From positions 7,638 to 71,637 of the forward strand of contig DATJVR010000034.1 of assembly GCA_035501735.1 (NCBI GenBank): a DNA stretch of 64,000 nt. Reading direction: 5' to 3'. Positions 1 to 64,000 of this stretch are shown here, piece by piece. The number at the start of each line of letters is the position of its first letter. Positions within the stretch are counted from its first letter, which is position 1. A program made the translations under genes and the position numbers. The stretch comes from Xanthobacteraceae bacterium. GTDB lineage: Bacteria; Pseudomonadota; Alphaproteobacteria; Rhizobiales; Xanthobacteraceae. A model generated the notes under the pieces. The model was not told the DNA's origin. It did no database searches and saw only the letters and a list, made by a program, of their open reading frames with translations.

Positions 1-2
1 AC

Positions 3-932
3 GGCACGATCAAGCCGGAAGGCATCGAGCTCAACTATCTCACGCTGCAGCCGGCGGAGATTTTCTGGCGGATGCTGCAGTTCAAGGAATTCGATGCTTC
101 CGAGATGTCGTTATCAAACTATACGACGCTCGTGAGTGAAGGAAATCCGCCGTTCATCGCGCTGCCGGCCTTTCCGTCGCGCGTATTCCGCCACGGCTAT
201 TTCTTCATCAATACCGCGAAGGGCATTCGGAGCGGCGCGGATTTGAAGGGAAAACGCGGCGGCGTGCCGGAATACAGCATGACGGCCGCGGTCTACATGC
301 GCGGGCTCATGCAGCACGAATTCGGCGTGAAGCCGAGCGACGTCGAATGGGTGCAGGGCCGTACCGACCGGTTGGGCCGCAAGCTGCCGGCGGATGTGAA
401 GCTCACGCAGGCTCCGGCCGGCGCCGAGCTTGGCGATCTGCTCGAGCGCGGGGAGATCGATTTTCTGATCACCGCCAACAATCCGCTGTCATTCCGGCGC
501 GGTGCAAAGAACGTGCAGCGGCTGTTTCCGAACTACGCCGAGATGGAGAAAGACTACTACCGGCGCACGAAGATCTATCCGATCATGCACACGGTGGTGA
601 TCCGACGCGACATCTACGAGCGCGATCCGTGGGTGGCTACGAGCCTCTACAAGGCGCTCTGCCTGGCGAAGGAACATTGCTACCAGCATCTCATGGAAAC
701 CGGTTCGCCGAAAGCGTCGTTCGCCTGGCTGCAGCCGATGATCGAGGAGGAGCAGTCGATCTTCGGTCGTGACTGGTATCCTTACGGTATCGCGCAGAAC
801 AAGCCCTCGATCGAGGCGCTGCTGCAGTATACCCACGAACAGGGCTTATCGGCGCGGCGGCTCAAGATCGAGGATTTGTTCGCGTCGAGCACGATGCGCG
901 ACATTCCGCTCAGCGAGGGGCAGAAAGTGTAG
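3..932 (+). CDS. NMT1/THI5-fold protein of the family usually annotated 4,5-dihydroxyphthalate decarboxylase; 5' end is outside the window
   Basis: The frame of listed ORF 72..932 stays open to the left edge (GTIKPEGIELNYLTLQPAEIFWRMLQF...). Motifs PAFPSRVFRH, GVPEY and KIYPIMHTVVIRRD match my memory of this family. Confidence 0.7.
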   Translation, partial: GTIKPEGIELNYLTLQPAEIFWRMLQFKEFDASEMSLSNYTTLVSEGNPPFIALPAFPSRVFRHGYFFINTAKGIRSGADLKGKRGGVPEYSMTAAVYMRGLMQHEFGVKPSDVEWVQGRTDRLGRKLPADVKLTQAPAGAELGDLLERGEIDFLITANNPLSFRRGAKNVQRLFPNYAEMEKDYYRRTKIYPIMHTVVIRRDIYERDPWVATSLYKALCLAKEHCYQHLMETGSPKASFAWLQPMIEEEQSIFGRDWYPYGIAQNKPSIEALLQYTHEQGLSARRLKIEDLFASSTMRDIPLSEGQKV

Positions 933-999
933 AGGCGTCAATAAAAAAGTTCATGGTTGCGTAATTCGCGCTCATGTGGACCGACCAAAAGAGGCTCGC

Positions 1000-3336
1000 T
1001 CAGACCGATGATCGGACACCGTTCCGCATCGCCCGCCACACGCGCAGGGGCGTTGCCGGCATTTCGACGTCGGTGACGCCGTAATCCTGGAGCGCATCGA
1101 CAATCGCATTGATGACGGTCGGAGGCGCGGCGACAGTGCCGGATTCGCCTGCGCCCTTCACCCCGATTGGATTGCTGCGGCAGCGGTCCGGCAGTTCGTG
1201 CAGATCGAAGCCGGGCAGGTCTTCGGCGCGCGGCATGCAATAGTCCATGAACGAACCCGACAAGGGCTGGCCGGACTCCGGTTCGTATTCGATCTTCTCC
1301 AGCAGCGCCTGGCCGATGCCCATGGCGAGCCCGCCGTGGATCTGGCCCTCGAACAGCAGCGGATTGATGATGACGCCGGAATCGTCGACGGCGGTGTAGC
1401 GTGCAAGCTCGACGCGGCCGGTGTCCGGGTCGACCTCGACTTCGCAGATGTGACAGCCGTTGGCGAAATTCGGCCGGGCCGGCGTGAATGTGCCGACGGC
1501 TTCGAGGCCGACGCCAAATTCAGCCGGCCAGCCGACCGGCGCAAACGTACGTTTGACGAGATCGACGAGGCGGATTGATTTGTCGGTGCCGACGACGGTG
1601 AATTTTCCTTCGGCGAAGGTGATGTCGCCGGCTGCAGCTTCGAGAATGTGGGCGGCCATCTTCTTGCCCTTCTCGATCAGCACATCGGCGGCGTTCTTCA
1701 GAGCGGAACCACCGATGGTCATGCTGCGCGAACCGTAGGTGCCGCGGCCGAAGCCGACCTGATCGGTGTCGCCCTGGATCATGCGGATTGTGGCGAAATC
1801 CACGCCTAGCCAGTCGGCGACCATCTGCGCGTAAACGGTTTCGTGGCCCTGGCCGTGGCTGTGGGTGCCGGAAACGATCGTGACTGTGGCGTTCTCGTCG
1901 AATCGTATTTCCATGCGGTCGTTGAACGGGCCGCAGATCTCCATGAAAAAAGCCATGCCGCGTCCGCGCAGCTTGCCGCTTTTCTTCGACTCCGCGCGTC
2001 GTTTGGCAAAACCCCGGAGGTCGGCGGCTGCGAGCGCCATATCCATCACGGCCTCGTAGTTTGCGGCGTCATGCACGAGCATAAGCGGCGTTTGGTAGGG
2101 GACAGATGGCGCCGTGATGTAGTTGCGCCGGCGCAATTCAGCAGGGTCGATGCTCAGTTCGCGCGCCGCCTGATCGACAAGGCGCTCCATCACGTAAACT
2201 GCTTCCGGCTTGCCGGCGCCGCGATAGGGGCCCGTGGGAGTCGTGTGCGTATAGACGGCGCGCAGGCTGATATGTGCGGCCGGAATCGCGTACACATTGG
2301 TATAGGCCATTGAGCCCAGGCCGGCCGGTACGGCGGCGCTGGCCGAAAGATAAGCGCCTTGTGCGTAATCGGTTGACACGCGCAGGCCGATGAATTTTCC
2401 GCCGGCGTCGAGCGCGAGCGAGGCCTCGCTGACGCAATCCCGGCCGTGGCTGTCGCTGACGATGGCCTCGGCGCGGTCGGAGACCCATTTGACCGGGCGA
2501 TTGATCTTGCGGGCGGCCCAGACCACAAGCGCGTCCTCGGGATAGACGCCGCCCTTCATGCCGAAGCCGCCGCCGACATCGGCGGAGACGACACGAAAGT
2601 TCACCTCCGGTTCATGGAAGATGGCGCCGGCCAGAACCGCGCGCATCTTGTGCGGTACCTGCGAGGAACTGTAGAGCGTTGAACGTCCGGTTGCAGCGTC
2701 ATGCATTCCGAGCGACGTGCGCGCCTCCATGGAATTAGCGGACAGGCGATTGTTGACAATGCGCAACGATACTGTGTGAGCGGCACTATTGAATGCGGCG
2801 TCGGTCTTTGCCTTGTCGCCGCGCTCCATGGCGAACCAGATGTTATTGGGCGCGCTGTCCCACACCAGTGGGGAGCCGGGCTTGGCAGCTTGATCGGTTA
2901 CGATTGCGGCGGGCAGTTCCTCATAGTCAACGCGAATGAGTTCGGCCGCATCGCGGGCCTGGTTCAAGGACTCGGCAACCACGAAGGCCACCGGATCGCC
3001 GACGTGCCGCACACGGTCATGCGGCAAGATCGGGTGAAGACCCATGAAGGCTTTCAGTGGGCCGCCGAAGGCGATCGGAGGGGCGCCGCAGGGAAGATTG
3101 CCGAGATTCTCAGCTTTGACGTCGGTGCCGGTCAGCACTGCAAGAACGCCGGGCGACATTTTGGCCTTGGCGACATCAATCGATTTTATAAGGGCGTGCG
3201 CGTGCGGCGACCGCAGCACGTAGCCGTATGCCAGGTATGGCGGTGCGAAGTCGTCGGTGTAGCGGCCGCTGCCCTTGAGAAAGCGCGGATCCTCCGTCCG
3301 CGGCACCGGCTGCCCGATCCCGAATTTCATCTGCAT
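1000..3336 (-). CDS. molybdopterin-binding large subunit of a xanthine dehydrogenase / CoxL-like molybdo-hydroxylase
   Basis: 778-aa ORF with N-terminal GQPVPRTEDPRFLKGSGRYTDD, loop GPYRGAGKPE and C-terminal NPIGVKGAGESG, all typical of the family. Confidence 0.85.
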   Translation of the reverse strand: MQMKFGIGQPVPRTEDPRFLKGSGRYTDDFAPPYLAYGYVLRSPHAHALIKSIDVAKAKMSPGVLAVLTGTDVKAENLGNLPCGAPPIAFGGPLKAFMGLHPILPHDRVRHVGDPVAFVVAESLNQARDAAELIRVDYEELPAAIVTDQAAKPGSPLVWDSAPNNIWFAMERGDKAKTDAAFNSAAHTVSLRIVNNRLSANSMEARTSLGMHDAATGRSTLYSSSQVPHKMRAVLAGAIFHEPEVNFRVVSADVGGGFGMKGGVYPEDALVVWAARKINRPVKWVSDRAEAIVSDSHGRDCVSEASLALDAGGKFIGLRVSTDYAQGAYLSASAAVPAGLGSMAYTNVYAIPAAHISLRAVYTHTTPTGPYRGAGKPEAVYVMERLVDQAARELSIDPAELRRRNYITAPSVPYQTPLMLVHDAANYEAVMDMALAAADLRGFAKRRAESKKSGKLRGRGMAFFMEICGPFNDRMEIRFDENATVTIVSGTHSHGQGHETVYAQMVADWLGVDFATIRMIQGDTDQVGFGRGTYGSRSMTIGGSALKNAADVLIEKGKKMAAHILEAAAGDITFAEGKFTVVGTDKSIRLVDLVKRTFAPVGWPAEFGVGLEAVGTFTPARPNFANGCHICEVEVDPDTGRVELARYTAVDDSGVIINPLLFEGQIHGGLAMGIGQALLEKIEYEPESGQPLSGSFMDYCMPRAEDLPGFDLHELPDRCRSNPIGVKGAGESGTVAAPPTVINAIVDALQDYGVTDVEMPATPLRVWRAMRNGVRSSV

Positions 3337-3467
3337 CTCCTGGCTGCAACGTCGCGATTATCCATCTGAGAATATCGGGGAGAGTGCGTCAACCGCCTGC
3401 CGTGCGCGGCGGGCTTGAGCCGCATTACGCTTGCGCCCTATCATGGCAACGACCAGTGGGGTCCGTG

Positions 3468-4343
3468 ATGGAATCGACAGACATTTCCGCTGCTGCCGTC
3501 CCAAAGTCCGTACCTGCGCGGGTGGCGACGCGGCCGCTTTCACCGGCCCTTGGCGCCGAGATCATCGGTGTCGATCTGCGCGAAGAGCTGGATGATGCGC
3601 GATTTGCGGGGATCTTGCAGGCTTGGCATGAAAACCTGGTCATTCTGTTGCGGGACCAGCAACTGACTGAGGACGATCAGGTCCGGTTCGCCCAACGGTT
3701 CGGACCGCTGGCGACCATCCATACCCCGCAATTCGTGCGCAACCACCCGGCCGTGATGCTGATCTCAAACATCCGCAAGGACGGCAAGCCGATCGGCGCG
3801 CTGCCTGACGGCGAAATGCATTTCCATACCGACCAGTGCCACCAGGAAAAGCCGGCGCGCGCCTCGATGCTGTACGCCCTCGAAGTGCCGAGCAAAGGCG
3901 GCGATACGCTGTTCGCCAATGGCTATATGGCCTACGAAACCCTGCCGGCAGCCATCAAGGGGCGGATCGAGGGTCGCAAAGCGCTCAACGCCTATGACTA
4001 CGACAATGCCGCAACGTTACGCGCGGCGCGGCTGGCGCCGGGCGTGCCGTCGTGCGTGCATCCGGTGGTGCGAACCCATCCGGTCACCGGCCGCAAGGCC
4101 CTCTACGTCAACCGACTGATGACGGTGCGGATCGAAGGGCTGCCGGAAGCCGAAAGCGAAGAACTGCTGAACTTCTTGTTCGACCATCAGGAGAAGCCGG
4201 AATTCATCTATTCGCATGTCTGGCGTCCGGGCGACCTGCTGATGTGGGACAACCGCTGCACGCTCCACGCTCGCACGGATTTCAGCGCCACCGAGCGGCG
4301 GCTGATGCGGCGCGTGACCATCATGGGCGAAAAGCCAATATGA
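3468..4343 (+). CDS. TauD/TfdA-family Fe(II)/2-oxoglutarate-dependent dioxygenase
   Basis: ORF 3384..4343, with the ATG at 3468 preferred. It has the HFHTD facial-triad motif, a distal His in CTLHARTD and the RRLMRRVTI tail. Confidence 0.8.
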   Translation: MESTDISAAAVPKSVPARVATRPLSPALGAEIIGVDLREELDDARFAGILQAWHENLVILLRDQQLTEDDQVRFAQRFGPLATIHTPQFVRNHPAVMLISNIRKDGKPIGALPDGEMHFHTDQCHQEKPARASMLYALEVPSKGGDTLFANGYMAYETLPAAIKGRIEGRKALNAYDYDNAATLRAARLAPGVPSCVHPVVRTHPVTGRKALYVNRLMTVRIEGLPEAESEELLNFLFDHQEKPEFIYSHVWRPGDLLMWDNRCTLHARTDFSATERRLMRRVTIMGEKPI

Positions 4344-4409
4344 GCGCCGCGTTTTGAACGGCAACTCCGATCATTTCAGCAAGATCATCATGTAGGCACT
4401 GAGGGTGAA

Positions 4410-6728
4410 ATGGGTGAATTCGCGATCGGTCAGTCGGTTTCGCGGTTCGAGGATCCGCGATTGCTCAGAGGAGGCGGGCGCTATGTGGACGACATCGTGC
4501 TGCCCGGCATGGCGTTCGGGAATGTGCTGCGGTCGCCGCACGCGCACGCGCGCATACGCAAGATCGACACGACCGCAGCAAAGGTCGCACCGGGTGTCCT
4601 GGCAGTGCTCACGGGGGCCGACTGGGCCGCCTCGGGCTGGGGCGATTTGCCGGTACCGGGCGGCATGAAGCGCCGCGACGGTTCGCCCAATTATAAGCCG
4701 CGCTATCCGGCACTGGTGAAGGATCGCGTACGCTGGGTCGGCGACTACGTGGCCTTCGTGGTGGCGGAAACCAAGCATCAGGCCGCCGATGCGGCCGAAC
4801 TGATCGAAGTGGACTACGAGCCGCTGCCTGCCGCGATCGGCACTGCGAATGCGGCCAAGCCTGGCGTGCCGCTGGTGTGGGAGGATTGCAAGGACAACAC
4901 CTGCTTCGTGCAAATCCACGGCGACAGGGCGGCGACCGATGCCGCCTTCGCGAAGGCCGCACACGTGGTCAAGCAGCACCTCGTGATCAATCGCGTGACC
5001 ACCGCTTCGATGGAGCCGCGCGGCTCGATCGGCGACTATGATGCCGCTGCCGATCACTACACGATCTACACCACGCTGCAGCGGGCGCATCCTTATCGCG
5101 CCGAGCTTGCGAAATTCGTGCTCAAGGTCCCCGAGCACAAGGTGCGGGTGGTTGCTGGTGACATCGGCGGCAGCTTCGGCATGAAATCGGCGATCTACAA
5201 TGAAGTGGCACTGGTGCTGCTCGGCTCGAAGCTGACGGGGCGGCCGGTGAAGTGGATGAGCACGCGCTCGGAAGCATTCTTGAGCGACGCACAGGCGCGC
5301 GACAACGTCACGGACGCCGAGCTTGCGCTCGACAGGGATGGCATGTTCTTGGGCTTGCGGGTGTTCTCGACCGTCAACGCGGGCGCCTATCTGCAAACAG
5401 GTTTCCAAGCCTACACCGGCAATCTCGGCACGCTCGCCGGTGTCTATCGCACGCCCGCCATGTATGTGGAGTCGACGGCGGTATTCACGCACACGCATCC
5501 GTGCCGACCCTATCGCGGCAACGGAAGGCCCGAGGCGGCCTACGTGATCGAGCGGATGGTCGATCTCGCGGCCGCTGAATTGAAGATGGAGCCGGCCGAG
5601 ATCAGGCGGAAGAACTACATCGCGCCGGAAGCGATGCCGTTCAAAACCAGCCTCACGTTCACCTATGATTCCGGCGAGTTCGAGAAGAGCATGGACATGG
5701 CGCTCAAGCTCGCTGATGTGGCGGGCTTCCCAAAGCGGCGTGCGGAGTCGAAGAAGCGCGGCATGCTGCGGGGCCTGGGCATTTCCAACACGATCGAGCG
5801 CGCGGCAGCGGCGGGATTTGAAGGCGCCGAAATCCGCTTCGATCGCTCCGGCACGGTCACGATGCTGTCAGGCAGCATCAACCAGGGCCAGGGTCACGAG
5901 ACCGTGCTCAAGCAGATCGTCGCCGACCGGCTCGGCATCCATCCGAACGACATCGAGTATCTGCAGGGCGACACCGACAAGGTGTTCTTCGGCGAAGGCA
6001 CCGGCGGATCGCGTTCCGCGACAATGTCGGGCTCGGCGTTCCATAACGCTTCCGACAAGATCGTCGGCAAGGCCAAGGTCATCGCCGCGCACAATCTCAA
6101 GGTGGATGTCGCCGATGTGAAGTTCGCCGACGGCATCTTTTCCAGCACCAAGACCAACCAGACGATCACCATCAAGGAGGTCGCGGAAGCTGCGGTGAAC
6201 CCGGCAAAGATGCCAAAGAACCTGGAGATCGGTCTCAACGCCAATGCGGTCTATACCGCGCCGGTGGAGAATTTCCCAAACGGCTGCCACATCTGCGAGG
6301 TCGAGATCGATCCCGATACCGGCCACGTCGAGATCGTGCGCTATAGCGTAGTGGATGATGTCGGCACGGTGCTAAACCCGCTGCTGCTCAAGGGACAGAT
6401 CGTCGGCGGCGTGGCGCAGGGCGCCGGCCAGATCCTCAAAGAGGACATTGCCTTCGATACCGCAGGCCAACTCGTCACCGGCTCGTTCATGGATTACGCC
6501 ATGCCGCGCGCGAGCGACTTCTCTCCGATCGAAGTGAAGAGCAATCCGGTGCCCACGAAAACCAATCCACTCGGCACCAAAGGCGCGGGCGAGGCCGGCT
6601 GCGTCGGCGCGCTGCCGGCGGTGGCCAATGCGCTCGTCAATGCCTTGTCGGAATACGGCGTCCGTCACATCGAAATGCCGGCAACACCGGAACGGGTGTG
6701 GCGCGCGATGCGGAATGGACGCAGATAA
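4410..6728 (+). CDS. second xanthine dehydrogenase / CoxL-like molybdopterin-binding large subunit (paralog of 1000..3336)
   Basis: 772-aa ORF with GQSVSRFEDPRLLRGGGRYVDD, RPYRGNGRPE and NPLGTKGAGEAG. GAGGG lies just upstream of the ATG at 4410. Confidence 0.85.
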   Translation: MGEFAIGQSVSRFEDPRLLRGGGRYVDDIVLPGMAFGNVLRSPHAHARIRKIDTTAAKVAPGVLAVLTGADWAASGWGDLPVPGGMKRRDGSPNYKPRYPALVKDRVRWVGDYVAFVVAETKHQAADAAELIEVDYEPLPAAIGTANAAKPGVPLVWEDCKDNTCFVQIHGDRAATDAAFAKAAHVVKQHLVINRVTTASMEPRGSIGDYDAAADHYTIYTTLQRAHPYRAELAKFVLKVPEHKVRVVAGDIGGSFGMKSAIYNEVALVLLGSKLTGRPVKWMSTRSEAFLSDAQARDNVTDAELALDRDGMFLGLRVFSTVNAGAYLQTGFQAYTGNLGTLAGVYRTPAMYVESTAVFTHTHPCRPYRGNGRPEAAYVIERMVDLAAAELKMEPAEIRRKNYIAPEAMPFKTSLTFTYDSGEFEKSMDMALKLADVAGFPKRRAESKKRGMLRGLGISNTIERAAAAGFEGAEIRFDRSGTVTMLSGSINQGQGHETVLKQIVADRLGIHPNDIEYLQGDTDKVFFGEGTGGSRSATMSGSAFHNASDKIVGKAKVIAAHNLKVDVADVKFADGIFSSTKTNQTITIKEVAEAAVNPAKMPKNLEIGLNANAVYTAPVENFPNGCHICEVEIDPDTGHVEIVRYSVVDDVGTVLNPLLLKGQIVGGVAQGAGQILKEDIAFDTAGQLVTGSFMDYAMPRASDFSPIEVKSNPVPTKTNPLGTKGAGEAGCVGALPAVANALVNALSEYGVRHIEMPATPERVWRAMRNGRR

Positions 6729-6732
6729 GGAG

Positions 6733-6807
6733 TGGCTCCCCGGGCCGGATTCGAACCAGCGACCAACCGGTTAACAGCCGGTTGCTCTACCGCTGAGCTA
6801 CCGGGGA
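6733..6807 (-). tRNA. tRNA-Asn (anticodon GTT), CCA encoded
   Basis: The reverse complement reads TCCCCGGTAGCTCAGCGGTAGAGCAACCGGCTGTTAACCGGTTGGTCGCTGGTTCGAATCCGGCCCGGGGAGCCA. It has a 7-bp acceptor stem, anticodon loop CTGTTAA and a GGTTCGAATCC T-arm. Confidence 0.9.
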
Positions 6808-7119
6808 ACACGAAGCACGACGATAGGGCGCGTATAACAAAGGCTTTGCGCCTTGCCTAGCGCGCCCGATTTTAAGGGCGCCGATTGTAACGTACGATTC
6901 ACCGAAAGCTTTGAGATTTCGTTCGCGGGGCCGCGCACGGCGCTTTCGGGGGCCCGCCATTCGGCCTCACTGTGCCGCTTTTCGTAGATATATCATTGCA
7001 GGGTGTCTTGACGCTTCGCTAAATAAAGCGGCGGAATTGCCGTTTTCTAACCTCAGCAAGTCATCGAATCGTTACGAAACGTAGCGATCATCACGCCCGG
7101 GATTTTGTGGCCATCGGTC

Positions 7120-9342
7120 ATGTCTGAAAGCAGCCAAGTCATTGTCTTGAAAGAGGAAACTTCGCGCTCGTCCGGACCCGAGGGGGGCGCGCGGGCGGCC
7201 GTGCCGCTCGACCTTTCGACCGGATCGGACCGCTTTATCAACCGAGAGTTGTCTTGGCTGCACTTTAATCGCCGCGTGCTGGAGGAATCCGCCAACGAGG
7301 GCCATCCGCTGCTCGAGCGGCTGCGTTTTCTCTCGATTTCGGCCAATAACCTCGACGAGTTTTTCATGGTCCGCGTCGCCGGCCTCAAGGGCCAGGTGCG
7401 CGCCGGAATTACCACGAAGAGTCCCGATGGGCTGTCTCCCAGCGAACAGCTAGCGCGCATTACCGAAGCGGTCGCTGTGCTGGCGAGCGATCAGCAGAAT
7501 CAGTGGCGCGAGCTGCGCGAGGCGCTCGCGGAGAAGGGCTTGGTGCTGATCGACGGTCCCGATGTGACGAAGGCGGACAAAGCCTGGATCGAGGATTATT
7601 TCCTGCGCAACATCTATCCGGTGCTCACGCCGCTTGCGATCGATCCGGCGCATCCATTCCCATTCATCCCCAACCTGGGCTTTACGATCGCGCTTCATCT
7701 TGTGCGGTCCGGCGACGGCAAGGCGATGAACGCATTGATCCGCGTGCCGCATAAGGTCGAGCGTTTCATCAGTCTGCCGCAGGTCGCGGATGCAGGCGTG
7801 ACGAGGCTGATCACGCTCGAACAGGTGACCGGCCTGTTCATCGGGCGGCTGTTCCCCGGCTATATCGTCAAGGGCCAGGGCGCGTTTCGTGTTGTCCGCG
7901 ATTCGGAAATCGAAATCGAGGAAGAGGCGGAAGATCTTGTGCGGCTGTTCGAGAACGTCCTCAAGCGAAGGCGCCGCGGGTCGGTCATCAGGCTTGAGCT
8001 CGAGGCGGCGGCCCCCGCCGAGCTAAGGCGCTTTGTCCAGCGGGCGCTCGGTGTTGCCGACGACGAATTGTTTCTGGTCGATGGGGTGCTAGCGCTCAAT
8101 GAGCTTGCACAGATCGTCAATTTGGATCGGCCGGACTTGAAGTTCGTCCCGTACAATCCGCGGTTCCCCGAACGTATCCGTGATCACAACGGCGATTGCT
8201 TCGCGGCCATTCGGCAAAAGGACCTGATCGTTCATCATCCCTATGAATCGTTCGACGTGGTGGTGCAGTTCCTGCAGCAGGCCGCGCGCGATCCGGAAGT
8301 GGTCGCGATCAAGCAGACGCTCTATCGCACCTCGGCGGAATCGCCGATCGTCAAGGCCTTGGCGGAAGCGGCCGAGGCCGGGAAGTCGGTGACGGCGCTG
8401 GTCGAGCTCAAGGCGCGATTCGACGAAGAAGCCAACATCCGCTGGTCGCGCGACCTCGAGCGGGCGGGCGTGCAGGTCGTATTTGGTTTCATCGAACTGA
8501 AAACCCACGGCAAGCTTTCGCTTGTGGTGCGCCGGGAAGGCGGCGCACTTGCGACTTACGTGCACGTCGGCACCGGCAACTATCATCCGGTAACAGCGAG
8601 AGTCTATACGGATCTGTCTTTCTTCACGTCCGATCCGGTGATCGCGCGCGATGTCGGCCGTGTATTCAACTTCATCACCGGCTATGCCGAACCGGCGGAA
8701 CTGGAAAAGCTTGCGATCTCGCCGGTCAACCTGCGCACGCGCATCCGCAATCATATCACGCAGGAAATCGCGCATGCCAAAGCGGGGCGGCCGGCGGCGA
8801 TCTGGATGAAGATGAATGCGCTGGTGGATCCGGAGATCATCGACGATCTCTATGCGGCCTCGCGCGCCGGGGTCCAGGTCGATCTCGTGGTGCGTGGAAT
8901 CTGCTGCCTGCGGCCCGGCCTGCCGGGCCTGTCGGAGAATATCCGGGTCAAGTCAATCATCGGCCGCTTCCTCGAGCATGGCCGCATCTATTGCTTCGGC
9001 GCGGGCAATGGCCTGCCGCACGCAAAGGCGGCGGTCTATATTTCCTCCGCCGACATGATGCCGCGCAACCTCGATCGCCGCGTCGAGGTGCTCTGCCCGA
9101 TTCTCAATCCGACCGTGCACGAGCAGGTGCTCGACCAGATCATGGTCGCAAACTTCAAGGATAACGAGCAAAGTTGGAAGCTCTTGCCGGATGGCACGTC
9201 GATCCGTATTAAGGCGGCGAACGGCGAGGAGCCGTTCAACGCCCATAAATACTTCATGACCAACCCGAGCCTGTCCGGACGTGGAAAGTCTCTCAAAGAA
9301 TCGTCTCCACGCAGTCTCGTTCGCCGGGCCGAACGGGCGTGA
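7120..9342 (+). CDS. ppk: polyphosphate kinase 1
   Basis: Contains [19 protein letters not shown] plus the full-length PPK1 architecture. The ATG at 7120 is preferred over the TTG at 7105. Confidence 0.9.
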
Positions 9343-9358
9343 TGCTCGACCACACACT

Positions 9359-10867
9359 ATGAATTTCGCCCAAGGGCGACTCGGTATCGGGCCGCCGATC
9401 GGCGTCATCGATATCGGGTCGAATTCGGTGCGCCTCGTAGTCTATGAGGGGCTCTCGCGCAGTCCGACCCCGCTGTTCAATGAAAAGATACTCGCCGGCC
9501 TTGGCCGTGAGGTGCAAAGCAAAGGTCTGCTGATGCCCGACGCGGTCGACAAGGCGCTGGAGGCGCTCAAGCGATTCCGCGCCTTGTGCGATGTCATGCG
9601 CGTCGAAGACCTTCATGTGGTCGCGACCGCGGCCGCACGAGAGGCCCGCAACGGCAAGGCTTTCGTCGCGGAGGCCGAGCGCCTCTGCCGGGTGAAGGTC
9701 GAGCTGATTTCCGGTGCGCGGGAAGCAAAGCTCACGGCCCTCGGAGTGGTATCCGGCTTTCATCGGCCCGACGGGTTGGTCGGCGACCTCGGCGGCGGTT
9801 CGCTCGAACTCGCCCGCGTGCAGGGTGCGCGTATCGGGATGGGCGCGACGTTGCCGCTCGGTGGGCTTGCACTCATTGATCGCTCGGATAAGTCGGTCAA
9901 AAAGGCGGAAAAGATCGTCAAGAATACGCTCAACAAGGTATCGCTGCTGAAATCCCTGAAAGGGCGCACGTTCTACGCGGTCGGCGGCACCTGGCGGTCG
10001 CTGGCGCGGCTGCACATGTGGCAGACCGGCTATCCGCTGCATGTCATGCACGGCTATGAAGTGCGCGCTAAAGAGGCGCTTGAATTTTCGCGGCTGGTGG
10101 GCCGTGTCAGTCCGGACACACTGTCGCAGATCGAGGTGGTCGCCGATGCCCGTCGGCCGCTGCTTGCCTATGCGGCGCTGGTGCTCGAACACATCGTCCG
10201 CAAGGGGGAGCCGAAAGAAGTCGTTTTCTCAGCGCTGGGCGTGCGCGAGGGTTTGCTCTACTCGTTGCTTGATGCAGAGGAGCGGAAAAGGGATCCGCTG
10301 ATCGCGGCCGCGGAAGACCTCAATCGGCTGCGATCGCGCTCGCCCGCGCATGGTTTGGAACTGATCGATTGGACCGACCGGTTCATGGCCTCGTCCGGCC
10401 TTGAGGAATCGCGGGATGAAAAGCGGTTGCGGCATGCGGCCTGCCTGCTCGCCGACATCGGGTGGCGCGCACATCCCGACTATCGCGGCGAGCAATCGCT
10501 CAATGTCATCGCGTATGCCGGATTTGTCGGGATCGACCATTCGGAACGTGCGTTCCTGGCGCTCTCGGTTTTTTTCCGCCATGTGGGCGTGATGCACGAC
10601 GAGGAGCTGTCACCGCGGTTACGCGAACTCGCCTCGACCCGCATGATCGATCGCGCCCGCGTGCTCGGCGCGGCGCTGCGGGTCGCCTATCTGGTTTCGG
10701 CATCACAGCCTGGTCTGCTCGCAAAGGCCCCGCTCAAGGTCGAAAAACGCCGTCTTGTCCTGCATCTCGAGGGAAAATATGCGTCACTTGCCGGGGATCG
10801 CGTGTTCTCGCGATTGAAGCAGCTCGCTCGCCTGATAGGTCGCGAACCCATGATCGCGACCCGGTGA
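9359..10867 (+). CDS. ppx: exopolyphosphatase (Ppx/GppA family)
   Basis: IGVIDIGSNSVRLVVYE and GDLGGGSLEL ASKHA-fold motifs. The ATG at 9359 lies 17 nt after the ppk stop. Confidence 0.85.
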   Translation: MNFAQGRLGIGPPIGVIDIGSNSVRLVVYEGLSRSPTPLFNEKILAGLGREVQSKGLLMPDAVDKALEALKRFRALCDVMRVEDLHVVATAAAREARNGKAFVAEAERLCRVKVELISGAREAKLTALGVVSGFHRPDGLVGDLGGGSLELARVQGARIGMGATLPLGGLALIDRSDKSVKKAEKIVKNTLNKVSLLKSLKGRTFYAVGGTWRSLARLHMWQTGYPLHVMHGYEVRAKEALEFSRLVGRVSPDTLSQIEVVADARRPLLAYAALVLEHIVRKGEPKEVVFSALGVREGLLYSLLDAEERKRDPLIAAAEDLNRLRSRSPAHGLELIDWTDRFMASSGLEESRDEKRLRHAACLLADIGWRAHPDYRGEQSLNVIAYAGFVGIDHSERAFLALSVFFRHVGVMHDEELSPRLRELASTRMIDRARVLGAALRVAYLVSASQPGLLAKAPLKVEKRRLVLHLEGKYASLAGDRVFSRLKQLARLIGREPMIATR

Positions 10868-11055
10868 TGGGCGCTTCCATGGCGGCTATTACGAGAGTAA
10901 TCGGCCCAATATACGGCTATGCGTCACCAACCTGCAATTCGGGCGGTGAATTATGACAATTATGTAACGGTAGCAGCCATTATATAGGTGCCAGACCGGG
11001 GGCATCCGTGTCTACTTAAGGGCAGTCCAGCGAAGCGTTATGTTCGAGTTGGTCG

Positions 11056-12621
11056 ATGCGGAACGTTGCGAGGGAAATCGAGCTCAAGTTGGCTCTGACG
11101 CCGGCAGATTTTGCCGCGCTTAAGGCGCATCCCACCTTCGCGGAATTGCTGGAGAGCCCGGTCAGTCATGAGACGCTGACTTCGGTATATTTCGACACTG
11201 ACCAGCGCGACCTGCGCGACCATGGCGTCACGCTGCGGGTGCGCCGCTCGGGCGACAAGTTTATTCAAACGATCAAATCCGTGTCGCCTTCCGGCAGCGT
11301 TCTTGAGCGCGGGGAATGGGAACATGAACTCGAAGGCGGTCAGCCGGATCTCGACGCCGCCGCGGGTACCGCTCTCGAGTCCGTTCTTACCGCGCACGTG
11401 CGCGCCACCCTGCGGCCGGTATTCGAGACGCGTGTAAGGCGTACCTACTATCATCTTGCCGACAGCGCTTGGCAGATCGAATTTGCCTACGATCAGGGCG
11501 AAATCGTCGCCGGCAACCGTACGTTGCCGATTTGCGAGATCGAGCTCGAACTCAAGTTCGGCTATCGCGCCGCCCTATTCGAACTGGCACGAATGATCGT
11601 GGAGGTCATCCCCGCGCAGGTCACGCTTGAGGCCAAGTCCGACCGGGCCTACCAGCTGGCCGAGGACAAACCGCAGCAATCCGTCCATGCCGAGGACATG
11701 GAGCTGGTTCCGGGCATGACCGCCGAACAGAGCTTTCAGGTCGTGGCTCTCGGCTGCCTTCGTCAACTCACCTCGAATGTTGCGCTGGTTCACAGACGCA
11801 ACCCCGAAGCGCTGCATCAGATACGCATCGCACTGCGGCGCCTGCGCACCGCGATTTCGCTGTTTGCCGAGATCGTGCGCGACGGCCAGATCGATCGGAT
11901 CAAAACCGAGTTGAAATGGCTGGGCAAGGAGCTTTCGCCCGCCCGCGACCAGGACACCTTGCATGACGAAGTGCTCTTGCCGCTGCGTCAGGAACATCCT
12001 GACCATCGGGGGTTGAGAAGCCTCTCGTTCACATTCGCCCGTCAGCGCCTGCAAAGCTACAAACGGGCGGAAAATGCCGTTCTTTCCCTGCGATTTTGCC
12101 GGCTGCTGGTTGAAACTCTGGCGTGGGTCGAAATCGGCGAATGGGCCACAACCACGGACGAACTGGCACAGCTGCGCCGCGATTGGCCGATCGAGTCCTA
12201 TGCCTCCGAACAGCTCTCCCGTCGTTGCAAGAAGATCAGAAAAAAAGGCAAACAGTTGGAAAAATTGGATCCAGAACGCCGACACATGCTGCGAATACAG
12301 GTCAAAAAAGCCCGCTATGCGACGGAGTTCTTCGCCAGCCTTTTCCACGACAAGAAATCTGCGAAACGCAGCACGCGAATTCTCAGCAGCCTGAAGCGCC
12401 TGCAGAGTTCGCTCGGGGGGCTCAATGACGTGAAAACCCGCGAAGTTCTGTGTGCCGACACCCTCGTCCAGCAGTCCCGCGCCAATGGGGCAGATGGCCG
12501 CGATCGGGCCTTCGCGGCCGGACTCGTGACCGGTAATCAGGAGGCGCGGCGTGACCAATTACTCGCCGACGCCGTCAAGGCATACGCTCAGTTCGAAGAC
12601 ATCAAGCCATTTTGGAAATGA
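11056..12621 (+). CDS. CYTH (triphosphate tunnel) plus CHAD domain protein
   Basis: N-terminal REIELKLAL CYTH signature. The C-terminal helical half has repeated basic/His motifs (RIALRRLRTA, VKKARYATEF) typical of CHAD. Confidence 0.8.
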   Translation: MRNVAREIELKLALTPADFAALKAHPTFAELLESPVSHETLTSVYFDTDQRDLRDHGVTLRVRRSGDKFIQTIKSVSPSGSVLERGEWEHELEGGQPDLDAAAGTALESVLTAHVRATLRPVFETRVRRTYYHLADSAWQIEFAYDQGEIVAGNRTLPICEIELELKFGYRAALFELARMIVEVIPAQVTLEAKSDRAYQLAEDKPQQSVHAEDMELVPGMTAEQSFQVVALGCLRQLTSNVALVHRRNPEALHQIRIALRRLRTAISLFAEIVRDGQIDRIKTELKWLGKELSPARDQDTLHDEVLLPLRQEHPDHRGLRSLSFTFARQRLQSYKRAENAVLSLRFCRLLVETLAWVEIGEWATTTDELAQLRRDWPIESYASEQLSRRCKKIRKKGKQLEKLDPERRHMLRIQVKKARYATEFFASLFHDKKSAKRSTRILSSLKRLQSSLGGLNDVKTREVLCADTLVQQSRANGADGRDRAFAAGLVTGNQEARRDQLLADAVKAYAQFEDIKPFWK

Positions 12622-12731
12622 CGCGTTTACCCATGGCGTCTGGGGCGGAGGGAAGAGCAGCTTTTTAACCAATGCCGAATAATTTCGCCGAGCCGCGTAC
12701 ATCGTCAACACATCTTGAGGATAAATCGGTT

Positions 12732-13112
12732 ATGCTGGATGACATGAGTGATTCGCTCGCGCGACTCTATGAAGCTGTCACCGCCGCCAAGCATGCGGAT
12801 CCATCCGAGTCGCGCACCGCAAAACTGCTGCGCGCCGGCCGCGCCAAAATGGCCAAAAAGCTTGCCGAGGAAGCCGTCGAGGTCGTGATCGACGCCATGG
12901 ATGGCGATCGCGACGCGGTGGTGCAGGAAAGCGCCGATCTGCTCTACAATCTTGTCGTGCTCTGGGTTGCCGCCGGCGTGAAGCCGCATCACGTCTGGGA
13001 CGAAATGAAGTATCGCGAGCGGTTGATGGGGATCGCCGAGAAGCTGCCGAAGAACGACAAGAATGGGCGCCGTAAGATCGTAGACTTGGCGGCCCGTCGC
13101 AAAGCCCGCTGA
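12732..13112 (+). CDS. hisE: phosphoribosyl-ATP pyrophosphohydrolase
   Basis: Contains LARLYEAV...RTAKLL...KMAKKLAEEAVEVVIDA...ESADLLYNLVVLW. The ATG at 12732 has GAGGA 11 nt upstream. The protein has an unusual K/R-rich C-terminal tail. Confidence 0.8.
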   Translation: MLDDMSDSLARLYEAVTAAKHADPSESRTAKLLRAGRAKMAKKLAEEAVEVVIDAMDGDRDAVVQESADLLYNLVVLWVAAGVKPHHVWDEMKYRERLMGIAEKLPKNDKNGRRKIVDLAARRKAR

Positions 13113-13173
13113 GCCGCCCTAACTACCTGAAAAAGATACGAATTTGATCGCTGCGAAAGCGGCGTTCCAGATT

Positions 13174-13956
13174 TTATTCCATGAACCAGCCGTGGCTGAC
13201 GACGATTGATTGCCCGGTGAGCGCATTGGTCTTGGAGCCGGCGAAATACATCACCGCTTCGGCGACGTCCTCAACGGTGGTGAATTCGCCGTCGACGGTC
13301 TCCTTCAGCATCACGTTCTTGACGACTTCGGCTTCGGTTATGCCGAGGGCCTTCGCCTGCTCGGGAATTTGCTTTTCGACCAGTGCTGTGCGCACGAAGC
13401 CCGGGCACACCACATTGGCGCGCACATTGTGCTTCGCGCCTTCCTTGGCGACCACGCGCGCGAGGCCGAGGAGGCCGTGTTTTGCGGCCACATAGGCCGA
13501 TTTGAGAACAGAGGCCTCCTTGGAGTGCACCGAGCCGATGTAGATGATCGAGCCTGATTTGGCGGGGTACATGTATTTCAGGCAGGCCTTGGTGGTCAGA
13601 AATGCGCCGTCGAGATGGACCGCGAGCATCTTCTTCCATTCGGAGAAGGGGAATTCCTCGATCGGGTGAACAATCTGAATTCCGGCGTTGCTGACGAGAA
13701 TGTCGATCTTCCCATAGGCTGATTTCACGGCGTCGATGCCGGCGTTGACCTGAGCCTCGTTGCTGACATCCATGGCAACCCCCATGGCGACGCCGTTCGC
13801 GGCGGTGATTTCACGCGCGGCTGCATCGGCGGCATCTTGTTTCAGGTCGGCGATCACCACTTTCGCGCCTTCTTGCGCAAAGCAATGTGCGATCTCGTTT
13901 CCGATGCCGCTCGCAGCGCCGGTGACGATGGCAACCTTGTTTTCGAAACGCCTCAT
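13174..13956 (-). CDS. bdhA: D-3-hydroxybutyrate dehydrogenase (SDR)
   Basis: Contains [52 protein letters not shown] and YVAAKHG. It closely matches remembered BdhA sequences. Confidence 0.85.
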
Positions 13957-13979
13957 GATGCTGCTCCTTGTGTAGGTAA

Positions 13980-14720
13980 TTATTTGGCGAGATAGTCGTG
14001 AACGACCTCGCCGAGACTGAGGGTGAGATCGGCGATCAGATGGACGCCGGAGATCACCTCCAGTACCGGAAGATCGGTCAGCGGCGCCAGCGCATGCGGA
14101 TAAAGTTCGAGTGCCGCCGGTCCGGTCCAGGCGCCCTTCAGCGACACATCGCCAAGCCGGTAGCGCACGAGTTCGCAGATGCGCGGCGTGCCGTCGACAT
14201 GCGGGATGATTTTCAGCAGGAAGCCGGGCTCGGCCAGCGCTTTTAATACCGCTTCGCGTGCCACTGGCTTGTGCTTATAGCCCATGCTGCCGGTGGCGAC
14301 GCGAGTGGGACCGTAGTCGAGCGTGCCGAGCAGCGTGTCGCGCTCGACGCGCAAAGACGGGAACGCCAGTTTCTTTGGAAAGCCCCACAGTTCGCGGCCG
14401 CCGGCGATGGGCGGATCGTCGTCGAGGAACATGGCATGCACGTAGCCACCCATCTCGCCAGCAAAGCGCACCGGAATGACCTGGCCGGATTCGGTGTAGT
14501 CGCCGAAGCCTGTTGAGTCGGGCATGCGGATGAATTCGTACTTAACGACCGGGTCGACGATTTCCAGCGGCTTCGGCACGACCCGCTCGAGCGCCGCGCA
14601 GTCGGTACGGTAGGTGATGATCATGAATTCGCGATCGATGAAGCGATACGGCCCGGGCGGATAGGTCGGGCTATGCAGCGGCATCGAGAAGGCTTTTTGG
14701 CGAACCGCGTCGGCTTTCAT
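13980..14720 (-). CDS. adc: acetoacetate decarboxylase (catalytic residues intact)
   Basis: Aligns without gaps to Clostridium Adc as remembered. DREF (R29), YTESGQ (E76) and FPKKLA (K115/K116) are all present. The ATG at 14720 is preferred over the TTG at 14744. Confidence 0.85.
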
Positions 14721-14740
14721 CGCAAACGGACCTAATATTT

Positions 14741-15478
14741 TCAAGCAAGGTAATCGTGGACGACTTCACCATGCGGCAATGTGAAATCGGTGATCAAGTG
14801 AATGCCGGAAACGACCTCGCGCACCGGCAGATCGGTCAGCGGCGCAAGCGCATGCGAATGCAATTCAAGTGAGCATGGCCCGGTCCAAGCGCCATGCAAC
14901 ACGATGTCGCGGTGAAAATAGCGCACCAGCTCGCAAATCCGCGGCTTGCCATCCACATGCGGTATGATCTTGAGCAGGAATCTGGGCTCGCTGATTGTCC
15001 GCAAGACTGCGTCATCGGCGACCGAGCGGTGCTTGTAGCCCATCGTTCCCTTGGCCACCTGGACCGGGCCGTAATCGAGCGCGCCGACCAAAGTGTCATG
15101 CTCCACCGCCAGGCTCGGTTTCGCAAGCTTCTGCGGAAAACCCCAGAGCTCGCGCCCGCCCGAGATCGGCGCATACACATCAAGATACCTGATGTGGGTA
15201 TACGAGCCAGGCTGACCGTTGAACCGCACCGGAATATCCTGCGCCGCGCCCGAATAGCGTCCGAAGCCAGTGCTGCTTTCCATCCGCATGAATTCGCAGC
15301 GCACCAGCGGCTCGTCGAATGTGAGTGGCTCAGGCACGGCTTCTTCGAGCGCCGCGCGATCGGTGCGATAGGTGATGATGAGGTATTCGCGGTTGATATA
15401 TCGGTAGGGCCCGCGCGCGAACGACGGGCTCGTGAGCGGCATCGCAAAGGCGTTTTTGACGACGTCGGCCGGTTCCAC
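14741..15478 (-). CDS. acetoacetate decarboxylase-family paralog lacking the Schiff-base lysine
   Basis: Same fold-length alignment, but it reads FPQKLA (K115 to Q) and YSGAAQ (E76 to G). GTG start with GGAG upstream. Confidence 0.8.
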
Positions 15479-15493
15479 CGAAAATCACTCCGA

Positions 15494-16711
15494 TCACGCG
15501 CGTTTTCGATATCCCTGTAAAAACTGCGGCGGAGCATCCTCCATCGGCGGTTCTTGCTGCGGAGCAGGCTTGTGCTTGCCAGTGAGAATGTCATGCACGA
15601 CATCGAACACTCGCACGCCGACGTCCTTTGGAATAGGCGCGAGCCAGGGGGCGGCGGTCAGCGTTGTGAGCGCATCGCTAAGTCCCTGCTGCCAGCGCTC
15701 GTTCATCGTGCTACGGGTGAATTCGTAGTCCTTGTAGGCGCCTTGCGGTTCGTGCGGGCGATAGATGAGCTGCACGATGTCCATTTCGGTGACGCAACCG
15801 AATTCGTAGAGATGCTTGGCCTGTTCCGAGTGACGGACCTCGGGCGGCAGAATTGTCATCAGCTCGTTGATCGCATGGCGCACTTCGTGACGCTGCCGGA
15901 AATTCTCGGTGGTGATGCGGGTGCGGCTGGAGTAGCGGATGTCCTTCTCGCGTTCGCTGACTTCTTCAAGATTGGTCGGCAGCGGTCCACGGGCCTGGAA
16001 CACGTCGACCTGGAAAGTCAGGCGGCTGCGACGCGGACTGTAATCGAGCACATATTGCAGAGGGGTGTTGGAGACCAGCCCGCCGTCCCAGTAGAACTTG
16101 CCGTCGATTTCGACCGGCGGAAAACCAGGCGGCAGCGCGCCGCTTGCCATCACATGCTCGGTGCGAATGCGCTCATGCGCGCTGTCGAAATACTTAAACT
16201 GGCCGGTATGCACATTGACCGCGCCGACGCTCAGACGGGTTTCCTTGGCATCATTGATGCGATCGAAATCGACGAGCCGCTCCAGCGTCTCCTTGAGCGC
16301 TGCCGTGTTGTAGTAGCTCGTGGGCGAAGTCACCCCGAACCATTCCTGCATCGCACGCGGGGCAAAAAAGCCGGGCTGGCCGAACATCAGCGCGGCGACT
16401 CCGCCGGTCATCCGCTGCCAGGTGGCGAGCGTTCCGTTCAGGCCTTCAGGCCACCACGCCGTCGGTGCCGTAATCTCCTCCCAGAATTTGCGCAGATGCG
16501 GCACGCGCTTATCGTGGGCGTTGCCGGCGATGATCGCCGCGTTGATCGCGCCGATCGAAATGCCGGCGACCCAGTCGGGCAAATATTCGGAGGCGGAGAG
16601 TGCCTCATAGACGCCGGCTTGGTAACTGCCGAGGGCGCCACCCCCCTGCAGCACGAGGCTGACCTTCTTGTCGTAGGATGCCGGGCGTGGCGGCGGCCTG
16701 AGATCACTCAT
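15494..16711 (-). CDS. patatin-like phospholipase-family hydrolase
   Basis: LVLQGGGALGSYQAGVYEAL oxyanion motif and GISIGAINAA nucleophile elbow (GxSxG). The ATG at 16711 is preceded by GAGGAGG. Confidence 0.8.
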   Translation of the reverse strand: MSDLRPPPRPASYDKKVSLVLQGGGALGSYQAGVYEALSASEYLPDWVAGISIGAINAAIIAGNAHDKRVPHLRKFWEEITAPTAWWPEGLNGTLATWQRMTGGVAALMFGQPGFFAPRAMQEWFGVTSPTSYYNTAALKETLERLVDFDRINDAKETRLSVGAVNVHTGQFKYFDSAHERIRTEHVMASGALPPGFPPVEIDGKFYWDGGLVSNTPLQYVLDYSPRRSRLTFQVDVFQARGPLPTNLEEVSEREKDIRYSSRTRITTENFRQRHEVRHAINELMTILPPEVRHSEQAKHLYEFGCVTEMDIVQLIYRPHEPQGAYKDYEFTRSTMNERWQQGLSDALTTLTAAPWLAPIPKDVGVRVFDVVHDILTGKHKPAPQQEPPMEDAPPQFLQGYRKRA

Positions 16712-16921
16712 GATGCACCTCCTCACTGAAAATCACTGGTGCCGCTGGCCCGTCGATAAAGGATGGCGGCGAATGTGGCGAACCCGCGCCCGCAGTGCGC
16801 GGTCGTTCCCATGCCCCATAGCACCCTCGCATTGTAACGCCAAAAACGGTATCTCCAGCGCGCGCGCTGGGTGGTAACTTTCGCTTGATAATGAAGCGGA
16901 CACGCGCGGCGAGGAGGTCCC

Positions 16922-17623
16922 ATGGATTTTCGCGATAGGCATGTTGTCGTGACAGGCGGTACCGGCGCGCTTGGCACCGCCGTCGTGGGGGCCTTGCTTG
17001 CGTCCGGGGCGCATTGCCATGTTCCCTATTTCGTGGCGGCGGAAGCTGAGCGTTTTGCCCACCGCACGCATCCACAGGTCAAGCTCATTGCGGGCGGCGA
17101 TCTTGCCGACGAAGGCGTCGTCGCGCGCATCTATGACGGCGTGCCTCGTTTGTGGGCATCGATCCATCTGGCCGGCGGTTTTGCGTTCGGTCCGGTCGCC
17201 AAGGCGAGCAAGGCCGATGTTACGGGCCAGCTCGACAAGAATTTTCTTACTTGTTTTTTGTGCTGTCGCGCCGCGGCGGCTGCGATCGGGCGTGCGGCTG
17301 GTGGCGGACGAATCGTCAATGTGGTGGCACGGGCGGCGCTCGAATGGCGCATGGGCGCGAATACGGCGGCGTACGTTGCCAGCAAAGCCGCGGTGGCGGC
17401 ATTCACCACTGCGTTCGCACAGGAAGTTGTGAAGGAAGGAATCCTCGTCAATGCGGTCGCGCCGTCGATCATGGATACGCCGGCCAATCGCAAGGACATG
17501 CCCAATGCCGACCATGCCAGCTGGCCGAAAGTCGACGAAGTGGCGGCGACAATTCTGTTTCTCGCCTCGCCGGAGAACAGCGTCACGAGCGGGGCGGTTG
17601 TGCCGGTGTACGGTCGCGCGTAA
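16922..17623 (+). CDS. SDR-family oxidoreductase
   Basis: VVVTGGTGALGTAV Rossmann motif and YVASKAAV catalytic motif, with GAGGAGG upstream. Confidence 0.75.
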   Translation: MDFRDRHVVVTGGTGALGTAVVGALLASGAHCHVPYFVAAEAERFAHRTHPQVKLIAGGDLADEGVVARIYDGVPRLWASIHLAGGFAFGPVAKASKADVTGQLDKNFLTCFLCCRAAAAAIGRAAGGGRIVNVVARAALEWRMGANTAAYVASKAAVAAFTTAFAQEVVKEGILVNAVAPSIMDTPANRKDMPNADHASWPKVDEVAATILFLASPENSVTSGAVVPVYGRA

Positions 17624-17700
17624 GTGACGGCGAGCAATCGCTCATGCTGACTGGCAAAATTCAACATGAAAGGCGAATGCTGCGTGAGCATCAAAAGGCA

Positions 17701-19989
17701 TTAATGGGCCACAACAGCATCGTAGATATCTTCTTCCTGCGCGGTATGAATACGTACGAGGGTCTCGATCGCCTCGATGATGCGCTGGGCATCACGGACG
17801 AGATAGCGATCGATCTTTTCTGACGGCAGGTCCTCGATCAAGCGGGCGAGCAAGCGCGCGAGATGGAGGATCTCGCGATGTGCCCTGCTCATGGCCGTGA
17901 GACCGTGGCCATCCATGAGAATCTTTGCGAGTCGCGGATAGACAGTGCCTTCATCGTCGCGTTCGTGCGCAACCACCTGCTTCTGGACGATGGCATTCGC
18001 TTCGATGATCAGAGCCGATGCGTTCTCGGGGGCAATTTCGTCGAGTTCGTCGGCAATCGATCGCAGCCGGTCCAGACCACGCACGAGCGCCACGTGGTCG
18101 TGATGCATCTCGCGTCCGACGGCCGCTGGTATCGTGCGCCGGACGCGGCTATCCGCCGGGTTTAGGGCACGCAAGGCATTGAGGATGACCACGACGTCGA
18201 TCACCTCCTGAAAGATCGCCGCGGGTACCGGCGCCAACCATCCAACCATCGCTGCCAGCATGGCGAGGGCCGACAAGCCCATACCGGCGACAATGCTTTC
18301 TACGGCGATGCGACGTGCACGTTGCGCGATCTTGATGGCATCGCTGACGCGATCAAGACGGTCCGCCAGGATCACCACATCTGCGACTTCCGATGAGGCG
18401 CTGGCACCGCGCGCGCCAAGCGCGATTCCCACGTCGGCCGCTGCCAGAGCTGGGGCGTCGTTGATGCCGTCGCCGACCATGATGGTCGGACTGAGCCGTT
18501 GCTCGGTGCGCACGGCGTCAACTTTGTCGGAGGGGACGCGATCGGCCAGCACGGCGTCGAGATCGAGCGCGGCGCCGATTGTCTGCGCGGTAGCGGCGCG
18601 GTCTCCGGTGATCATGACGATGCGCGCAACACCTGCTTCGCGCAACATACGGATGGCACGTGGAGTGTCGGACCGCAGTTCGTCGGCGAGCAGCAGCGCG
18701 CCGATCGGTCGCCCCTCCATCGCAACGAATACGATGAGCGCCGATCGCCACGAGGCACGCCGTATTGCCCGCAGAGCCCATTCGGGCGTGCGCTGGTGCG
18801 CAAAGATCATATCGCGCGAACCTGCGCTCACGCGCCTGCCTTCAACGACGCCGTGCAGTCCCGAACCCAATGCTTCCTTCGCCTCCTGTGGCACCTGCAG
18901 TATCAGACCGCGTTCGGCGGCCGCCTGTACGATGGCGCCGGCAAGCACATGGTGCGAAGCCTGCTCGAGCGAGGCGCCGAGCATCAGCACTTCCTCGGGC
19001 TTCTCGCCTGCCGCCGTCTCGATGGAGAGAAGACGCGCGCCGCCGACCGTCAACGTCCCGGTCTTGTCGAACAGAATGGTTTGTGCGCGCGCCAGCGCCT
19101 CGAGCGGCCCGCCGCCCTTGACCAGAATGCCGCGCCGGGCCGATTGGGCAACGCCAGCAATGAAGGCGACCGGCGCTGCCAAAATGAGTGGGCACGGCGT
19201 GGCTGCAACAAGCACGGCGAGGCTGCGAATGAGATCACCCGAGATCAGCCAGGCGACGAAGGCCACCAAGAGAGTTACAGGCAGGAACACCAGCGCGTAG
19301 CGGTCGGCGAGTCGCACGAATGGCGCCTTAGCCGTTTGCGCTGCGGTCACGAGACGCACGATACCGGCATAGGTACTTTCGCCGGCCACCGCCGATGCCG
19401 TCATTTCGAAGGTCTCGCCTGTGTTCAATGAGCCACTGAAGGTTGCAGCACCTCTTGCCTTGAAAACCGGGATCGGTTCGCCAGTCAGCGCCGACTCGTC
19501 GATCGTTGCCGCATTCGATGTGATAATGCCATCGACCGGAACCACTTCACCCGCTCGCACCAACAGCCGATCGCCCACCGCGATGGCGCCGATGGGGACG
19601 TCCTCGATGCCGTCGTCGACGTGGCGATGTGCTCCGCGCGGCGCGCGATCGACCAGCGAGCGCAAATCGTGCTGAGCACGGGCGACAGCAATGTCCTCAA
19701 GAACATTGCCGCCGGAATACATCAGCGCCACGACGGCGCCGGCCAAGGGCTGGCCGAGCACGAGCGCGGCAATCATCGATACGAGCGCAATCGCATCGAC
19801 ACCGAAACGTCCGACCAGAAAATCCCGCACGATTGAGACCGCAAGACCTGCCACCACCGGAATGGTCGCAATCGTCCAACATAGATCGGCAAGATCCGGT
19901 CTACCGGACACGCGGGAGAAAATTCCCGCGGCCAATCCTGTAATAGCGATCAAAACCAGCGCCGATCGCAGGATACGCTCAAGGGACAT
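17701..19989 (-). CDS. P1B-type heavy-metal ATPase with TPCP motif and C-terminal hemerythrin-like domain (P1B-5-like)
   Basis: Contains DKTGTLT, GDGINDAPAL and VAATPCPLILAAP in the transmembrane region. There is no N-terminal CxxC domain. The last ~150 aa are rich in H/E/D motifs (HHDH, HERDDE, HREILH, HTAQEED). An alternative TTG start lies at 20022. Confidence 0.8.
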   Translation of the reverse strand: MSLERILRSALVLIAITGLAAGIFSRVSGRPDLADLCWTIATIPVVAGLAVSIVRDFLVGRFGVDAIALVSMIAALVLGQPLAGAVVALMYSGGNVLEDIAVARAQHDLRSLVDRAPRGAHRHVDDGIEDVPIGAIAVGDRLLVRAGEVVPVDGIITSNAATIDESALTGEPIPVFKARGAATFSGSLNTGETFEMTASAVAGESTYAGIVRLVTAAQTAKAPFVRLADRYALVFLPVTLLVAFVAWLISGDLIRSLAVLVAATPCPLILAAPVAFIAGVAQSARRGILVKGGGPLEALARAQTILFDKTGTLTVGGARLLSIETAAGEKPEEVLMLGASLEQASHHVLAGAIVQAAAERGLILQVPQEAKEALGSGLHGVVEGRRVSAGSRDMIFAHQRTPEWALRAIRRASWRSALIVFVAMEGRPIGALLLADELRSDTPRAIRMLREAGVARIVMITGDRAATAQTIGAALDLDAVLADRVPSDKVDAVRTEQRLSPTIMVGDGINDAPALAAADVGIALGARGASASSEVADVVILADRLDRVSDAIKIAQRARRIAVESIVAGMGLSALAMLAAMVGWLAPVPAAIFQEVIDVVVILNALRALNPADSRVRRTIPAAVGREMHHDHVALVRGLDRLRSIADELDEIAPENASALIIEANAIVQKQVVAHERDDEGTVYPRLAKILMDGHGLTAMSRAHREILHLARLLARLIEDLPSEKIDRYLVRDAQRIIEAIETLVRIHTAQEEDIYDAVVAH

Positions 19990-20091
19990 CGGCCTGTTCC
20001 GTGGTTTAAGCAGAATTCCCAATTCCTAACCGAAATTGCGGTTACTGCACTTGATGATTCAATTAAATGACGGGATTTGCGTTTCGCTGCT

Positions 20092-20105
20092 TTGAGGGAG
20101 ATCAA
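20092..20105 (-). promoter_or_regulatory. FNR/FixK-type box TTGAGGGAGATCAA upstream of the P1B ATPase gene
   Basis: 9/10 match to TTGAT-N4-ATCAA, centred about 76 nt (TTG start) or 110 nt (ATG start) upstream of the ORF. Confidence 0.55.
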
Positions 20106-20209
20106 TTCAATATTGGCTCAAGCCGCCAGGTCATGAGCGCGCCTCGCTGAGCCGGTGAATCGCCAGGGGCTAATTGCGAAAATCAAACGCCAAACTACTC
20201 TGCGCCAAA

Positions 20210-20527
20210 CTATCTTGACAAAGATTTTATATAAGCCGCCAGGTCGGTTGCTTCTGCCCGCGTCAGTGACATGTCCGGCATCTTCGGATGCGGAGAGAGC
20301 AGGAAAAATGCCAACTGCTCTGCATTGAAACCGGGGCGGCGTGCAACGGTCGCAAATGGGGCGGCTTCACTTGTCGGGCGACGCTGGTTGGGCGCCACGA
20401 CGTGACAGTCCGCACACCATCGGTGGGCTATCTGTTCGCCATGCCTGGCATCGGCTGCCCACCCCGAGGACTCCGTCAGCACCATTTGTGCGATGAAACA
20501 GAAAGCGACGATCGGGATCTTTTTCAT
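20210..20527 (-). CDS. monoheme class I c-type cytochrome, secreted
   Basis: MKKIPIVAFCFIAQMVL signal peptide, a single CADCH heme motif and a distal Met (HPKMPDM). Confidence 0.75.
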   Translation of the reverse strand: MKKIPIVAFCFIAQMVLTESSGWAADARHGEQIAHRWCADCHVVAPNQRRPTSEAAPFATVARRPGFNAEQLAFFLLSPHPKMPDMSLTRAEATDLAAYIKSLSR

Positions 20528-20589
20528 ATTTGCTTCGTCAATCTTTGTTGGGCGCTGCGGTCGAGGGAGACCGTCGCGGAAGGGGGTCG

Positions 20590-22689
20590 TCATTCATAGC
20601 GCAGCGCTTCGATGGGGTCGAGACGGGCCGCCTTGCGTGCAGGATAGTACCCGAAAAAGATACCGACTGCGGCGGAAAATAAGAACCCGCCCGCAATCGC
20701 CATCGTGGAAATCGGCGTAGGCCATCCAGCGGCGAGCGAGATTGTCTTGGAAAGCGCTATCCCGATTATGATGCCGGCTATTCCTCCGGCTACGCTCAGG
20801 AACACCGCTTCGGCCAGGAACTGCAGCAAGACGTGAAGCCTACGGGCGCCAATCGCCATGCGCAGACCGATCTCGCGTGTGCGCTCTGTCACTGAAACCA
20901 GCAAGATATTCATGATGCCGATGCCGCCGACGACAAGCGAAATGGAAGCAACCGCGGCCAACAAAAGTGCCATGATCTTGCTGCTACTCTCCGCGGTCTC
21001 GGCGATTTGGCTTAAGTTGCGGACTGAGAAGTCGTTTGCGTCGCCCGGCCGAATGCGATGTCGACGCGCCAGAATCTCCGTCGCTTGACCGATGGCTGTC
21101 TGTATTTGGTCAGGACTCGTTGCCTGGACATAAATCTGGTTCACAAAGCCGAGCAATCGACGCTGTAGATTATAAGGATTGGGCGGCTCTGGATAAACCC
21201 AATTGATCGGGACCTGTTGTTGGCTGGGCGCAGCGACGCCGAGGACTTTGCGCTCCGCCGTCGAAAACGGGACCATGATGACGTCGTCCTGGTCCGTCCC
21301 AAACGGGGTTTGCCCCTTTGAGCCGAGGAGACCAATAACGCGCAACGGCACGCTCCTGACCTGGATCACGGCGCCGATCGGGTTTTCGCTCGTGCCGAAC
21401 AACTGACGTGCGACAGTCTGGCCAAGGACCACAACCAATCCGGCATCGCTATCGTCTTCCGCCAAAATCCCGCGTCCTTCGGCGATCTGCCAATTGGTGA
21501 TCGGAGGGTAATTTGCGCTTACGCCTTGAATACTCGTTGTCCAATTTTGATTGGCGTATAGGACTTGGCCGGACTGGCGAATGAGATAACTGACGCTACC
21601 GACGGCCGATGCTTCACGCCGGAGCGCCTCGGCATCGGCGAGCGTGAGCGTGGAAGCACTTCCCAATCCGCCGCGCGCGCCGCCCATCGTGGTGGTGCCG
21701 GGCACAACGACCAGCAAGTTCGTTCCAAGACTTTCGATTTGCTTGCGCACTGCCTCATTGGCACCCTGGCCGACGGCAACCATCGCGATCAGCGCTGCAA
21801 CGCCAATAAAAACACCCAACATCGTGAGCATCGAGCGCATCTTATTGCGCATGAGCGCCTGCACGGCCGCGCCAGCAATCATCATCACAAAGGCTCCGAT
21901 TGCTCCACGCCGAATGACGGAAGCCGCTGTTTGGGAAGATGGCGCCACGGTCGCACGCTCAGTCTCGGATATGCGCACTTGTTCTGGTTTGCGCTTTTGT
22001 ACATCGGATATGATCTCGCCATCCCGCATGGTGATCACGCGATCGGCGTAATCCGCGATATCCGCCTCGTGGGTAACGACAACAATTGTGACACCGCGAT
22101 CGCGATTCAGCGACCGAAGCGTATTCATTATCTCATGCGAATTTCGCGTATCGAGGTTTCCGGTCGGCTCGTCGGCAAGCAAAACGCTCGGGTTGTTGAT
22201 GAGCGCGCGCGCGATGGCGACGCGCTGCTGTTCGCCGCCCGACAGTTGCCCAGGCGTATTACGTTCGCGTCCGGTCAGACCGAGCAGGGCCAAAGCCGAA
22301 CGCGCTCGTTCAACGCGCGTCGCTCGATCCACCGAATCGGAAACGGAATAAAATAGCGGCAAGGCGGTATTTTCGATCGCACTGGTGCGAGCAAGCAAAT
22401 TGAAACTTTGAAACACGAAGCCCAGGCGCTCGCTGCGGATACGCGCGAGTTGAGGCTCGCTCAACCGCGCAACGTCAATGCCTTCGAAATAATAATCGCC
22501 GCTGCTTGGCCGATCGAGGCAGCCGAGAGTGGCCATCAAAGTCGATTTTCCCGATCCGGACGAACCCATGATGGCTACAAATTCGCCGCGCTCGACAACG
22601 AGGCTTACGCCGCGCAGCGCGTTCACGTCCACTTCGCCAAGATGATAGGTCCGGGTGACCTTATCGACCCTGATGATTGGCTCAGCCAT
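20590..22689 (-). CDS. macB: MacB-type fused ABC ATPase/FtsX-like permease exporter
   Basis: Walker A GSSGSGKST, LSGGEQQRVAIARAL, then a large periplasmic domain and four TM helices. The ATG at 22689 has a GAGG SD. Confidence 0.8.
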   Translation of the reverse strand: MAEPIIRVDKVTRTYHLGEVDVNALRGVSLVVERGEFVAIMGSSGSGKSTLMATLGCLDRPSSGDYYFEGIDVARLSEPQLARIRSERLGFVFQSFNLLARTSAIENTALPLFYSVSDSVDRATRVERARSALALLGLTGRERNTPGQLSGGEQQRVAIARALINNPSVLLADEPTGNLDTRNSHEIMNTLRSLNRDRGVTIVVVTHEADIADYADRVITMRDGEIISDVQKRKPEQVRISETERATVAPSSQTAASVIRRGAIGAFVMMIAGAAVQALMRNKMRSMLTMLGVFIGVAALIAMVAVGQGANEAVRKQIESLGTNLLVVVPGTTTMGGARGGLGSASTLTLADAEALRREASAVGSVSYLIRQSGQVLYANQNWTTSIQGVSANYPPITNWQIAEGRGILAEDDSDAGLVVVLGQTVARQLFGTSENPIGAVIQVRSVPLRVIGLLGSKGQTPFGTDQDDVIMVPFSTAERKVLGVAAPSQQQVPINWVYPEPPNPYNLQRRLLGFVNQIYVQATSPDQIQTAIGQATEILARRHRIRPGDANDFSVRNLSQIAETAESSSKIMALLLAAVASISLVVGGIGIMNILLVSVTERTREIGLRMAIGARRLHVLLQFLAEAVFLSVAGGIAGIIIGIALSKTISLAAGWPTPISTMAIAGGFLFSAAVGIFFGYYPARKAARLDPIEALRYE

Positions 22690-22724
22690 AATTGCCTCGT
22701 TCTGAAGCACGCTCAGCGTAAGCT

Positions 22725-23978
22725 TTAGAACCGTAGTCGCAGTGTCGTGGTCCGGCTTGTAACGTTCTGCTCGGCGGTGATGACACGATCGTTCGGTTTG
22801 ACCGCTCCGCTCACGATTTCAGTGAACAAATCGTCGTCAAGGCCGGTGATAACGGGAACGACAATCGTCTTTCCGTCACGCAGAACCCAAATTTGAGCTT
22901 GGTCTTCCGGCGCGCCTTTGACAGTACCGCTCGGCGTGTAACGCAAGGCTGCATTGGGAACGCGCAAGACGTCAGAACGCTGATCGACGACAATACGCGT
23001 GGCCGCGGTCATGCCGGGCTTCAGGGTAAGGTCCGTATTGCTGACGCTGATCACAACATCATAGGTGACGACGTTCTGCACGGTCTGCGGCGATTGACGG
23101 ACTTGTGTGACGGTGCCCTTGAATGCGCGTTTCGGGAACGCATCCACCGTAAACGTGGATTCATTGCCGATCTTGACGCCGCCGATGTCGCCTTCAGATA
23201 CGTTCGTGTCGACTTCCATCTTGGTCAGATCAGTCGCGATGAGAAACAATGTCGGCGTCTGGAAACTCGCCGCGACCGTCTGCCCCTGCGTCACACTGCG
23301 AGAGACGACGATTCCATCTACTGGAGAGACAATATTTGTGTAATCGAGATTAACTTGCGCTGCATCAAGGGCTGCCTGGCGCTGGTCGATTGTGGCTTCG
23401 TCGAATATGACTTGCGCTTGCGCCTGTTCGTAATTGCTTTTAGCGCTATCGACAGCATCCTGAGAAACCGCATTTGTCTGGATGAGGCGAGTGGCCCGTT
23501 CGTAGCTGATTTTGGTGTAGCCGAGATTGGCTTTGTCTTTTTCGAGTTGCGCCTTTGCCACTGCCAGATTTGCTTTGGCTTGATCGACAGCACTTTGGTA
23601 TGGCCGCGGGTCGATTTTGGCGCAGACTTGGCCCTTCTTTACCTCCGTATTGTAGTCGCAATAAAGATCTTGAATGACGCCGGATACGTACGTGCCCACG
23701 ATGATCGTGAGCTCGGGGTTGACGGTGCCAGTGGCAGTGACCGTGCGAGTGATTGCGCCGCGCGTTACAGCTACGGTGGTGTATCGAACCGTGTTGCTCG
23801 GTGCGACAATCCACCAAATGATGGCAACCGTCAGGACGAGCAGCGCAGCCAACCCCCCGATCAGCCAATAGTTGCTGAACACCCGCCCGGCGGTTTGTTT
23901 GGCTTTCGCCGATGGAAACGGGACCAACTGTGGACGGTTCTCAGGCTTGGGCGGTCGCGGTGCGAGTTGCTCGTTCAT
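22725..23978 (-). CDS. macA: HlyD/MacA-type periplasmic adaptor (membrane fusion) protein
   Basis: N-terminal TM anchor, a coiled-coil hairpin region (AKANLAVAKAQLEKDKANL), and beta-barrel/MP domains. Confidence 0.8.
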   Translation of the reverse strand: MNEQLAPRPPKPENRPQLVPFPSAKAKQTAGRVFSNYWLIGGLAALLVLTVAIIWWIVAPSNTVRYTTVAVTRGAITRTVTATGTVNPELTIIVGTYVSGVIQDLYCDYNTEVKKGQVCAKIDPRPYQSAVDQAKANLAVAKAQLEKDKANLGYTKISYERATRLIQTNAVSQDAVDSAKSNYEQAQAQVIFDEATIDQRQAALDAAQVNLDYTNIVSPVDGIVVSRSVTQGQTVAASFQTPTLFLIATDLTKMEVDTNVSEGDIGGVKIGNESTFTVDAFPKRAFKGTVTQVRQSPQTVQNVVTYDVVISVSNTDLTLKPGMTAATRIVVDQRSDVLRVPNAALRYTPSGTVKGAPEDQAQIWVLRDGKTIVVPVITGLDDDLFTEIVSGAVKPNDRVITAEQNVTSRTTTLRLRF

Positions 23979-24049
23979 CGAATGCTTTCCTGCGAGTTTA
24001 GGCTGCTGCAAATTCTGCAGTAAAATCTCGCGAAACACTTGCTAACGCT

Positions 24050-24063
24050 TTGATCTGCATCAA
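24050..24063. promoter_or_regulatory. perfect FNR/FixK box TTGATCTGCATCAA in the macA / NUDIX divergent intergenic region
   Basis: 10/10 match. The centre is 78 nt from both the macA ATG (23978) and the NUDIX ATG (24135). Confidence 0.65.
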
Positions 24064-24134
24064 TCTCTCGACCAAGCATGACCATGAATGGATTGCCGTT
24101 CTGAGCCGGCTTAGGTTCAAGATCGGAGAGCCGG

Positions 24135-24608
24135 ATGCCGAAACGAAGTGCAGGAATATTGCTGTACCAACACAGGTCGGATGGCATCGAAGTCTTGTTG
24201 GTGCACCCTGGTGGACCCTATTGGGCCAGGAAAGATGTCGGCGCGTGGTCGATCCCCAAGGGTGAGATTGGCGAGGGTGAAGATGCGCTCACGGCTGCGC
24301 GACGCGAATTTCAGGAAGAGACCGGAACGGCCGTTGAGGGCGATGCCATTTCGCTCGGCGAGGCGCGTCAAAAAAGCGGAAAAATCATCTGCGCCTTTGC
24401 GATCGAGGGCAATCTCAAGGCCGATGCACTTGTTTCAAATAGGTTTGAGATGGAGTGGCCTCCGCGCAGCGGACGCCGGGCAAGCTTTCCGGAGGTCGAT
24501 CGCGCGGAGTGGTTTTCGCCGGATGCCGCGATGAAGAAGATCACTAGCAGTCAAAAGGTGTTCGTCGAGCGCTTGCTGACAACCCTCTCATCAGGTTCAT
24601 CGCGATAG
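24135..24608 (+). CDS. NUDIX hydrolase
   Basis: GEIGEGEDALTAARREFQEETG matches the Nudix box GX5EX7REUXEEXGU. Confidence 0.8.
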   Translation: MPKRSAGILLYQHRSDGIEVLLVHPGGPYWARKDVGAWSIPKGEIGEGEDALTAARREFQEETGTAVEGDAISLGEARQKSGKIICAFAIEGNLKADALVSNRFEMEWPPRSGRRASFPEVDRAEWFSPDAAMKKITSSQKVFVERLLTTLSSGSSR

Positions 24609-24637
24609 CCGCCGTGGAAAGTCAACGATGGACTGCG

Positions 24638-25000
24638 TTACGTGGTCAGGCTCGCCCCACCATTCGAAAACAGCTCAGCGCCGACTTGCATGATCCTCCT
24701 GTTCTGATCGAGCAATTGACGGGCATCTTCGGCGTTGAGCTGCATCTGCTGTTGCATACATTCCTGCCACGCAGACGCAGCTTCTGGAATGGAACGCGCT
24801 GAGGCGAGCTTGCCCGCCAAATCCGTAGCCAGTTTTGACTCCGACTGCGCTCGCGTCGTCCAGACTTGGTTCAGTTCGGCCGCATATTCCAGGACCTGTT
24901 TCTGCAGGTCGATCATTGCGTCGATCATTGGTGCAGGATGAATGCTCCAATTCTTGTATTTATCCTTCTTTGCGTGTTCACCCGATTGAGACTGAGTCAT
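24638..25000 (-). CDS. phasin-like PHA granule-associated protein
   Basis: Small helical Ala/Gln/Glu-rich protein next to phaC. The motif SARSIPEAASAWQECMQQQMQLNAEDARQLL resembles rhizobial phasins. The ATG at 25000 has a GGAGGA SD. Confidence 0.55.
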   Translation of the reverse strand: MTQSQSGEHAKKDKYKNWSIHPAPMIDAMIDLQKQVLEYAAELNQVWTTRAQSESKLATDLAGKLASARSIPEAASAWQECMQQQMQLNAEDARQLLDQNRRIMQVGAELFSNGGASLTT

Positions 25001-25103
25001 GACATCCTCCGCAATGTTCAACTCCGCTCACAGGAAATGCATCCACCATCAACAATGACAATTCCCGCCTAACATTGTCTACAAGGTGTTATGGCAGTTC
25101 GTT

Positions 25104-25117
25104 TTGATTTGAATCAA
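25104..25117 (-). promoter_or_regulatory. perfect FNR/FixK box TTGATTTGAATCAA upstream of the phasin-like gene
   Basis: 10/10 match in the 109-nt gap between the phaC stop and the phasin start. Confidence 0.65.
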
Positions 25118-25130
25118 CCACTCCCGAATC

Positions 25131-26993
25131 TTACTCCTGAAGCACGTAAGTTCCCGGCGCATCGCACAACGGCTTATAGCCGGCCTGCGGGGCACCAAGC
25201 CCGCTTGGGGCCATTGGCGCCCCCGAGCGCGCATCGAGCCAAGCGACCCATTCCGGCCACCAGGAGCCATCTTTCTGTGGCGCATTTGCCAAAAAAGCTT
25301 CCGGGTCAAGATAGTGATTGTCGGGCTTTTTCGTCATCGCTTGGAAACTGCGACCCACGTGGCCGGGCTCTGACACGATGCCAACATTGTGCCCGCCCGT
25401 GGTGAGCAGATATGTCACCTCCGTGTCGGTCTGAAGGTTGATCTTATAGGTCGAGCGCCATGGCGCGACATGATCGCGCATAGTGCCAACAGCGAAGATG
25501 GGCACTCGTATGTCCGAGAGCGCGATCGGTTTTTCTCCGACCAGAAACCTCCCTTCCGCAAGATCGTTGTCGAGAAAGAGTTTCCGTAGGTATTCCGAGT
25601 GCATGCGGTAAGGCATGCGCGTGGCATCGGCGTTCCACGCCATCAGATCGCTCATCGGCTGGCGTTCACCCATCAAATACTCGTGGACACCACGCGACCA
25701 GACGAGATCGTTCGAATGCAACATCTGGAACGTGCCGGCCATTTGCCGGCTGTCAAGAAAACCCTGCTCCCACATCATGTCTTCGAGAAAGGCAAGCTGA
25801 CTTTCATTGATGAAAAGCATCAACTCGCCGGCCTCCGTGAAATCGGTCTGCGAGGCAAACAATGTGACTGTCTTCATCCGGTCGTCGTCTTCGCGCGCCA
25901 TTGCGGCCGCCGCAATCGCAAGCAGTGTTCCACCGAGGCAATAGCCGACAGCATGCACCTTTTCATCGGGGACAATGCTGTTTATGGCTTCGAGCGCGGC
26001 CATGATGCCGAGTGTCCGATAGTCGTCCAAGCCGAGGTCGCGCTCCTCCGGACCGGGGTTCCTCCACGACATCATGAAAACCGAGTATCCCTGCTCGGTG
26101 AGATATTTCACGAGCGAATTCTGCGGCGAGAGATCGAGAATGTAGTATTTCATGATCCAGGCAGGAACGATGAGGATGGGTTCCGGCCGAACCTTTTCGG
26201 TCGCAGGTTCATACTGGATCAATTCAATGAGGCGGTTGCGATAAACCACTTTTCCCGGCGTGATCGCGACGTCGCGTCCGACGACGAATTTTTCGCTGCC
26301 GACCGGTTTTTTGCCGCTGATCGCGCGTTCCCAATCCTCCATCAGGTTTTGGAATCCGTTGACCAGATTCATTCCGCCCTTTTTGATGGTTTGCCGAAGA
26401 ACTTTGGGATTCGTGAGCACGAAATTCGACGGCGCCACCATGTCGAGGATTTGCCGCGACGCGAACTCGACCATGTTTTCGTGCTGTTTGGAGAGGCCGC
26501 GGATGCCGGTCGTGGCGTTGTGCCACCATTGCTGCTGCAGCAAGAAGGCTTGATGGATAAAGTTGTACGGCCATTTCTGCCATTCGTCGTCGGCGAAACG
26601 CTTATCAAATGGCAGCGGCTCGATGCAGCATTCGGTTTTACCACCCTGCATCACGCAGCGGCAGGCATAATTCGTGAAGCGAACCGCCTTGCGAACCGCC
26701 TTGTCCACCAATTGAACGCGTTTGCCCGGTGCGAAGGCAAGGTGGGTTGCCCAATCCAAATAGGCATGAGCCAACGCGGCCGGCGACACGCCGGCCGAAA
26801 ACCTGGCGAGCGCGGCATGCAGCGAGCGATCAGTAATGTCGGCAAACGCGGTAACAGCGTAGGAATCGCGAATGTCAGTCTGAGTGCCGGCGACCGCAGG
26901 CTCCCCGCCTTTGGAACGAAACAACGCAGGTGCAGATGCCTCCGAGGGTCTATCCCTCGTGCGACGAATCGAATGAAGTGCTGGTACGCTCAT
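25131..26993 (-). CDS. phaC: class I poly(3-hydroxyalkanoate) synthase
   Basis: 620 aa, with the lipase-like box GYCLGGT, PILIVPAWIMKYYILDL and a conserved C-terminal Asp/His region. Confidence 0.9.
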   Translation of the reverse strand: MSVPALHSIRRTRDRPSEASAPALFRSKGGEPAVAGTQTDIRDSYAVTAFADITDRSLHAALARFSAGVSPAALAHAYLDWATHLAFAPGKRVQLVDKAVRKAVRFTNYACRCVMQGGKTECCIEPLPFDKRFADDEWQKWPYNFIHQAFLLQQQWWHNATTGIRGLSKQHENMVEFASRQILDMVAPSNFVLTNPKVLRQTIKKGGMNLVNGFQNLMEDWERAISGKKPVGSEKFVVGRDVAITPGKVVYRNRLIELIQYEPATEKVRPEPILIVPAWIMKYYILDLSPQNSLVKYLTEQGYSVFMMSWRNPGPEERDLGLDDYRTLGIMAALEAINSIVPDEKVHAVGYCLGGTLLAIAAAAMAREDDDRMKTVTLFASQTDFTEAGELMLFINESQLAFLEDMMWEQGFLDSRQMAGTFQMLHSNDLVWSRGVHEYLMGERQPMSDLMAWNADATRMPYRMHSEYLRKLFLDNDLAEGRFLVGEKPIALSDIRVPIFAVGTMRDHVAPWRSTYKINLQTDTEVTYLLTTGGHNVGIVSEPGHVGRSFQAMTKKPDNHYLDPEAFLANAPQKDGSWWPEWVAWLDARSGAPMAPSGLGAPQAGYKPLCDAPGTYVLQE

Positions 26994-27014
26994 CGTTCAT
27001 TCTATGATGGTTAT

Positions 27015-27035
27015 GCCGGCGCGATCAGCGCCGGC
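27015..27035 (-). other. GC-rich hairpin GCCGGCGC-GATCA-GCGCCGGC between the secreted-protein gene and phaC
   Basis: Perfect 8-bp stem. No U-tract follows, so it is not a convincing intrinsic terminator. Confidence 0.3.
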
Positions 27036-27053
27036 CTATACGCTCTTAGATGG

Positions 27054-27500
27054 TTATTTCAGCCAGATTTCCAACCCACTCAAATCGATGGTTGCTTCAA
27101 GCCCGATCTGTCTGCCGCGGAGCCGCAGGACAACGCCTCTAGAATTTCTAAGCCTTGCGTATTTTTTACCTCCGGCAATGGCCAGTCCGGCTTCGCCGGC
27201 GGTATACGTCCCCGCCAAGTCCGAGACATTGTATAAATTATAGACCCGTCCAATAAGCTCGGTCTTGGCCAATCCAATCGTGGCGCCCAGGCTTAGGCCT
27301 CCGATGCCAAGCGGATATTCTCGACCCTGATAGAAGAGCGTGCCGTTTCCGCCGGCCGCGCCGATAATGAGGCCTCCGCTGACAATTTCGATACGAATCG
27401 TGCCGGATGGCGGCGCTTGCGAAAACGACGGCGAAGCAAACGAAACGAGCGCAATCATGCTGACAACGAAAAGGCGAAATGCAGAAAAATAGCGTGACAT
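27054..27500 (-). CDS. secreted Gly-rich protein of unrecognised family
   Basis: Signal peptide MSRYFSAFRLFVVSMIALVSFASPSFS. The mature part consists of G/A/I/L-rich beta-like repeats. GGAGGAAG SD. Confidence 0.6.
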   Translation of the reverse strand: MSRYFSAFRLFVVSMIALVSFASPSFSQAPPSGTIRIEIVSGGLIIGAAGGNGTLFYQGREYPLGIGGLSLGATIGLAKTELIGRVYNLYNVSDLAGTYTAGEAGLAIAGGKKYARLRNSRGVVLRLRGRQIGLEATIDLSGLEIWLK

Positions 27501-27550
27501 GTCTTCCTCCGGTTTCCCAATTAAATTAATCGCTACAACGCGGGTTGCTA

Positions 27551-27564
27551 TTGATTCAGATCAA
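27551..27564 (-). promoter_or_regulatory. perfect FNR/FixK box TTGATTCAGATCAA upstream of 27054..27500
   Basis: 10/10 match, centred 57 nt upstream of the ATG. Confidence 0.65.
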
Positions 27565-27623
27565 ACCGCAATTGTTACTTTCGCAAGGCGCGTGCCGAGG
27601 GTGCCTCAACGCGCGCGCAAGCG

Positions 27624-30161
27624 TCATCGGACGTTCGATGAGGTGCGCGTCGCAAATGCCTTGGTGCTCTCCGCGGCGGCGAGATAAAACAATACCAATA
27701 GTATCACCATACCAAATATTGAAGTCGGCAGGCTGACAAATCCGAAATCAAAGCCGACCGGACTCATGACGATCGCGACGGCAGCGGCGAGCGCCGCAAA
27801 GGAACTCAGGACCAGGAATGGATGGGCTCGGCTGGTCCAGAAACGATTGTGTGTACGAATCAAGAAAATCACCAAGATCTGCGTTGCCATTGATTCGATG
27901 AACCACGCGGTGCGAAACGTTTCGGGATCCGCATGGAATATGCGCAGCAGGATTCCGAAGGTCGCGAAATCGAAGACTGAGGATAACGCACCCATGATCA
28001 CGGTGAAACGAAGTATTTCGGCCATATTCCAAGCCTGGGGGCGAGAAAGGTCGCGTTCGTCGACCTGGTCGAATGGAATTCCGATTTCTGAAAAATCATA
28101 GAGCAGATTGTTGAGGAGAATCTGAACGGGCAACAGCGGCAGGAATGGCAGCACCAGCGAAGCCAATGCCATCGACAGCATGTTACCGAAGTTGGAACTC
28201 GTTCCCATGCGGACGTATTTGAGGATATTTGCGAATGTGCGCCTGCCTTCGTCGACGCCGTCGGCGAGAACGCCCAGGTCCGGCGCAAGCATGATCATGT
28301 CGGCTGCGCCGCGTGCAACATCGGTCGCGCCTTCGACGGATAGGCCGACCTCGGCGGCTCGGATGGCCGGAGCGTCATTTACGCCGTCGCCGATAAAACC
28401 GACCGTGTGACCGTGTACCTGAAGCGCGCGGATGATGCGGGTCTTCTGATCGGGCGTCACGCGCGCAAATAGATTGATTTCTTCCACCCGCGCCGCAAGC
28501 GCCGGGTCCGTCAGATCAGCGATTTCGGCCCCGGTGAGTACGTCTCCAGCAGGGATTTTGAGCATATTCACGACATGGCGAACGACGGCTTCGTGGTCGC
28601 CGGAGATGACCATCACGCGCACGCCGGCGGCATTCAGGCGGGCGATGGCAGAGGCTGCGCTGGCTTTCGGCGGGTCGACGAAGACGGAAAATCCGGCAAA
28701 GACCAGATTATTTTCGTCTTCGATTTGAATTTCCCGGCAATCCTTCGGCATCGATTTCCAGGCCACGGCCAAAACCCGGTTGCCGAGAGCGGCCTGATCG
28801 GCCTGCATTCGCTCAAGTGCAGTGCGATCCGCGATGCCCAAAGGTTTTGCCAACCCTTCGCCATCATCAAGCGCGCTCGATCGCATCAGCACCGATTCCG
28901 GAGCGCCTTTAATTATCAGAATTCGCTCGCCTGCGCGCTCGGCGAGAACGGACACACTCCGGCGCACGAAATCAAAAGGTATCTCGTCAATCTTTTTCCA
29001 TTCGTCAAATCGTCGGTCAATGCAATGGTCGATGATCGCTTGATCAAGCGGGCTGCGTATACCGCTGCCAAAGCAGCTATTCACGGCAGCGAGCAGGAGG
29101 ACGCGCTCGCTGTCTGTTCCATCCGGGCCCGGATGGCCGACAAGGCTTATTCGCGCCTCAGTCAACGTTCCCGTTTTATCGGTGCACAGGACGTCCATGG
29201 CTCCAAGATCATGGATCGCGGCAAGGCGCTTCACGACGACGGATTTGGTGGCCAGACGCAATGCTCCACGCGACAACGTCACGGTCATGATCATCGGCAA
29301 TAGTTCGGGTGTCAGTCCAACCGCCAGTGCGACTGCGAATAAAAACGAATCGAGAACCGGCCGACCGAAGGCGAGATGCACGAGCAGGACGAAGAGCACC
29401 AAGAAAAGGGTCAGTCTTAAAATCAGCAGTCCAAGCCGATGGATACCGCGCTCGAAAGCGCTCGGGACTTCGTTTGAGGCCAGCGCCGCCGCGATACCGC
29501 CAAAGCGGGTTGAGCCGCCTGTGGTAACGACGAGCATGGTTGCTTCGCCAGTAACAATCGAAGTGCCTGCGAACAGGGCGTTAGAGGCATCTGCGGGAAG
29601 TTTGGCGTCGCACTGACCCGCGCGTTTTTCCGTAGGGAACGGTTCGCCCGTCATCAAGGCTTCGTTAGCATGCGCGTCGCGGCTCTTGATGACCACACCA
29701 TCGGCAGGAACGAGATCGCCAGCCCTCAATTCAACCACATCGCCGGGCACAACCTGTTCGACGGGAATAGATACAATTTTGCCATCGCGATAAACGTCGG
29801 AATGAATTGCCACCGATCGTTTTAATGCATCGGCTGCGACCTCCGCCCGGTGCTCCTGCACCACGTCCAGAATGATCGATAGCGCAATGACAGTCAGGAT
29901 GATGACGAAGCTGGTGAGGTCTCCGGTGAATCCTGCGATTGCCGCAGCCACCAGCAAAATCGCGACCAGCGGTTCTGCAAACCGTTTCGCAATTTTAAGC
30001 GCAATGCGCCGGTGAGGAAGGTCTGCGACCGCGTTTGGTCCATAACGCGCCAGTCGTTTTGCCGACTCCTCCGTCGTCAAACCGGCAGCGCTGCAGGACA
30101 GGCGCTCGAACAGCGAAGCAATGGAGCTTTGCCAAAATTGTTCGGTTGAGGTGTCAGACAT
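27624..30161 (-). CDS. mgtA: magnesium-translocating P-type ATPase (MgtA type)
   Basis: Contains CTDKTGTLT, GDGVNDAPA, RRTFANILKYVRMGTSSNFGN and NLLYDFSEIGIPFDQVD. It aligns along its length with E. coli MgtA as remembered. Confidence 0.85.
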   Translation of the reverse strand: MSDTSTEQFWQSSIASLFERLSCSAAGLTTEESAKRLARYGPNAVADLPHRRIALKIAKRFAEPLVAILLVAAAIAGFTGDLTSFVIILTVIALSIILDVVQEHRAEVAADALKRSVAIHSDVYRDGKIVSIPVEQVVPGDVVELRAGDLVPADGVVIKSRDAHANEALMTGEPFPTEKRAGQCDAKLPADASNALFAGTSIVTGEATMLVVTTGGSTRFGGIAAALASNEVPSAFERGIHRLGLLILRLTLFLVLFVLLVHLAFGRPVLDSFLFAVALAVGLTPELLPMIMTVTLSRGALRLATKSVVVKRLAAIHDLGAMDVLCTDKTGTLTEARISLVGHPGPDGTDSERVLLLAAVNSCFGSGIRSPLDQAIIDHCIDRRFDEWKKIDEIPFDFVRRSVSVLAERAGERILIIKGAPESVLMRSSALDDGEGLAKPLGIADRTALERMQADQAALGNRVLAVAWKSMPKDCREIQIEDENNLVFAGFSVFVDPPKASAASAIARLNAAGVRVMVISGDHEAVVRHVVNMLKIPAGDVLTGAEIADLTDPALAARVEEINLFARVTPDQKTRIIRALQVHGHTVGFIGDGVNDAPAIRAAEVGLSVEGATDVARGAADMIMLAPDLGVLADGVDEGRRTFANILKYVRMGTSSNFGNMLSMALASLVLPFLPLLPVQILLNNLLYDFSEIGIPFDQVDERDLSRPQAWNMAEILRFTVIMGALSSVFDFATFGILLRIFHADPETFRTAWFIESMATQILVIFLIRTHNRFWTSRAHPFLVLSSFAALAAAVAIVMSPVGFDFGFVSLPTSIFGMVILLVLFYLAAAESTKAFATRTSSNVR

Positions 30162-30317
30162 GGCCAGGGCAATTCAACGATAGGCTATTAGATCCGGATT
30201 GGAAATTGCCCGCACGACATCTCAGCGAATCATAGAGCCTTTATGCACTGGCCGGAGGAACCGCGTATCTAACGACCGTCCCCCGCTGCAAGATCGACAA
30301 TCACGACTTCGTTTTCG

Positions 30318-31829
30318 TCACACGTAACCGAGCCAGCGCCAATATGTTGCGCCCAAAGCCATAACGAGAACGAACGCGATCAGCGTCAGGACCAAGCCGG
30401 TGCGCACGAAATCGCGCGCCTCGAACGTCTCGGTTCCATAGGCCACCATGTTCTGCGGCGCGTTCACCACAAGGATGAACCCGAAACTGACCACGAACTG
30501 CAACAGCATGGTCATGCCGACGATGTTAATTCCGGGCGTGCCGACACCCTGCAGGACCGCGATCACAATCGGTATCATTGCCGAGGCGAGCGCTGTTGCG
30601 CTCGCAAAGCCGAGATGGATGACGATCAAGAACAGGCTCATCGTGGCGAGAATGAACAAGGCTGTTGCCTGCTTCAGGCCGAATTCCGCCACGACGATAT
30701 CGGCGAGCCATACCGCTCCCTTGGTCTGCAACAATGCCGTGCCGAGGCTGATGCCTATTCCAAACAGCACAACCGTACCCCATGGAATTTTCGGCTGAGC
30801 GTCTTTCCAGGTCATGATGCCAATGCCGGGTAAAAACATGAGTGCGACCGCCGTAATGGTGGTCGTGCTGGTGTCAAATGTGTGGAGAACGCCTTCAGTC
30901 GCCCAGAATCCCAGTAGCGTGAGCGAGATCGCGAGAAGTTTCATTTCGGACGCCTTCATGCGGCCGAGGTCGGCGAGCGCTTTACGGATCGCCTCGCGCC
31001 CGCCGGGAAATTGCCTCAACTCGGGGGGCATCATGCGTGTCATCACGAAATAAAGGGCGAACGACATCAGGATTGCGAATGGCGCCGCTGCAATCAGCCA
31101 TTCGAGCCATGTGATCGTCCGGCCGAAGGCCTTCTCGATGAAACCGATAGCGACCATATTTTGGGCTGCTGCGGTCTTGATCCCGACGTTCCAGATACTT
31201 GCGGTCTGCACCGTCGTGATCATCAACGTTGCGGCGAACGCGCTTTTCTTGCTGACGCCAAATGCGGCGATGATGCCGAGCGTAATGGGGACCAGGCAGG
31301 CGACACGCGCGGTGGTAGACGGCACCAAGAAGGCGATCACAAACCCGACCAGAATAGTTCCAATCACGACATTCCGGGTCTCGGTGCCGACACGCGAAAG
31401 AATGCTGAGCGCGATCCGGCGGTCGAGACCGGTTGTGGTCATTGCCGCCGAGAGAAACAAAGCCGAAGCAACCAACACCAGCGCCGTATTGGCAAACCCG
31501 CTGAAGGCCAGCGTGAGCGCAGCGCTGGTTCCCATGAGTGCTTTGGGATTTGCCGGGTTGGGCGAAAATCCCAGCAGGAACGCCATCAATGCGGCAATGA
31601 CGATGGCTGAAACCGCGTAATCAAGCGATTCGGTCATCCAGACAATGACGGCGAATGCCAAAATTGCGAGCATGCGATGGCCCGCAATCGGCAATCCTGC
31701 GGGCGTCGGAATCAGGAGTACGGCCGTAAGCGCCGCGATCGCGAGCAGGAGTCCCCAATTTCGGCCGATCCAACTTGATTGCTTGGTTGGCGACACGGCT
31801 GCCGCCGATGATTGCTCTGCAATGGCCAT
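30318..31829 (-). CDS. DASS/SLC13-family anion (di/tricarboxylate or sulfate type) transporter
   Basis: Polytopic membrane protein of about 500 aa with internal repeat topology and hairpin-like motifs typical of the ArsB/NhaD-DASS superfamily. The ATG at 31829 has a GGAGGAAG SD. Confidence 0.7.
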   Translation of the reverse strand: MAIAEQSSAAAVSPTKQSSWIGRNWGLLLAIAALTAVLLIPTPAGLPIAGHRMLAILAFAVIVWMTESLDYAVSAIVIAALMAFLLGFSPNPANPKALMGTSAALTLAFSGFANTALVLVASALFLSAAMTTTGLDRRIALSILSRVGTETRNVVIGTILVGFVIAFLVPSTTARVACLVPITLGIIAAFGVSKKSAFAATLMITTVQTASIWNVGIKTAAAQNMVAIGFIEKAFGRTITWLEWLIAAAPFAILMSFALYFVMTRMMPPELRQFPGGREAIRKALADLGRMKASEMKLLAISLTLLGFWATEGVLHTFDTSTTTITAVALMFLPGIGIMTWKDAQPKIPWGTVVLFGIGISLGTALLQTKGAVWLADIVVAEFGLKQATALFILATMSLFLIVIHLGFASATALASAMIPIVIAVLQGVGTPGINIVGMTMLLQFVVSFGFILVVNAPQNMVAYGTETFEARDFVRTGLVLTLIAFVLVMALGATYWRWLGYV

Positions 31830-31892
31830 AGCTTCCTCCGAACGCACAAATCAGTATTTGCGATAAAATCGTTTGGACACGGCAAGTTCGCT

Positions 31893-31906
31893 TTGAGACA
31901 GATCAA
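31893..31906 (-). promoter_or_regulatory. FNR/FixK-type box TTGAGACAGATCAA upstream of the DASS transporter gene
   Basis: 9/10 match, centred 70 nt upstream of the ATG at 31829. Confidence 0.55.
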
Positions 31907-31990
31907 ATCTGTCTTTGGAAACGTATCGAGCGCTTCGACACCTATGAGTGAGCGAAGTGTCTGTCTATGGCAGTATCGCATGCTGATGTC

Positions 31991-32034
31991 GGAAAATGAA
32001 AAGCGCGTTCCGCGAGTGGTCACGGAACGCGCTT
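31991..32034 (-). terminator. Rho-independent terminator (minus strand)
   Basis: Perfect 12-bp stem AAGCGCGTTCCG/CGGAACGCGCTT with a 10-nt loop, followed on the minus strand by TTCATTTTCC. Confidence 0.65.
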
Positions 32035-32114
32035 CCTTCCGCTCCATCAGGCAGCCGTTTTGACTTCTATTTTCTTCACCTGAGCGGTAGCGGGCTTCGG
32101 CACCGTCACCCTTA
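31991..32114 (-). ncRNA. candidate FixK-dependent short transcript (box at 32149..32162 to terminator at 31991..32034)
   Basis: A perfect FixK box lies 7 nt after the CBS-BON stop. TTCAAT is at -10 distance, and the terminator lies about 120 nt downstream. No credible ORF lies between them. Confidence 0.25.
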
Positions 32115-32148
32115 AAAAATATTGAAAGCGACTGACGGGCTGCCGGCA

Positions 32149-32162
32149 TTGATGTGAATCAA
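32149..32162 (-). promoter_or_regulatory. perfect FNR/FixK box TTGATGTGAATCAA immediately downstream of the CBS-BON gene
   Basis: 10/10 match. On the minus strand it is followed by the shared motif ATATTTTTTAA. Confidence 0.55.
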
Positions 32163-32168
32163 TCGGAT

Positions 32169-32864
32169 CTAGGCCACCATGCCCGACATCGGTTCGACCC
32201 AGACCAATTCGTCCACGACGTTTTTCACGCCGGGGATATTTTCAGCCGCAACGCGCAACGCGTCGCGTTCCCGCGGGTCAGTTACCGCGCCTGAGAGCGT
32301 CACGACGCCATCCCTGACGAATACGTCAATCAATGCGACGGGTGCCCACGGCTGCTTCTTCAACTCAGCAAGCAAGCTTTCGCGGATCGCCTTGTCTCCC
32401 TGGGAAACGGGTTTTACGTCACGTGACACGTTGAGCAAGGCGCGGACCAGATTTGCGCGCGTGATGATGCCGACGACTCGCTTCTCACGCATGACGGGAA
32501 CCCGCTTGACATGACGCCGTTCCATCAAACGCACGACTTCCTCCAGCGAGGCATCCTCGGAAACCGTGTAGACATCCGAAGTCATGATCTCGTTTACGTT
32601 CCGCCCGCTGTTATGGACATATTCATCGGCGAGCTTTCCCGGTCCGGCAAGAAATTCGATCCAGCGAGTGCGATGGCGCTTCGTTCCGATTTCCGCCCGG
32701 CGCAAAAAGTCACCCTCGGTGACAATGCCCACAAGATTGCCGGCTGCGTCGATCACGGGCAGCCCGCTGATATGCTTCAGCAGCATCAACCGAGCGGCAT
32801 GCAAAATCGAGGAATCCGGCGTCACGGAAACAACGTCAGGGGTCATCACATCGCTGGCTTTCAT
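32169..32864 (-). CDS. CBS-pair plus BON domain protein
   Basis: Two CBS motifs (DVMTPDVVSV..., GLPVIDAAGNLVGIVTEGDFLRR; IMTSDVYTV..., RVPVMREKRVVGIITRANL) and a C-terminal BON domain (VRDGVVTLSGAVTDPRERDALRVAAENIPGVKNV). The ATG at 32864 has an AGGAG SD. Confidence 0.85.
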   Translation of the reverse strand: MKASDVMTPDVVSVTPDSSILHAARLMLLKHISGLPVIDAAGNLVGIVTEGDFLRRAEIGTKRHRTRWIEFLAGPGKLADEYVHNSGRNVNEIMTSDVYTVSEDASLEEVVRLMERRHVKRVPVMREKRVVGIITRANLVRALLNVSRDVKPVSQGDKAIRESLLAELKKQPWAPVALIDVFVRDGVVTLSGAVTDPRERDALRVAAENIPGVKNVVDELVWVEPMSGMVA

Positions 32865-32960
32865 GGCAGTGCTCCTATTCATTGCGATTGAATACTAGCC
32901 AAGAACGGGGCCACTCAATTGAGCCACATCAAAAACGACATCAGTCGCAGCGCTACGGAT

Positions 32961-32997
32961 GACAAAATAAATGGCCCCGGAGGGACTCCGGGGCCAT
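32961..32997 (-). terminator. Rho-independent terminator (minus strand)
   Basis: Perfect 12-bp stem ATGGCCCCGGAG/CTCCGGGGCCAT with a 3-nt loop, followed on the minus strand by TTATTTTGTC. Confidence 0.65.
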
Positions 32998-33032
32998 GGC
33001 TGCCGAGTTGATGGGAAGAGGGGAGTGCTCGA
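32961..33032 (-). ncRNA. candidate FixK-dependent small RNA with C/U-rich single-stranded stretch
   Basis: A perfect FixK box sits at 33067..33080, and TATTTT/CATATT is at -10 distance. The predicted RNA of about 70-80 nt contains CACUCCCCUCUUCCC followed by the terminator hairpin. Confidence 0.3.
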
Positions 33033-33066
33033 CTATTAAAAAATATGCCCCGTTTGAGGTGAGGCC

Positions 33067-33080
33067 TTGATCTAAATCAA
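33067..33080 (-). promoter_or_regulatory. perfect FNR/FixK box TTGATCTAAATCAA
   Basis: 10/10 match. It lies between the stop of 33193..33840 and the terminator at 32961..32997. Confidence 0.6.
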
Positions 33081-33192
33081 ATGCCTCCCTCCGGCTCGTC
33101 GTGTGGCGCCGGCGCAGGCCCGGTCAAGAGCACGGTTAACGCAATTCCACCGACGACCCGCAGATACGCCTGCATTTTGTACGGAAATCGGC

Positions 33193-33840
33193 CTACCGCG
33201 CGCCCGGCATGCCGCTGCGATCCGGCCTGTTTCCCATCGGGCCGCCGTGCCTATGCATGCCCTGGTCGTGCATCATCCCGTTCCTCATCATTGCTGTTTG
33301 CACCGCCAGCATGCCGTCGCGCACGAGATCGCTGACTTCCGACGCATGTTGTTGGAGCGCGACCACCGTCTCCTGATCGTTCGATGTCTGGGTTACGATC
33401 ACGCCCTTTTCGATTGTTTCAGCTGCCGTTTTGATCTTGTCCTTGTTCCGGAATATCATGTGCAAAGCTTGGCTCTCGATCGGCAAACCGGGGTCGCGTT
33501 GGGTATTTACTCGTTCTCCCATGCCGGCGACGTGCTCCTTGATGAACAGAGCGATGCGCGGATCATCCGATTCCGTAACAGTTCGGATGCCGTCTGGCAG
33601 GTTGGTCACAGTGCGTCTGATGAGATCGTGGTTGATGATCAATTCATGGATGATGTCCATTTCTGACTTCGTCGCAGAATTGATGCCGGCACCCATCATG
33701 CCGTGACCCATGCCATGCATGAACATCATGCCGAAGCCGTGGCCGCGTTCCTGAGAGGAGGCCTTGAACGCATATGAGCCGACTGCAATTGCCAGAACAA
33801 TCGCGATTGCGATGCCGATCCGTTTGTTGCGCGGGTTCAT
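33193..33840 (-). CDS. periplasmic protein with Met/His-rich tracts at both ends (putative Cu(I)/soft-metal binding)
   Basis: Signal/anchor IGIAIAIVLAIAVGSYAF. The N-terminal tract is GHGFGMMFMHGMGHGMMGAG and the C-terminal tract is MMRNGMMHDQGMHRHGGPMG. The central domain of about 130 aa is not recognised. Confidence 0.6.
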   Translation of the reverse strand: MNPRNKRIGIAIAIVLAIAVGSYAFKASSQERGHGFGMMFMHGMGHGMMGAGINSATKSEMDIIHELIINHDLIRRTVTNLPDGIRTVTESDDPRIALFIKEHVAGMGERVNTQRDPGLPIESQALHMIFRNKDKIKTAAETIEKGVIVTQTSNDQETVVALQQHASEVSDLVRDGMLAVQTAMMRNGMMHDQGMHRHGGPMGNRPDRSGMPGAR

Positions 33841-33942
33841 TGAAAAATCCTTTGCTATCCCTGTGGCAGGCCGTCTCTCGTTCAGAGAACCGCTGCAAAT
33901 GATACGTGCCCTTGAATATCAGTTATGCCAAACGATCATCGT

Positions 33943-34563
33943 TCACGTATGATCATGATCATACAGGCGTTTGAGGAGGCGGATTTTCCCTCCCTTGTTT
34001 CGTTGGATTTCGGCATCCTTCTGCATTTTCGCCAACGTCCGATAGAGCGCTTCGTGGGTCAGTCCGAGATGAGCGGCGAATTCCTTGAGCGAACCGGGCA
34101 GCACGACGCTCCGCGCGTCCGGACCGAGATTGACAGCAAAGTAATGACGAATGCGATCGCGGGCGGAATGGATGTTGCGCTGTTCGAGGCGTGTCCGCAG
34201 ATCCATGATTTGGCGAGCGAGCATGGCCATAAAAGCCTCAGCCGCCTTCGGATTGCGCTTGAACTCAACCAATATCGCGGCCTTCGGATAGAATCGAACC
34301 ACCGTTTTCGTGGTCGCAATCGCATCACAGTGATAGGTCGGCGAGAACAAAGAAGCTTCGGCGATCGTCTCACCGACAGAGGCCGAATGAAGAATGGCCT
34401 CGCGCCCTGAACGATCCACCCGTACCAGCCGCACTTTCCCGCTGATGACCTCGTACAGGCCAACGGTTCGACTGCCCTGTCGGAACAAGGTCTCGCCAGC
34501 CTCGAGGGGACGCTCAACGCCAGCACTCCGTACCACGGTGGGCAGCCAGTCTCGTTCGCTCAC
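33943..34563 (-). CDS. Crp/Fnr-family transcription regulator without an N-terminal Cys cluster
   Basis: cNMP-binding-like beta-roll (GETLFRQGSRTVGLYEVISGKVRL) and C-terminal HTH LKEFAAHLGLTHEALYRTLAKM, with the E and R of the FNR/FixK recognition helix conserved. GTG start. Confidence 0.8.
   Translation of the reverse strand: MSERDWLPTVVRSAGVERPLEAGETLFRQGSRTVGLYEVISGKVRLVRVDRSGREAILHSASVGETIAEASLFSPTYHCDAIATTKTVVRFYPKAAILVEFKRNPKAAEAFMAMLARQIMDLRTRLEQRNIHSARDRIRHYFAVNLGPDARSVVLPGSLKEFAAHLGLTHEALYRTLAKMQKDAEIQRNKGGKIRLLKRLYDHDHT
33947..33964. repeat. perfect 18-bp palindrome GTATGATCATGATCATAC
   Basis: Self-complementary. It overlaps the last codons (YDHDHT) of the Crp/Fnr gene, 107-124 nt upstream of the Met/His-rich protein gene. 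Confidence 0.3.
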
Positions 34564-34687
34564 AACCCAGTTCCTTGCGGGAGTTTAAGTAATAAGATTA
34601 GGTTCAAATTGAGCCTCGTGTTTGGCCTCAATCGCCGAAATCCAAGTCGGTTGCTGTTGTTGCTCCTCCAGGGATGCCTTGCGCGCG

Positions 34688-35986
34688 ATGATGACTGATC
34701 GTCCAGCGGCCGCCGTGGTAACCGCCGCCACGGCTCCCACTTCCTTACCGCAGTCGATACGGCAAAGGATTTTCCTTTACCTGGGAGTCTTGATCATTCT
34801 GCTGGCCTTCGGTTCCCCGCACGGCGGGCTGATCGATATTCCAATCAGCTTTTTTCTCAAAAACAAACTCCACTTGCAGGCGCATGAGGTTGCAATATTC
34901 CGGGTGGTGTCCGCTATTCCACTCTATCTTTCCTTTGTTTTCGGATTTATCCGCGATACCTGGAATCCTTTCGGAATGCGAGACCGAGGATTCATGATGT
35001 TGTTCGGTGCAATCACGGCCGGCTGTTACGTTTATTTTGCTTTCACCCCGGTTACATATGTCGCGCTTCTCATTGCAATCGTGCTGTTGACGACGGCGTT
35101 CCTTTTCGTCGCAAGCGCACAGAATGGACTGACTTCGACGATCGGGCAGCAGCATGCGATATCCGGCCAGATCAGCGCGGTATGGAATATCTTCGCGTCG
35201 ATCCCTACCGTTGCAGCTCTCCTCATCGGGGGTGCGCTCAGCGACCTGCTCGAGGAGCGGAACGTTGATCAGGCCGCCCGTATCCTGTTTCTGATCGGTG
35301 CGGCGGCAACGGCTTCGGTCGCCGTATACGCCGTATGGAAACCCAGTAGCGTGTTTGACAACGTCCGCTATGAACAAGAAACCGTCGTACATCCGCTGAA
35401 CGATCTCAAACGGCTAGTGCTACATTGGCCAGTCTATCCGGCTCTGTTGATCTGGCTGCTATGGAATTTCGCACCTGGCTCAGCCACATCGCTCCAGTAC
35501 TATCTCCAGAATACGCTTCACGCCGATGACGCGCACTGGGGTCAGTGGAACGCCATTTTCGCGGCCTCCTTTATTCCGACTTTCATGGTATTCGGCGTGC
35601 TCTGCCGCAGCTTTCCTTTGAAGACGCTGCTCCTGTGGGGAACCGTGATCGCAGTTCCACAATTGGTGCCTTTGCTCTTCATTCATTCTGTGACGGGAGC
35701 TTTGGTTGCGGCGGTGCCCATCGGGCTCATGGGCGGTGTCGCCACGGCCGCCTATTTGGACCTGATCATTCGATCCTGTCCTCATGGCCTGCAGGGGACG
35801 ACACTGATGATGTCCGGCAGCCTCTATTTCATCGCCGCGCGATTCGGCGATATTCTGGGGACTAATCTCTATGATTATTATGGAGGTTTTGCTGCTTGCG
35901 TGTTTGCAACCACGGCGGTCTATGCCTTGATCCTGCCCACCCTGTTGCTTGTGCCCCAGCGCCTGATTGCCACCGCGGACGGGTGA
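34688..35986 (+). CDS. MFS transporter, folate-biopterin (BT1)-like
   Basis: 12-TM protein. The loop motif GFIRDTWNPFGMRDRGFMML resembles the BT1 family. The ATG at 34688 is preferred over the TTG at 34622. Confidence 0.6.
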   Translation: MMTDRPAAAVVTAATAPTSLPQSIRQRIFLYLGVLIILLAFGSPHGGLIDIPISFFLKNKLHLQAHEVAIFRVVSAIPLYLSFVFGFIRDTWNPFGMRDRGFMMLFGAITAGCYVYFAFTPVTYVALLIAIVLLTTAFLFVASAQNGLTSTIGQQHAISGQISAVWNIFASIPTVAALLIGGALSDLLEERNVDQAARILFLIGAAATASVAVYAVWKPSSVFDNVRYEQETVVHPLNDLKRLVLHWPVYPALLIWLLWNFAPGSATSLQYYLQNTLHADDAHWGQWNAIFAASFIPTFMVFGVLCRSFPLKTLLLWGTVIAVPQLVPLLFIHSVTGALVAAVPIGLMGGVATAAYLDLIIRSCPHGLQGTTLMMSGSLYFIAARFGDILGTNLYDYYGGFAACVFATTAVYALILPTLLLVPQRLIATADG

Positions 35987-36107
35987 ACGGTCTTATCCGG
36001 TTCCGTAATGGCCTAGGATGATGGTTGGCGGACGTCCCGACCGACACCCAGCTACTGATAGGCCTCTCCGTAATCCAATATGTGAATTCCAAAACAGCCG
36101 TCGATAC

Positions 36108-36587
36108 ATGACGCATTACAGCCAACACGCTCATCTGAAATATTCGGCAACGCAACTATTTGATTTGGTCGCAGACGTCGGTAGCTATCCAGAGTTTGTG
36201 CCGTGGGTCATCGCGGCGCGCATTCAACGGCGACAGGAGAATACGGTCTGGGTGGATATGACGATGGGTACAAGTTTTCTGCGCAGGCGATTTTCAACGG
36301 TAGCGCAGCTTAATCGACCGCGTCGAATCGACATCAGCAGCCATGATCCCATGTTCGAGCGGTTTGAACAGCAGTGGAAATTCGAACCTTTGGACGATGG
36401 CGGCACGGATGTCGAATATCGTGTCGAATACGATTTTCGATCGCGCTTGCTGCAAATGTTGATCGGAACAACCGTGGCAGAACAGGCCGAAACAATGGTG
36501 GCTGCCTTCAGACACCGAGCGCAACGATTATACGGAGCTTCCCTATCGGCGTCGCCCGCTCGGCACGACAAGCCCGGTATTCGCTGA
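36108..36587 (+). CDS. SRPBCC-fold protein (RatA / COQ10-like quinone-binding family)
   Basis: YSATQLFDLVADVGSYPEFVPWV and EQQWKFEPLDDGGTDVEYRVEYDFRS are typical of the family. Confidence 0.75.
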   Translation: MTHYSQHAHLKYSATQLFDLVADVGSYPEFVPWVIAARIQRRQENTVWVDMTMGTSFLRRRFSTVAQLNRPRRIDISSHDPMFERFEQQWKFEPLDDGGTDVEYRVEYDFRSRLLQMLIGTTVAEQAETMVAAFRHRAQRLYGASLSASPARHDKPGIR

Positions 36588-36625
36588 TCGAAAACCGGCC
36601 TTTGCGGACTGGCGGCTGGTCAGGT

Positions 36626-37186
36626 TCAAGCGTGTTTTGCGTGTCCGCTGACGCAGACGGGGGACAATGCGCACCTGTCACAACGACCCGAAGGCATCGA
36701 GTCGGGATTCAGGCGTGGTTCCGCGCCGAGCAAGTACAAGGCATTGGCCATGATGCAATAGCCTGTTGCGGCAAACCAAACCATTGCGCCGCCGACGAAG
36801 ATCGTGAAGAGGGTCCACCATGGGCTATGCGCCAGCACCAAAACCGATGCGACGGAAATATTGATTCCGACCGCAAGGTAGATGCGTCGTTCCAGATACC
36901 AGCGATCCGTCTGCATGAAATACAAATTCCAGCGCATCGGGGTATGGTCCCCGAGCATTGGCGTAAAGCCGAACAGCCGCAGCAGATTGCCTATCGGACA
37001 GAATCCGGTGAGGGAGACATTGATAGAGATGAGCCCGGTCGCTGTTACGGCCAATATCCACAGCGGCTGTACGAGAAGCGCCAACGCCGTGCCGGTCAGC
37101 AGCACGATGCCCGCAATCAGCCAGACGCTCCGTTCGATATACCAGCGATGCGTCGGAACAATATACACGCCCGTGCGTACTGCCAT
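36626..37186 (-). CDS. membrane protein with two DUF2892 (YgaP-like) repeats
   Basis: The unit W-Y-(I/L)-ER-x6-G ... TG(F/Y)C(P/I) occurs twice, with hydrophobic hairpins. The C-terminus is Cys-rich (GRCDRCALSPVCVSG). Confidence 0.65.
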   Translation of the reverse strand: MAVRTGVYIVPTHRWYIERSVWLIAGIVLLTGTALALLVQPLWILAVTATGLISINVSLTGFCPIGNLLRLFGFTPMLGDHTPMRWNLYFMQTDRWYLERRIYLAVGINISVASVLVLAHSPWWTLFTIFVGGAMVWFAATGYCIMANALYLLGAEPRLNPDSMPSGRCDRCALSPVCVSGHAKHA

Positions 37187-37310
37187 GCTCGGCCTCAAGA
37201 AACTGGTGCAACAAAGCAGTCGATGCAATGTAGCAGATTGTCATTGCGTGGGCCAGAACGAAGGAAGCTTAAGCGCAGATTGTGCTGCCGCTGACGAGCG
37301 GTTTTTCGAC

Positions 37311-38186
37311 TCAAAGTAATAGTCCGAGACACAGGAAGACTGCGAACAGAAATTGAACCTGCACAGTCTGGACGAGAATTTGATTGAAAACCGGGCCGCG
37401 CGGCTCGTGGGCAAAGCGATAAATCACCAGGAGCGCCGGCGGCAATGTCAGCAGGGCCGGCCATACATGACCAGCAGACAGCGCATCACGCAGCGGCATG
37501 AGCAATGCAAAGGGAAGCAACATCAGCCCAGCAAAAATCCAACTCGTTGCCGTGGGCCCAGCCAGAATCGCCAACGTTTTTCGCCCGGCTCGCGCGTCGG
37601 TTTTGGCATCACGGTGATTGTTGACCAGCAGAACCGCACTCGTCAGCGAGCCGATCGCAATGCCAGTGATGATCGGGGCCGAATCAAGTTCCGCAGTACA
37701 GAGCCAATATGTGCCGCAGACCGCGCCCAAGCCGAAAAACGCCATGACAAATGCTTCTCCGAGCGGGGTATAGGCGATCGGCAGCGGGCCGCCCGTGTAG
37801 GCCCAACCGGACAGAATCGACAATAGTCCGAGGAGCAGGATCGGCCAGCCTCCGATGAATATGAGATAAAGTCCCATGAGCGCGGCGATGCCAAAGCAGA
37901 CGAGCGCGCCGAATTTGACCTCCTGGGCGCTCAATAAACCCGACGCTGTCACTCGCGGTGGTCCGAGGCGCTCTGGCCCGTCACCGCCGCGCACGGAATC
38001 AACCGCATCATTGTGCAGATTGGTTCCGATCTGAATGCAAACACTGGCGACAAACGCCGCCAAGACTGCCAGCCAAAGAATCCTTCTTTCCATCGCCCAG
38101 GCGACTGTGGTGCCGACTGCCACCGGTGCCGCCGAAAGAGTGAGCGTGCGTGGCCGCGCCCCCATGATCCAGGACGATAGATTCAT
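37311..38186 (-). CDS. menA: 1,4-dihydroxy-2-naphthoate polyprenyltransferase (UbiA superfamily, MenA type)
   Basis: ARPRTLTLSAAPV, NLHNDAVD and NNHRDAKTDARAGRKTL motifs. It aligns along its length with E. coli MenA as remembered. Confidence 0.8.
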   Translation of the reverse strand: MNLSSWIMGARPRTLTLSAAPVAVGTTVAWAMERRILWLAVLAAFVASVCIQIGTNLHNDAVDSVRGGDGPERLGPPRVTASGLLSAQEVKFGALVCFGIAALMGLYLIFIGGWPILLLGLLSILSGWAYTGGPLPIAYTPLGEAFVMAFFGLGAVCGTYWLCTAELDSAPIITGIAIGSLTSAVLLVNNHRDAKTDARAGRKTLAILAGPTATSWIFAGLMLLPFALLMPLRDALSAGHVWPALLTLPPALLVIYRFAHEPRGPVFNQILVQTVQVQFLFAVFLCLGLLL

Positions 38187-38378
38187 GACAATGAGTGGCG
38201 TGCAATCGACACGGAGGATTTACTCTGTGCAGGTATCCGTAAGATTACGAGGGATCGGTATCCTTCCCCGTTGAATCGACGTAAGTTAGCAGTACACTTG
38301 AAAGTGGCAACCATCGATGGAGGTGCGGTTGATTCGAGGTCGCCATGACAGGCGTTTTGCATCTTTAGGAATACCACG

Positions 38379-38957
38379 ATGCGGCAACGGCGACGGTTGG
38401 CATTTGCTGCGCCAGTGATAGCAGGCGCGATCGTTGGAGCGATTGCCATAATTGTGTCGGTTGAAGGCAATCGACATACTTCGACGGACTCATTTTGCAC
38501 TTCGTGCCACGCCATGGCTAGTCTGGCGGCGGATTCGAATTTCAAACAGTCCGTGCATCGCAGCAATTCCGCGGGCGTGCGGGCAAGCTGCGGGAATTGT
38601 CACATCCCAGCGACCAATTGGTTCGTCGAGACTTACACGCACGTCATCAAGGGTACCAAAGACGTGATTGCTCAAATTTCTCACAATTATGACGACGCCG
38701 CCGTTTGGGAAGCGCGGCGCAAGCAGCTTGCGGATTTTGTGCGCGAGGAAATGAGATCGCAGGACAGCGTCACCTGCCGTTCTTGTCATGATGCGACTGT
38801 CGTGCATCCGGCGAGCGAGCGTGGCCGTGCCGCGCATGCGCTCTTGCTGGAAGGCCGAATGACCTGCATCGATTGTCATTTCAACTTGGTCCACGCGCCG
38901 GTACCGCCCGGCACGAGTTTTATTCACGGGTCCGGTCTTGGCCGGCAAACACAATGA
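38379..38957 (+). CDS. NapC/NirT-family membrane-anchored tetraheme quinol dehydrogenase
   Basis: N-terminal TM helix and four CXXCH motifs (CTSCH, CGNCH, CRSCH, CIDCH) with family-typical spacing. Confidence 0.85.
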   Translation: MRQRRRLAFAAPVIAGAIVGAIAIIVSVEGNRHTSTDSFCTSCHAMASLAADSNFKQSVHRSNSAGVRASCGNCHIPATNWFVETYTHVIKGTKDVIAQISHNYDDAAVWEARRKQLADFVREEMRSQDSVTCRSCHDATVVHPASERGRAAHALLLEGRMTCIDCHFNLVHAPVPPGTSFIHGSGLGRQTQ

Positions 38958-38986
38958 GAAATTCGGATTAGTTTGGAGGTTTGACA

Positions 38987-40162
38987 ATGGAACCGTCAAA
39001 GCGAAACTGGGCGAAGACCGTCGTCCTTCTTGCGGCGGCCGGTTCATCATCCGCGCTTTCAATCGGACTGGTATTGCTGGTAAGCGGAACGCCGCTTGCC
39101 CAAGACAGTACTCCGGCAACTCCGACGGCGCCGCCTGGCTTCACCGCGAATACGGAAATTCCGTTCTATTCCGATTGGGCAAGTTCGCCTCATGCCAGCC
39201 GCGCAGCGGAAGCTTTCAATCATTGGAACAAGGAAGGCGTAATTCCGGTCGAATGCGCGAGATGTCACTCGACGCCGGGTTTTCTCGATTATTTGGGAGC
39301 GGATGGAAGCGCCATCGGCGTTGTCGACCATCCTGCACCGGTCGGTACCGTCATTACCTGCATCGCCTGTCACAACAACAAGACGCGCCAGTTGACGACG
39401 GTCGTGTTTCCGTCCGGGCTCAAGGTCGAGAACCTAGGCGCCAACGCGCGCTGTATGACATGTCATCAGGGCGTTGAATCGACTGTAAGCATGAACAAGG
39501 CGATTGCGGGTCTTGCCGAAGATACACCGGAACCCAAGATTCAGTTTCTCAATGTCCATTACCGCGCCGCGGGCGCTACTCTGATGGGCACTTTGGCGCG
39601 TGTCGCGTACGAATATCCGGGTAAGACTTACGCCGGACGTTTACAGCATCGCGAGCCGTATACGAGCTGTACGACCTGCCACGACCTGCACACCGTTGCC
39701 GTCAAGGTGTCCGACTGCGCCGCGTGTCACAAGGAAGTCAGCGACAAGGCATCGCTGCACCTTATCCGGGTCAGCAAGGTCGATTACGACGGCAACGGCA
39801 ATGCCAACGAAGGAATCGCGCAGGAGATCGATCATCTTCGCGAGCGTCTGTTGACCGCGATCATGGCTTACGCCAAGTCCGTCGCCGGTAAGCCGATCGT
39901 CTATAATCTCGATGTCTATCCGTATTTCTTCATCGATACGAACAACAACGGCGTCGCAGATAAGGACGAGATTCGATTTCCCAATAAGTACAATGCATGG
40001 ACGCCGCGCCTACTCAAAGCCGCATACAATTATCAGTTTGTGACGAAAGATCCCGGCGCGTTCGCTCACAACCCGACCTACACGCTGCAGATACTCTATG
40101 ACTCGATCAGCGATTTGGGAGTGAAAACTCCGGTCGATATGACGAAGGCCAAGCGTCCCTGA
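38987..40162 (+). CDS. periplasmic pentaheme c-type cytochrome of unknown function
   Basis: Signal peptide, a Pro/Thr linker and five CXXCH motifs (CARCH, CIACH, CMTCH, CTTCH, CAACH) in the first ~250 aa, followed by a heme-free C-terminal domain of about 140 aa. GGAGG lies 7 nt before the ATG at 38987. Confidence 0.8.
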   Translation: MEPSKRNWAKTVVLLAAAGSSSALSIGLVLLVSGTPLAQDSTPATPTAPPGFTANTEIPFYSDWASSPHASRAAEAFNHWNKEGVIPVECARCHSTPGFLDYLGADGSAIGVVDHPAPVGTVITCIACHNNKTRQLTTVVFPSGLKVENLGANARCMTCHQGVESTVSMNKAIAGLAEDTPEPKIQFLNVHYRAAGATLMGTLARVAYEYPGKTYAGRLQHREPYTSCTTCHDLHTVAVKVSDCAACHKEVSDKASLHLIRVSKVDYDGNGNANEGIAQEIDHLRERLLTAIMAYAKSVAGKPIVYNLDVYPYFFIDTNNNGVADKDEIRFPNKYNAWTPRLLKAAYNYQFVTKDPGAFAHNPTYTLQILYDSISDLGVKTPVDMTKAKRP

Positions 40163-40214
40163 TGACGTCGTCCGGATCTTTTTATCGTAAAACGAACTGT
40201 CGGATACGAGGGCT

Positions 40215-41447
40215 TTAATTCGGTTGCGGCACTTGGCCGACGGTGGGTGCGATTCGTCGGGTTGCGGCAAGACCAGCGAGCGCAAGGGTCGTGAAGACCG
40301 CGCCTGCCAGAAAGGTGGCCCGAGAGCCGATAGTATCCCAAAGCGCTCCAGCGAGAATGCTCGCGGCAAGCAGGGCCAATCCGATCAGCAGGTTGAAAAG
40401 GCCGTAGGCCGTGCCTCGTAATTCCAGGGGAGCCGTGTCCGCGACGAGGGTCGCGAGCAGTCCCTGGGTGAAACCCAGGTGCAGTCCCCACAAGGCCACG
40501 CCGACTGCCACGCCCGCGATACTGCCCGTGAATGCGAGAACGAGATCCGCCGCAACCAGAATTCCGAAGCCCAGGCCAAGAACAGCGATGCGGTTGGCGC
40601 GGTCCGACAGAGCTCCGGCAGGATACGCAGCGAACGCATAAACAACATTCATCAGCACCAAGACCATTGGCACGAGCATCACAGGCAGTCCGACAGACTG
40701 TGCCTGAAGGATCAGGAAGGCTTCACTGAAGCGCGCAAAGGAGAATAGCACCGCAATACCAACGACCCACCAGTAGGCCAAGCCAAAGCGCCTCAGTTCC
40801 GCGAGGCTGAGAGGTGCGCGCACCTTTCGCAACCTCGGAGGGCGTTCCGGCTCGTGAACGGCAAAAATAAGCAACCCTACGCACAGAAACGCCGGCACAA
40901 CGGCAAACCAGAACACGGCATGAAAGTCATCGGCGGTGAGCCACATCAGCCCAATCGCCAACGCCGGTCCCAAGAATGCACCGACGGTATCGAGCGACTG
41001 CCGGAGACCGAAGCTCGCGCCGCGCAGATGCGTAGGCGCAATATCAGCCACCAGTGCGTCCCGTGGGGCTCCCCTGATACCCTTTCCGATACGGTCAATG
41101 AACCGCGCCGCCACCAGCCAGCCCACGGACGATGCAAGGGGAAATATCGGTTTGGTGAATGCTGACAAACCATAGCCGATGACAGCAAGCAGTTTGCGCC
41201 TGCCCAACCAGTCCGAGATCGAGCCGGAAAACACCTTCGTGATCGAGGCTGTGGCTTCTGCAATGCCTTCGATAAAGCCAACGGTGACCATCGTCGTGCC
41301 AAGGACGGAAACGAGGTAGACCGGCAGCAGCGCGTGAATGATTTCCGAGGAAACATCCATCAGTAACGAGACAAATCCGAGAGCCCAGATGGCCGGGGGA
41401 ATCTCGCGGAGCTGGGAAAAATGAGAGGTCGCCGTATTGTTCTGCAC
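40215..41447 (-). CDS. MFS transporter
   Basis: 410 aa and 12 predicted TM segments, with the loop 2-3 motif DWLGRRKLL. Confidence 0.75.
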   Translation of the reverse strand: MQNNTATSHFSQLREIPPAIWALGFVSLLMDVSSEIIHALLPVYLVSVLGTTMVTVGFIEGIAEATASITKVFSGSISDWLGRRKLLAVIGYGLSAFTKPIFPLASSVGWLVAARFIDRIGKGIRGAPRDALVADIAPTHLRGASFGLRQSLDTVGAFLGPALAIGLMWLTADDFHAVFWFAVVPAFLCVGLLIFAVHEPERPPRLRKVRAPLSLAELRRFGLAYWWVVGIAVLFSFARFSEAFLILQAQSVGLPVMLVPMVLVLMNVVYAFAAYPAGALSDRANRIAVLGLGFGILVAADLVLAFTGSIAGVAVGVALWGLHLGFTQGLLATLVADTAPLELRGTAYGLFNLLIGLALLAASILAGALWDTIGSRATFLAGAVFTTLALAGLAATRRIAPTVGQVPQPN

Positions 41448-41638
41448 TGACGCAGCCTATCGTTCTCAGTGTGAGAAGCAAGGCTAAGGCAGTCTGTCAC
41501 TGGCGCTGAATCGCCTATCAAGGATGTCTGCATCCACTTGGCATTCGAGCCCGACACTGAGCATCAAGATATTCCCGTGATGGGAACGACACCGTGAATC
41601 ATCGGTGCATCAATGCCAATTTTTTTGTATTGTAACCC

Positions 41639-42130
41639 CTACCTCACAAGACGCTCGCTGATTTGCTTTAGCGTCAATGGACGCAGCGCATCCCCGTCGA
41701 AATAAACAAAACGCAGCCGGCGTCGGCGGGCGACATGCGAGGCGGGAAGGGGATCGTATCGGAAGGTCTTGCCGCCAAGATGCGGCATGACCGCCCCCAC
41801 GTCGGCGATAAATTCGGTTTCCACCCGCAGCAGCGAAAACTTCCTGCCGTCTGCAAGATCGATCTCGAAGGGGACATGCGCGAGGCGCAGGAAGCTGGTC
41901 GGGTCGGTCGCGGCCGTGAAGCCCTCGATGAACGCCGCCTCGACGAGATCAACATCCGGCTCGGAGTGGTCATGATCCGCGTGCGGTGGCTCGCCGCGAT
42001 GCGGGGTCTGCCATTGCGCCACCTTTCCAGGCGGACGCTGATGGTTATGGCCGGCGCCGGCACTTTCGGCATGCGTGGAGCCATTGTGATGATGGTCGTC
42101 GTGATCGTGATGATAGTGCTTGCCGTGCAT
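41639..42130 (-). CDS. His-rich protein of unrecognised family (putative metallochaperone)
   Basis: 15 His in the first 55 residues (MHGKHYHHDHDDHHH...HNH...HADHDH), then a domain of about 105 aa that I do not recognise. The ATG at 42130 has a GAGG that overlaps the stop of the upstream gene. Confidence 0.6.
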   Translation of the reverse strand: MHGKHYHHDHDDHHHNGSTHAESAGAGHNHQRPPGKVAQWQTPHRGEPPHADHDHSEPDVDLVEAAFIEGFTAATDPTSFLRLAHVPFEIDLADGRKFSLLRVETEFIADVGAVMPHLGGKTFRYDPLPASHVARRRRLRFVYFDGDALRPLTLKQISERLVR

Positions 42131-42138
42131 GGCTTGCC

Positions 42139-43347
42139 TCAATAGCGCACAGGTTTGTCGATGATGGTTTTCTGGCTGCCGAGTTTGCCGTGCGCGACGA
42201 GCGAGCCGAGCGCCTCCACCACCACGCGAACGCCGAACAGCGCGGTGATATCCGACGTGTCATAGGGCGGCGAGACTTCGACCACTTCCAGCCCGCAGAT
42301 GCCCTCTGCGGCCACAAGGCCCAGCAGTTTCAGCGCCTCGCGCGGCAGGAAACCGCCGGGTTCCGGCCAGCCGGTGCCTGGCACGAAGCCGCAATCGACT
42401 GAATCCACGTCGAACGAAATATACACCGCATCGGCGTCCTTCCAGGCAAGCTCGAGCGCGATCTCGGCGGTTTTCTCAAGCCCGAACGATTCGATGTCGG
42501 AAATCGTCAGCACGTTGGTCTGGCGCTTACGCGCTTCCTGCACGCCGTAGCGCGGCACCTGCCAGCCGCCGATGCCGAGTTGCACCAGGTTCGTGGCCGA
42601 CACATTGGGCAAGTTCGTCGCCCAATACCAGGGCGTGGTGTGCATGCGTTCGTCGAGGTCCTTCTCCTGAATATCGATATGGCGATCGAAATGGACGATG
42701 CCGATGCGCTTGGACGTGCATTGCGCAATGCCACGCACGCAAGGAAAGCCGATCGAATGATCGCCGCCGAGCATGAGCGGCAGTGCGCCAGAAGAGAACA
42801 CGTGCGCGACACCACGTGAGATCTGGTCGAAACTCTTTTCCAGGTTGGCCGGAATCGTGAATACGTCGCCGGCATCGCACAGCGTCATCTGCTCGCGCAG
42901 GTCGACGCCGAGCTCGTAATTGTAGGGGGTGTACAGTGCCGAGATGCGACGAATTCCCTGCGGTCCAAAACGGGTGCCGGGTCGGTACGTCGTGCCGGAA
43001 TCAAACGGAATGCCAAGCACGGCGGCGTCATATTTGCCGACATCGCGGACATTTTCGACATAGGGTGCCTTGAGGAAGGTATTGATGCCGGCAAAATGCG
43101 GAAGCTCGCCGCGCGAAAATGTCGGGATCGATTTATCGGTGAGACTGTCCGCGCCGGGCAGTCCCATTGAGAGCGCCCATTGCTGCTCCTTGCGCCAGCT
43201 GGCGTCCGAGAGCTTTCCTTCGGCGTCGAGCGCCTTCCAGCCCTGGGTCGCCATCTTGTCGAAATCTGGATGGTGGCGCCGTTCGCGCCGCGGCGGCGGG
43301 AACAGGCCGGCTCCGCGTGAGCGGCGTGTCAAATGGTTCGCCATCAT
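42139..43347 (-). CDS. long-form arginase/agmatinase-fold ureohydrolase (guanidine- or guanidino-compound hydrolase candidate)
   Basis: LGGDHSIGF, HFDRHIDIQ and SFDVDSVDCGFVPGTGWPEPGG metal-ligand motifs. There is an N-terminal extension of about 80 aa relative to ~300-aa agmatinases. An ATGA overlap links it to the upstream gene. Confidence 0.8.
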   Translation of the reverse strand: MMANHLTRRSRGAGLFPPPRRERRHHPDFDKMATQGWKALDAEGKLSDASWRKEQQWALSMGLPGADSLTDKSIPTFSRGELPHFAGINTFLKAPYVENVRDVGKYDAAVLGIPFDSGTTYRPGTRFGPQGIRRISALYTPYNYELGVDLREQMTLCDAGDVFTIPANLEKSFDQISRGVAHVFSSGALPLMLGGDHSIGFPCVRGIAQCTSKRIGIVHFDRHIDIQEKDLDERMHTTPWYWATNLPNVSATNLVQLGIGGWQVPRYGVQEARKRQTNVLTISDIESFGLEKTAEIALELAWKDADAVYISFDVDSVDCGFVPGTGWPEPGGFLPREALKLLGLVAAEGICGLEVVEVSPPYDTSDITALFGVRVVVEALGSLVAHGKLGSQKTIIDKPVRY

Positions 43348-43799
43348 GACATCGCTCCTTGTGTCAGCCGCTCCTCGGCGATGAAAGGATGCACCTGCGG
43401 GATCAGAGATGCCACGAGATGGATCTTCCCGGATATCACACCGCGACGGGATGTCATCTCGTCAGCGATTATTTGCAGCTTGCGGGCGGCGCCCTGCACC
43501 AGAATGACTTCCATAGTCTGATTGTGCATCAGATGCACGTGAAGCGAACTGATCACTTCGTCGATGTAGCGAACCTGCAGGTCGGCCAATTGCTTTTGCA
43601 GGCCGGCCACCGAATTATTGTAGAACAGCGCAATGATGCCGACCATCACGTCCTTGCCTCGGTCGTGGCGGTGCCCGACGACGAACTGATGCAGCATGTC
43701 ATTGATGGCCTGCGAGCGGGTTTCAAAACCGCGCTCCGATATCATCTCATCAAGGTCGTGCAGCAGATTCCTAGGCAACGATATACTAATACGACTCAA
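43344..43799 (-). CDS. NikR-family (ribbon-helix-helix plus ACT-like domain) regulator with non-canonical metal site
   Basis: SRISISLPRNLLHDLDEMISERGFETRSQAINDML aligns to the NikR RHH, and SLHVHLMHNQTMEV aligns to the Ni-site strand. A TTG at 43799, 28 nt after the GS-like stop, gives a NikR-sized protein. Longer alternatives start at 43919 (ATG) and 43937 (TTG) but overlap the upstream gene. Confidence 0.65.
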   Translation of the reverse strand: MSRISISLPRNLLHDLDEMISERGFETRSQAINDMLHQFVVGHRHDRGKDVMVGIIALFYNNSVAGLQKQLADLQVRYIDEVISSLHVHLMHNQTMEVILVQGAARKLQIIADEMTSRRGVISGKIHLVASLIPQVHPFIAEERLTQGAMS

Positions 43800-43827
43800 T
43801 GGCCGGCGGGCTCCGGCGTGTGCGTGC

Positions 43828-45201
43828 CTAGAAGAGATGGCTGTACCGTTCGATTTCCCATGGGCTGATCGCAAGATGGTAGTCCTCCCATTCCTGTGTT
43901 TTATATTTGACGAACTCATCGCGCAGCTCCCTCCCAAGCGTCGCCTCTACCAGGGGATCGGCGGCAAAGGCGTGGACCGCTTCCTGTAGCGTTTGAGGCA
44001 GAAAATCAATATTACGCGCTCGCCGCTCGTTTTCTGAAATGGTGTAGAGGTTGTCCTCGTTCGGCTCGCGCGGATCGATTTTCTCGCGGATTCCTTCAAG
44101 GCCAGCCGCGAGCGCAAGCGTTGCCGCGAGGTAAGGATTGACTGCGCCATCGGCATTGCGGGATTCGCAACGGCCGCCACCGGCCGGGACCCGCACCGAA
44201 TTGGTCCGATTGTTCGAGCCGTAGGAATTGAACACCGGCGCCCAGCTGAAATAGCTCATGGCGCCCTGTCGGACGAGACGCTTGTAACTGTTGACCGTAG
44301 GCGCGAAAGCGGCGCAGAGCGCGCGCCCGTGGCGCAGGATGCCGCCGATGAAGTGGTAGCCAAGCTCGGTCAGCCCGAGACCGCGGCCATCCTTCGAAGG
44401 GTCGCAGGCAAAGGCATTGCGGCCGGTCTTGAGATCGTACAGCGACATATTGAAATGCGCGCCGGTGCCGGTCTTGTGCGCGAACGGCTTGGGCATCATG
44501 GTCGCGAGCAGGCCTTCTTCTTTGGCGAAATGCTTGGTCATGTAGCGAAAGAAGATGAAGCGGTCGCAGGTCATCAGAGCATCGGCGTAACGGAAATCGA
44601 ATTCGTACTGGCCGTTGGCGTCCTCGTGATCGAACGAATAAAGATCCCAGCCGAGTTCGTTGATGCACGTTGCGACCTTGTCGAGCCATTTGAAGTTGTC
44701 GAGAAAGGGGCGCAGGTCGTAACAGGGCTTCGTGAGCTTGTCGTCCGGGTTCGGGACCGAAAGCTTGCCGTCGCCATTTCGTTTGAGCACGAAAACTTCG
44801 CATTCGATGCCGAGATGGAATCCGAACCCCATGTTTGCCGCTCGCGCGAGCACGTTCTTCAGGGCCACGCGCGTGTTGAGCGGATAGGGTTTGCCCTGGA
44901 AGGCATTGTCTGCGGGCATCCAGGCAAGTTTCGGCTCCCACGGCAATTGGATGATGTGATCGAGGTCCGGAACGGACGTGAGCTCGTCCTCGTTCGGCGC
45001 CTGTCCGAGACCATCGAGCGCGTATCCGGTGTAGCGCTCCGAACCATGCGCCATGTGCATCAGATGGTCGAGCGGAACGATCTTGGCTTTCGGCACGCCA
45101 TGAATGTCGACATAGGCGCCGATGCAATATTTGACGCCTTTGGCGCGCAGTTGCTCCTGCGTCTGTTTGATTTTTTCATCGGAATACATCTGACAGTCCA
45201 T
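43828..45201 (-). CDS. glnT: type III (GlnT-like) glutamine synthetase-family ligase
   Basis: GS beta-grasp and catalytic-domain motifs are present ([18 protein letters not shown]...[19 protein letters not shown]...[13 protein letters not shown]). The size and sequence resemble rhizobial GSIII/GmaS-type proteins. The substrate is not assignable. Confidence 0.7.
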
Positions 45202-45229
45202 CGCTCGCACACACCTTCTGCCGGCCGGC

Positions 45230-46159
45230 CTATTCAACGTTGTCGTTGACGTCGGCAAGGCGGACGACCATCGAATAGCTCTCCGCGTCTTCGTCCTCCG
45301 GCTTCGACTGGTGAATCAGCTCTTCCAGTCGCGCCTTGGTGGCGAGAAATTCCGGCGCAAGGAATTGCGCGGAGGTGCGCGGCCGGGGAACTGGAACCTC
45401 GATCATTTCCTGCACCTGGCCGGGATGGGCCGAAAGCACCAGAATGCGGTCGGCGAGAAAAATCGCCTCTTCGAGATCATGGGTGATGAAAACGATGGTG
45501 ATGTCGATCTTGCGCCAGATCTCCAGCAGGTGCGCCTGCATCCGGCAGCGGGTCTGCGCGTCGAGCGCGCCGAAGGGCTCATCCATCAGCAAAATGCGAG
45601 GCTGATTGGCGAGCGCGCGCACGATCGCGACACGCTGCTTCATGCCGCCCGACAGCTGGTGCGGGTAGGCGTCGGAAAATTTTTGCAGGCCGACAAGATC
45701 GAGCCATTGCATCGCCTGTTGCACGGCCTCGTCCTTGCCTTTGCCGTTGATTTCGAGACCAAACATCACGTTCTTTTTCACCGTGAGCCAGGGAAACAGC
45801 GTGTAGCCCTGAAACACCATGCCGCGATCGCTGCCGGGTTCGGTGACCGGCTTGCCCTGCAGCAGAACCTCGCCGCCGGAATTTTCCTCAAGGCCGGCGA
45901 TGATGCGCGCAAGCGTGGATTTCCCGCAGCCCGACGGTCCGATCACGCAAAGGAATTCGCGCCGGTGCGTGGTGAAATTGATGTTGTTGAGAGCAACGGT
46001 CGAACGCTCGCCGGTGTCGAAGATTTTGCTTAGACCCCGCACTTCCAGGATGACCTCGCGCGCCTTCAGGCGCTCAAAGCGCGCCCGGACGGCAGCGCTC
46101 TGATGCAGATAGGACGGGATCGGCTGGGGCGCGACGATTTTGTTCATCTGGCCACCCAT
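45230..46159 (-). CDS. ABC transporter ATP-binding protein (NitT/TauT family)
   Basis: Walker [10 protein letters not shown], signature [15 protein letters not shown], Walker [12 protein letters not shown]. Confidence 0.85.
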
Positions 46160-46162
46160 CGC

Positions 46163-47131
46163 TCAAGCCGTCTTCACGAGTGACCGGTCCCAGGGAAAGA
46201 GGCGCCTGCCGACCAGCGCCAGCATCATATCGGTGCCGAGTCCGATGATGCCGATGATGATGATCGCGGCGTAGACGTTGGCGAAATGCTGGTAGCGGGC
46301 CTGCTGGGTGATGAACCAGGTGATGCCGGACATCGTGCCGATCAGTTCGGCCACGATCAGATAGGTCCAAGCCCAGCCGAGCAGGATGCGCTGGTCGCGA
46401 TAGAGGTCCGGGAGTATGCCGGGTACGACGACGCGGAACAGAAGCTTGGTGTTCCGTGTCCCCAGTGTCAGCGCAGCCTCGACCAGCGCCACGTCGAGTT
46501 TCCGGGTGGTATTGGCAATGATCAGGACCTGCTGAAACAAGGTACCGATGACTATGATGGTGATCTTCGGCCCATCGTAGATGCCGAGGATCGCGACCGC
46601 GAGCGCTCCGAATGCCGGCGCCGGCAGATAACGGAAGAATTCGACAAAAGGTTCGTTGATGCGTGAGAAAATCGCATAGGTGCCGCAAAGGACGCCGAGC
46701 GGCACGCCGATGATCGACGAAATTACAAATCCCCAGAATATGATCTGAATACTATGCCAAAGACTTTGGTGCAGCCACTGGCCGTTTTGTGCAAGCGGCG
46801 GCTCCCTGAACGATTCATAGAGAGCAATGGCGACTTCGTGCGGGGCAGGAAGGTAGATCGGATTGGCCGGGTCGCCTTGCGGCGGCGCCCGATTTTCATT
46901 CCGTGCATCCTCGACCTCGGTCTCGAATGCCGCGTAGTTCATCCGCATGCCCGGCTGCAGAAATTCGACCGAGCCGGGATTCGTGATTCTGACCTGCGGG
47001 TGCCAGACAAATGGGACATAGCTGACGATGCACCAGACAAGGACCGGCAGCACGAACGAGAGCCAGCCGGCCACAAGCCTGGCGTGCGGTGGAAGCGGTC
47101 GCAGGACCTGGAACAACCGGATCCACTTCAT
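46163..47131 (-). CDS. ABC transporter permease (NitT/TauT family) with extended N-terminal periplasmic segment
   Basis: The EAA-like loop region EAALTLGTRNTKLLFRVVVPGILP is present. Confidence 0.8.
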   Translation of the reverse strand: MKWIRLFQVLRPLPPHARLVAGWLSFVLPVLVWCIVSYVPFVWHPQVRITNPGSVEFLQPGMRMNYAAFETEVEDARNENRAPPQGDPANPIYLPAPHEVAIALYESFREPPLAQNGQWLHQSLWHSIQIIFWGFVISSIIGVPLGVLCGTYAIFSRINEPFVEFFRYLPAPAFGALAVAILGIYDGPKITIIVIGTLFQQVLIIANTTRKLDVALVEAALTLGTRNTKLLFRVVVPGILPDLYRDQRILLGWAWTYLIVAELIGTMSGITWFITQQARYQHFANVYAAIIIIGIIGLGTDMMLALVGRRLFPWDRSLVKTA

Positions 47132-47154
47132 CGCAATCTACACCCGTCCGCGCG

Positions 47155-48138
47155 CTACTGCGCGTTGATGAGCGATGCGTCGATGTAGCTGTCTATCTTT
47201 TGCGACTCCTTGTAGACCTCGTTTTTCACATTGAAATCGTTGGCGATCTTGGAAGAACCGTAGAGTGAGGTGAGGCCTTCGCCTTTCTTGAACACCTTCT
47301 TGCCCTCGGCAACGTCGATCAGCTTAGTGCCCTTCAACAGCGGCTTATAGGCTTCCGGCGTAAGGCCGACGCGCGCCGCCATGATTTTCACGGCATCGTC
47401 TTGAGTCTTTGGATCGTTGATGTAATGCACGACTCGATCCCAGACCTTGATCACCTTTATCCACTCGGCCTTGCGGGCATTCAGACTTGCGGGTGTCACG
47501 GCGAGGACGTCATAGATAAGGCCGGGCGCCGAGGCGGAGGTGTAAATCGGCTTCGAGCCCGCGAGCGCTTTCATGGCTTCGCCGGATATCGGCTGCCATG
47601 CACCGATTGCATCGACCTGACCTGACGCAAGAACCTGTGGCGTTTCATTGGTCTTTGCGTTCACCAGCGTGACGTCCTTTTCCTTCATTCCGGCTTTTTC
47701 CATGGCGTGCAGCAGCAACAGGTGCTCGACCAGGCCAATTTCGATGCCGACCTTCTTGCCCTTCAGGTCCTTGATGCTTTTGATGCCGGGCTTGGCGACG
47801 ATCATGTCGTTGCCGTTGGAATAATCGGTGAGCATGATCATGATGCCCTTGCCGCCGCCCGCACCGGTGACCAGTGTGTCGCCGTTGGTCATGAGATTGC
47901 CGTCAAGTTTGCCGGCAGTGAACGCATCCATGGACGCCGAGTAGTCGAACCATTGGAATGTCACGTCGACACCCGCCTCCTTGAACCATCCCTTGTTGAT
48001 GGCGACTTCCCAGGCGACCCAGCCTGGCCAATCGCTGTAGCCAACCGTGAGCGGTGCAGCCAAAGCCGCATTTGCCCCGGATAACGCGAGCGAGAGTGCC
48101 AGTGCAGCAAGCGACGCAAATTTTCTCTTGAGACTCAT
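47155..48138 (-). CDS. ABC transporter periplasmic substrate-binding protein (NitT/TauT, NMT1-like fold)
   Basis: Signal peptide MSLKRKFASLAALALSLALSGANAALA, and LTVGYSDWPGWVAWEVA typical of the family. The ATG at 48138 has a GGAGG SD. Confidence 0.8.
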   Translation of the reverse strand: MSLKRKFASLAALALSLALSGANAALAAPLTVGYSDWPGWVAWEVAINKGWFKEAGVDVTFQWFDYSASMDAFTAGKLDGNLMTNGDTLVTGAGGGKGIMIMLTDYSNGNDMIVAKPGIKSIKDLKGKKVGIEIGLVEHLLLLHAMEKAGMKEKDVTLVNAKTNETPQVLASGQVDAIGAWQPISGEAMKALAGSKPIYTSASAPGLIYDVLAVTPASLNARKAEWIKVIKVWDRVVHYINDPKTQDDAVKIMAARVGLTPEAYKPLLKGTKLIDVAEGKKVFKKGEGLTSLYGSSKIANDFNVKNEVYKESQKIDSYIDASLINAQ

Positions 48139-48152
48139 GACCACCTCCATTG

Positions 48153-48182
48153 CGTAATACGAAATCCAGATTTCGTATTACG
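48153..48182 (-). promoter_or_regulatory. perfect 13-4-13 palindrome CGTAATACGAAAT-CCAG-ATTTCGTATTACG (operator-like, NikR-type 6-N16-6 geometry)
   Basis: Arms have no mismatches. It lies between the -12 element of the minus-strand sigma-54 promoter and the SD of the SBP gene. Confidence 0.5.
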
Positions 48183-48185
48183 TGC

Positions 48186-48201
48186 TGCAAGCCATGTGCC
48201 A
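48186..48201 (-). promoter_or_regulatory. sigma-54 (-24/-12) promoter for the SBP...His-rich operon
   Basis: The minus strand reads TGGCACATGGCTTGCA, a full match to TGGCAC-N5-TTGC(A/T). Confidence 0.7.
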
Positions 48202-48441
48202 GACAGGCGGCCTATCAGCGTTCGTGAAAGGCTGCGGCAAGTGATTGCGAGGGCAGTGTTTTGGCGGAGAGAGGGGTCGTCGCTACGACTGCTCAGCGAG
48301 GATCGGAAGCACAATTTATGCTCGCAGCAAGCGGCAGGCTGCCCAAAGTCTAAGCAGTGCCTTGATTTGCGAAGGCTGTGTGACAGTCCTCTGACAGAAA
48401 AAAGGGACAATTAAGTCAATAAGTTGGTCCACGCCGCGAAT

Positions 48442-48456
48442 TGGCACCCTTCTTGC
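48442..48456 (+). promoter_or_regulatory. sigma-54 (-24/-12) promoter for urtA
   Basis: TGGCACCCTTCTTGC is a full match to TGGCAC-N5-TTGC. It lies about 60 nt upstream of the urtA ATG. Confidence 0.7.
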
Positions 48457-48515
48457 GAAGCACCAGACGCGAACGGCATCCAGCCGCTACGCGTGCGTCA
48501 ACAGAGGGCTTTGCA

Positions 48516-49829
48516 ATGTTCAATCCCATATCCGCGGTCGCGCGACCGCATGCCCGCCGCTGGCTTGCCGCTACGGCGGGGTTAGCGTTGGGTCTGGCAA
48601 TGGCAATGCCGGCGAAGGCTCAGGACACGATCAAAATCGGAATCCTGCACTCGCTTTCCGGCACCATGGCAATCAGCGAAACCACGTTGAAAGACGTGAT
48701 GCTGATGCTCATCGACGAACAGAACAAAAAAGGAGGGCTGCTCGGGAAAAAGCTCGAAGCGGTTGTCGTCGATCCCGCCTCAAACTGGCCTTTGTTTGCC
48801 GAAAAGGCGCGCGAGCTTATCTCCAAGGACAAGGTTGCCGTCGTATTCGGCTGCTGGACGTCGGTTTCGCGCAAATCGGTGCTGCCGGTGTTCAAGGAAC
48901 TCAACTCGATCCTGTTCTATCCGGTGCAGTATGAGGGCGAGGAGAGCGAGAAAAACGTCTTTTACACGGGTGCCGCGCCAAACCAGCAAGCCATACCCGC
49001 GGTCGATTACCTCATGAAAGAGGAAAAGGTGGTGCGCTGGGTATTGGAAGGCACCGACTATGTGTATCCGCGAACGACCAACAAAATCCTTGAAGCCTAT
49101 TTGAAGAGCAAAGGCGTCAAGGATTCGGACATCTCCATCAACTACACGCCATTCGGTCACTCCGACTGGCAAACCCGAGTCGCGGCGATCAAGAAATTTG
49201 GTTCAGAAGGCCGCAAGACGGCGGTGGTCTCGACCATCAACGGTGACGCCAACGTGCCTTTCTACAAGGAACTCGGCAACCAAGGCGTGAAGGCCAAGGA
49301 CATCCCCGTGGTCGCGTTCTCGGTCGGCGAAGAAGAGCTCGCCGGCATCGACACCAAACCGCTGGTCGGACACCTTGCTGCCTGGAACTATTTCGAGTCG
49401 ATCAATACTCCGGCGAACAAGGAGTTCATCGAAAAGTGGCACGCCTTTACCAAGAATCCGAAGCGCGTCACCAATGACCCGATGGAAGCCCATGTGATCG
49501 GCTTCGCCATGTGGGTGAAGGCGGTGGAGAAGGTGAAGACGACTGACGCCACCAAGGTGATAGATGCTCTCCCCGGCATTACCGCCCCCAATCTGACCGG
49601 CGGGACTTCAACCATGCTGCCCAATCATCACATCACCAAGCCAGTCTTCATCGGCGAAGTGAAGGCAGATGGTCAGTTCAACATCGTGTGGAAGACGCCG
49701 GGGCTGGTCCCGGGTGACGCATGGTCGAAGGAACTGCCCGATTCCAAGAACCTGATTGGCGACTGGGTAACGCTTAAGTGCGGCAACTACGACACTGTGA
49801 AAAAGAAGTGTCTCGGCAGCGGTACCTGA
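48516..49829 (+). CDS. urtA: urea ABC transporter substrate-binding protein
   Basis: Signal peptide then QDTIKIGILHSLSGTMAISE and GCWTSVSRKSVLPV, typical of UrtA. The ATG at 48516 is used because the listed ORF start at 48441 overlaps the promoter. Confidence 0.9.
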   Translation: MFNPISAVARPHARRWLAATAGLALGLAMAMPAKAQDTIKIGILHSLSGTMAISETTLKDVMLMLIDEQNKKGGLLGKKLEAVVVDPASNWPLFAEKARELISKDKVAVVFGCWTSVSRKSVLPVFKELNSILFYPVQYEGEESEKNVFYTGAAPNQQAIPAVDYLMKEEKVVRWVLEGTDYVYPRTTNKILEAYLKSKGVKDSDISINYTPFGHSDWQTRVAAIKKFGSEGRKTAVVSTINGDANVPFYKELGNQGVKAKDIPVVAFSVGEEELAGIDTKPLVGHLAAWNYFESINTPANKEFIEKWHAFTKNPKRVTNDPMEAHVIGFAMWVKAVEKVKTTDATKVIDALPGITAPNLTGGTSTMLPNHHITKPVFIGEVKADGQFNIVWKTPGLVPGDAWSKELPDSKNLIGDWVTLKCGNYDTVKKKCLGSGT

Positions 49830-49903
49830 TCATACCAAAGCAAACGTGCTAAAAATGGAGGCAGCAGGCTTCTGTTGCCTCCATTACTTTTTCGGAGCTC
49901 CAA

Positions 49904-51514
49904 ATGGTTGCAGGTTCGGCGCGAATTGCGCTGCTGTTGTTCGGACTCGTTGCGTTGCTGCTGAGCGTCCGGCAGGGACTGGCCGAGAGCTACGAGGAGG
50001 CGCTCGCACGCTTCACGACCGACAGTTACAGCGAGACCGAGACCGGCATCGAGGCGATCACGGCAAGCGGCAATCCTTTGGCTGCTCAGGTCCTCGATGC
50101 CTTGCAAAACGAACGGCTGCTCTACGATCCATCGACGCATAAGGTCTACATCAAGACCGATGCAGATCAGCTGCTCGATGCCGCGAATGGTCAGCCGGTG
50201 GCGAGCGCTCCCGCAGATCTGCAGACCGTTGGCCTCACCAATCGGTTACGTCGCGCCATCGATGCGGCGCTCGGTAATCTGACCTTGCAATCGCCTGACG
50301 CGGCCAAGCGTCTCGATGCCGCGCGCGCGGTATTCAAATCGCGTGAAGCCAACACGTTACCCGCGCTCGATGCGGCGCTCGCAAAGGAATCGGATCCATC
50401 CGTGAAACGCGCGCTCATCGAAGCGCGCGCGGCCGTTGTGCTCAATCGCGATGATGCCACGGAAGCGGCCAAGCTTGATGCCATCGCGGTGCTGCGAGCG
50501 CGCGGCGACCAGGACGCGGTCGCGGTGCTTGCCGGAGCGGCTGCGGATGCGCCCGCTTCGGTGGTGCGCGCATCGAAGGATGCAGTTGCGGCGATCGAAA
50601 GCCGGCTGGCCGCGTGGGCCACGGTGCAAAATGCTTGGTACGGCCTTTCTCTCGGCTCGGTTCTGCTGCTGGCGGCCATCGGTCTTGCGATTACTTTCGG
50701 CGTGATGGGCGTAATCAATATGGCGCATGGCGAGATGGTGATGCTTGGCGCCTATGTGACGTTCGTTGTTCAGGAATTGATCCGTACTCACAACCCGGCC
50801 CTTTCCGATGTCTCGCTTGTGTTTGCGGTCCCGTTGGCGTTTCTTTTTGCTGGATTCGTCGGTGTGTTGATCGAGCAGGGCATCATTCGTTTTCTCTACG
50901 GACGACCGCTGGAGACTCTGCTCGCAACCTGGGGCCTTTCGCTCATCCTGCAACAGGCTGTTCGCACGGCGTTTGGCCCGACCAACAAGGAGGTCAGCAA
51001 CCCGTCGTGGATGAGCGGTGCGTTCCAGCTTGGCCAGATCACCGTTACCTACAATCGTCTGTGGATCATTTGCTTCACGCTTGGCGTTTTCGCCGCGTTG
51101 CTCGTGCTGCTGCGTTACACCCGGCTAGGCCTGGAAATGCGCGCGGTTACGCAAAATCGGTCGATGGCGGCATCGATGGGCATTCGCACCGCCCGGGTCG
51201 ACGCGCTCACGTTCGGGCTTGGTTCAGGGATCGCGGGAATCGCGGGTGTGGCGCTGTCGCAGATCGACAACGTAAGCCCCAATCTCGGCCAGGGTTACAT
51301 CATCGACAGTTTCATGGTCGTGGTCTTTGGCGGCGTCGGCAATCTTTGGGGCACGCTGGTTGGTGCGTTCACGCTCGGCATCGCCAACAAATTCCTCGAA
51401 CCGTACGCAGGAGCGGTGCTCGGGAAGATCGCAATCCTCGTGTTCATCATCCTGTTCATCCAGAAACGACCGCGCGGACTGTTTGCGTTGAAGGGCAGGG
51501 CGGTCGAAACATGA
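49904..51514 (+). CDS. urtB: urea ABC transporter permease with long N-terminal periplasmic extension
   Basis: The C-terminal ~300 aa are a LivH-type permease (INMAHGEMVMLGAY). Confidence 0.85.
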   Translation: MVAGSARIALLLFGLVALLLSVRQGLAESYEEALARFTTDSYSETETGIEAITASGNPLAAQVLDALQNERLLYDPSTHKVYIKTDADQLLDAANGQPVASAPADLQTVGLTNRLRRAIDAALGNLTLQSPDAAKRLDAARAVFKSREANTLPALDAALAKESDPSVKRALIEARAAVVLNRDDATEAAKLDAIAVLRARGDQDAVAVLAGAAADAPASVVRASKDAVAAIESRLAAWATVQNAWYGLSLGSVLLLAAIGLAITFGVMGVINMAHGEMVMLGAYVTFVVQELIRTHNPALSDVSLVFAVPLAFLFAGFVGVLIEQGIIRFLYGRPLETLLATWGLSLILQQAVRTAFGPTNKEVSNPSWMSGAFQLGQITVTYNRLWIICFTLGVFAALLVLLRYTRLGLEMRAVTQNRSMAASMGIRTARVDALTFGLGSGIAGIAGVALSQIDNVSPNLGQGYIIDSFMVVVFGGVGNLWGTLVGAFTLGIANKFLEPYAGAVLGKIAILVFIILFIQKRPRGLFALKGRAVET

Positions 51515-52653
51515 GCCACGTTATTGGCCGCCAGTTCGATAGCGTTTCCGTCGCATTCGTTGCCATGATCGCGATTGTCGCGGTTGCGGTGCCGGTCTCG
51601 AATCTCGCATTTCCGCCGAGCTCTCCGTTCCATGTGCCGATCTATATCGTATCGCTGCTCGGCAAATATGTGTGCTATGCCCTGCTCGCGCTTTCGATTG
51701 ATTTGATCTGGGGTTACTGCGGAATTCTGTCGCTCGGCCACGGCGCGTTCTTTGCGCTCGGCGGCTATGCCATGGGCATGTACCTGATGCGGCAGATTGG
51801 AACGCGCGGCGTGTACGGCAACCCGATCCTGCCGGATTTCATGGTGTTCCTGAATTGGCCGGAACTTCCGGTCTATTGGTATGGGTTTCAGCACTTTGCC
51901 TATGCGGCGCTGATGGTTTTGCTGGTGCCTGGCGTCCTGGCGTTCGTGTTCGGCTGGTTTGCGTTCCGCAGCCGCGTGACCGGTGTTTATCTATCGATCA
52001 TCACGCAGGCGCTGACGTTTGCGCTGTTGCTCGGATTCTTCCGCAACAATTTCGGTTTCGGCGGAAACAACGGCCTGACCGATTTCAAGGAAATCCTGGG
52101 ATTCAACGTACAGGCGCCGGGAACTCGCGTGGCGCTGTTCTCGATTTCGTGCATCGCGCTGTTGGTTGGTTTCGTGATCTGCCGCGGTGTCATCACGTCT
52201 AAATTCGGCAAGGTGCTGGTGGCAATTCGCGATGCGGAAGCGCGCGTGCGATTCCTCGGCTATCGCGTCGAGAACTACAAGCTGTTCGTGTTCACACTTT
52301 CGGCCTGTATGGCCGGCGTTGCCGGTGCGCTCTATGTGCCGCAGGTCGGCATCATCAATCCGAGCGAGTTTTCGCCCGGCAATTCCATCGAGGCGGTGAT
52401 CTGGGTGGCGGTCGGCGGTCGCGGCACGCTGATCGGCGCCGTGATTGGCGCGATCGCGGTCAACTACGCCAAGACGACTTTCACCACCGGAATGCTGGCG
52501 CCCTATTGGCTGTTTCTGCTCGGGGGGCTGTTCATTGCGGTCACCCTGCTGCTGCCGCGCGGAATCGTCGGCACGCTGCAGCAATGGTGGCATGATCGTC
52601 GCAAATCTGCGGTCGAACCCAACACCGAGACTGCGGCAAGGCTTGCGGAGTAA
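51511..52653 (+). CDS. urtC: urea ABC transporter permease
   Basis: The ATG at 51511 overlaps the urtB stop (ATGA). LivM-type permease (GILSLGHGAFFALGGY). The upstream part of listed ORF 50614..52653 is an out-of-frame artefact over urtB. Confidence 0.85.
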   Translation: MSHVIGRQFDSVSVAFVAMIAIVAVAVPVSNLAFPPSSPFHVPIYIVSLLGKYVCYALLALSIDLIWGYCGILSLGHGAFFALGGYAMGMYLMRQIGTRGVYGNPILPDFMVFLNWPELPVYWYGFQHFAYAALMVLLVPGVLAFVFGWFAFRSRVTGVYLSIITQALTFALLLGFFRNNFGFGGNNGLTDFKEILGFNVQAPGTRVALFSISCIALLVGFVICRGVITSKFGKVLVAIRDAEARVRFLGYRVENYKLFVFTLSACMAGVAGALYVPQVGIINPSEFSPGNSIEAVIWVAVGGRGTLIGAVIGAIAVNYAKTTFTTGMLAPYWLFLLGGLFIAVTLLLPRGIVGTLQQWWHDRRKSAVEPNTETAARLAE

Positions 52654-52656
52654 GCG

Positions 52657-53409
52657 ATGAACGACCGTACCACCAATGCCTTGCTCTACCTCGACGGCGT
52701 GAATGTATCGTTCGACGGCTTCCGCGCACTGAACAATCTCTCGCTCGCGGTCGAGCCCGGCGAAATGCGCGCGATCATCGGCCCGAATGGCGCTGGCAAG
52801 ACCACGATGATGGATGTGGTGACGGGAAAAACGCGGCCTGATACGGGTGAGGTGTTTTTCGAAGGGACGCACGATCTTTCCAAACTCGACGAGACCGAAA
52901 TCGCGACGCTCGGCATCGGCCGCAAGTTTCAGAAGCCGACGGTATTCGAAATGCACACGGTCGAGGACAACCTGTCCCTGGCCTTGAAGAACGACCGCCA
53001 CGTGCGCGCGACATTGTTCTGGCAGGGCAACGGCGAGGATAAAGACCGCATCGATCGGATTCTGGAAACCATAAGGCTCGGCGCCCAGCGAGATCGCCCG
53101 GCCGGCAGCCTGTCGCACGGACAAAAGCAGTGGCTGGAGATCGGCATGCTGCTGGCGCAGGAGCCGAAATTGCTGCTGGTGGATGAGCCGGTCGCCGGCA
53201 TGACCGACGCCGAGACGCGGCAGACCGTGGATCTGCTGAAGGAAATCAACCGCGACCGCACGATCGTCGTGGTGGAGCACGACATGACATTCGTGCGCGA
53301 TCTCGATGTTCGAGTCACGGTGCTGCACGAGGGTTCGGTGATCGCCGAAGGATCGATCGACCAGGTGTCAACGAACGAGCGTGTGGTCGAAGTCTACTTG
53401 GGGCGATGA
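52657..53409 (+). CDS. urtD: urea ABC transporter ATP-binding protein
   Basis: GPNGAGKTT, LSHGQKQWLEIGMLL and LLLVDEPVAGM. Confidence 0.85.
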   Translation: MNDRTTNALLYLDGVNVSFDGFRALNNLSLAVEPGEMRAIIGPNGAGKTTMMDVVTGKTRPDTGEVFFEGTHDLSKLDETEIATLGIGRKFQKPTVFEMHTVEDNLSLALKNDRHVRATLFWQGNGEDKDRIDRILETIRLGAQRDRPAGSLSHGQKQWLEIGMLLAQEPKLLLVDEPVAGMTDAETRQTVDLLKEINRDRTIVVVEHDMTFVRDLDVRVTVLHEGSVIAEGSIDQVSTNERVVEVYLGR

Positions 53410-53428
53410 GCTTGTGACGGGAACGGCG

Positions 53429-54124
53429 ATGCTCGAAGTGAACGCGGTTGACCTTCATTATGGCGCGGCGCAGGCGCTGCGATCTGTCTCGCTCACGGCG
53501 GAACTTGGCGAGGTCACGTGCGTGCTCGGCCGTAACGGCGTCGGCAAGACGAGCCTGTTGCGCGCGATCGTTGGACAGCATTCCGTCAGTTCGGGCTCCG
53601 TCGTGTGGGAGGGCACGGATATCACGACGCTGAAGCCCTATGAGCGCGCACGGCGCGGCATTGCCTATGTGCCGCAGGGCCGGGAGATTTTTCCGCTGCT
53701 CACGGTCGAAGAAAATCTGAAGACCGGGTTTGCGCCACTCGGGCGTGAGCAACGCAGCATTCCCGACGATGTGTTTTCGCTGTTTCCCGTGCTGGCGACG
53801 ATGCTGCGCCGGCGCGGCGGTGATCTTTCAGGCGGGCAGCAGCAGCAGCTCGCGATCGGGCGGGCACTGGTGATGCGGCCGAGGCTGTTGTTGCTGGACG
53901 AGCCGACCGAGGGGATTCAGCCGTCGATAATCAAGGATATCGGGCGTGCCATCAGCTATTTGCGCGGGCTCAAGCAGATGGCGATCGTTCTGGTCGAGCA
54001 ATATCTCGATTTCGCCCGTGACCTCGGCGATCGATTTTCGGTCGTTGACCGCGGCACGATCGTTTATGCTAGCCAGCGCAAGGATTTGAACGAAGCGGCG
54101 CTCAAACAATCTCTTTCCTTATAG
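53429..54124 (+). CDS. urtE: urea ABC transporter ATP-binding protein
   Basis: GRNGVGKTS, LSGGQQQQLAIGRAL and LLLLDEPTEGIQP. Confidence 0.85.
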   Translation: MLEVNAVDLHYGAAQALRSVSLTAELGEVTCVLGRNGVGKTSLLRAIVGQHSVSSGSVVWEGTDITTLKPYERARRGIAYVPQGREIFPLLTVEENLKTGFAPLGREQRSIPDDVFSLFPVLATMLRRRGGDLSGGQQQQLAIGRALVMRPRLLLLDEPTEGIQPSIIKDIGRAISYLRGLKQMAIVLVEQYLDFARDLGDRFSVVDRGTIVYASQRKDLNEAALKQSLSL

Positions 54125-54134
54125 TAGCCCCGAC

Positions 54135-54983
54135 ATGAAAACCAGAGCCGCCAATCAAGCCTTAGCGATTGACCGCGATGAAACGCTGATCGCCAACCGT
54201 GCACGCGGGCGAATAGATCTTATAGTCAGCGCGGCGGATGGCAGGACGCGCCGGAGGCGCGTGGCGGAAGACGGGTCGCTGCGGGTGCGGTTTCCGCGGA
54301 CCGTGGGCGGCGAACTCGAGGCAGTGATCGTCAATACCGCTGGTGGAATCGCGGGCGGCGACCGGCATGAGGTTAGCGTTTCGGCACGAGATAATGCGAA
54401 TCTCGTCGTCACCACGGCGGCGGCAGAAAAAATATACCGCTCGATCGGACCGGATGCGTCAATCGAGGTGACATTGGATGTCGGCGCGGGCGGCAGATTG
54501 GCATGGCTGCCGCAGGAGGCCATCGTGTTCGATCGCGGGCGGCTGTCACGAAGGATCGACGTCGATATTTCCGGCGACGGCATGGTGACGGTTGCGGAAA
54601 TGGCGGTGTTCGGGCGCTCTGCCATGGGAGAGCTGGTGGAGCAGGGATCGTTCGTCGACCGCTGGCGTGTGCGGCGCGACAGGCGCCTTGTGTTTGCAGA
54701 GACCGTGAGGCTCGACGGAGCGGTCGCGCAGAAACTCGCCGAACCGGGGGTCGCCGCCGGAGGTGCGGCCATCGCGACCGTGCTGGTTTGTCCAGGCGAT
54801 GAGACATTGGCCGCAAATGTTCGCGCTCTGGCAGGCAGCTTTGCCGGAGAGGTCGGGATTTCTGCGTGGAATGGAATCGCGGTGGCGCGGCTCTGCGGCA
54901 AGGACGGCGCCAGCGTACGGAGCGATCTGACCGCTGTGTTGACTGCGCTCGGCGCGCCGCTACCGCGGCTTTGGCTAAACTGA
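54135..54983 (+). CDS. ureD: urease accessory protein UreD
   Basis: Position first in the ure cluster. The motifs [10 protein letters not shown] and LAWLPQE are typical. Confidence 0.8.
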
Positions 54984-54993
54984 GAGCGCAAGC

Positions 54994-55296
54994 ATGAACC
55001 TCACGCCGCGGGAAAAAGACAAGCTCCTGATCGCGATGGCGGCGATGGTGGCGCGCCGGCGACTTGAGCGCGGCGTCAAACTCAATCATCCGGAGGCGGT
55101 GGCGCTGATCACCGATTTCATCATGGAAGGCGCGCGCGACGGCAAAACCGTTGCGCAATTGATGGAAGCGGGCACGACAGTGCTTACGCGCAAGCAGGTG
55201 ATGGACGGCATTCCGGAGATGATCCACGATATCCAGGTCGAGGCGACGTTTCCCGACGGCACGAAGCTCGTCACGGTCCACGATCCCATTCGGTGA
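54994..55296 (+). CDS. ureA: urease gamma subunit
   Basis: [35 protein letters not shown] is the canonical UreA N-terminus. Confidence 0.95.
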
Positions 55297-55307
55297 ATGA
55301 GGCGCTC

Positions 55308-55613
55308 ATGAAGCCCGGCGAATTCTTCATCAAGACAGGCGAGATCGAGCTCAACAAGAAACGCAAAACGGTGACGCTCACAGTCGCCAACACCGGCGAC
55401 CGTCCGATTCAGGTCGGCTCGCATTATCATTTCTTCGAGACCAATCCGGCGCTCGAATTCGACCGCAAGAAGGCGCGCGGCATGCGGCTCGACATCGCGG
55501 CGGGCACGGCCGTGCGTTTCGAGCCCGGCCAAAGCCGCAAGGTCACGCTCGTCGCACTCGCAGGCGCGCGCAAAGTCTACGGTTTTCGACAAGAGATCAT
55601 GGGCAAGCTCTGA
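55308..55613 (+). CDS. ureB: urease beta subunit
   Basis: MKPGEF...[32 protein letters not shown]. Confidence 0.95.
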
Positions 55614-55622
55614 GGGGAATGC

Positions 55623-57335
55623 ATGTCGATCAAGATGAAGCGCGCGATCTATGCCGACATGTTCGGGCCGACGATCGGCGACCGCGTGCGTCTTGCCGAC
55701 ACCAACCTCATCATCGAAATCGAGAAGGATTTCACCACCTATGGCGAAGAGGTGAAGTTCGGCGGCGGCAAGGTGATCCGCGATGGCATGGGCCAGAGCC
55801 AGATCGCCAACAAACAAGGCGCCGTCGATACCGTCATCACCAATGCAATTGTGCTCGACCATTGGGGGATCGTGAAGGCCGACGTCGGCATCAAGCAGGG
55901 AAAGATTTTCGCCATCGGCAAGGCCGGCAATCCCGACATCCAGCCGGGCGTGACGATCATCATCGGACCTGGCACCGAGGTGATCGCGGGCGAGGGGAAA
56001 ATCCTCACGGCCGGCGGCTTCGACACGCACATCCATTTCATCTGCCCGCAACAGGTGGATGAGGCGCTGATGTCGGGGGTCACTTCGATGCTCGGCGGCG
56101 GTACCGGGCCGGCGGCCGGCACCAACGCCACGACCTGCACGCCCGGCCCCTGGCATATCGGGCGCATGATTCAGGCGGCGGACGCATTCCCGGTCAATCT
56201 GGGATTTGCCGGCAAGGGCAATGCCTCGCGCCCCGCCGCACTTGAAGAAATGATCGAGGCAGGCGCCTGCGCGCTGAAGCTGCACGAGGATTGGGGCACC
56301 ACGCCGGCGGCGATCGATTGCTGCCTGTCTGTGGCCGACGATTACGACGTGCAGGTGATGATCCACACCGACACGCTGAACGAGAGCGGTTTCGTCGAGG
56401 ATACGATCGCATCGTTCAAAGGCCGCACCATCCATGCTTTTCACACCGAGGGCGCAGGCGGCGGACACGCGCCCGATATCATAAAAGTCGCGGGGCTGAA
56501 AAACGTGTTGCCGTCTTCGACCAACCCGACGCGGCCGTTCACGCGCAACACGATCGACGAACATCTCGACATGCTTATGGTGTGCCACCATCTCGATCCA
56601 TCGATCGCGGAGGATTTGGCGTTTGCGGAAAGCCGCATTCGCAAGGAGACGATCGCAGCCGAGGACATCCTGCACGATCTCGGCGCGCTGTCGATGATGT
56701 CGTCGGACAGCCAGGCCATGGGGCGGCTCGGCGAAGTCATCATTCGCACGTGGCAGACCGCGGACAAGATGAAGAAGCAGCGCGGGCGTTTCAAATCCGA
56801 AAAGGGCGACAACGATAACGTTCGCGTCAAACGATACATCGCCAAATACACGATCAATCCGGCTATCGCGCATGGCGTGTCGAAACACATCGGTTCGGTC
56901 GAGAGAGGCAAGCTTGCCGATCTGGTGCTGTGGTCGCCGGCATTTTTCGGGGTCAAACCCGATCTCGTGATCAAGGGCGGCTCGATCGTAGCGGCGCCCA
57001 TGGGCGATCCGAACGCTTCGATTCCGACTCCGCAACCGGTGCATTACCGACATATGTTCGGCGCGTTTGGCCGTGCGCGCACCGCGAGCTCGGTCGTGTT
57101 CGTATCGCAGGCGGCTGCGAGCGCCGACATTGGCGAAAGGCTCGGTATCGAGAAGGAGCTGGTCGCGGTGCAAAACACCCGTGGCGGCATCTCGAAGAAA
57201 TCCATGGTGCACAACGACGCTACGCCGAAAATCGATGTCGATCCGGAAACCTACGAAGTGCGCGCCAACGGTGAATTGCTGACCTGCGCGCCCGCCGAGG
57301 TGCTGCCGATGGCGCAGCGCTATTTTCTTTTCTGA
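55623..57335 (+). CDS. ureC: urease alpha subunit
   Basis: 570 aa with [18 protein letters not shown] (the carbamylated Lys region), MVCHHLD and AFAESRIR. Confidence 0.95.
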
Positions 57336-57341
57336 CAGGAC

Positions 57342-57857
57342 ATGCCGAATGCGGAGCATTCCGAGATGAAACGTGCCGTGGCCGTGCGACCGGCGCAGCA
57401 ATGGGACGCCAGCGTTGCCGTCGATCTGGTTGCGCTCGACTCAAGCGAGCGCCATCGCCGCCGCATTGCGCTGCGAGGCGAGCGCGGTCTTGCGTTTCTA
57501 CTGGATCTGCCACAGGCAACGGTGCTGCATCATGGCGACGGGCTCGTACTGGACGATGGCGCGATCATTGCGGTGGTCGGCAAGCCGGAACCTCTGGTCG
57601 AAATCACGGCCTCAAGTTTCCGTGGCCTCGTGCGCCTCGCGTGGCACATCGGCAATCGCCATGTCGACTTGCAGATTGTCGGTGAACGGCTCCGCATTCG
57701 ACGAGACCATGTGCTGGAAACGATGCTGATGTCACTCGGCGCCCGGCTGACGCCGATCGAAGCCGTGTTCGATCCGGAACCCGGCGCTTACGCGGACGCG
57801 CAGCATCACGATCAGCGGTGGAATGATCGCGACAGCGATTTCGGCCATGCTTTTTAA
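57342..57857 (+). CDS. ureE: urease accessory protein UreE
   Basis: Position, plus the AWHIGNRH motif. The C-terminus has few His. An alternative ATG lies at 57366. Confidence 0.8.
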   Translation: MPNAEHSEMKRAVAVRPAQQWDASVAVDLVALDSSERHRRRIALRGERGLAFLLDLPQATVLHHGDGLVLDDGAIIAVVGKPEPLVEITASSFRGLVRLAWHIGNRHVDLQIVGERLRIRRDHVLETMLMSLGARLTPIEAVFDPEPGAYADAQHHDQRWNDRDSDFGHAF

Positions 57858-58566
57858 GCCCGAGCCGACAAAATTCTTCGACGGTCTTGCGCCGGCTGCG
57901 CTTTACCGGCTGATGGCGTGGTTTTCGCCGGCCTTTCCGGTCGGCGCATATTCCTATTCGAGCGGCGTCGAATGGGCGGTCGAGGCCGGCGACATCACCA
58001 ACGCCGATTCGCTGAAACGATGGCTGAGTGTGATGCTCACCCTGGGAGGCGGATTTTGTGACGCGGTCCTGCTTGTCCATTCGCATCGCGCCGTCGCGGA
58101 AAACGATGCTGACTTGTTGCTCGAGGTCGTAGAGCTTGCTGCTGCATTTGCTCCAACCAAGGAACGGTTCGTCGAGACCACGACGCAAGGGCTGGCCTTT
58201 CTTGCGACGCTGCGTTCAGCATGGCCGTGTGACGCGCTCGATCGTCTCGGCAAAATCTCAGATGGCGTGTTTACGATGCCAGTCGTGGCCGGTGTTGCAA
58301 GCGCGGGTCACGATATTCCGGTTGGAGCGACGGTTCATGCCTATTTGCAAGCGTTCGCGGCCAACCTGATCTCGGCCGGGGTCCGCCTCATTCCGATCGG
58401 ACAGACGGATGGCCAGCGGTTGATCGCGGCTCTCGAACTCGAGATCGCCGCAACAGCCGACCGGGCGCTTGCCGCCGGTCTCGACGATATCGCGACGTGC
58501 GCGTTTCGCGTTGACCTTGCGAGTATGCACCACGAGACGCAATACACGCGACTATTCCGCAGCTAG
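57823..58566 (+). CDS. ureF: urease accessory protein UreF
   Basis: LMAWFSPAFPVGAYSYSSGVEWAVE is typical of UreF. It overlaps the end of ureE. Confidence 0.85.
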   Translation: MIATAISAMLFKPEPTKFFDGLAPAALYRLMAWFSPAFPVGAYSYSSGVEWAVEAGDITNADSLKRWLSVMLTLGGGFCDAVLLVHSHRAVAENDADLLLEVVELAAAFAPTKERFVETTTQGLAFLATLRSAWPCDALDRLGKISDGVFTMPVVAGVASAGHDIPVGATVHAYLQAFAANLISAGVRLIPIGQTDGQRLIAALELEIAATADRALAAGLDDIATCAFRVDLASMHHETQYTRLFRS

Positions 58567-58581
58567 GCTTCGAGTTTTGCA

Positions 58582-59199
58582 ATGACAAAGCATGGCCCAC
58601 TTCGTGTCGGTATCGGCGGGCCCGTCGGTTCCGGCAAGACCGCGCTGATGGACGCGCTGTGCAAGCGGATGCGTGCGACCTACGAAATCGCGGCCATCAC
58701 CAACGATATCTACACCAAATGGGACGCCGAATATCTCGTGCGCTCCGGCGCGCTCGCGCCGGAACGTATCGCGGGCGTCGAGACCGGCGGTTGCCCGCAT
58801 ACGGCGATTCGGGAGGATGCATCCATCAATCTCGCAGCCGTGGACGAAATGCGCAGGAAATTTCCCGATCTGGATTTAGTGCTGATCGAATCGGGCGGTG
58901 ACAATCTCGCGGCAACGTTTTCGCCGGAACTTGCGGATATTACGATCTACGTGATCGACGTAGCGGCTGGCGACAAAATTCCTTCAAAAGGCGGACCGGG
59001 CATTACGCGCTCCGATCTGCTTGTGATCAACAAGATCGATCTCGCGCCCTACGTGGGAGCGTCGCTTGAGGTGATGGAACGCGACGCCAAACGCATGCGC
59101 GGCACGCGACCATTCCTGTTCAGCAATCTCCGAGCCGGACAGGGCATCGATCAAATTTGCGCTTTTATCGAACAAAAAGGCGGGCTTGACGCGAAGTAA
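58582..59199 (+). CDS. ureG: urease accessory GTPase UreG
   Basis: [12 protein letters not shown]-loop, [13 protein letters not shown] and ESGGDNL. Confidence 0.95.
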
Positions 59200-59328
59200 C
59201 TGTTAAATACGTGCAGCGCTCTACAAAGGCGTTTGCCCCAATTCTGACAAGCTGAAATTGAGATTGGTGTGGAGCACCAGCCGATTTCACAACCAAGCAT
59301 TGCGATCCGGATCAAGCACGAATATCGT

Positions 59329-59342
59329 TTGACCTAGATCAA
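59329..59342 (+). promoter_or_regulatory. FNR/FixK box TTGACCTAGATCAA upstream of ccoN
   Basis: 9/10 match, centred 85 nt upstream of the ccoN ATG. This is the classical position for fixNOQP promoters. Confidence 0.8.
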
Positions 59343-59419
59343 AGTCGAATCTTCGGCGTTCATCATATTGTGCTTCGTTCGGGCTGCTTCCGCGGCCTAT
59401 TTGTGCTGGGGCTGCTCGA

Positions 59420-61075
59420 ATGACGCAATCAATTACTCCCGACAAACGCATGACGTTCGGAGAGGCCGGATCCGCCTTCGCGTTTGCTGCGCTCGCTTTT
59501 TACTCGATCATCACTGCAGCGAAGGCTTACACCCCCGAATTCGCGTTTCATGCTTACTTGTTTGCGGCGGCAAGCGCTGTCGCGGCGTTCAAAATCATCG
59601 ACCGTTATTACGACCGGCCAGCCAACCTGCCGCCGCTGATGATCGGCGACAAGCCCAACTACAATATGGGACCGGTCAAATTCGCGACCATTGCCGCTAT
59701 GGTCTGGGGCATAGCCGGCTTCTCAGTAGGTCTTTGGGCTGCGCTTGAACTTGCGTTTCCGGTTCTCAACTTCGATCTTCCCTGGACTTCGTTCGGGCGC
59801 ATCCGGCCTTTACACACATCGGCAGTGATTTTCGCTTTCGGCGGCAATGTCCTCATTGCCACGTCCTTCTATGTCGTTCAGCGAACCTGCCGCGCGCGCT
59901 TGGTTGGCGATCTCGCGCCGTGGTTCGTTGTGCTCGGATATAATTTTTTCATCGTGATCGCGGGCACTGGTTATCTGCTCGGCATTACGCAATCCAAGGA
60001 ATATGCCGAGCCCGAATGGTATGCCGACTTGTGGCTGACGGTCGTCTGGGTGGTGTATTTGCTTGTCTACCTTGGCACGATCATGCGGCGCAGTGAGCCG
60101 CATATCTATGTGGCCAATTGGTTCTATCTTGCCTTCATTCTGACCATCGCGGTTTTGCACCTCGGCAACAATGCCGCGATTCCGGTGTCCGTATTCTCTC
60201 CCAAATCCTACATCGTCTGGGCCGGCATGCAGGATGCCATGGTGCAGTGGTGGTACGGCCACAATGCCGTGGGATTTTTCCTGACCGCCGGCTTTCTCGG
60301 CATCATGTACTACTTCATTCCCAAACGAGCGGAGCGGCCGGTTTATTCCTATCGGCTTTCCATCATCCACTTCTGGGCGCTGATTTTTCTCTACATCTGG
60401 GCCGGCCCGCATCACCTCCATTACACCGCGCTCCCTGACTGGACGCAGACACTCGGGATGACTTTTTCGGTGATGCTGTGGATGCCGTCGTGGGGCGGCA
60501 TGATCAACGGATTGATGACGCTCTCAGGCGCCTGGGACAAGCTGCGTACCGATCCGGTGCTGCGCATGATGGTCGTGTCGGTGGCGTTCTACGGCATGGC
60601 CACTTTCGAGGGACCGATGATGTCAATCAAAGCGGTCAATTCATTGTCGCACTACACGGACTGGACAATCGGGCACGTGCATTCCGGCGCGCTCGGCTGG
60701 GTTGCCTATATTTCCTTCGGCGCGATTTATTGCCTTGTGCCCTGGCTGTGGAATCGCGAGCGCCTCTATTCGCTCAAGTTGGTCAACTGGCACTTCTGGA
60801 TTTCGACCATTGGCATCGTGCTTTACATCTCGGCGATGTGGGTGTCGGGCATCCTGCAGGGGCTGATGTGGCGGGCCTACACCAGTCTCGGGTTCCTTGA
60901 ATATTCCTTTGTCGAGACGGTCGAGGCCATGCACCCGTTCTATGTGATCCGCGCGACGGGCGGTGCGTTGTTCCTGACCGGCGCGCTGCTGATGGCCTGG
61001 AACCTGTGGAAGACCATCAGCGTCAGCCAGGTCGATACGGCGATCTCCCGTCCCTCTCTCGTGCCGGCCGAGTAG
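59420..61075 (+). CDS. ccoN: cbb3-type cytochrome c oxidase subunit I
   Basis: 551 aa, polytopic, with heme-copper oxidase His ligands ([26 protein letters not shown]). Confidence 0.95.
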
Positions 61076-61085
61076 GGAGGCACGG

Positions 61086-61820
61086 ATGTCGCTTTGGCGC
61101 AAACATCATATTCTGGAGAAGAATTCGATCCTGCTGGCCATTGGCGTGCTGATCGTCATCGCGATCGGCGGGCTCGTGGAAATCACCCCATTGTTCTATC
61201 TCAAGAGCTCCATCGAAAAGATCGACGGCGTTCGGCCCTATACGCCGCTCGAGCTTGCCGGCCGCAACATCTATGTCCGCGAGGGCTGTTACAATTGTCA
61301 CTCGCAGATGATCCGTCCGCTGCGCGACGAAGTCGAACGCTACGGCCACTACTCGCTGGCCGCCGAGAGCATGTACGATCATCCATTCCAATGGGGCTCA
61401 AAGCGGACGGGCCCGGACCTCGCGCGCGTCGGCAATAAATATTCCGACGACTGGCACCGCGACCACCTCAATTCACCCAAGTCAGTCGTGCCCGGCTCGG
61501 TCATGCCGGCCTATCCCTGGCTCGCGGCGACCGAGCTCGACTACGGACATATCGACGAGCACATGAGGGTGCAGGCAACGCTGGGCGTCCCCTATACGCC
61601 AGAGATGATTGCGGCAGCATTTGCCGATGTGAGGATCCAAGCCACCACGGATTCTCCCGAAGCTGCGGCGCTTGTGCGCCGTTATCCCGGAGCAAAGTCG
61701 CGCGATTTTGACGGCAATCCCGAGCGCATCACCGAATTGGACGCAGTCATCGCCTACCTGCAGATGCTCGGCACGCAGGTGGATTTCAAACTCTACGACG
61801 ACAAAGCCAACATTCGTTGA
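61086..61820 (+). CDS. ccoO: cbb3-type cytochrome c oxidase subunit II (monoheme)
   Basis: TM anchor plus [16 protein letters not shown]. Confidence 0.95.
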
Positions 61821-61828
61821 GAAAAATA

Positions 61829-61984
61829 ATGTCGACGACCTACACGATGCTCGCACACTTCGCACAGACCTGGGGACTTCTGTATTTCCTGGCGTTGTTT
61901 CTGGCGGTTCTTGTCTATGCGCTTTGGCCTTCGCGCAAGACAAGGTTCGACGAAGCCGCGCGCATGCCACTGCGAGAGGACTAG
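61829..61984 (+). CDS. ccoQ: cbb3-type cytochrome c oxidase subunit IV (51 aa; below the ORF-track cutoff)
   Basis: Hand translation gives MSTTYTMLAHFAQTWGLLYFLALFLAVLVYALWPSRKTRFDEAARMPLRED. It is a single TM helix in the canonical slot between ccoO and ccoP. Confidence 0.8.
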   Translation: MSTTYTMLAHFAQTWGLLYFLALFLAVLVYALWPSRKTRFDEAARMPLRED

Positions 61985-61989
61985 CCAAG

Positions 61990-62868
61990 ATGGCTGCGCC
62001 GCACGAAGAGACCGACGCACTGACGGGCACCGCCACCACCGGCCACGAGTGGGACGGTTTGCGCGAGCTCAACACGCCGCTGCCGCGCTGGTGGCTGTGG
62101 ATTTTTTACGCCACCATAATCTGGGCGATCGGATATTGGATCGTCTATCCCTCATGGCCGCTGGTGACGTCCTATTCGAAGGGAATATGGGGCTGGCAGT
62201 CACGTGAGGCGGTGGTCAAGGACCTCGATGCGCTTCGCGCGCTGCGTGGACCGATGGTGGAGAAGCTTTCGGCGTCATCGCTAGAACAGATTGTCGCCGA
62301 TCCGCAGCTTCTTGAATTTGCGCGCGCACAGGGAAAGACAGCGTTCGGCGACAATTGTGCGCCATGCCACGGCGCGGGCGGCGGAGGCGCAAAGGGTTAT
62401 CCGAATTTGAACGACGATGACTGGCTGTGGGGCGGCAAGCTCGACGATATTGCACAAACCATTCGCTTTGGGATTCGCTCGACGCACGAAAAAACCAGAT
62501 TGGGCAGCATGCCGGCGTTCGGGCGTGAAGGCATGATCAAACGCGAGGACATCGAAGCCGTCGCAGATTATACGCGTTCGCTCGCCGGTCTCCCGGTCGA
62601 CAAAAGTGCAAATCTCGCCGCTGGAAAGGCCGTCTATGTGGCGAACTGCGCGATCTGTCACGGTGAAAACGGCAAAGGCAAGCGCGAGCTCGGTGCGCCG
62701 AATCTGACCGATGCGATCTGGCTCTACGGACCGAGCAGGGAGGTCATCATCGACGGGCTGTGGAACGGGCGCGGCGGCATCATGCCCGCCTGGAGTGGAC
62801 GGCTGGGCGACAGCACGATCAAGGCGCTCACTGTCTACGTCCATACGCTCGGCGGGGGAGAGAAGTGA
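61990..62868 (+). CDS. ccoP: cbb3-type cytochrome c oxidase subunit III (diheme)
   Basis: The ATG at 61990 gives MAAPHEETDALTG...HEWDGLRELNTPLPRWW. Two heme motifs are present (CAPCH, CAICH). The upstream part of listed ORF 61672..62868 overlaps ccoO/ccoQ. Confidence 0.95.
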   Translation: MAAPHEETDALTGTATTGHEWDGLRELNTPLPRWWLWIFYATIIWAIGYWIVYPSWPLVTSYSKGIWGWQSREAVVKDLDALRALRGPMVEKLSASSLEQIVADPQLLEFARAQGKTAFGDNCAPCHGAGGGGAKGYPNLNDDDWLWGGKLDDIAQTIRFGIRSTHEKTRLGSMPAFGREGMIKREDIEAVADYTRSLAGLPVDKSANLAAGKAVYVANCAICHGENGKGKRELGAPNLTDAIWLYGPSREVIIDGLWNGRGGIMPAWSGRLGDSTIKALTVYVHTLGGGEK

Positions 62869-62892
62869 TCGTCCGTGAATATTCCCGATACC

Positions 62893-64000
62893 ATGACGAT
62901 TGAATCGGCTGTCGCAAAGTCAGGCACGCCCGCTATCGCAGCTCTTGTCGAGCAGGCGAAAAACGCGGCGAGCCCGCCGGATGATGATGAACCGCTCTAT
63001 TCCGTGCGGCGTAAGGTTTATCCGCAAAGCGTGCAAGGCCGCTACCGGACGATCAAATGGATTCTACTGTTCGTCACGCTCGGCATCTACTACGGCTTGC
63101 CATTCGTGCGTTGGCATCGCGGGGCATATGCGCCGGATCAAGCCGTGCTCATTGATTTGCCGGGCCGGCGTTTCTATTTCTTCTTCATCGAGTTGTGGCC
63201 GCAGGAGGTTTATTACTTCACCGGCCTGCTGATTCTTGCGGCAATGATTCTATTTCTGATGAACGCAGTGGCCGGCCGTGTCTGGTGCGGCTACCTCTGT
63301 CCGCAAACGGTCTGGACCGACTTGTTTCAGACCATCGAGCGTTGGATCGAAGGCGATCGGCGCGAACACCTGCTGCGCGATCGCGGCCCGTGGACGTTTG
63401 ATCGTATCGCACGCGCAGCACTGAAGCATTTCCTGTGGCTGATGGTGGCATGGTGGACCGGCGGCGCCTGGGTCCTGTATTTTGCGGATGCTCCGACGCT
63501 GGTGAAAGATTTGGCGACCTTTCAGGCGCCGCTGATCGCCTATGTGTCGATCGGAATTCTCACGTTCACGACTTATGCTCTGGCGGGCCACATGCGCGAG
63601 CAGGTCTGCGTCTACATGTGCCCGTGGCCGCGCATTCAGGCGGCACTTACCGACGAATATGCGTTGAACGTCACCTATCGCTACGACCGTGGCGAACCGC
63701 GCGTGTCCCTCAAGAAAAGCGCGGCTCTGCGAGAAAGCGGCAAGCCGACAGGGGACTGCATCGAATGCTATCAGTGCGTCTATGTTTGTCCGACTGGCAT
63801 CGATATCCGCAACGGGCCCAATCTTGGCTGCATTCAATGCGGCCTTTGCATTGATGCCTGCGATGCCGTGATGGCGAAAATCGGCCGTCCGACCGGTCTC
63901 ATTGCGTACGATACGGAACTCAATATCAAACGGCGGCTCCGGCGTGAGGAGCCGATCTTCCGGATCGTGCGGATGCGCACGCTGTTATATGCCGCGGTGA
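62893..64000 (+). CDS. ccoG: cbb3 oxidase assembly ferredoxin CcoG/FixG; 3' end outside the window
   Basis: This open frame is not in the ORF track because it runs off the window. It reads VYPQSVQGRYRTIKW, GRVWCGYLCPQT, and two 4Fe-4S motifs (CIECYQCVYVCP, CIQCGLCIDAC). An alternative GTG lies at 62875. Confidence 0.9.
   Translation, partial: MTIESAVAKSGTPAIAALVEQAKNAASPPDDDEPLYSVRRKVYPQSVQGRYRTIKWILLFVTLGIYYGLPFVRWHRGAYAPDQAVLIDLPGRRFYFFFIELWPQEVYYFTGLLILAAMILFLMNAVAGRVWCGYLCPQTVWTDLFQTIERWIEGDRREHLLRDRGPWTFDRIARAALKHFLWLMVAWWTGGAWVLYFADAPTLVKDLATFQAPLIAYVSIGILTFTTYALAGHMREQVCVYMCPWPRIQAALTDEYALNVTYRYDRGEPRVSLKKSAALRESGKPTGDCIECYQCVYVCPTGIDIRNGPNLGCIQCGLCIDACDAVMAKIGRPTGLIAYDTELNIKRRLRREEPIFRIVRMRTLLYAAV

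Follow-up and report, generated by a model that had tools for sequence, protein, structure and literature searches.

The window, a 64,000-nucleotide stretch of DNA whose source is an uncultured soil alphaproteobacterium, contains a group of boxed genes for a P1B-type ATPase, MacAB, a phasin, an EipA-like protein, a DASS symporter and a CBS-BON protein, and, farther along, ccoNOQP. Two patterns were searched for, the perfect box TTGAT-N4-ATCAA and the looser anaerobox TTGA-N6-TCAA. Five perfect boxes were observed in the whole window, at 24050, 25104, 27551, 32149 and 33067, exactly where a sequence-only reading had placed them. The mean over 100 dinucleotide-preserving shuffles was 0.10 and no shuffle reached five; the earlier chance estimate of 0.06 was about right. 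Nine anaeroboxes were found in the window compared with 0.92 expected, a number attained by none of the 100 shuffles, and tolerating one mismatch gave 11 box matches compared with 2.0 expected. Two of the one-mismatch matches, at 30616 within the DASS gene and at 60617 within ccoN, correspond to the chance expectation. The gene map places all nine anaeroboxes in intergenic DNA, as had been claimed for the eight counted earlier; eight lie in a 13-kb island (20.1 to 33.1 kb), compared with one, upstream of ccoN, in the remaining 51 kb. For comparison, related loci totalling 1.7 Mb, each built around a likely target gene, had 0.117 boxes per kb. The earlier count of eight boxes included those matching at 9 of 10 positions at 20092, 31893 and 59329, and all eight are present, but a ninth, at 32919, had been overlooked. 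A/T-rich, -10-like hexamers lie 22 to 30 nt beyond the box on the gene side in 9 of 10 box-to-target pairings.

Comparison with related loci demonstrated that the boxes are under purifying selection. In contig L079, a relative 93.5% identical to the window, the seven boxes within the overlap are all unchanged (98/98 nt), amid other intergenic DNA that is 82% identical when gaps are included and 89% identical without gaps; at those intergenic rates the calculated chance of complete box identity is about 3e-9 to 1e-5. Boxes also lie upstream of orthologues at distances matching those in the window: at -69 to -86 for 11 of 14 ccoN homologues, at -65 to -70 for 4/4 DASS homologues (with a box in L164 as well), at about -80 for 5 of 6 intact hsp20 genes and within 300 nt for 60 of 154 CBS-BON homologues (approximately 5/154 expected by chance; commonest at -59 to -63). 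The same gene set adjoins fixL, fixK and ccoN in L007, and a Crp-family gene in L164.

Genes associated with the boxes

The minus-strand gene at 17701..20022 encodes a P1B-type ATPase for heavy metals that carries a hemerythrin domain at its C terminus (P1B-5-like; Pfam E1-E2_ATPase, Hydrolase and Hemerythrin), which scored 498.8 bits against NCBIfam TIGR01525 (cut-off, 346). Box TTGAGGGAGATCAA (20092..20105; 9/10), which is outside the L079 coverage, has its centre 76.5 nt before the gene start, with the -10-like sequence CATTTAAT at class II spacing. The proposed box for this gene is in place, but it is imperfect, and 0/2 homologues of the ATPase in other loci have a box of their own. On the same strand, macA (22725-23978, with the start taken from the called 417-aa gene), macB (20590-22710) and a small cytochrome c gene (20210-20593) span 20210..23978 and are likely an operon (Pfam HlyD_D23, MacB_PCD, ABC_tran, FtsX and Cytochrome_CBB3). 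A perfect box (24050..24063) lies 78.5 nt from the macA start and also 78.5 nt from the start of a plus-strand NUDIX hydrolase gene (24135..24608; Pfam NUDIX), and it had been assigned to both. The -10-like sequence GATTTTAC occurs only on the macA side, and no -10-like element was found on the NUDIX side of this box. In L079 the box is identical and the macA distance of 78.5 nt is kept, whereas the NUDIX distance collapses to 17.5 nt through a 57- to 61-nt deletion. The spacing supports the macAB half of the assignment, and the NUDIX gene is probably not a box target.

Two perfect boxes lie in a stretch with phasin, polyhydroxybutyrate (PHB) synthase and EipA-like genes, all on the minus strand, and are where the sequence-only reading had placed them. 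The box at 25104..25117 lies right behind the phaC stop codon and 110.5 nt ahead of a called phasin gene (24638..25000; 120 aa; Pfam Phasin_2); in L079 it is identical and at the same distance. The box at 27551..27564 lies 57.5 nt upstream of a gene for a Gly-rich exported protein (27054-27500; signal peptide, Gly-rich sequence and a weak match to Pfam EipA), has the -10-like sequence TAATTT and is identical at -57 in L079. The gene for the PHB synthase PhaC (25131-26924; Pfam PhaC_N and PHBC_N) is downstream of the EipA-like gene, and the intergenic hairpin between them has no U-tract. The two genes are possibly on one transcript, on which any link of phaC to the box depends.

The DASS anion symporter gene (30318-31829, minus strand; Pfam Na_sulph_symp, NCBIfam TIGR00785) is preceded by box TTGAGACAGATCAA (31893..31906; 9/10), 70.5 nt upstream of its start, as had been proposed. 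Downstream of it on the same strand is a gene for an MgtA-type Mg2+ P-type ATPase (27624-30161; NCBIfam TIGR01524, 791 bits; cut-off, 610.75). No terminator-like site was found in the 156-nt gap between them, and co-transcription is possible. Because none of six MgtA homologues has its own box, the earlier link between the boxes and Mg transport holds at most through co-transcription with DASS.

The overlooked box TTGAGCCACATCAA (32919..32932; 9/10) is intergenic. It lies 61.5 nt ahead of a minus-strand gene for a 231-aa CBS-CBS-BON protein (32169..32864; Pfam CBS twice and BON), whose start at 32864 has a GGAG ribosome-binding site. Most boxes are at promoter-like distances from protein genes, as had been claimed, but those at 32149 and 33067 serve none. 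The perfect box at 32149..32162 corresponds to the box that relatives carry before hsp20, and in both L091 and L164 the CBS-BON and DASS genes flank an intact hsp20. In the window this gene has been deleted to its last ~20 codons (32110-32047) and an intrinsic terminator (32034-32005 plus U-tract), together at 31990..32110 on the minus strand. The remnant was recognized because its DNA matches the 3' end of the intact hsp20 in L006, L007, L009 and L091 at 75 to 81% identity, and the region folds at -56.2 kcal/mol (z, -5.4). An indel in L079 between the box and the remnant suggests decay. Box 32149 is a fossil promoter box, orphaned when hsp20 was lost by internal deletion.

Box TTGACCTAGATCAA (59329..59342; 9/10) stands 84.5 nt before the start of ccoN, again in agreement with the earlier reading, and precedes plus-strand ccoNO(Q)P (59420..62868; Pfam COX1, FixO, FixP_N and Cytochrome_CBB3), encoding a cbb3-type high-affinity oxidase.

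A candidate small RNA at box 33067

The perfect box at 33067..33080 precedes not a protein gene but a short terminator-ended candidate RNA of ~71 nt (32962..33033, minus strand). This element consists of a 5' hairpin, GUCGAG/CUCGGC, that closes a C-rich loop of 20 nt, CACUCCCCUCUUCCCAUCAA, followed by an intrinsic terminator with a 12-bp GC-rich stem and a U-tract, and it folds at -31 kcal/mol (z, -5.0). The hairpin begins 40.5 nt downstream of the box centre, and a -10-like TATTTT lies at 33045-33040. Homologues were found in L079, L078, L164, L158 and L159, and more distant ones in L115, L005, L160 and L093; homologues sit directly upstream of CBS-BON, and in L160 the module is flanked by phaC and a PHB depolymerase gene, far from any CBS-BON gene. 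In the alignment 91.5% of cells are paired, compared with 29 to 50% for slid controls, and hairpin 1 contains two compensatory pairs. Conservation of the loop sequence is loose, with changes in L078, L158 and L159.

In the window, the element lies between the CBS-BON promoter and the stop codon of a minus-strand gene for an exported Met/His-rich protein (33193..33840), whose 3' untranslated region holds both the box and the candidate RNA. This protein has no Pfam or NCBIfam match, and among the related loci a homologue was found only in L079. Such a position would suit a hairpin and terminator that merely end the upstream gene, with box 33067 acting as a distal CBS-BON site, a roadblock or the promoter of a leader or attenuator. 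In keeping with this, Pseudolabrys-labelled loci carry a weakly similar, unboxed element directly 3' of the fixK stop codon, in L159 and L093 the RNA is kept but no box stands at -41.5, and in several relatives the two boxes before CBS-BON are merely 55 to 66 nt apart, leaving no space for the RNA. However, all eight boxed homologues have either 40.5 or 41.5 nt between box centre and hairpin start, although they comprise three hairpin sequence types with unrelated upstream genes, whereas the spacing between the two boxes varies (148, 152 and 155 nt). Moreover, the 12-bp stem and U-tract separate box 33067 from the CBS-BON gene, and the L160 module has no neighbouring CBS-BON gene. We therefore regard this explanation as rather unlikely. 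The box appears instead to drive a previously undescribed candidate FixK/FNR-activated small RNA. Such an RNA would run from the hairpin base to the strong terminator just ahead of the CBS-BON promoter. Purine-rich ribosome-binding sites could be partners for its long C-rich loop; any trans-acting role is putative. The loop paired with nearby translation-initiation regions no better than shuffled loops did.

FnrS of Escherichia coli is an FNR-activated small RNA. The candidate resembles it in proposed logic only, in that a class II Crp/Fnr-family box would drive a short terminator-ended RNA; no sequence or Rfam relationship was found between the two, and the window organism is on a different phylum branch. 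The best Rfam match was ar14 (25.9 bits; gathering score, 58.8). The Cuckoo, alpha-r14 and CcsR RNAs have two to four hairpins, each with CCUCCUCCC in a C-rich, anti-Shine-Dalgarno-like loop on a variable stem (PMC4615179). The candidate has a hairpin of this design, with hairpin and loop sizes within the family ranges (PMC4615179), but it has a single C-rich hairpin plus terminator, and its loop motif is degenerate relative to that family (CUCCCCUCUUCCC, GCCCGUCUCCCC and UCCCUUGUACCC).

Discussion

The island is probably a group of class II Crp/Fnr-type promoters belonging to a FixK/FNR low-oxygen regulon, as the sequence-only reading had proposed. This interpretation draws on the purifying selection, the positions before orthologues, the class II -10-like elements and published FixK2-box clusters. 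The FixK2 box is TTGA/C-N6-T/GCAA (PMC9104804; PMC6515984), and clustered FixK2-box units of Bradyrhizobium diazoefficiens include the efflux adaptor bll4634, hspC2, phaC2 (bll6073) and the CBS protein blr6074 (PMC9104804 Table 2; PMC6515984). The clusters described there, bll4634-blr4655 and bsr6066-blr6074, resemble the window in having boxed units side by side, a 14-bp TTGA-N6-TCAA box 40 to 150 nt before start codons, the efflux adaptor, Hsp20, PHB synthase and CBS-domain families, and fixNOQP elsewhere. Unlike them, the window has no fixLJ or fixK in view, 5/9 of its boxes match the FNR-like TTGAT-N4-ATCAA perfectly, and it has one candidate RNA-driving box and one orphaned box. The B. 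diazoefficiens FixK2 table rows compared (PMC9104804) contain neither DASS nor the P1B-5 ATPase nor the EipA-like gene. In Rhizobium leguminosarum, the FnrN-dependent small heat shock protein gene rlv_1399 has an anaerobox at -87.5 and is induced micro-aerobically (PMC11784457). The hsp20 boxes of the window's relatives have a similar placement (about -80, compared with about 80 to 88 nt before the start), whereas in the window only the box, the last codons and the terminator are left. Nodule expression has been reported for Nia of Sinorhizobium meliloti, a P1B-5 ATPase with a hemerythrin domain (PMC9388753); its counterpart in the window is predicted from sequence and has the imperfect, comparatively unsupported box described above.

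The boxes could be real Crp/Fnr-family sites that answer a signal other than oxygen, such as nitric oxide sensed by an NnrR/Dnr-type protein or the ligand of a local Crp-like protein. The motif is common to FixK, FnrN, AadR and NO-sensing NnrR/Dnr-type proteins, and those of FnrN and FixK are nearly identical and indistinguishable from DNA (PMC4999443). The one Crp/Fnr gene in the window (33943..34563, minus strand; Pfam cNMP_binding and HTH_Crp_2) encodes a protein without a Cys cluster, as had been noted, but it lies just outside the array rather than in its middle. The HEALYR recognition helix of this regulator keeps Glu and Arg, and DNR is among its best solved relatives. However, it has Tyr where FixK and FNR have Ser, and neither its gene nor the neighbouring genes are preceded by a box. 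As a candidate FixK it was rejected: it scored 47.2 bits against NCBIfam FixK (cut-off, 300), and it is 25% identical to the FixK-like protein of L007, a related MAG labelled Pseudolabrys, in which the helix is IETVSR. ccoNOQP, hsp20, CBS-domain genes and phaC are classic FixK2/FnrN low-oxygen targets, and in relatives the same genes adjoin fixL and fixK. A signal other than oxygen is accordingly improbable. An array arising by chance or from copies of a mobile or repetitive element, as might be entertained for an island compositionally distinct from its flanks (G+C, 0.55 to 0.58 versus 0.60 to 0.64), is effectively refuted by the shuffles, by conservation in L079 and by the equal distances before orthologues in distant relatives; the box flanks also lack extended similarity.

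Under the low-oxygen regulon interpretation, a FixK/FNR-type protein whose gene lies elsewhere in the genome would bind the boxes; no FixK, FNR or FixLJ gene was found in the window. A FixK-, FnrN- or AadR-like dimer on an anaerobox at about -41.5 from each predicted transcription start would recruit RNA polymerase when oxygen is low, and the island genes would be induced accordingly in the source organism. The nine boxes would then correspond to about eight live transcription units, namely, the P1B-5 ATPase, macAB with cytochrome c, the phasin, the EipA-like gene (possibly with phaC), DASS (possibly with mgtA), CBS-BON, the small RNA and ccoNOQP, plus the hsp20 fossil. FixK2-box clusters that combine efflux adaptor, hsp20, phaC and CBS families have been published for Bradyrhizobium, so the island joins a known kind of cluster. 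The regulon cluster itself is ordinary; the exceptions are the candidate small RNA at one box and the deleted hsp20 at another.

FixK/FNR-type boxes are concentrated in one part of the window

The consensus used for FixK/FNR-type boxes was TTGA-N6-TCAA, with the FixK2 form TTGA/C-N6-T/GCAA, as set out in PMC9104804. Nine sites matching TTGA-N6-TCAA, the usual anaerobox definition, were found against 0.92 expected, and all nine are intergenic; eight lie within 20.1-33.1 kb, referred to here as the island, one lies before ccoN, and the other 51 kb of the window hold no further match. Perfect boxes (TTGAT-N4-ATCAA) numbered five against 0.10 expected, a count reached by none of 100 shuffles, and each was located where the sequence-only reading had placed it. 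With one mismatch allowed, 11 matches were obtained against 2.0 expected. These include the 9/10 boxes claimed at 20092, 31893 and 59329, and two matches in coding DNA, one in the DASS gene (30616) and one in ccoN (60617), which is approximately a chance number. All of the boxes listed in that reading were found, but it had overlooked an intergenic box at 32919. Box density was 0.62 per kb in the island versus 0.117 per kb across 1.7 Mb of related loci, each of which is centred on a probable target gene.

Genes were mapped by Pfam and NCBIfam scans and from the gene calls of identical metagenome contigs. Soil metagenome contigs match the window at 100% identity (e.g., JGI Ga0335081_10000376). 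Among named relatives, those closest in protein identity are MAGs assigned to Hyphomicrobiales, including Pseudolabrys, Rhodoplanes and Bradyrhizobiaceae, and the taxonomic placement was drawn from these matches. A collection of species-representative genomes does not contain the source genome and gave a best match of 68%. The G+C content is 0.55-0.58 over the island versus 0.60-0.64 in the flanks. This low value spans positions 20000-40000, taking in the island and adjoining multihaem cytochrome, UbiA and MFS genes, and the whole may have been acquired as one block. At 38379-40162 on the plus strand, genes for a NapC/NirT-type tetrahaem cytochrome and a multihaem cytochrome c of approximately 390 amino acids lie beside those for a UbiA prenyltransferase and an SRPBCC protein; no box was found at any of these genes. 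Just left of the PHB genes, positions 7105-16726 carry the polyphosphate genes ppk, ppx and CYTH-CHAD together with a patatin-like lipase and an SDR gene, and no boxes stand ahead of the polyphosphate genes. Since the polyphosphate genes adjoin the PHB genes, two storage-polymer systems are neighbours here.

Selection, position and promoter layout argue that the boxes are functional

The closest related locus, L079, is 93.5% identical across window positions 22099-39424, a stretch that covers seven boxes. All seven were unchanged (98 of 98 positions), whereas the remaining 1518 intergenic positions were 82% identical, or 89% when gapped positions were left out. From these two figures, the probability that the boxes would escape change by chance was calculated as approximately 3e-9 to 1e-5.

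Boxes also recur at matching positions before orthologous genes. Upstream of ccoN, a box was found in 11 of 14 homologues at -69 to -86 (-84.5 in the window, where ccoNO(Q)P starts at 59420), and all four DASS homologues carry one at -65 to -70 (window, -70.5). Five of six hsp20 homologues have a box at about -80; this gene is deleted in the window. For the gene encoding the CBS-CBS-BON protein (CBS-BON; 32169-32864, minus strand), a box was present in 60 of 154 homologues where about five were expected, mostly at -59 to -63 (window, -61.5), and a separate count for this gene agreed. In three related loci (L113, L099 and L086), paired boxes just 55-66 nt apart lie upstream of CBS-BON and leave no space for an RNA gene; these pairs may represent promoters in tandem or divergent arrangement, of the sort reported for rlv_1399 and fnrN.

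With regard to promoter layout, nine of the ten pairings of a box with its target had a -10-like A/T-rich hexamer 22-30 nt past the box on the gene side, the spacing that a class II Crp/Fnr promoter needs. These three lines of evidence (selection, position before orthologues and promoter layout) suggest that the boxes are functional sites. The proposal of an island of FNR/FixK-type boxes is borne out by their excess, by their selection and by their matching positions before orthologues.

Genes probably served by the boxes

The sequence-only reading had assigned box 24050 jointly to macA and the NUDIX gene. This box is 78.5 nt from both macA, the last-named of the cytochrome c, macB and macA genes (20210-23978, minus strand; Pfam/NCBIfam and gene calls), and the NUDIX gene (24135-24608, plus strand). 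In L079, a 57-61-nt deletion has brought the counterpart box to 17.5 nt from the start of NUDIX but left it 78.5 nt from macA, and no -10-like element was found on the NUDIX side. From this comparison we infer that box 24050 serves macA, and the NUDIX half of the assignment was not kept.

With regard to the suggested link to Mg transport, none of six homologues of the MgtA-type ATPase (27624-30161, minus strand) has a box of its own, and no terminator-like site was seen in the 156-nt gap that separates mgtA from the gene for the DASS symporter (30318-31829, minus strand). As the MgtA homologues are without their own box, MgtA could belong to the regulon only via cotranscription with DASS. Similarly, phaC (25131-26924, minus strand) has no box of its own in the window and may be cotranscribed with the gene for the EipA-like protein, a Gly-rich exported protein (27054-27500, minus strand). 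The remaining PHB gene, for the phasin, lies at 24638-25000 on the minus strand.

The box before the P1B ATPase gene (17701-20022, minus strand; Pfam/NCBIfam) is imperfect, and comparative support was absent among homologues in related loci. The protein exceeds the NCBIfam TIGR01525 cut-off and has the domains of the P1B-5 type, namely Pfam E1-E2_ATPase, Hydrolase and a C-terminal Hemerythrin domain at residues 638-767.

Box 32149 appears to have outlasted its target

Box 32149 has no coding sequence beginning at promoter distance. Downstream of it, the minus-strand DNA at 32110-32047, within a remnant at 31990-32110, shows 75-81% identity to the last ~20 codons of the intact hsp20 of relatives and is followed by a matching terminator, as it is in those relatives. 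A complete alpha-crystallin domain reading frame is absent from the remnant, which holds these codons and the terminator only, and the window contains no other hsp20. The gene order in the related loci L007, L091 and L164 is CBS-BON, box, hsp20, terminator, box, DASS. The body of hsp20 is deleted in both the window and L079. Box 32149 is perfect in both, and the DNA between it and the remnant carries an indel and aligns poorly. We take the box to be an orphaned promoter, from which a fossil transcript of ~120 nt may still arise.

Two other readings of box 32149 were dropped. Our first idea, that it drives a small RNA, was abandoned when the putative RNA aligned to the 3' end of intact hsp20. 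A common ATATTTTTTAA element downstream of boxes 32149 and 33067 had pointed to paralogous promoters, but L079 does not retain ATATTTTTTAA downstream of box 32149. As an intact regulator site before a deleted gene, box 32149 would be a clean case of regulon sites outlasting their targets and may interest specialists.

A candidate small RNA follows box 33067

On the minus strand after box 33067, a -10-like TATTTT is followed by a 6-bp hairpin (GUCGAG/CUCGGC) with a 20-nt C-rich loop (CACUCCCCUCUUCCCAUCAA) and then by a 12-bp G+C-rich terminator with a 3-nt loop and a U-tract. This candidate RNA (32962-33033) totals 71 nt and ends ~98 nt before the start of CBS-BON. The sequences of the window, L079 and L078 were used to build a covariance model, which matched L164 (59.5 bits), L158 (35 bits) and L159 (22 bits); L115, L005 and L093 gave weaker matches, all of them directly upstream of CBS-BON and sharing its strand. 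In L160 (12660-12785, minus strand), a box is followed after 41.5 nt by a C-rich-loop hairpin and a terminator, a copy of 84 nt between phaC and a PHB depolymerase gene, with no CBS-BON gene nearby; the module may be present more than once, or in more than one setting, in a genome. Further matches of 16-27 bits, which we regard only tentatively as copies, lie right after the fixK stop codon in loci labelled Pseudolabrys (L007:5745-5823, L119:3879-3957, L008:8161-8238 and L010:8156-8230). This element consists of a hairpin with a CCUCCCC loop and a terminator; it may be no more than the terminator of fixK, or it could be a small RNA derived from the 3' untranslated region of that gene.

In all eight boxed copies, the distance from the box centre to the first hairpin base is 40.5 or 41.5 nt, and this distance is fixed despite three unrelated hairpin sequence types and differing upstream genes. 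The RNAs predicted from these copies are 71-86 nt long; in two other copies no box occupies the class II position. A MAFFT/RNAalifold consensus of all ten candidates recovered the terminator only. Because the subtypes do not align, pairs were counted on the six alignable sequences, in which 91.5% of cells were paired versus 29-50% for slid controls. Hairpin 1 was 97.5% paired in these six, with two compensatory and two one-sided changes. The loop is C-rich in every copy while its sequence drifts. No conserved reading frame was found in the candidate RNA, and an AUG within the terminator is missing from L158. Loop duplexes with 18 local translation-initiation regions were no better than those of shuffled loops (best, -14.2 kcal/mol; shuffled-loop mean best, -15.3 kcal/mol).

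At the Rfam gathering threshold, the window matched only tRNA and 5_ureB_sRNA, leaving the candidate RNA unmatched, and homologous elements in five related loci gave no Rfam match. The 5_ureB_sRNA match (92 bits; 55778-56064, minus strand) lies upstream of ureF and ureG within the urease region and overlaps a 570-amino-acid plus-strand ORF (55623-57335). Rather than a Helicobacter-type antisense RNA, it may represent urease coding sequence that is conserved on the other strand. In a permissive scan, the best match to the candidate RNA was ar14 (RF02344), at 25.9 bits versus a gathering score of 58.8 bits. The cuckoo (alpha-r14) family is defined by two to four adjacent hairpins with CCUCCUCCC in each loop (PMC4615179), whereas the candidate RNA has one hairpin with a C-rich variant loop, its second hairpin being the terminator. 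In logic, the candidate would be comparable to FnrS of enterobacteria. A limited search of the literature and Rfam, which is not proof of novelty, found no description of this RNA or of any FixK/FNR-dependent small RNA in this group. We judge the case to be evenly poised that box 33067 is the promoter of a hitherto undescribed FixK/FNR-activated small-RNA family of soil Hyphomicrobiales, whose members of 71-86 nt carry a 5' C-rich-loop hairpin and an intrinsic terminator and mostly lie just upstream of CBS-BON.

The cognate regulator is most likely encoded outside the window

The sequence-only reading had pointed to a Crp/Fnr regulator without a Cys cluster in the middle of the array. The product of 33943-34563 (minus strand) is indeed a Crp/Fnr-family protein in which the N-terminal cysteine cluster for a [4Fe-4S] centre, as in oxygen-sensing FNR, is absent, but it is not FixK-like. 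It scored 47.2 bits against the NCBIfam FixK model (cut-off, 300), compared with 250.7 bits for the FixK-like protein of L007, to which it is 25% identical. Its recognition helix reads HEALYR versus IETVSR in FixK and lacks the E-x-x-S-R pattern. No second Crp/Fnr gene was found across the window, and a search of its left 17 kb for a cognate regulator returned housekeeping and polyphosphate genes. Since the only Crp/Fnr gene of the window is not FixK-like, the regulator that reads the boxes is most likely encoded elsewhere.

A perfect 18-bp palindrome, GTATGATCATGATCATAC (33947-33964), lies within reach of a Met/His-rich gene, ~107 nt ahead of its start, and coincides in part with the final codons (YDHDHT) of the Crp-like gene. 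The local regulator could bind there, or the palindrome could simply result from what the codons encode. The exported Met/His-rich protein (33193-33840, minus strand) carries the stretches MMFMHGMGHGMMG near its N-terminus and MMRNGMMHDQGMHRHG near its C-terminus. It had no Pfam or NCBIfam match, and no homologue was found beyond the closest relative. It resembles a periplasmic protein for binding metal (copper?).

Relation to known regulons and proposed mechanism

The FixK2-box units of B. diazoefficiens, with the box TTGA/C-N6-T/GCAA, include the efflux adaptor bll4634, hspC2, phaC2 (bll6073) and the CBS protein blr6074, which lie in two clusters (PMC9104804; PMC6515984). In R. leguminosarum, a small heat-shock gene is FnrN dependent, with an anaerobox at -87.5 (PMC11784457). 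L007, from a MAG labelled Pseudolabrys, has a box before each of its homologous CBS-BON, hsp20 and LTXXQ genes and another before ccoN, and its boxed genes directly adjoin those for a fixL-like kinase and a FixK-like protein. L164 groups a MacB-type pump, cytochrome c, CBS-BON, hsp20, DASS and PhaC, with five boxes in 3.5 kb. Given the Bradyrhizobium clusters and the gene sets of these two loci, the region adds another case to a class of regulon cluster that is already known.

Binding of a dimer near -41.5 and contact with RNA polymerase are established features of class II Crp/Fnr promoters. We propose that at low oxygen a FixK-, FnrN- or AadR-type dimer would bind each palindrome, centred near -41.5, and, by contacting RNA polymerase directly, would activate transcription. 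The units turned on in this way would comprise the cbb3 oxidase; the PHB module, comprising the phasin, the EipA-like protein and possibly PhaC; the DASS transporter, possibly with MgtA; the MacAB pump with cytochrome c; the CBS-BON protein; probably the P1B-5 ATPase; and the small RNA, in which the C-rich loop is exposed and could base-pair with ribosome-binding sites.

By itself the island adds little. It suggests that the grouping of low-oxygen genes seen in Bradyrhizobium has a close parallel in an uncultured lineage of soil or peat Hyphomicrobiales, and it nominates the DASS carboxylate/anion transporter, the MacAB pump with its cytochrome c, the phasin and perhaps the P1B-5 ATPase as regulon members. 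The conserved candidate small RNA, at the exact class II distance from its box, may interest specialists. If the proposal is true, the low-oxygen regulon would gain a post-transcriptional arm, and the RNA would offer a testable entry to post-transcriptional control of micro-oxic metabolism.

Follow-up and report, generated by a model that had tools for sequence, protein, structure and literature searches.

On a soil metagenome contig from an uncultured soil alphaproteobacterium, a MenA-family prenyltransferase gene lies back to back with genes for a NapC/NirT-type quinol dehydrogenase and a pentaheme cytochrome. This raises the question of whether these genes belong together and, if so, which quinone would be oxidized and where the electrons would go. 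Five genes had been proposed for this region from the sequence alone (here referred to as the sequence-only reading). All five were found at the following coordinates within the 64-kb stretch of DNA analyzed (the window), and profile matches and CXXCH counts bear out their identities.

36108..36587, + strand: SRPBCC (COQ10/RatA-like) lipid- or quinone-binding protein, 159 aa (PF03364, 94.9 bits; PF10604)
36626..37228, - strand: double DUF2892/YgaP-like membrane protein (PF11127, 32.4 bits, two stretches)
37311..38186, - strand: MenA-family (1,4-dihydroxy-2-naphthoate) polyprenyltransferase, lineage A, 291 aa (TIGR00751, NF004751, PF01040)
38187..38378, no strand: divergent menA/napC intergenic region, 192 bp, presumably with both promoters
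38379..38957, + strand: NapC/NirT/CymA-type membrane-anchored tetraheme quinol dehydrogenase, 192 aa (PF03264, 145.5 bits)
38981..40162, + strand: pentaheme c-type cytochrome, here referred to as Penta, 393 aa from TTG or 391 aa from the ATG at 38987

Gene content of the locus

NapC and Penta are encoded on the same strand with a gap of 24 to 30 bp and form a two-gene operon. The NapC/NirT protein has an N-terminal transmembrane helix and four CXXCH motifs, the first as CTSCHAM; it scores under the cut-offs of the TorC, NapC, and NrfH equivalogs, with the TorC and NapC models scoring higher than the NrfH model. Within the 64-kb window, no gene for a molybdoenzyme, NrfA, Nir, Tor, or the like was found, nor one for an FdnI-like cytochrome b, a formate dehydrogenase (FDH), or UbiD.

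The other three genes are the SRPBCC, double DUF2892, and MenA genes. The SRPBCC protein reaches 84 bits against the RatA equivalog, far under the cut-off of 258, and a longer public gene call starts about 90 bp further upstream. The double DUF2892 protein (186 aa with a start at 37186 in the public gene call) has four predicted transmembrane helices, conserved Cys residues in GFCP and GYC, and a Cys-rich C-terminal tail, RCDRCALSPVCVSGH, with the pattern RCxxCxxSPVC. MenA passes both TIGR00751 (169.3 bits; cut-off, 102.15) and NF004751 (265.9 bits; cut-off, 264), matches PF01040, and shows the Asp-rich motifs NLHNDAVDS and NNHRDAKTDARAG. In these respects it resembles the classical Men pathway enzymes of E. 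coli and, among the Hyphomicrobiales, Blastochloris; however, it has no other men genes nearby, this type of MenA is always followed by a double DUF2892 gene and often by an SRPBCC gene, and it is known only from uncultured Xanthobacteraceae. Soil metagenomes contain more than 100 homologs with 67 to 76% identity, most of them annotated as DHNA prenyltransferase; isolate genomes contributed none. As proposed earlier, no further men or mqn (futalosine) genes were seen among the about 40 window ORFs scanned. In streptococci, orphan MenA enzymes are known to prenylate DHNA that has been scavenged. The earlier suggestion that a naphthoquinone branch would be unusual in this lineage agrees with the rarity of the Men pathway in Alphaproteobacteria (PMC11707229).

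Recurrence of the NapC-Penta/MenA pairing

A survey of neighborhood conservation showed that the pairing of NapC-Penta with MenA recurs across many genomes in differing gene orders, and because of this it is not a chance juxtaposition. Among 29 genome loci with a Penta homolog of at least 65% identity (close loci), 28 have a NapC gene upstream of Penta: 27 directly upstream and one more, L017, with MenA in between. Of these 28 close NapC-Penta loci, 22 have a MenA-family gene at a distance of up to about 1.4 kb, and the remaining 6 have none nearby. Five gene orders were found.

menA divergent from napC-penta (menA<>napC-penta): window, L005, L096, and L025
menA-napC-penta with Moco genes/FDH: about 16 loci, which are closely related Danish soil MAGs and represent few independent observations, and L095
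ubiD-SRPBCC-menA-napC-penta: L003, L006, and L097
SRPBCC-menA-napC-penta without ubiD: L019
napC-menA-penta: L017

The MenA proteins beside NapC-Penta fall into three lineages with a mutual identity of only 24 to 33%, while Penta retains 53 to 75%, which points to independent recruitment of MenA to these loci. The TIGR00751 cut-off is passed by lineages A and C and by the lineage B proteins of L015 and L006, with the lineage B protein of L025 (87.7 bits) falling below it. Double DUF2892 homologs with 62 to 81% identity directly follow lineage A MenA in L005, L091, L092, L093, and L096, and an SRPBCC paralog adjoins MenA and/or the NapC-Penta unit in L003, L004, L005, L006, L013, L019, L093, L096, and L097. 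The link of MenA, with SRPBCC, to the NapC-pentaheme operon that was first proposed is evolutionarily conserved.

The two sets of genes might nevertheless be unrelated neighbors, with MenA, double DUF2892, and SRPBCC making a prenylated aromatic lipid for general use, NapC-Penta drawing on the ordinary ubiquinol pool, and their adjacency arising from common regulation or from island structure. Ubiquinol is a usable substrate for E. coli NapC, transcription of the two units diverges in the window, MenA is not nearby in the six close loci mentioned above, and in L092 and L093 the MenA-DUF2892(-SRPBCC) unit is located far from any NapC-Penta. However, the presence of three divergent MenA lineages in five gene orders, together with the existence of same-strand, tightly spaced menA-napC-penta and napC-menA-penta arrangements, makes this explanation unlikely in our view. 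Of the single five-gene module envisaged by the sequence-only reading, the association of NapC-Penta with MenA is upheld, but its unity is not: the region is made up of two units that repeatedly associate in uncultured soil Hyphomicrobiales/Xanthobacteraceae.

Across the loci surveyed, no known terminal reductase was consistently found beside NapC-Penta, in line with its reported absence from the window. A known reductase may merely be displaced from the module in the window's organism; as for orthologous loci always including one, only two distant loci carry an octaheme tetrathionate reductase family (OTR) gene, and the window does not.

Electron input and the low-oxygen context

In 16 related loci, the operon is flanked by FdnGHI-like (FDH-N-type) genes together with fdhD and Moco genes; an FDH-N-like enzyme is an electron donor. 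Electrons could also run in the opposite direction, with Penta gathering them from a periplasmic oxidation, whether of Fe(II), reduced humics, hydroxylamine-type substrates, or formate by way of FDH, and with NapC reducing the quinone pool, as is thought for cytochromes c554 and cM552 of Nitrosomonas. There, too, a NapC/NirT-family membrane tetraheme protein is combined with a small soluble multiheme cytochrome and no adjacent reductase, and cM552 illustrates that NapC/NirT-family proteins can act as quinone reductases. Both the lack of a terminal reductase gene nearby and the periplasmic FDH-like dehydrogenase adjoining the pair in those 16 loci would suit such a reverse flow. The Nitrosomonas system differs in that c554 has four hemes and is unrelated to Penta in sequence, the pair is encoded with HAO, and its electrons enter the ubiquinone pool without any MenA. 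Against reverse flow in the present system, FdnGHI-type enzymes have their own quinone-reducing cytochrome b and hence do not need NapC, and the organism's high-potential ubiquinone would be the more suitable substrate for a quinone reductase, which leaves the conserved linkage to MenA unexplained. With the low-oxygen regulon context also speaking against it, we consider reverse flow improbable.

This context consists of nine FixK-type boxes in the window, where 0.9 is expected, and the presence of fixNOQP; in addition, the module in L017 adjoins a P-type ATPase (E1-E2 ATPase with an HMA domain) and a radical-SAM protein, which we read as FixI-like and HemN-like, respectively. Within the 192-bp menA/napC region, a search allowing up to 2 mismatches found no FixK/FNR box, comparison with the equivalent region of L005 showed no common motif, and the only sigma-70-like match overlaps the menA start, the number of matches not exceeding that in shuffled sequences.

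In some relatives, an FdnI-like cytochrome b is part of the picture. Its gene is operonic with Penta in L005, where it overlaps the Penta stop codon with FdnG and FdnH not nearby, and in L096 it is the last gene of the MenA-DUF2892 operon. In L091, the place of NapC-Penta between FDH and MenA is taken by a 5-heme c::cytochrome b fusion. It is conceivable that NapC, Penta, and this cytochrome b form a menaquinol:ubiquinone redox loop, in which naphthoquinol would be oxidized at the periplasmic face, electrons would pass through the two b hemes, and reduction of ubiquinone would follow at the cytoplasmic face, with energy conserved between the two quinone pools; the window would then hold a reduced version. 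We regard this as very unlikely, since no such cytochrome b is encoded in the window, the cytochrome b in most loci is simply the gamma subunit of the adjacent FDH, and the loop is pure inference for which we found no biochemical precedent.

The pentaheme cytochrome

Penta starts with an N-terminal hydrophobic helix and a Pro/Ala/Thr-rich linker, followed by five CXXCH motifs at C92, C127, C158, C230, and C246 (spacings of 35, 31, 72, and 16 residues) and about 140 final residues without a heme motif. Exactly five non-motif His residues (H71, H193, H223, H237, and H363) are invariant across divergent members, and because of this number the five hemes are probably all bis-His ligated, a ligation deduced from conservation only. 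The C-terminal part is helical and strongly conserved, with Ca-type loops (an EF-hand-like loop spans D319 to E330) and several invariant Tyr, Gln, and Lys residues. It had been described as a separate heme-free domain, a description that needs revision: invariant H363 lies inside it and probably serves one of the hemes as distal ligand, in which case the domain would not be independent of the heme core.

Nor is Penta merely a partner of NapC, as it was first taken to be. As judged by homology, it is a member of a large, undescribed, and unannotated modular multiheme family, comprising more than 1,800 homologs, all unnamed, in 469 clusters at an E value of ≤1e-30. The module is single in the window but occurs as 2- to 4-fold tandem fusions in many other family proteins, including decaheme forms within multiheme-rich clusters in Chloroflexi. 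In most Rhodobacterales loci, it occurs by itself, away from any cytochrome or quinol dehydrogenase gene, as is more usual for an enzyme than for a relay.

A Pfam search gave only generic c7/c3 matches. NrfA (PF02335) reached 16 bits (threshold, 24.1), and PF22113, which covers the pentaheme domains II/IV of MtrC/OmcA, reached 17.8 bits (threshold, 30); across 74 family members, weak matches were found in 36 (best E value, 3.6e-5) and 55 (best E value, 1.2e-10), respectively. Penta shares with the MtrC/OmcA domains the character of a repeatable five-heme building block but lacks the beta-barrel domains I/III. Penta, whose AF2 model has a pLDDT of 86.3 and a pTM of 0.80, has no significant PDB relative by sequence or by fold, and the C-terminal domain has none either. 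With the full model, the weak best Foldseek matches are OcwA, the S-layer undecaheme cytochrome, and the NrfA/ONR group (330 to 390 aligned columns; all E values, >0.01; TM, 0.30 to 0.39), led by PDB entries 6i5b and 6qvm (OcwA and S-layer undecaheme; probability, 0.91 to 0.92; E value, 0.013 to 0.1; TM, 0.33 to 0.39; identity, 14%). OcwA of Thermincola and the S-layer protein of Carboxydothermus ferrireducens are promiscuous multiheme terminal reductases, and the Chloroflexi decaheme forms would fit such a role; however, heme numbers differ, and the alphaproteobacterial Penta is predicted to be periplasmic and membrane tethered rather than at the cell surface.

These matches raise the question of whether Penta is itself a catalytic terminal reductase distantly akin to NrfA, OTR, or OcwA, with NapC in the role of NrfH and nitrite, hydroxylamine, NO, sulfite, or a similar small oxidant as the substrate. 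With the FDH-N and MenA of its relatives, the locus would then copy the Wolinella-type chain from formate through menaquinone and NrfH to NrfA. As in Wolinella and Desulfovibrio, a small NapC-family tetraheme gene precedes a pentaheme gene, and FDH-N-like and MenA genes adjoin in relatives. The PF02335 match is roughly colinear (residues 83 to 155 on model positions 81 to 156), the heme-motif spacing presumably resembles that of NrfA, and both the stand-alone Rhodobacterales genes and the conserved C-terminal domain, whose Ca-type loops and invariant Tyr, Gln, and Lys might constitute a substrate site, would be in keeping with an enzyme. Set against this are the subthreshold Pfam and Foldseek scores, a length about 100 residues below that of NrfA, the absence of a CXXCK motif from Penta, and the five invariant distal-type His residues, which suffice for five bis-His hemes. 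Furthermore, tandem repeats are a usual feature of electron conduits, L076 has the module in an operon with a genuine OTR-family enzyme, which suggests a donor role, and NapC fits the TorC/NapC models better than that of NrfH. A catalytic Penta therefore has a low probability in our assessment. We read Penta as an electron relay or promiscuous terminal reductase and not as an NrfA-type enzyme, because a fit with five bis-His hemes, a repeatable module, no significant PDB relative, and weak OcwA, S-layer, and NrfA matches all point this way.

A possible naphthoquinone-dependent side branch

NapC-family enzymes characteristically use a low-potential naphthoquinone or need one as a bound cofactor. 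On this basis we propose, tentatively and at somewhat less than even probability, that the MenA unit supplies a naphthoquinone to a respiratory side branch of NapC and Penta at low oxygen, for which we infer electron-flow direction, quinone type, expression, and acceptor as follows. SRPBCC, double DUF2892, and MenA would prenylate a naphthoate-type head group and handle the resulting lipid quinone. Under low oxygen, NapC in the inner membrane would oxidize the quinol, a product of the organism's own MenA unit, at the periplasmic face and pass electrons to the tethered Penta, which, with all five hemes probably bis-His, would act as a relay or nonspecific reductase and not as an NrfA-like catalyst. 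The acceptor would not be encoded beside Penta and may be a soluble or chelated oxidant or a partner enzyme whose gene lies at another place in the genome. In many relatives, the adjoining FDH-N-type enzyme or FdnI-like cytochrome b, neither of which is in the window, would form the input side.

Counting against this proposal are the MenA units without NapC-Penta, the close loci without MenA, the absence of a FixK box from the module's own intergenic regions, and the lack of men/mqn genes among the scanned ORFs. The cultured relatives Pseudolabrys FHR47 and Rhodoplanes Z2-YC6860, which have no MenA or Men pathway, also count against it (PMC11707229, Table S1).

The proposed branch is similar to the Shewanella system, in which the membrane tetraheme quinol dehydrogenase CymA feeds multiheme cytochromes without a catalytic cofactor of their own (STC, FccA, and MtrA). 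To our knowledge, menA is not beside the quinol dehydrogenase gene in Shewanella as it is here. The present partner belongs to a new pentaheme family, to which a helical Ca-loop domain and a membrane tether are added; genes for a porin-cytochrome or flavocytochrome are absent from the neighborhood, and the host lineage is ubiquinone based. The conserved linkage to MenA parallels the requirement of CymA for MK-7 as a specific bound cofactor (PMC3340143). Taken together, the recurrent pairing of these two units points to an uncharacterized low-oxygen respiratory side branch.

Genes of the module

Electrons enter many anaerobic respirations through NapC/CymA-type quinol dehydrogenases, beside which a recognisable reductase is normally encoded. 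The sequence-only reading had placed a quinone-multiheme module with no recognisable terminal reductase at positions 36108-40162 of the window, which is a soil metagenome contig of an uncultured alphaproteobacterium, recorded as ENA ERZ27256514 k141_800088 and as JGI Ga0335081_10000376. The ORF list and family scans recovered every gene that it had named, as follows.

36108-36587 (+), SRPBCC protein (PF03364, 94.9 bits against a threshold of 23.4)
36626-37228 (-), double YgaP-like/DUF2892 membrane protein with a Cys-rich tail (PF11127, 32.4 against 25.3)
37311-38186 (-), MenA-family prenyltransferase (TIGR00751, 169.3 against a cut-off of 102.15)
192-bp intergenic region between the divergent menA and napC genes
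38379-38957 (+), NapC/NirT tetraheme cytochrome (PF03264, 145.5 bits against 24.1)
38981-40162 (+), pentaheme c-type cytochrome of 393 aa with five CXXCH motifs, here referred to as Penta, 24 bp downstream of napC

The SRPBCC protein did not reach the RatA equivalog cut-off (84.3 bits against 258) and, as judged from its PF03364 match, is a protein of the COQ10-RatA type and not a RatA equivalog. PF11127 matches two stretches of the DUF2892 protein, that is, two copies within one protein. MenA only just passes the NF004751 cut-off (265.9 against 264), and its translation contains both Asp-rich motifs of UbiA-superfamily prenyltransferases, NLHNDAVDS and NNHRDAKTDARAGRKT. In NapC, the PF03264 match covers residues 5 to 174 (model positions 4 to 171 of 174), with an N-terminal membrane helix marked by the hydrophobic stretch LAFAAPVIAGAIVGAIAIIVSV and four heme motifs (CTSCH, CGNCH, CRSCH, and CIDCH). 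The protein falls below all specific equivalogs, namely TorC (118.7 against 478), the NapC/NirT subfamily (98.2 against 310.6), NapC (88 against 349), and NrfH (49 against 134). The 64-kb window encodes no formate dehydrogenase (FDH), no cytochrome b of the FdnI type, no UbiD, and no known terminal reductase, and no men or mqn genes were found among the approximately 40 window ORFs scanned.

Penta belongs to a large and modular cytochrome family

More than 1,800 Penta homologs were found, all of them either without a name or labelled "cytochrome c3 family," and an exhaustive profile search yielded at least 469 family clusters (50% identity) at an E value of ≤1e-30. The alphaproteobacterial forms are approximately 390 aa long and 66 to 82% identical, the forms from Chloroflexi/Anaerolineae are decahemes of approximately 670 aa made of two fused copies, and many family proteins consist of two to four tandem copies and reach up to 1,400 aa. 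Because so many members are tandem copies, the unit of approximately 330 residues is a repeatable building block. Penta scores above the generic class III thresholds (PF14522, 41.6 against 24.8; PF02085, 30 against 22.9), and these generic c7/c3 signatures are matched by all 74 relatives; from the profiles, we read this match as membership in a generic class that carries no functional assignment. The score for the MtrC/MtrF pentaheme domain PF22113 was 17.8 bits, below the threshold of 30, with weak, likewise subthreshold matches in 55 of the 74 relatives.

It is conceivable that Penta is a distant NrfA/OTR-like enzyme. The NrfA profile PF02335 matches 36 of the 74 relatives weakly (best E value, 3.6e-5), and NrfA and an octaheme nitrite reductase are among the best weak Foldseek matches of the Penta model, together with the Carboxydothermus S-layer undecaheme protein and OcwA (E values of ≥0.013; TM scores of 0.30 to 0.39). 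For Penta itself, PF02335 stays at 16 bits against a threshold of 24.1 and covers residues 83 to 155 only, CXXCK is absent while five CXXCH motifs are present, and the NrfA chains among the weak structural matches have E values of 0.37 to 7, TM scores of 0.30 to 0.38, and root mean square deviations of 9 to 12 Å. Across divergent single-module members, exactly five nonmotif histidines are invariant (H71, H193, H223, H237, and H363), and H81 and H285 are variable. Five distal histidines for five hemes would be consistent with an electron transfer protein in which every heme is bis-His ligated, and their invariance argues against an open NrfA-type heme site in Penta. An hhalign comparison of the family profile with PpcA (1OS6) was discarded as a guide to distal ligands, as it aligned the last two heme motifs only.

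The AlphaFold model of Penta (pLDDT, 86.3; pTM, 0.80) has a helix at the N terminus, a Pro/Ala/Thr linker of low confidence, the heme-binding core, and, at the C terminus, a helical domain that reached a pLDDT of 92.9 when modelled alone. Foldseek searches with the full model or with this domain gave no match at an E value of ≤0.001, and the domain has no PDB relative by fold. Single-sequence and profile searches likewise found no PDB sequence relatives of Penta, the matches returned being at chance level (a nonaheme c3, zinc ribbons of ribosomal S14, and NrfA at an E value of 0.1). Two loops are present in the C-terminal domain, a canonical EF-hand-like one (D319-x-N-x-N-G-x-x-D-x-x-E330) and another of the form DxDGxG. 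The domain had been described from sequence as heme free; because the invariant H363 sits within it, we instead infer from conservation that it is part of the heme core.

NapC, Penta, and MenA recur together in related genomes

We compared the window with 80 genome loci encoding Penta homologs (designated by L numbers) and scored neighbours by tblastn, on which the counts below rest; GC3-based ORF picking miscalled some genes in frameshifted nanopore MAGs. Of the 29 loci with a Penta identity of ≥65%, all from MAGs of the Hyphomicrobiales/Xanthobacteraceae type (among them Rhodoplanes piscinae, Pseudolabrys, Rhodopseudomonas, and Bauldia), 28 have a napC gene upstream of penta. Penta and a NapC-like gene are also paired in three more distant Rhodospirillales loci. 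A MenA-family gene is found within approximately 1.4 kb in 22 of the 28 close NapC-Penta loci, and an SRPBCC paralog is adjacent in six loci. The pairing and the nearby MenA therefore recur across related genomes, and no known reductase is consistently present at the orthologous loci. Flanking genes for major facilitator superfamily (MFS) transporters, a Crp-family regulator, and a Met/His-rich protein were considered as further members of the module and set aside, since they are not conserved in the related loci.

The gene order varies. menA is divergent from napC-penta in the window, L005, L096, and L025, and in about 16 loci and L095 the three genes share a strand (menA-napC-penta), with molybdenum cofactor (Moco) genes on one side and an FDH operon on the other. 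In L003, L006, and L097, SRPBCC-menA-napC-penta comes after genes for a protein with an NMT1/SsuA-like periplasmic-binding fold and for a UbiD-family decarboxylase; L019 has SRPBCC-menA-napC-penta and no ubiD, and L017 has napC-menA-penta. The MenA proteins fall into three lineages, A (that of the window), B, and C, which are mutually 24 to 33% identical; in the same loci, Penta is 53 to 75% and NapC 58 to 88% identical. The TIGR00751 cut-off is passed by lineages A and C and by the lineage B members of L015 and L006 (passing scores of lineages B and C in related loci were 140, 121, and 113), and the lineage B protein of L025 lies just under it (87.7 against 102.15).

Close homologs of the lineage A MenA, 67 to 76% identical, come from metagenomes only; they are always followed by a double DUF2892 gene and often accompanied by an SRPBCC gene. 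No isolate was found that carries a lineage A MenA or a close Penta homolog, all such sequences being from MAGs or metagenomes. The MenA-DUF2892-SRPBCC trio also occurs without NapC-Penta nearby (L092 and L093), from which we conclude that there are two conserved units that are often, not obligatorily, associated. The single five-gene module of the sequence-only reading is thus better described as two separate units, and their frequent association stands. A less probable alternative, that two unrelated units are merely co-located, gains from the stand-alone trio. Against this, distinct MenA lineages adjoin the same cytochrome pair in differing orders, which is hard to explain other than by a functional link. 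As a caveat, the approximately 16 loci of the FDH type come from Danish soil MAGs of close mutual relationship and amount to few independent events.

No men or mqn genes were found near menA in the window, L025, L017, L091 to L093, or L095 to L097, where the neighbours are CoxSLM-like, FixI/HemN-like, FDH, Moco, or unrelated genes. The UbiD-family decarboxylase of L003, L006, and L097 scores above the TIGR00148 cut-off and below that of futalosine MqnL, and its presence hints that a different aromatic acid may be prenylated and decarboxylated. Five cysteines of the double DUF2892 protein are kept in the window, L005, L091, L092, L093, and L096, in the motifs GFC(P/I), G(Y/F)C, and C-terminal RCxxCxxSPVC. 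It is pure speculation that this Cys-rich protein with four transmembrane (TM) segments, encoded beside a quinone prenyltransferase, might resemble the DsbB/VKOR-type thiol:quinone oxidoreductases that it recalls.

Other recurring neighbours

In sixteen loci, an FDH-N-like operon with fdhD, mobA, mobB, and moeA runs convergently into penta; its alpha subunit scores under the FDH equivalog cut-offs, and its gamma subunit scores over that of TIGR01583. L005 shares the layout of the window and lacks FdnG and FdnH; there, an FdnI-like cytochrome b gene overlaps the stop codon of penta. Such a gene is the last of the SRPBCC-menA-DUF2892 operon in L096, divergent from napC-penta. L091 (6401-7963) encodes a 520-aa fusion in which a periplasmic domain with five CXXCH motifs is joined to an FdnI-like cytochrome b; its gene lies between an FDH-N-like operon and the genes for MenA and the double DUF2892 protein, where NapC-Penta stands elsewhere, and thus looks like a nonorthologous replacement of NapC-Penta.

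More distant relatives have other partners. In Hoeflea olei (L076, 7989-11074), penta overlaps by 4 bp the start of an octaheme tetrathionate-reductase-family gene in an operonic arrangement, and in L041 (6026-9014), the two are divergent; both octaheme genes are above the TIGR04315 cut-off. In Rhodobacterales (L054, L068, L073, L075, L077, L081, and others), a lone Penta lies between a divergent Na+-NQR operon (nqrA) and a Na+/H+ exchanger, with no second cytochrome c nearby, and Na+/H+ exchangers likewise flank Penta in L022 and L051. In Chloroflexi (L061, 2120-11902; similar in L047 to L079), the fused decaheme is clustered with a histidine kinase, a LuxR-type response regulator, a DmsE-like multiheme protein, NrfC-like and NrfD/QrcD-like subunits, and a NapC-like protein of 571 aa; proteins with 7 to 16 hemes are also encoded in some of these loci.

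Low-oxygen context and other genes of the window

The window contains nine perfect FixK/FNR-type boxes (TTGA-N6-TCAA, mostly TTGAT-N4-ATCAA; positions 20092, 24050, 25104, 27551, 31893, 32149, 32919, 33067, and 59329) against 0.9 expected. Eight of these lie in a lower-GC stretch at 20 to 33 kb, upstream of transporter, PHA synthase, Mg-ATPase, DASS symporter, and CBS/BON genes, and the ninth is just upstream of fixNOQP (59420-62868). By its motifs, this cluster looks like a dense low-oxygen regulon. The intergenic regions of the module itself contain no such box with up to two mismatches, an alignment of the menA-napC region with its L005 counterpart revealed no common motif, and a promoter and terminator scan of the module was not above shuffled sequences. 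In L017, the module adjoins P-type ATPase and radical-SAM genes that we read as FixI-like and HemN-like. By context only, the FixK boxes, fixNOQP, and these L017 neighbours suggest that the module may be expressed at low oxygen.

Several other features of the window were noted.

33193-33840 (-), Met/His-rich periplasmic protein of 215 aa (GHGFGMMFMHGMGHGMMG...) with no Pfam or NCBIfam family
33943-34563, beside it, Crp/FixK-family regulator that lacks an FNR-type Cys cluster
13174-17515 and 25131-26993, two tandem acetoacetate decarboxylase-family paralogs with a short-chain dehydrogenase/reductase (SDR) and a patatin-like lipase; farther along is a class I PHA synthase
41639-48150 (-), His-rich 167-aa protein without a family, arginase-family ureohydrolase (402 aa, under the agmatinase cut-offs), NikR, type III glutamine synthetase, and ABC transporter
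48441-54983, urea-type periplasmic binding protein and ABC transporter genes, followed by UreD

From its gene content, the cluster at 41639-48150 may be a nickel-dependent, guanidine-hydrolase-like ureohydrolase cluster, and with 48441-54983 it would make a nitrogen-scavenging neighbourhood.

Proposed function

The data presented here confirm the observation made from sequence and partly support its interpretation. The best-supported reading of the module is a quinol-oxidising, periplasmic electron export branch, in which electrons would pass from quinol to NapC and on to Penta, with Penta acting as a relay or as a nonspecific terminal reductase. A quinol dehydrogenase with a multiheme partner is common to CymA- and NrfH-type systems and this one. 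In this reading, the MenA unit would provide NapC with a low-potential naphthoquinone of the kind typically used by NapC-family enzymes; CymA, for instance, depends on MK-7, which it binds as a specific cofactor (PMC3340143). Less probably, the same pair of cytochromes works with electron flow reversed, similar to the c554/cM552 pair, a direction that would leave the nearby MenA harder to account for. Few Alphaproteobacteria have the Men pathway; it is complete in Blastochloris, and the cultured relatives Pseudolabrys FHR47 and Rhodoplanes Z2-YC6860 are without MenA (PMC11707229). For the electron export branch, formate is a likely input in the relatives with FDH-N-like operons. In those that add cytochrome b, a naphthoquinol:ubiquinone redox loop would be a less probable alternative; the FdnI-like genes of L005 and L096 are in keeping with it, and the window has none.

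A more far-reaching proposal, which we consider improbable, is that the uncultured Xanthobacteraceae of soil, although a ubiquinone lineage, maintain a naphthoquinone of their own, made by the orphan MenA with its four-TM, Cys-rich DUF2892 partner and an SRPBCC chaperone, from head groups that are possibly scavenged or unconventionally made. This quinone would serve solely as the cofactor or minipool of a NapC-type dehydrogenase that feeds a new pentaheme module. With an FdnI-like cytochrome b added, the ensemble would form an energy-conserving naphthoquinol:ubiquinone redox loop or a formate-driven periplasmic electron export chain.

The module was not described in the literature searched (NapC with pentaheme and MenA; DUF2892 with menaquinone; a survey of quinol oxidases in extracellular electron transfer), and relative to that literature, three features are new: the partner family, the modularity of this family, and the fact that a ubiquinone lineage conserves the MenA/SRPBCC/DUF2892 linkage. 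In summary, Penta is a widespread and hitherto undescribed multiheme module that extends from Alphaproteobacteria to Chloroflexi, where decaheme fusions occur in multiheme-rich clusters, and its dehydrogenase is repeatedly found beside its own MenA-type prenyltransferase in a class from which menaquinone is thought to have been lost. It is carried by uncultured Xanthobacteraceae that are abundant in soil. Should the link prove functional, the double DUF2892 protein would gain its first functional context, and soils would have a testable candidate system for disposing of electrons from formate in the periplasm or outside the cell. It would also mean that a small, low-potential quinone branch serving one specific dehydrogenase can be added in organisms that use ubiquinone.

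Follow-up and report, generated by a model that had tools for sequence, protein, structure and literature searches.

Genes for an ABC importer, a glutamine synthetase-like (GS-like) ligase, a NikR-family regulator, an arginase-fold hydrolase and a histidine-rich protein lie back-to-back with urea importer and urease genes in a Xanthobacteraceae genome, raising the question of which nitrogen compound they serve and how the hydrolase acquires its metal. We addressed this in a 64,000-nucleotide stretch of DNA (hereafter the window). The explanation that best covers the whole locus, and which we consider probable on sequence comparison, is an operon through which a soil-dwelling Xanthobacteraceae/Pseudolabrys-type alphaproteobacterium would obtain nitrogen from free guanidine. 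The novel parts of this otherwise known guanidine system are an uncharacterised His-rich partner protein and a nickel-regulator look-alike, which take the places of the known nickel loaders and the guanidine riboswitch, respectively, of other bacteria.

A probable operon behind a consensus sigma-54 promoter

All seven minus-strand open reading frames that a sequence-only reading of this DNA had described as tightly packed were found between 41639 and 48138, with the following features in and around them:

41639–42130, minus strand: His-rich GdmH partner protein; follows gdmH, no family match
42139–43347, minus strand: putative guanidine hydrolase, GdmH orthologue, arginase fold; Arginase family, guanidinase matches
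43344–43799, minus strand: NikR-family ribbon-helix-helix regulator (NikR-like); RHH_1 and NikR_C
43828–45201, minus strand: putative GmaS/GlnT-type gamma-glutamyl ligase (GS-like); Gln-synt_C, TIGR03105
45230–46159, minus strand: ABC ATPase; ABC_tran
46163–47131, minus strand: ABC permease; BPD_transp_1
47155–48138, minus strand: periplasmic substrate-binding protein (SBP) of a NitT/TauT-type ABC importer; NMT1/NMT1_2
48154–48181, no strand assigned: candidate operator GTAATACG-N12-CGTATTAC, a 6-N16-6 inverted repeat
48186–48201, minus strand: predicted sigma-54 (-24/-12) promoter TGGCACATGGCTTGCA, matching TGGCAC-N5-TTGCW
48441–54124, plus strand: urea ABC importer urtABCDE, divergent and outside the operon
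54135–59199, plus strand: urease cluster ureD-A-B-C-E-F-G, after urtABCDE

Gaps read from the sequence are 23 nt between the SBP and permease genes, 3 nt between permease and ATPase, and 28 nt on either side of the GS-like gene; the NikR-like and hydrolase genes share a 4-nt ATGA overlap (43344–43347), and 8 nt separate the hydrolase from the His-rich gene, with a GAGG overlapping the TGA stop of the hydrolase. Two starts are ambiguous: the GS-like gene may begin at 45201 or 45189, and the NikR-like gene at a TTG (43799) or at an in-frame start further upstream (43874, the gene call). Together with conserved gene order, this spacing suggests that the seven genes are co-transcribed. No terminator-like site was found between the His-rich gene and an MFS gene at 40215–41447. 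The neighbourhood proved not to be conserved as a whole, as the GS-like and NikR-like genes are confined to a Xanthobacteraceae-like subset of related loci.

The consensus promoter proposed earlier was upheld: the window matches TGGCAC-N5-TTGCW exactly only once, at TGGCACATGGCTTGCA (chance expectation, 0.02), and about 50 of 80 related loci have the motif upstream of their transporter genes, although no enhancer-binding-protein site was found. The divergent genes were likewise recognised correctly, with urtABCDE scoring above cut-off for all NCBIfam UrtA–E equivalogs and the urease genes matching NCBIfam and Pfam models. This urease presumably consumes the urea that GdmH releases.

The hydrolase is an orthologue of guanidine hydrolase

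GdmH had been named as the closest described case, and the relationship turned out to be stronger than claimed. The hydrolase scores 542 bits (65% identity) against Sll1077 of Synechocystis (7esr/7oi1) and 525 bits (60% identity) against the Nitrospira inopinata guanidinase (9fek), while the next-best enzyme reaches 173 bits. Its metal ligands and the four guanidinase signature residues named in PMC11410670 (T120, H236, W327 and E357) are invariant in our alignment A1. By these comparisons, the protein is orthologous to GdmH, the Ni-dependent guanidine hydrolase, and hence not a new enzyme; the nickel dependence of characterised GdmH members would then extend to it.

An alternative raised by the sequence-only reading, conversion of agmatine to putrescine and urea, would make the hydrolase a classical Mn agmatinase. 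Its RefSeq relatives are labelled 'agmatinase family protein' and agmatinase models match it weakly, but both agmatinase NCBIfam models score it below cut-off, solved agmatinases give 113–132 bits against 542 bits for GdmH, and guanidine-I riboswitches precede 60 of the 80 orthologous operons. We rejected the agmatine route on the placement of the hydrolase and on these riboswitches, and give an Mn agmatinase almost no credence. The more general proposal of a nitrogen route from a guanidino compound through urea to ammonia is supported.

A His-rich protein as candidate nickel loader

The sequence-only reading had noted the absence of HypA and HypB and supposed that the NikR-like and His-rich proteins took their place. 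No HypB-type GTPase was matched in the window or within 10 kb of any of the 80 related loci, and a HypA probe of low sensitivity also gave no match. Of the two proposed substitutes, only the His-rich protein remains a candidate. Its gene lies directly 3' of gdmH in all 80 related genome loci and in each of the 29 metagenome loci that were long enough to tell (median gap in the family, 17 nt), and was never found after carboxylase genes in the loci examined. In about 13 loci the pair is followed by a HupE/UreJ nickel permease gene.

The protein comprises a disordered His-rich N-terminus (residues 1–59) and a conserved C-terminal domain (residues 60–163) with no recognisable fold; the whole matches nothing in Pfam, NCBIfam, PDB sequences or PDB folds. 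Conserved features of the family are M1-H2, a GHN motif and H44, with a median of 15 histidines within the first 60 residues, although a few members have few. As a nickel delivery or maturation factor, this protein is the strongest candidate. A loader may nonetheless be dispensable, because E. coli produced active N. inopinata guanidinase when given 1 mM Ni but no chaperone (PMC11410670).

Rather than inserting nickel, the protein might store or buffer it, or might be a GdmH subunit with a structural or regulatory function. Its His tract is variable in both length and composition, as in storage proteins, its conserved C-terminal domain hints at a specific protein–protein contact, and a GTPase partner is absent. 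Against this, the conservation of M1-H2, the GHN motif and H44 concerns specific positions, not bulk histidine, and in the loci examined the gene goes strictly with gdmH and with no other nickel enzyme. On balance we regard these roles as rather unlikely. A subunit role is compatible with both the conserved positions and the strict coupling.

A NikR-family regulator at the riboswitch position

The other proposed loader substitute appears instead to be a DNA-binding regulator. It scores 112 bits against P. horikoshii NikR and 115 bits against NF003381, one NikR equivalog model (cut-off, 105), but two of the four canonical nickel ligands are replaced (H76→V and C95→T); among the 120 closest homologues, position 76 is always V or F and position 95 always T, with H87 and H89 invariant. 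These retained histidines leave room for some metal binding. Of the 89 loci that contain the gene, 45 run on into GdmH and 18 run on into CgdA of the guanidine carboxylase pathway, which does not depend on nickel.

The candidate operator GTAATACG-N12-CGTATTAC, whose geometry is by analogy NikR-type, begins 4 nt downstream of the -12 element, and 15 nt separate its end from the SBP start codon. The window contains it once, where chance would give none, and it follows a conserved consensus, GTAWTAC-N14-GTAWTAC, with conserved half-sites and a variable spacer. Exact copies occupy the equivalent position in 26 loci and copies with one mismatch do so in 10 more, carboxylase-type loci included, while none was found in about 70 loci lacking the NikR-type module.

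In the 60 related loci with a guanidine-I riboswitch, this element lies between promoter and transporter gene, at the position that the operator occupies here, and by coordinate reading a sigma-54 motif stands 20–29 nt upstream of it in 43. No such riboswitch was found in the window or in the leader of any NikR-type locus. The two devices are not strictly alternative, however, because riboswitch and palindrome coexist in two loci (L003 and L005) that have no NikR-like gene within 10 kb. These observations suggest that the NikR-like protein represses the operon, and that it probably reports guanidine rather than nickel.

A true nickel sensor, tying expression to nickel supply and sparing the synthesis of apo-GdmH without cofactor, would accord with membership of the NikR family above the NF003381 cut-off, with the invariant H87 and H89, and with an operon that encodes a nickel enzyme and adjoins urease. 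We nevertheless judge it unlikely: half of the square-planar nickel site (H76 and C95) is replaced in 120 of 120 homologues, the same subfamily and operator control biotin-dependent carboxylase operons that need no nickel, and the device occupies the place of a guanidine riboswitch.

Transporter and ligase

The importer probably takes up guanidine. The closest NCBIfam models to its SBP, SsuA_fam and TIGR03427 (urea-carboxylase-associated SBP), both score below cut-off; in L003, a window-type transporter whose SBP is a 76% identical orthologue lies behind a guanidine-I riboswitch. Across loci with the window-type module, the permease is 78–91% identical and the ATPase is also conserved.

The GS-like protein scores 648 bits against TIGR03105 (cut-off, 470), its best PDB matches are glutamate–methylamine ligase 9qur (375 bits) and GmaS 7cql (341 bits), and true glutamine synthetase gives about 240 bits. 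Applying the residue criteria for GmaS versus glutamine synthetase in PMC7948447, we found Asp50' replaced by Thr and the Glu of the Glu-flap by Trp, with the equivalents of GmaS Asp177, Glu186 and Arg312 kept. As judged from these residues, it is a GmaS/GlnT-type ligase without the ammonia-binding residues of glutamine synthetase; the earlier term 'GSIII-like' here denotes the ~450-aa rhizobial GlnT/GmaS type, not the ~700-aa GlnN type. Its role is not derivable from the pathway, because it lacks ammonia-binding residues, yet characterised GdmH yields only urea and ammonium. Gamma-glutamylation of an amine would fit the GmaS-like active site.

The operon might accordingly act on a substituted guanidine (methylguanidine or a creatinine-derived compound), releasing urea and an amine that the ligase traps as a gamma-glutamyl amide. 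Besides the active site, a creatininase-family gene that often lies beside the ligase gene in related modules and the missing riboswitch in the window speak for this, but the hydrolase retains every guanidinase signature residue, and a highly guanidine-specific riboswitch precedes orthologous operons. Moreover, the ligase is missing from most gdmH loci and also accompanies the carboxylase route, and neither the N. inopinata guanidinase nor, according to PMC11410670, the cyanobacterial one gave detectable urea from methylguanidine, arginine, creatine or guanidino acids. We hold a substituted substrate to be very unlikely and retain free guanidine.

Proposed mechanism

In the free-guanidine model, transcription would start from the sigma-54 promoter, presumably under nitrogen limitation, while the operon-encoded NikR-family repressor would bind GTAATACG-N12-CGTATTAC over the transcription start until released by guanidine or a close derivative, thereby doing the riboswitch's job at its position in most related operons. 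Guanidine would enter through the NitT/TauT-type transporter and be split by the GdmH orthologue into urea and ammonium, with the neighbouring urease converting urea to ammonia. The translationally coupled His-rich protein would supply or insert nickel into GdmH in place of the cyanobacterial HypA/HypB-like GhaA/GhaB. The least certain step concerns the GmaS/GlnT-type ligase, an optional accessory whose ATP-dependent gamma-glutamylation probably serves to capture a nitrogenous product or by-product.

Comparison with known systems

Several components resemble described proteins in other settings. The E. coli NikR operator is GTATGA-N16-TCATAC, and the candidate operator shares its inverted 6-bp half-sites, 16 bp apart. 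The regulator combines RHH and NikR_C, as do the NikR proteins of E. coli and P. horikoshii, with R3, S5 and S7 on the RHH strand against R3, T5 and T7, but differs in the replacement of H76, C95 and H62, in a conserved C-terminal extension (LIPQxHPF), and in regulating guanidine-use rather than nickel-uptake genes. The ligase shares TIGR03105 membership, the Asp50' and Glu-flap substitutions and the catalytic Asp, Glu and Arg with GmaS and rhizobial GlnT, but is linked to a guanidine module, with no N-methylglutamate pathway genes nearby. Like HypA/HypB, UreE and other His-rich nickel chaperones, the partner protein has a His-rich tract and a gene adjoining that of a nickel enzyme; HypA has an MHE nickel site, of which the Met-His N-terminus is reminiscent. 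Unlike HypA/HypB and UreE, it has no Zn-ribbon or GTPase partner and resembles none of them in sequence or fold.

Among whole loci, the alphaproteobacterial riboswitch gdmH operons (L009–L082; Bradyrhizobium, Mesorhizobium, Sinorhizobium, Roseibium, Thalassospira and Azospirillum) resemble the window in the sigma-54 promoter, in the order ABC importer, gdmH, His-rich gene, and in lacking a HypB-like match within 10 kb, but have a guanidine-I riboswitch and a TIGR03427-type transporter with ~30% identity to that of the window, and lack the NikR-like and GS-like genes; some add a HupE/UreJ gene. Conversely, carboxylase operons (CgdAB, guanidine carboxylase and allophanate hydrolase; L084 and others) share the window-type importer, ligase, regulator and operator but encode biotin-dependent instead of nickel-dependent enzymes and no His-rich protein. 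The comammox Nitrospira locus has an orthologous guanidinase (60% identity) and, as here, no HypA/HypB-type chaperones nearby, which PMC11410670 called unexpected, but pairs the enzyme with an APC permease and a guanidine-I riboswitch (PMC11410670). Synechocystis gdmH-ghaA-ghaB with gimABC has an orthologous enzyme (65% identity), an adjoining ABC importer of the same superfamily, induction through nitrogen limitation together with a guanidine-specific signal, and urea passing to urease. Cyanobacteria control these genes by NtcA and a riboswitch (PMC12704784), which would be replaced here by sigma-54 and, probably, a NikR-family repressor; relative to Synechocystis, an unrelated His-rich protein stands in for the HypA/HypB-like GhaA/GhaB, and a GmaS-type ligase is added.

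A predicted seven-gene operon behind a sigma-54 promoter

Seven open reading frames on the minus strand fill positions 41639-48138 of the window, with intergenic spacings along the operon of 23, 3, 28, 28 and 8 nt, one ATGA stop/start overlap (43344-43347) and a GAGG motif that overlaps the hydrolase stop codon, 8 nt ahead of the gene for a histidine-rich (His-rich) protein. According to Pfam and NCBIfam, the genes encode a NitT/TauT-type substrate-binding protein (SBP), permease and ATPase, a Gln-synt_C protein, a protein with RHH and NikR_C domains, and a member of the arginase family. In the direction of transcription, the features are:

48186-48201, minus strand, sigma-54 promoter motif
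48154-48181, palindrome, candidate operator
47155-48138, minus strand, SBP, followed by the permease and ATPase genes
43828-45201, minus strand, glutamine synthetase-like (GS-like) protein
43344-43799, minus strand, NikR-like protein
42139-43347, minus strand, hydrolase (gdmH)
41639-42130, minus strand, His-rich protein

The promoter motif, TGGCACATGGCTTGCA, is the sole exact match to TGGCAC-N5-TTGCW in the 64 kb, compared with a chance expectation of 0.02. A simple regex search found no NtrC-type upstream sites. On the opposite strand, the genes next to the operon are urtABCDE, after which come ureDABCEFG and a cbb3 oxidase. The sequence-only reading had described a tight seven-gene operon behind a consensus sigma-54 promoter and divergent from urt-ure, and its gene content, spacing and promoter were confirmed; the seven genes are presumably co-transcribed and may depend on NtrC. 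Soil metagenome contigs carry an identical hydrolase with gene order unchanged, and the nearest named genome, a Pseudolabrys MAG, encodes a hydrolase with 92% identity.

Several other features were seen around the operon and its relatives. An MFS transporter gene (40215-41447, minus strand) lies 191 nt 3' of the His-rich gene; the gap holds no terminator-like site, and the MFS gene is kept only in the nearest relatives (loci L087 and L088). Rfam reported a 92-bit match to 5_ureB_sRNA at 55778-56064 on the minus strand, antisense inside ureC, which recurs in L105 and is probably conserved urease coding sequence and not a real sRNA. An ATTTCC-N3-5-GGAAT inverted repeat, possibly bound by an activator or IHF, occurs 25-45 nt 5' of the -24 element in related loci L006, L008, L015, L083, L098, L101, L128 and L142; a repeat of this type was not evident upstream of the window's own promoter.

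Conservation across related loci

A genome scan with one genome per species revealed 80 loci at a hydrolase identity of at least 73%, nearly all from Alphaproteobacteria and including Bradyrhizobium, Mesorhizobium, Sinorhizobium, Roseibium, Thalassospira and Azospirillum. Neighborhoods were mapped by targeted tblastn in place of greedy longest-ORF clustering, which was noisy because GC-rich DNA contains antisense shadow ORFs. In all 80 loci, a His-rich gene homologue lay directly 3' of gdmH (median gap, 17 nt), and an SBP-permease-ATPase set was found 5' of gdmH in most of them. This transporter came in two subtypes: a window type, with about 76-84% identity and confined to Xanthobacteraceae-like MAGs, and a TIGR03427-like type elsewhere (about 30% identity to the window's). 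The GS-like gene was present in just 3 of the 80 loci and the NikR-like gene in 5. The proposed seven-gene neighborhood is thus not conserved in full, its GS-like and NikR-like members being limited to a Xanthobacteraceae-like subset.

Some gdmH genes (L005, 4998-6551; also L049, L050, L052 and L070) have an upstream gene for a 2OG-Fe(II) dioxygenase (DIOX_N plus 2OG-FeII_Oxy), which may relate to recently described dioxygenases that release guanidine from methylguanidine or other compounds. Around its gdmH, the L050 locus (2490-3383 and 15022-16922) also carries three additional, distant arginase-family paralogues (28-36% identity), an allophanate-hydrolase-like gene and a divergent GS-like/creatininase-like pair.

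The hydrolase as a GdmH orthologue

Two solved guanidinases gave the hydrolase its top scores: Synechocystis Sll1077 (7esr/7oi1; 542 bits, 65% identity), the Ni-dependent guanidine hydrolase GdmH, and the enzyme of Nitrospira inopinata (9fek; 525 bits, 60% identity). The next-best enzyme was a guanidinobutyrase at 173 bits, with agmatinases at 113-132 bits. It is therefore nearer in sequence to characterized guanidinases than to other ureohydrolases. The binuclear metal ligands D196, H197, D221, H223, D225, D313 and D315, within the motifs GGDHS, HFDRHxD and SFDVD, are invariant in our GdmH alignment. Guanidinase signature positions have been defined as Thr105, His222, Trp313 and Glu344 in N. 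inopinata numbering (PMC11410670), and mapping through an alignment to 9fek (chain offset +2) placed T120, H236, W327 and E357 at these positions, all four invariant in the same GdmH alignment. By score, identity and signature residues, the protein groups with GdmH and is, on this sequence evidence, its orthologue. It would accordingly be expected to split guanidine into urea and ammonium and to require Ni2+.

The sequence-only reading had kept agmatine as an alternative substrate. This reading, and any other ureohydrolase identity, was ruled out by guanidinase scores far above those of agmatinases and by the retained signature residues. In the comammox study, methylguanidine, arginine, creatine and guanidino acids were reported to yield no urea (PMC11410670), and together with the scores and invariant residues this makes free guanidine the most likely substrate.

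A histidine-rich partner with a possible role in nickel supply

The His-rich protein has 163 residues and 1,907 close homologues (E ≤ 0.001), all labeled hypothetical; at 50% clustering, its family comprises only 238 representatives, all short. Among 1.84 billion representatives, we found only short proteins and no domain fusions of the family; the apparent GdmH fusions P0307 and P0349 proved to be frameshift artifacts. Conserved features include an initial M1-H2, a G-H-N motif and QWQTPH (DHLHSHVHG in a second subfamily), with a median of 15 histidines in residues 1-60, and the C-terminal domain conserves DPTSFLRL, PHLGG and RYDPLP. In the AlphaFold (AF2) model, the N-terminus is disordered and the C-terminal domain is a confident alpha/beta fold (block-mean pLDDT 78-94 across residues 61-160). 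Foldseek against the PDB returned no structural neighbor (best E 0.1, TM below 0.2), Pfam and NCBIfam hold no matching family and a profile search of PDB sequences was empty. Neither sequence nor fold searches revealed similarity to HypA, HypB, UreE, SlyD, CooJ or similar Ni metallochaperones.

The absence of HypA/HypB noted from the sequence was borne out for HypB: a UreG probe, adequate for HypB, found no HypB-like gene besides true ureG in the window or within 10 kb in the 80 loci, and HypA gave a weak negative, obtained with a low-sensitivity probe. In about 13 loci from Mesorhizobium, Sinorhizobium and Azospirillum, a HupE/UreJ Ni permease gene directly follows the gdmH-His-rich pair (for example, L017, 11768-12367), a linkage that supports Ni use by these GdmH enzymes; the window itself has no HupE/UreJ gene. 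The His-rich gene never accompanied the guanidine carboxylase route in the loci examined. Its linkage and composition suggest that it encodes a Ni delivery or maturation factor.

The GS-like ligase

The GS-like protein scored 648 bits against TIGR03105 (cut-off, 470), and among solved structures it came closest to 9qur, a glutamate--methylamine ligase (375 bits), and to 7cql, the GmaS of Rhodovulum (341 bits), with true GS at about 240 bits. Ammonia-assimilating GS has Asp50', for ammonium binding and deprotonation, and a glutamate in the Glu-flap, whereas the GS-like protein lacks both: alignment to true GS (8oow, 8s59 and 8tfb) placed Thr at Asp50' and Trp at the Glu-flap glutamate, with a 4-residue insertion. 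By published criteria for GmaS catalytic and active-site residues (PMC7948447), alignment to 7cql showed that equivalents of Asp177, Glu186 and Arg312 are kept, together with W300. These scores, substitutions and retained catalytic residues assign the protein, at the sequence level, to the GmaS/GlnT-type gamma-glutamyl ligases.

Within the module, the ligase is optional. So is a gene of the creatininase family (PF02633), which often lies between the ABC ATPase and GS-like genes (L084, 5827-6588, and many of L087-L166) and is absent from the window.

A NikR-like regulator that tracks guanidine modules

The NikR-like protein combines PF01402 (RHH) with PF08753 (NikR_C) and scored 112 bits against Pyrococcus horikoshii NikR. 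Four high-affinity Ni ligands are known in NikR (H76', H87, H89 and C95, E. coli numbering), of which the window protein keeps two: against the E. coli and P. horikoshii proteins, H87 and H89 are retained, but V replaces H76 and T replaces C95. F or V at position 76 and T95 were found in 120/120 of the closest homologues.

A metagenome scan with this subfamily yielded 80 loci; with the other loci included, 89 carry the gene. Its 5' neighbor was the GS-like gene in 66 and the ABC ATPase gene in 14; on the 3' side came gdmH, encoding a Ni enzyme, in 45, cgdA in 18 and neither in 19. The cgdA-type loci continue with cgdB, guanidine carboxylase and allophanate hydrolase, a route without a need for Ni. 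Thus, the regulator goes with guanidine modules regardless of any Ni requirement of the catabolic enzyme. Given its ligand positions, it is probably not a nickel sensor, so the label 'nickel-responsive regulator' is likely a misannotation. We infer that it represses the operon, with guanidine as the candidate inducer.

In the third type of NikR-carrying locus (19/89), a peptide-deformylase-family gene comes next after the regulator (for example, L159, 10445-10981). A few kb 3' of the NikR-type module in L159, L161, L156 and L162, a guanidine-I riboswitch (L159, 13894-14002) lies directly 5' of a TonB-dependent receptor gene (14120-16705), and L159 also has a guanidine-II match (3085-3131, minus strand).

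Candidate operator and riboswitch at the same position

The palindrome GTAATACG-N12-CGTATTAC (28 bp) begins 4 nt past the -12 element, and 15 nt separate its end from the SBP start. Exact GTAWTA-N16-TAWTAC occurs once per locus at the promoter position in 26 loci, with one-mismatch copies in 10 others, carboxylase-type loci included, and has zero copies in roughly 70 loci without a NikR-type module; about 0.5 exact copies would be expected by chance in 2.15 Mb, as estimated from pattern degeneracy. The arms of the window palindrome reach 14 bp, and a transcribed RNA hairpin was considered. Across loci, conservation is limited to the 8-bp half-sites; spacers vary and, in other loci, are non-complementary, which disfavors a hairpin and argues for a protein site, the candidate operator of the NikR-like protein.

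In 60 of the 80 genome loci, Rfam and a model built in this analysis detected a guanidine-I riboswitch directly after the sigma-54 motif and ahead of the SBP gene, which gives these orthologous operons the guanidine-responsive setting expected of a guanidinase. Neither Rfam (RF00442) nor our model found one in the window, and none was found in the leaders of NikR-type loci. By sequence position, the operator and the riboswitch occupy the same place. Two hybrid loci, L003 and L005, have riboswitch, palindrome, window-type transporter, gdmH and His-rich gene in that order, with no NikR-like gene within 10 kb; they tie the window-type transporter to guanidine and indicate that riboswitch and palindrome can coexist. 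The hybrid leaders (L003, 6719-7056; L005, 3240-3577) comprise a sigma-54 motif, the riboswitch, a second GGCA-N6-TTGC-like element and the palindrome.

Discussion

That guanidine is a widespread source of nitrogen was recognized only lately; its Ni hydrolase has been characterized in cyanobacteria and comammox Nitrospira. The core of the window locus is this known assimilation system of importer, GdmH, nitrogen control and urease. The interpretation first drawn from the sequence was partly supported. The sequence comparisons establish gene content and spacing, hydrolase orthology, linkage statistics, how promoter, operator and riboswitch are distributed, and the substitutions at active sites and ligand sites, while induction by guanidine, repression by the NikR-like protein, Ni loading by the His-rich protein, co-transcription and NtrC dependence are predictions. 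In an incomplete literature search, we came across no account of the His-rich partner or of guanidine loci with a NikR-like or GS-like gene. Relative to that literature, in which a prior description may have been missed, three elements are new: the His-rich partner, the regulator of the NikR family together with its operator, and the GmaS-type ligase in linkage.

We tentatively propose, as a possibility somewhat short of probable, that the NikR-family protein, having lost its Ni site, is now a repressor responsive to guanidine or a derivative, and that the His-rich protein is a GTPase-independent Ni insertase that would load GdmH. If true, the regulator would be the first guanidine-sensing protein and would substitute for the riboswitch position for position, serving both the hydrolase and carboxylase routes. 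The insertase, with a domain unseen before, would be dedicated to an arginase-fold enzyme and would explain GdmH maturation in many bacteria without GhaA/GhaB, the HypA/HypB-like maturases of cyanobacteria. GdmH is common among soil and marine Alphaproteobacteria, rhizobia included, and RefSeq labels the gdmH-His-rich pair 'agmatinase family protein' and 'hypothetical protein'. These loci offer a concrete candidate for a Ni route to GdmH without HypA/HypB, and the NikR-like protein, as a candidate guanidine sensor, could complement riboswitch-based tools.

The candidate operator resembles that of NikR in being palindromic, with half-sites about two helical turns apart, and it is identical in geometry to the nik operator of E. 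coli. Maturation appears to be arranged differently from cyanobacteria, where gdmH-ghaA-ghaB encodes HypA- and HypB-like maturases with the enzyme, whereas the window operon has no HypB-like gene; missing chaperones were called unexpected in the comammox study (PMC11410670). In cyanobacteria, NtcA and a riboswitch govern gdmH-type genes (PMC12704784), and alphaproteobacterial control appears to combine sigma-54 with either a riboswitch or a NikR-like repressor.
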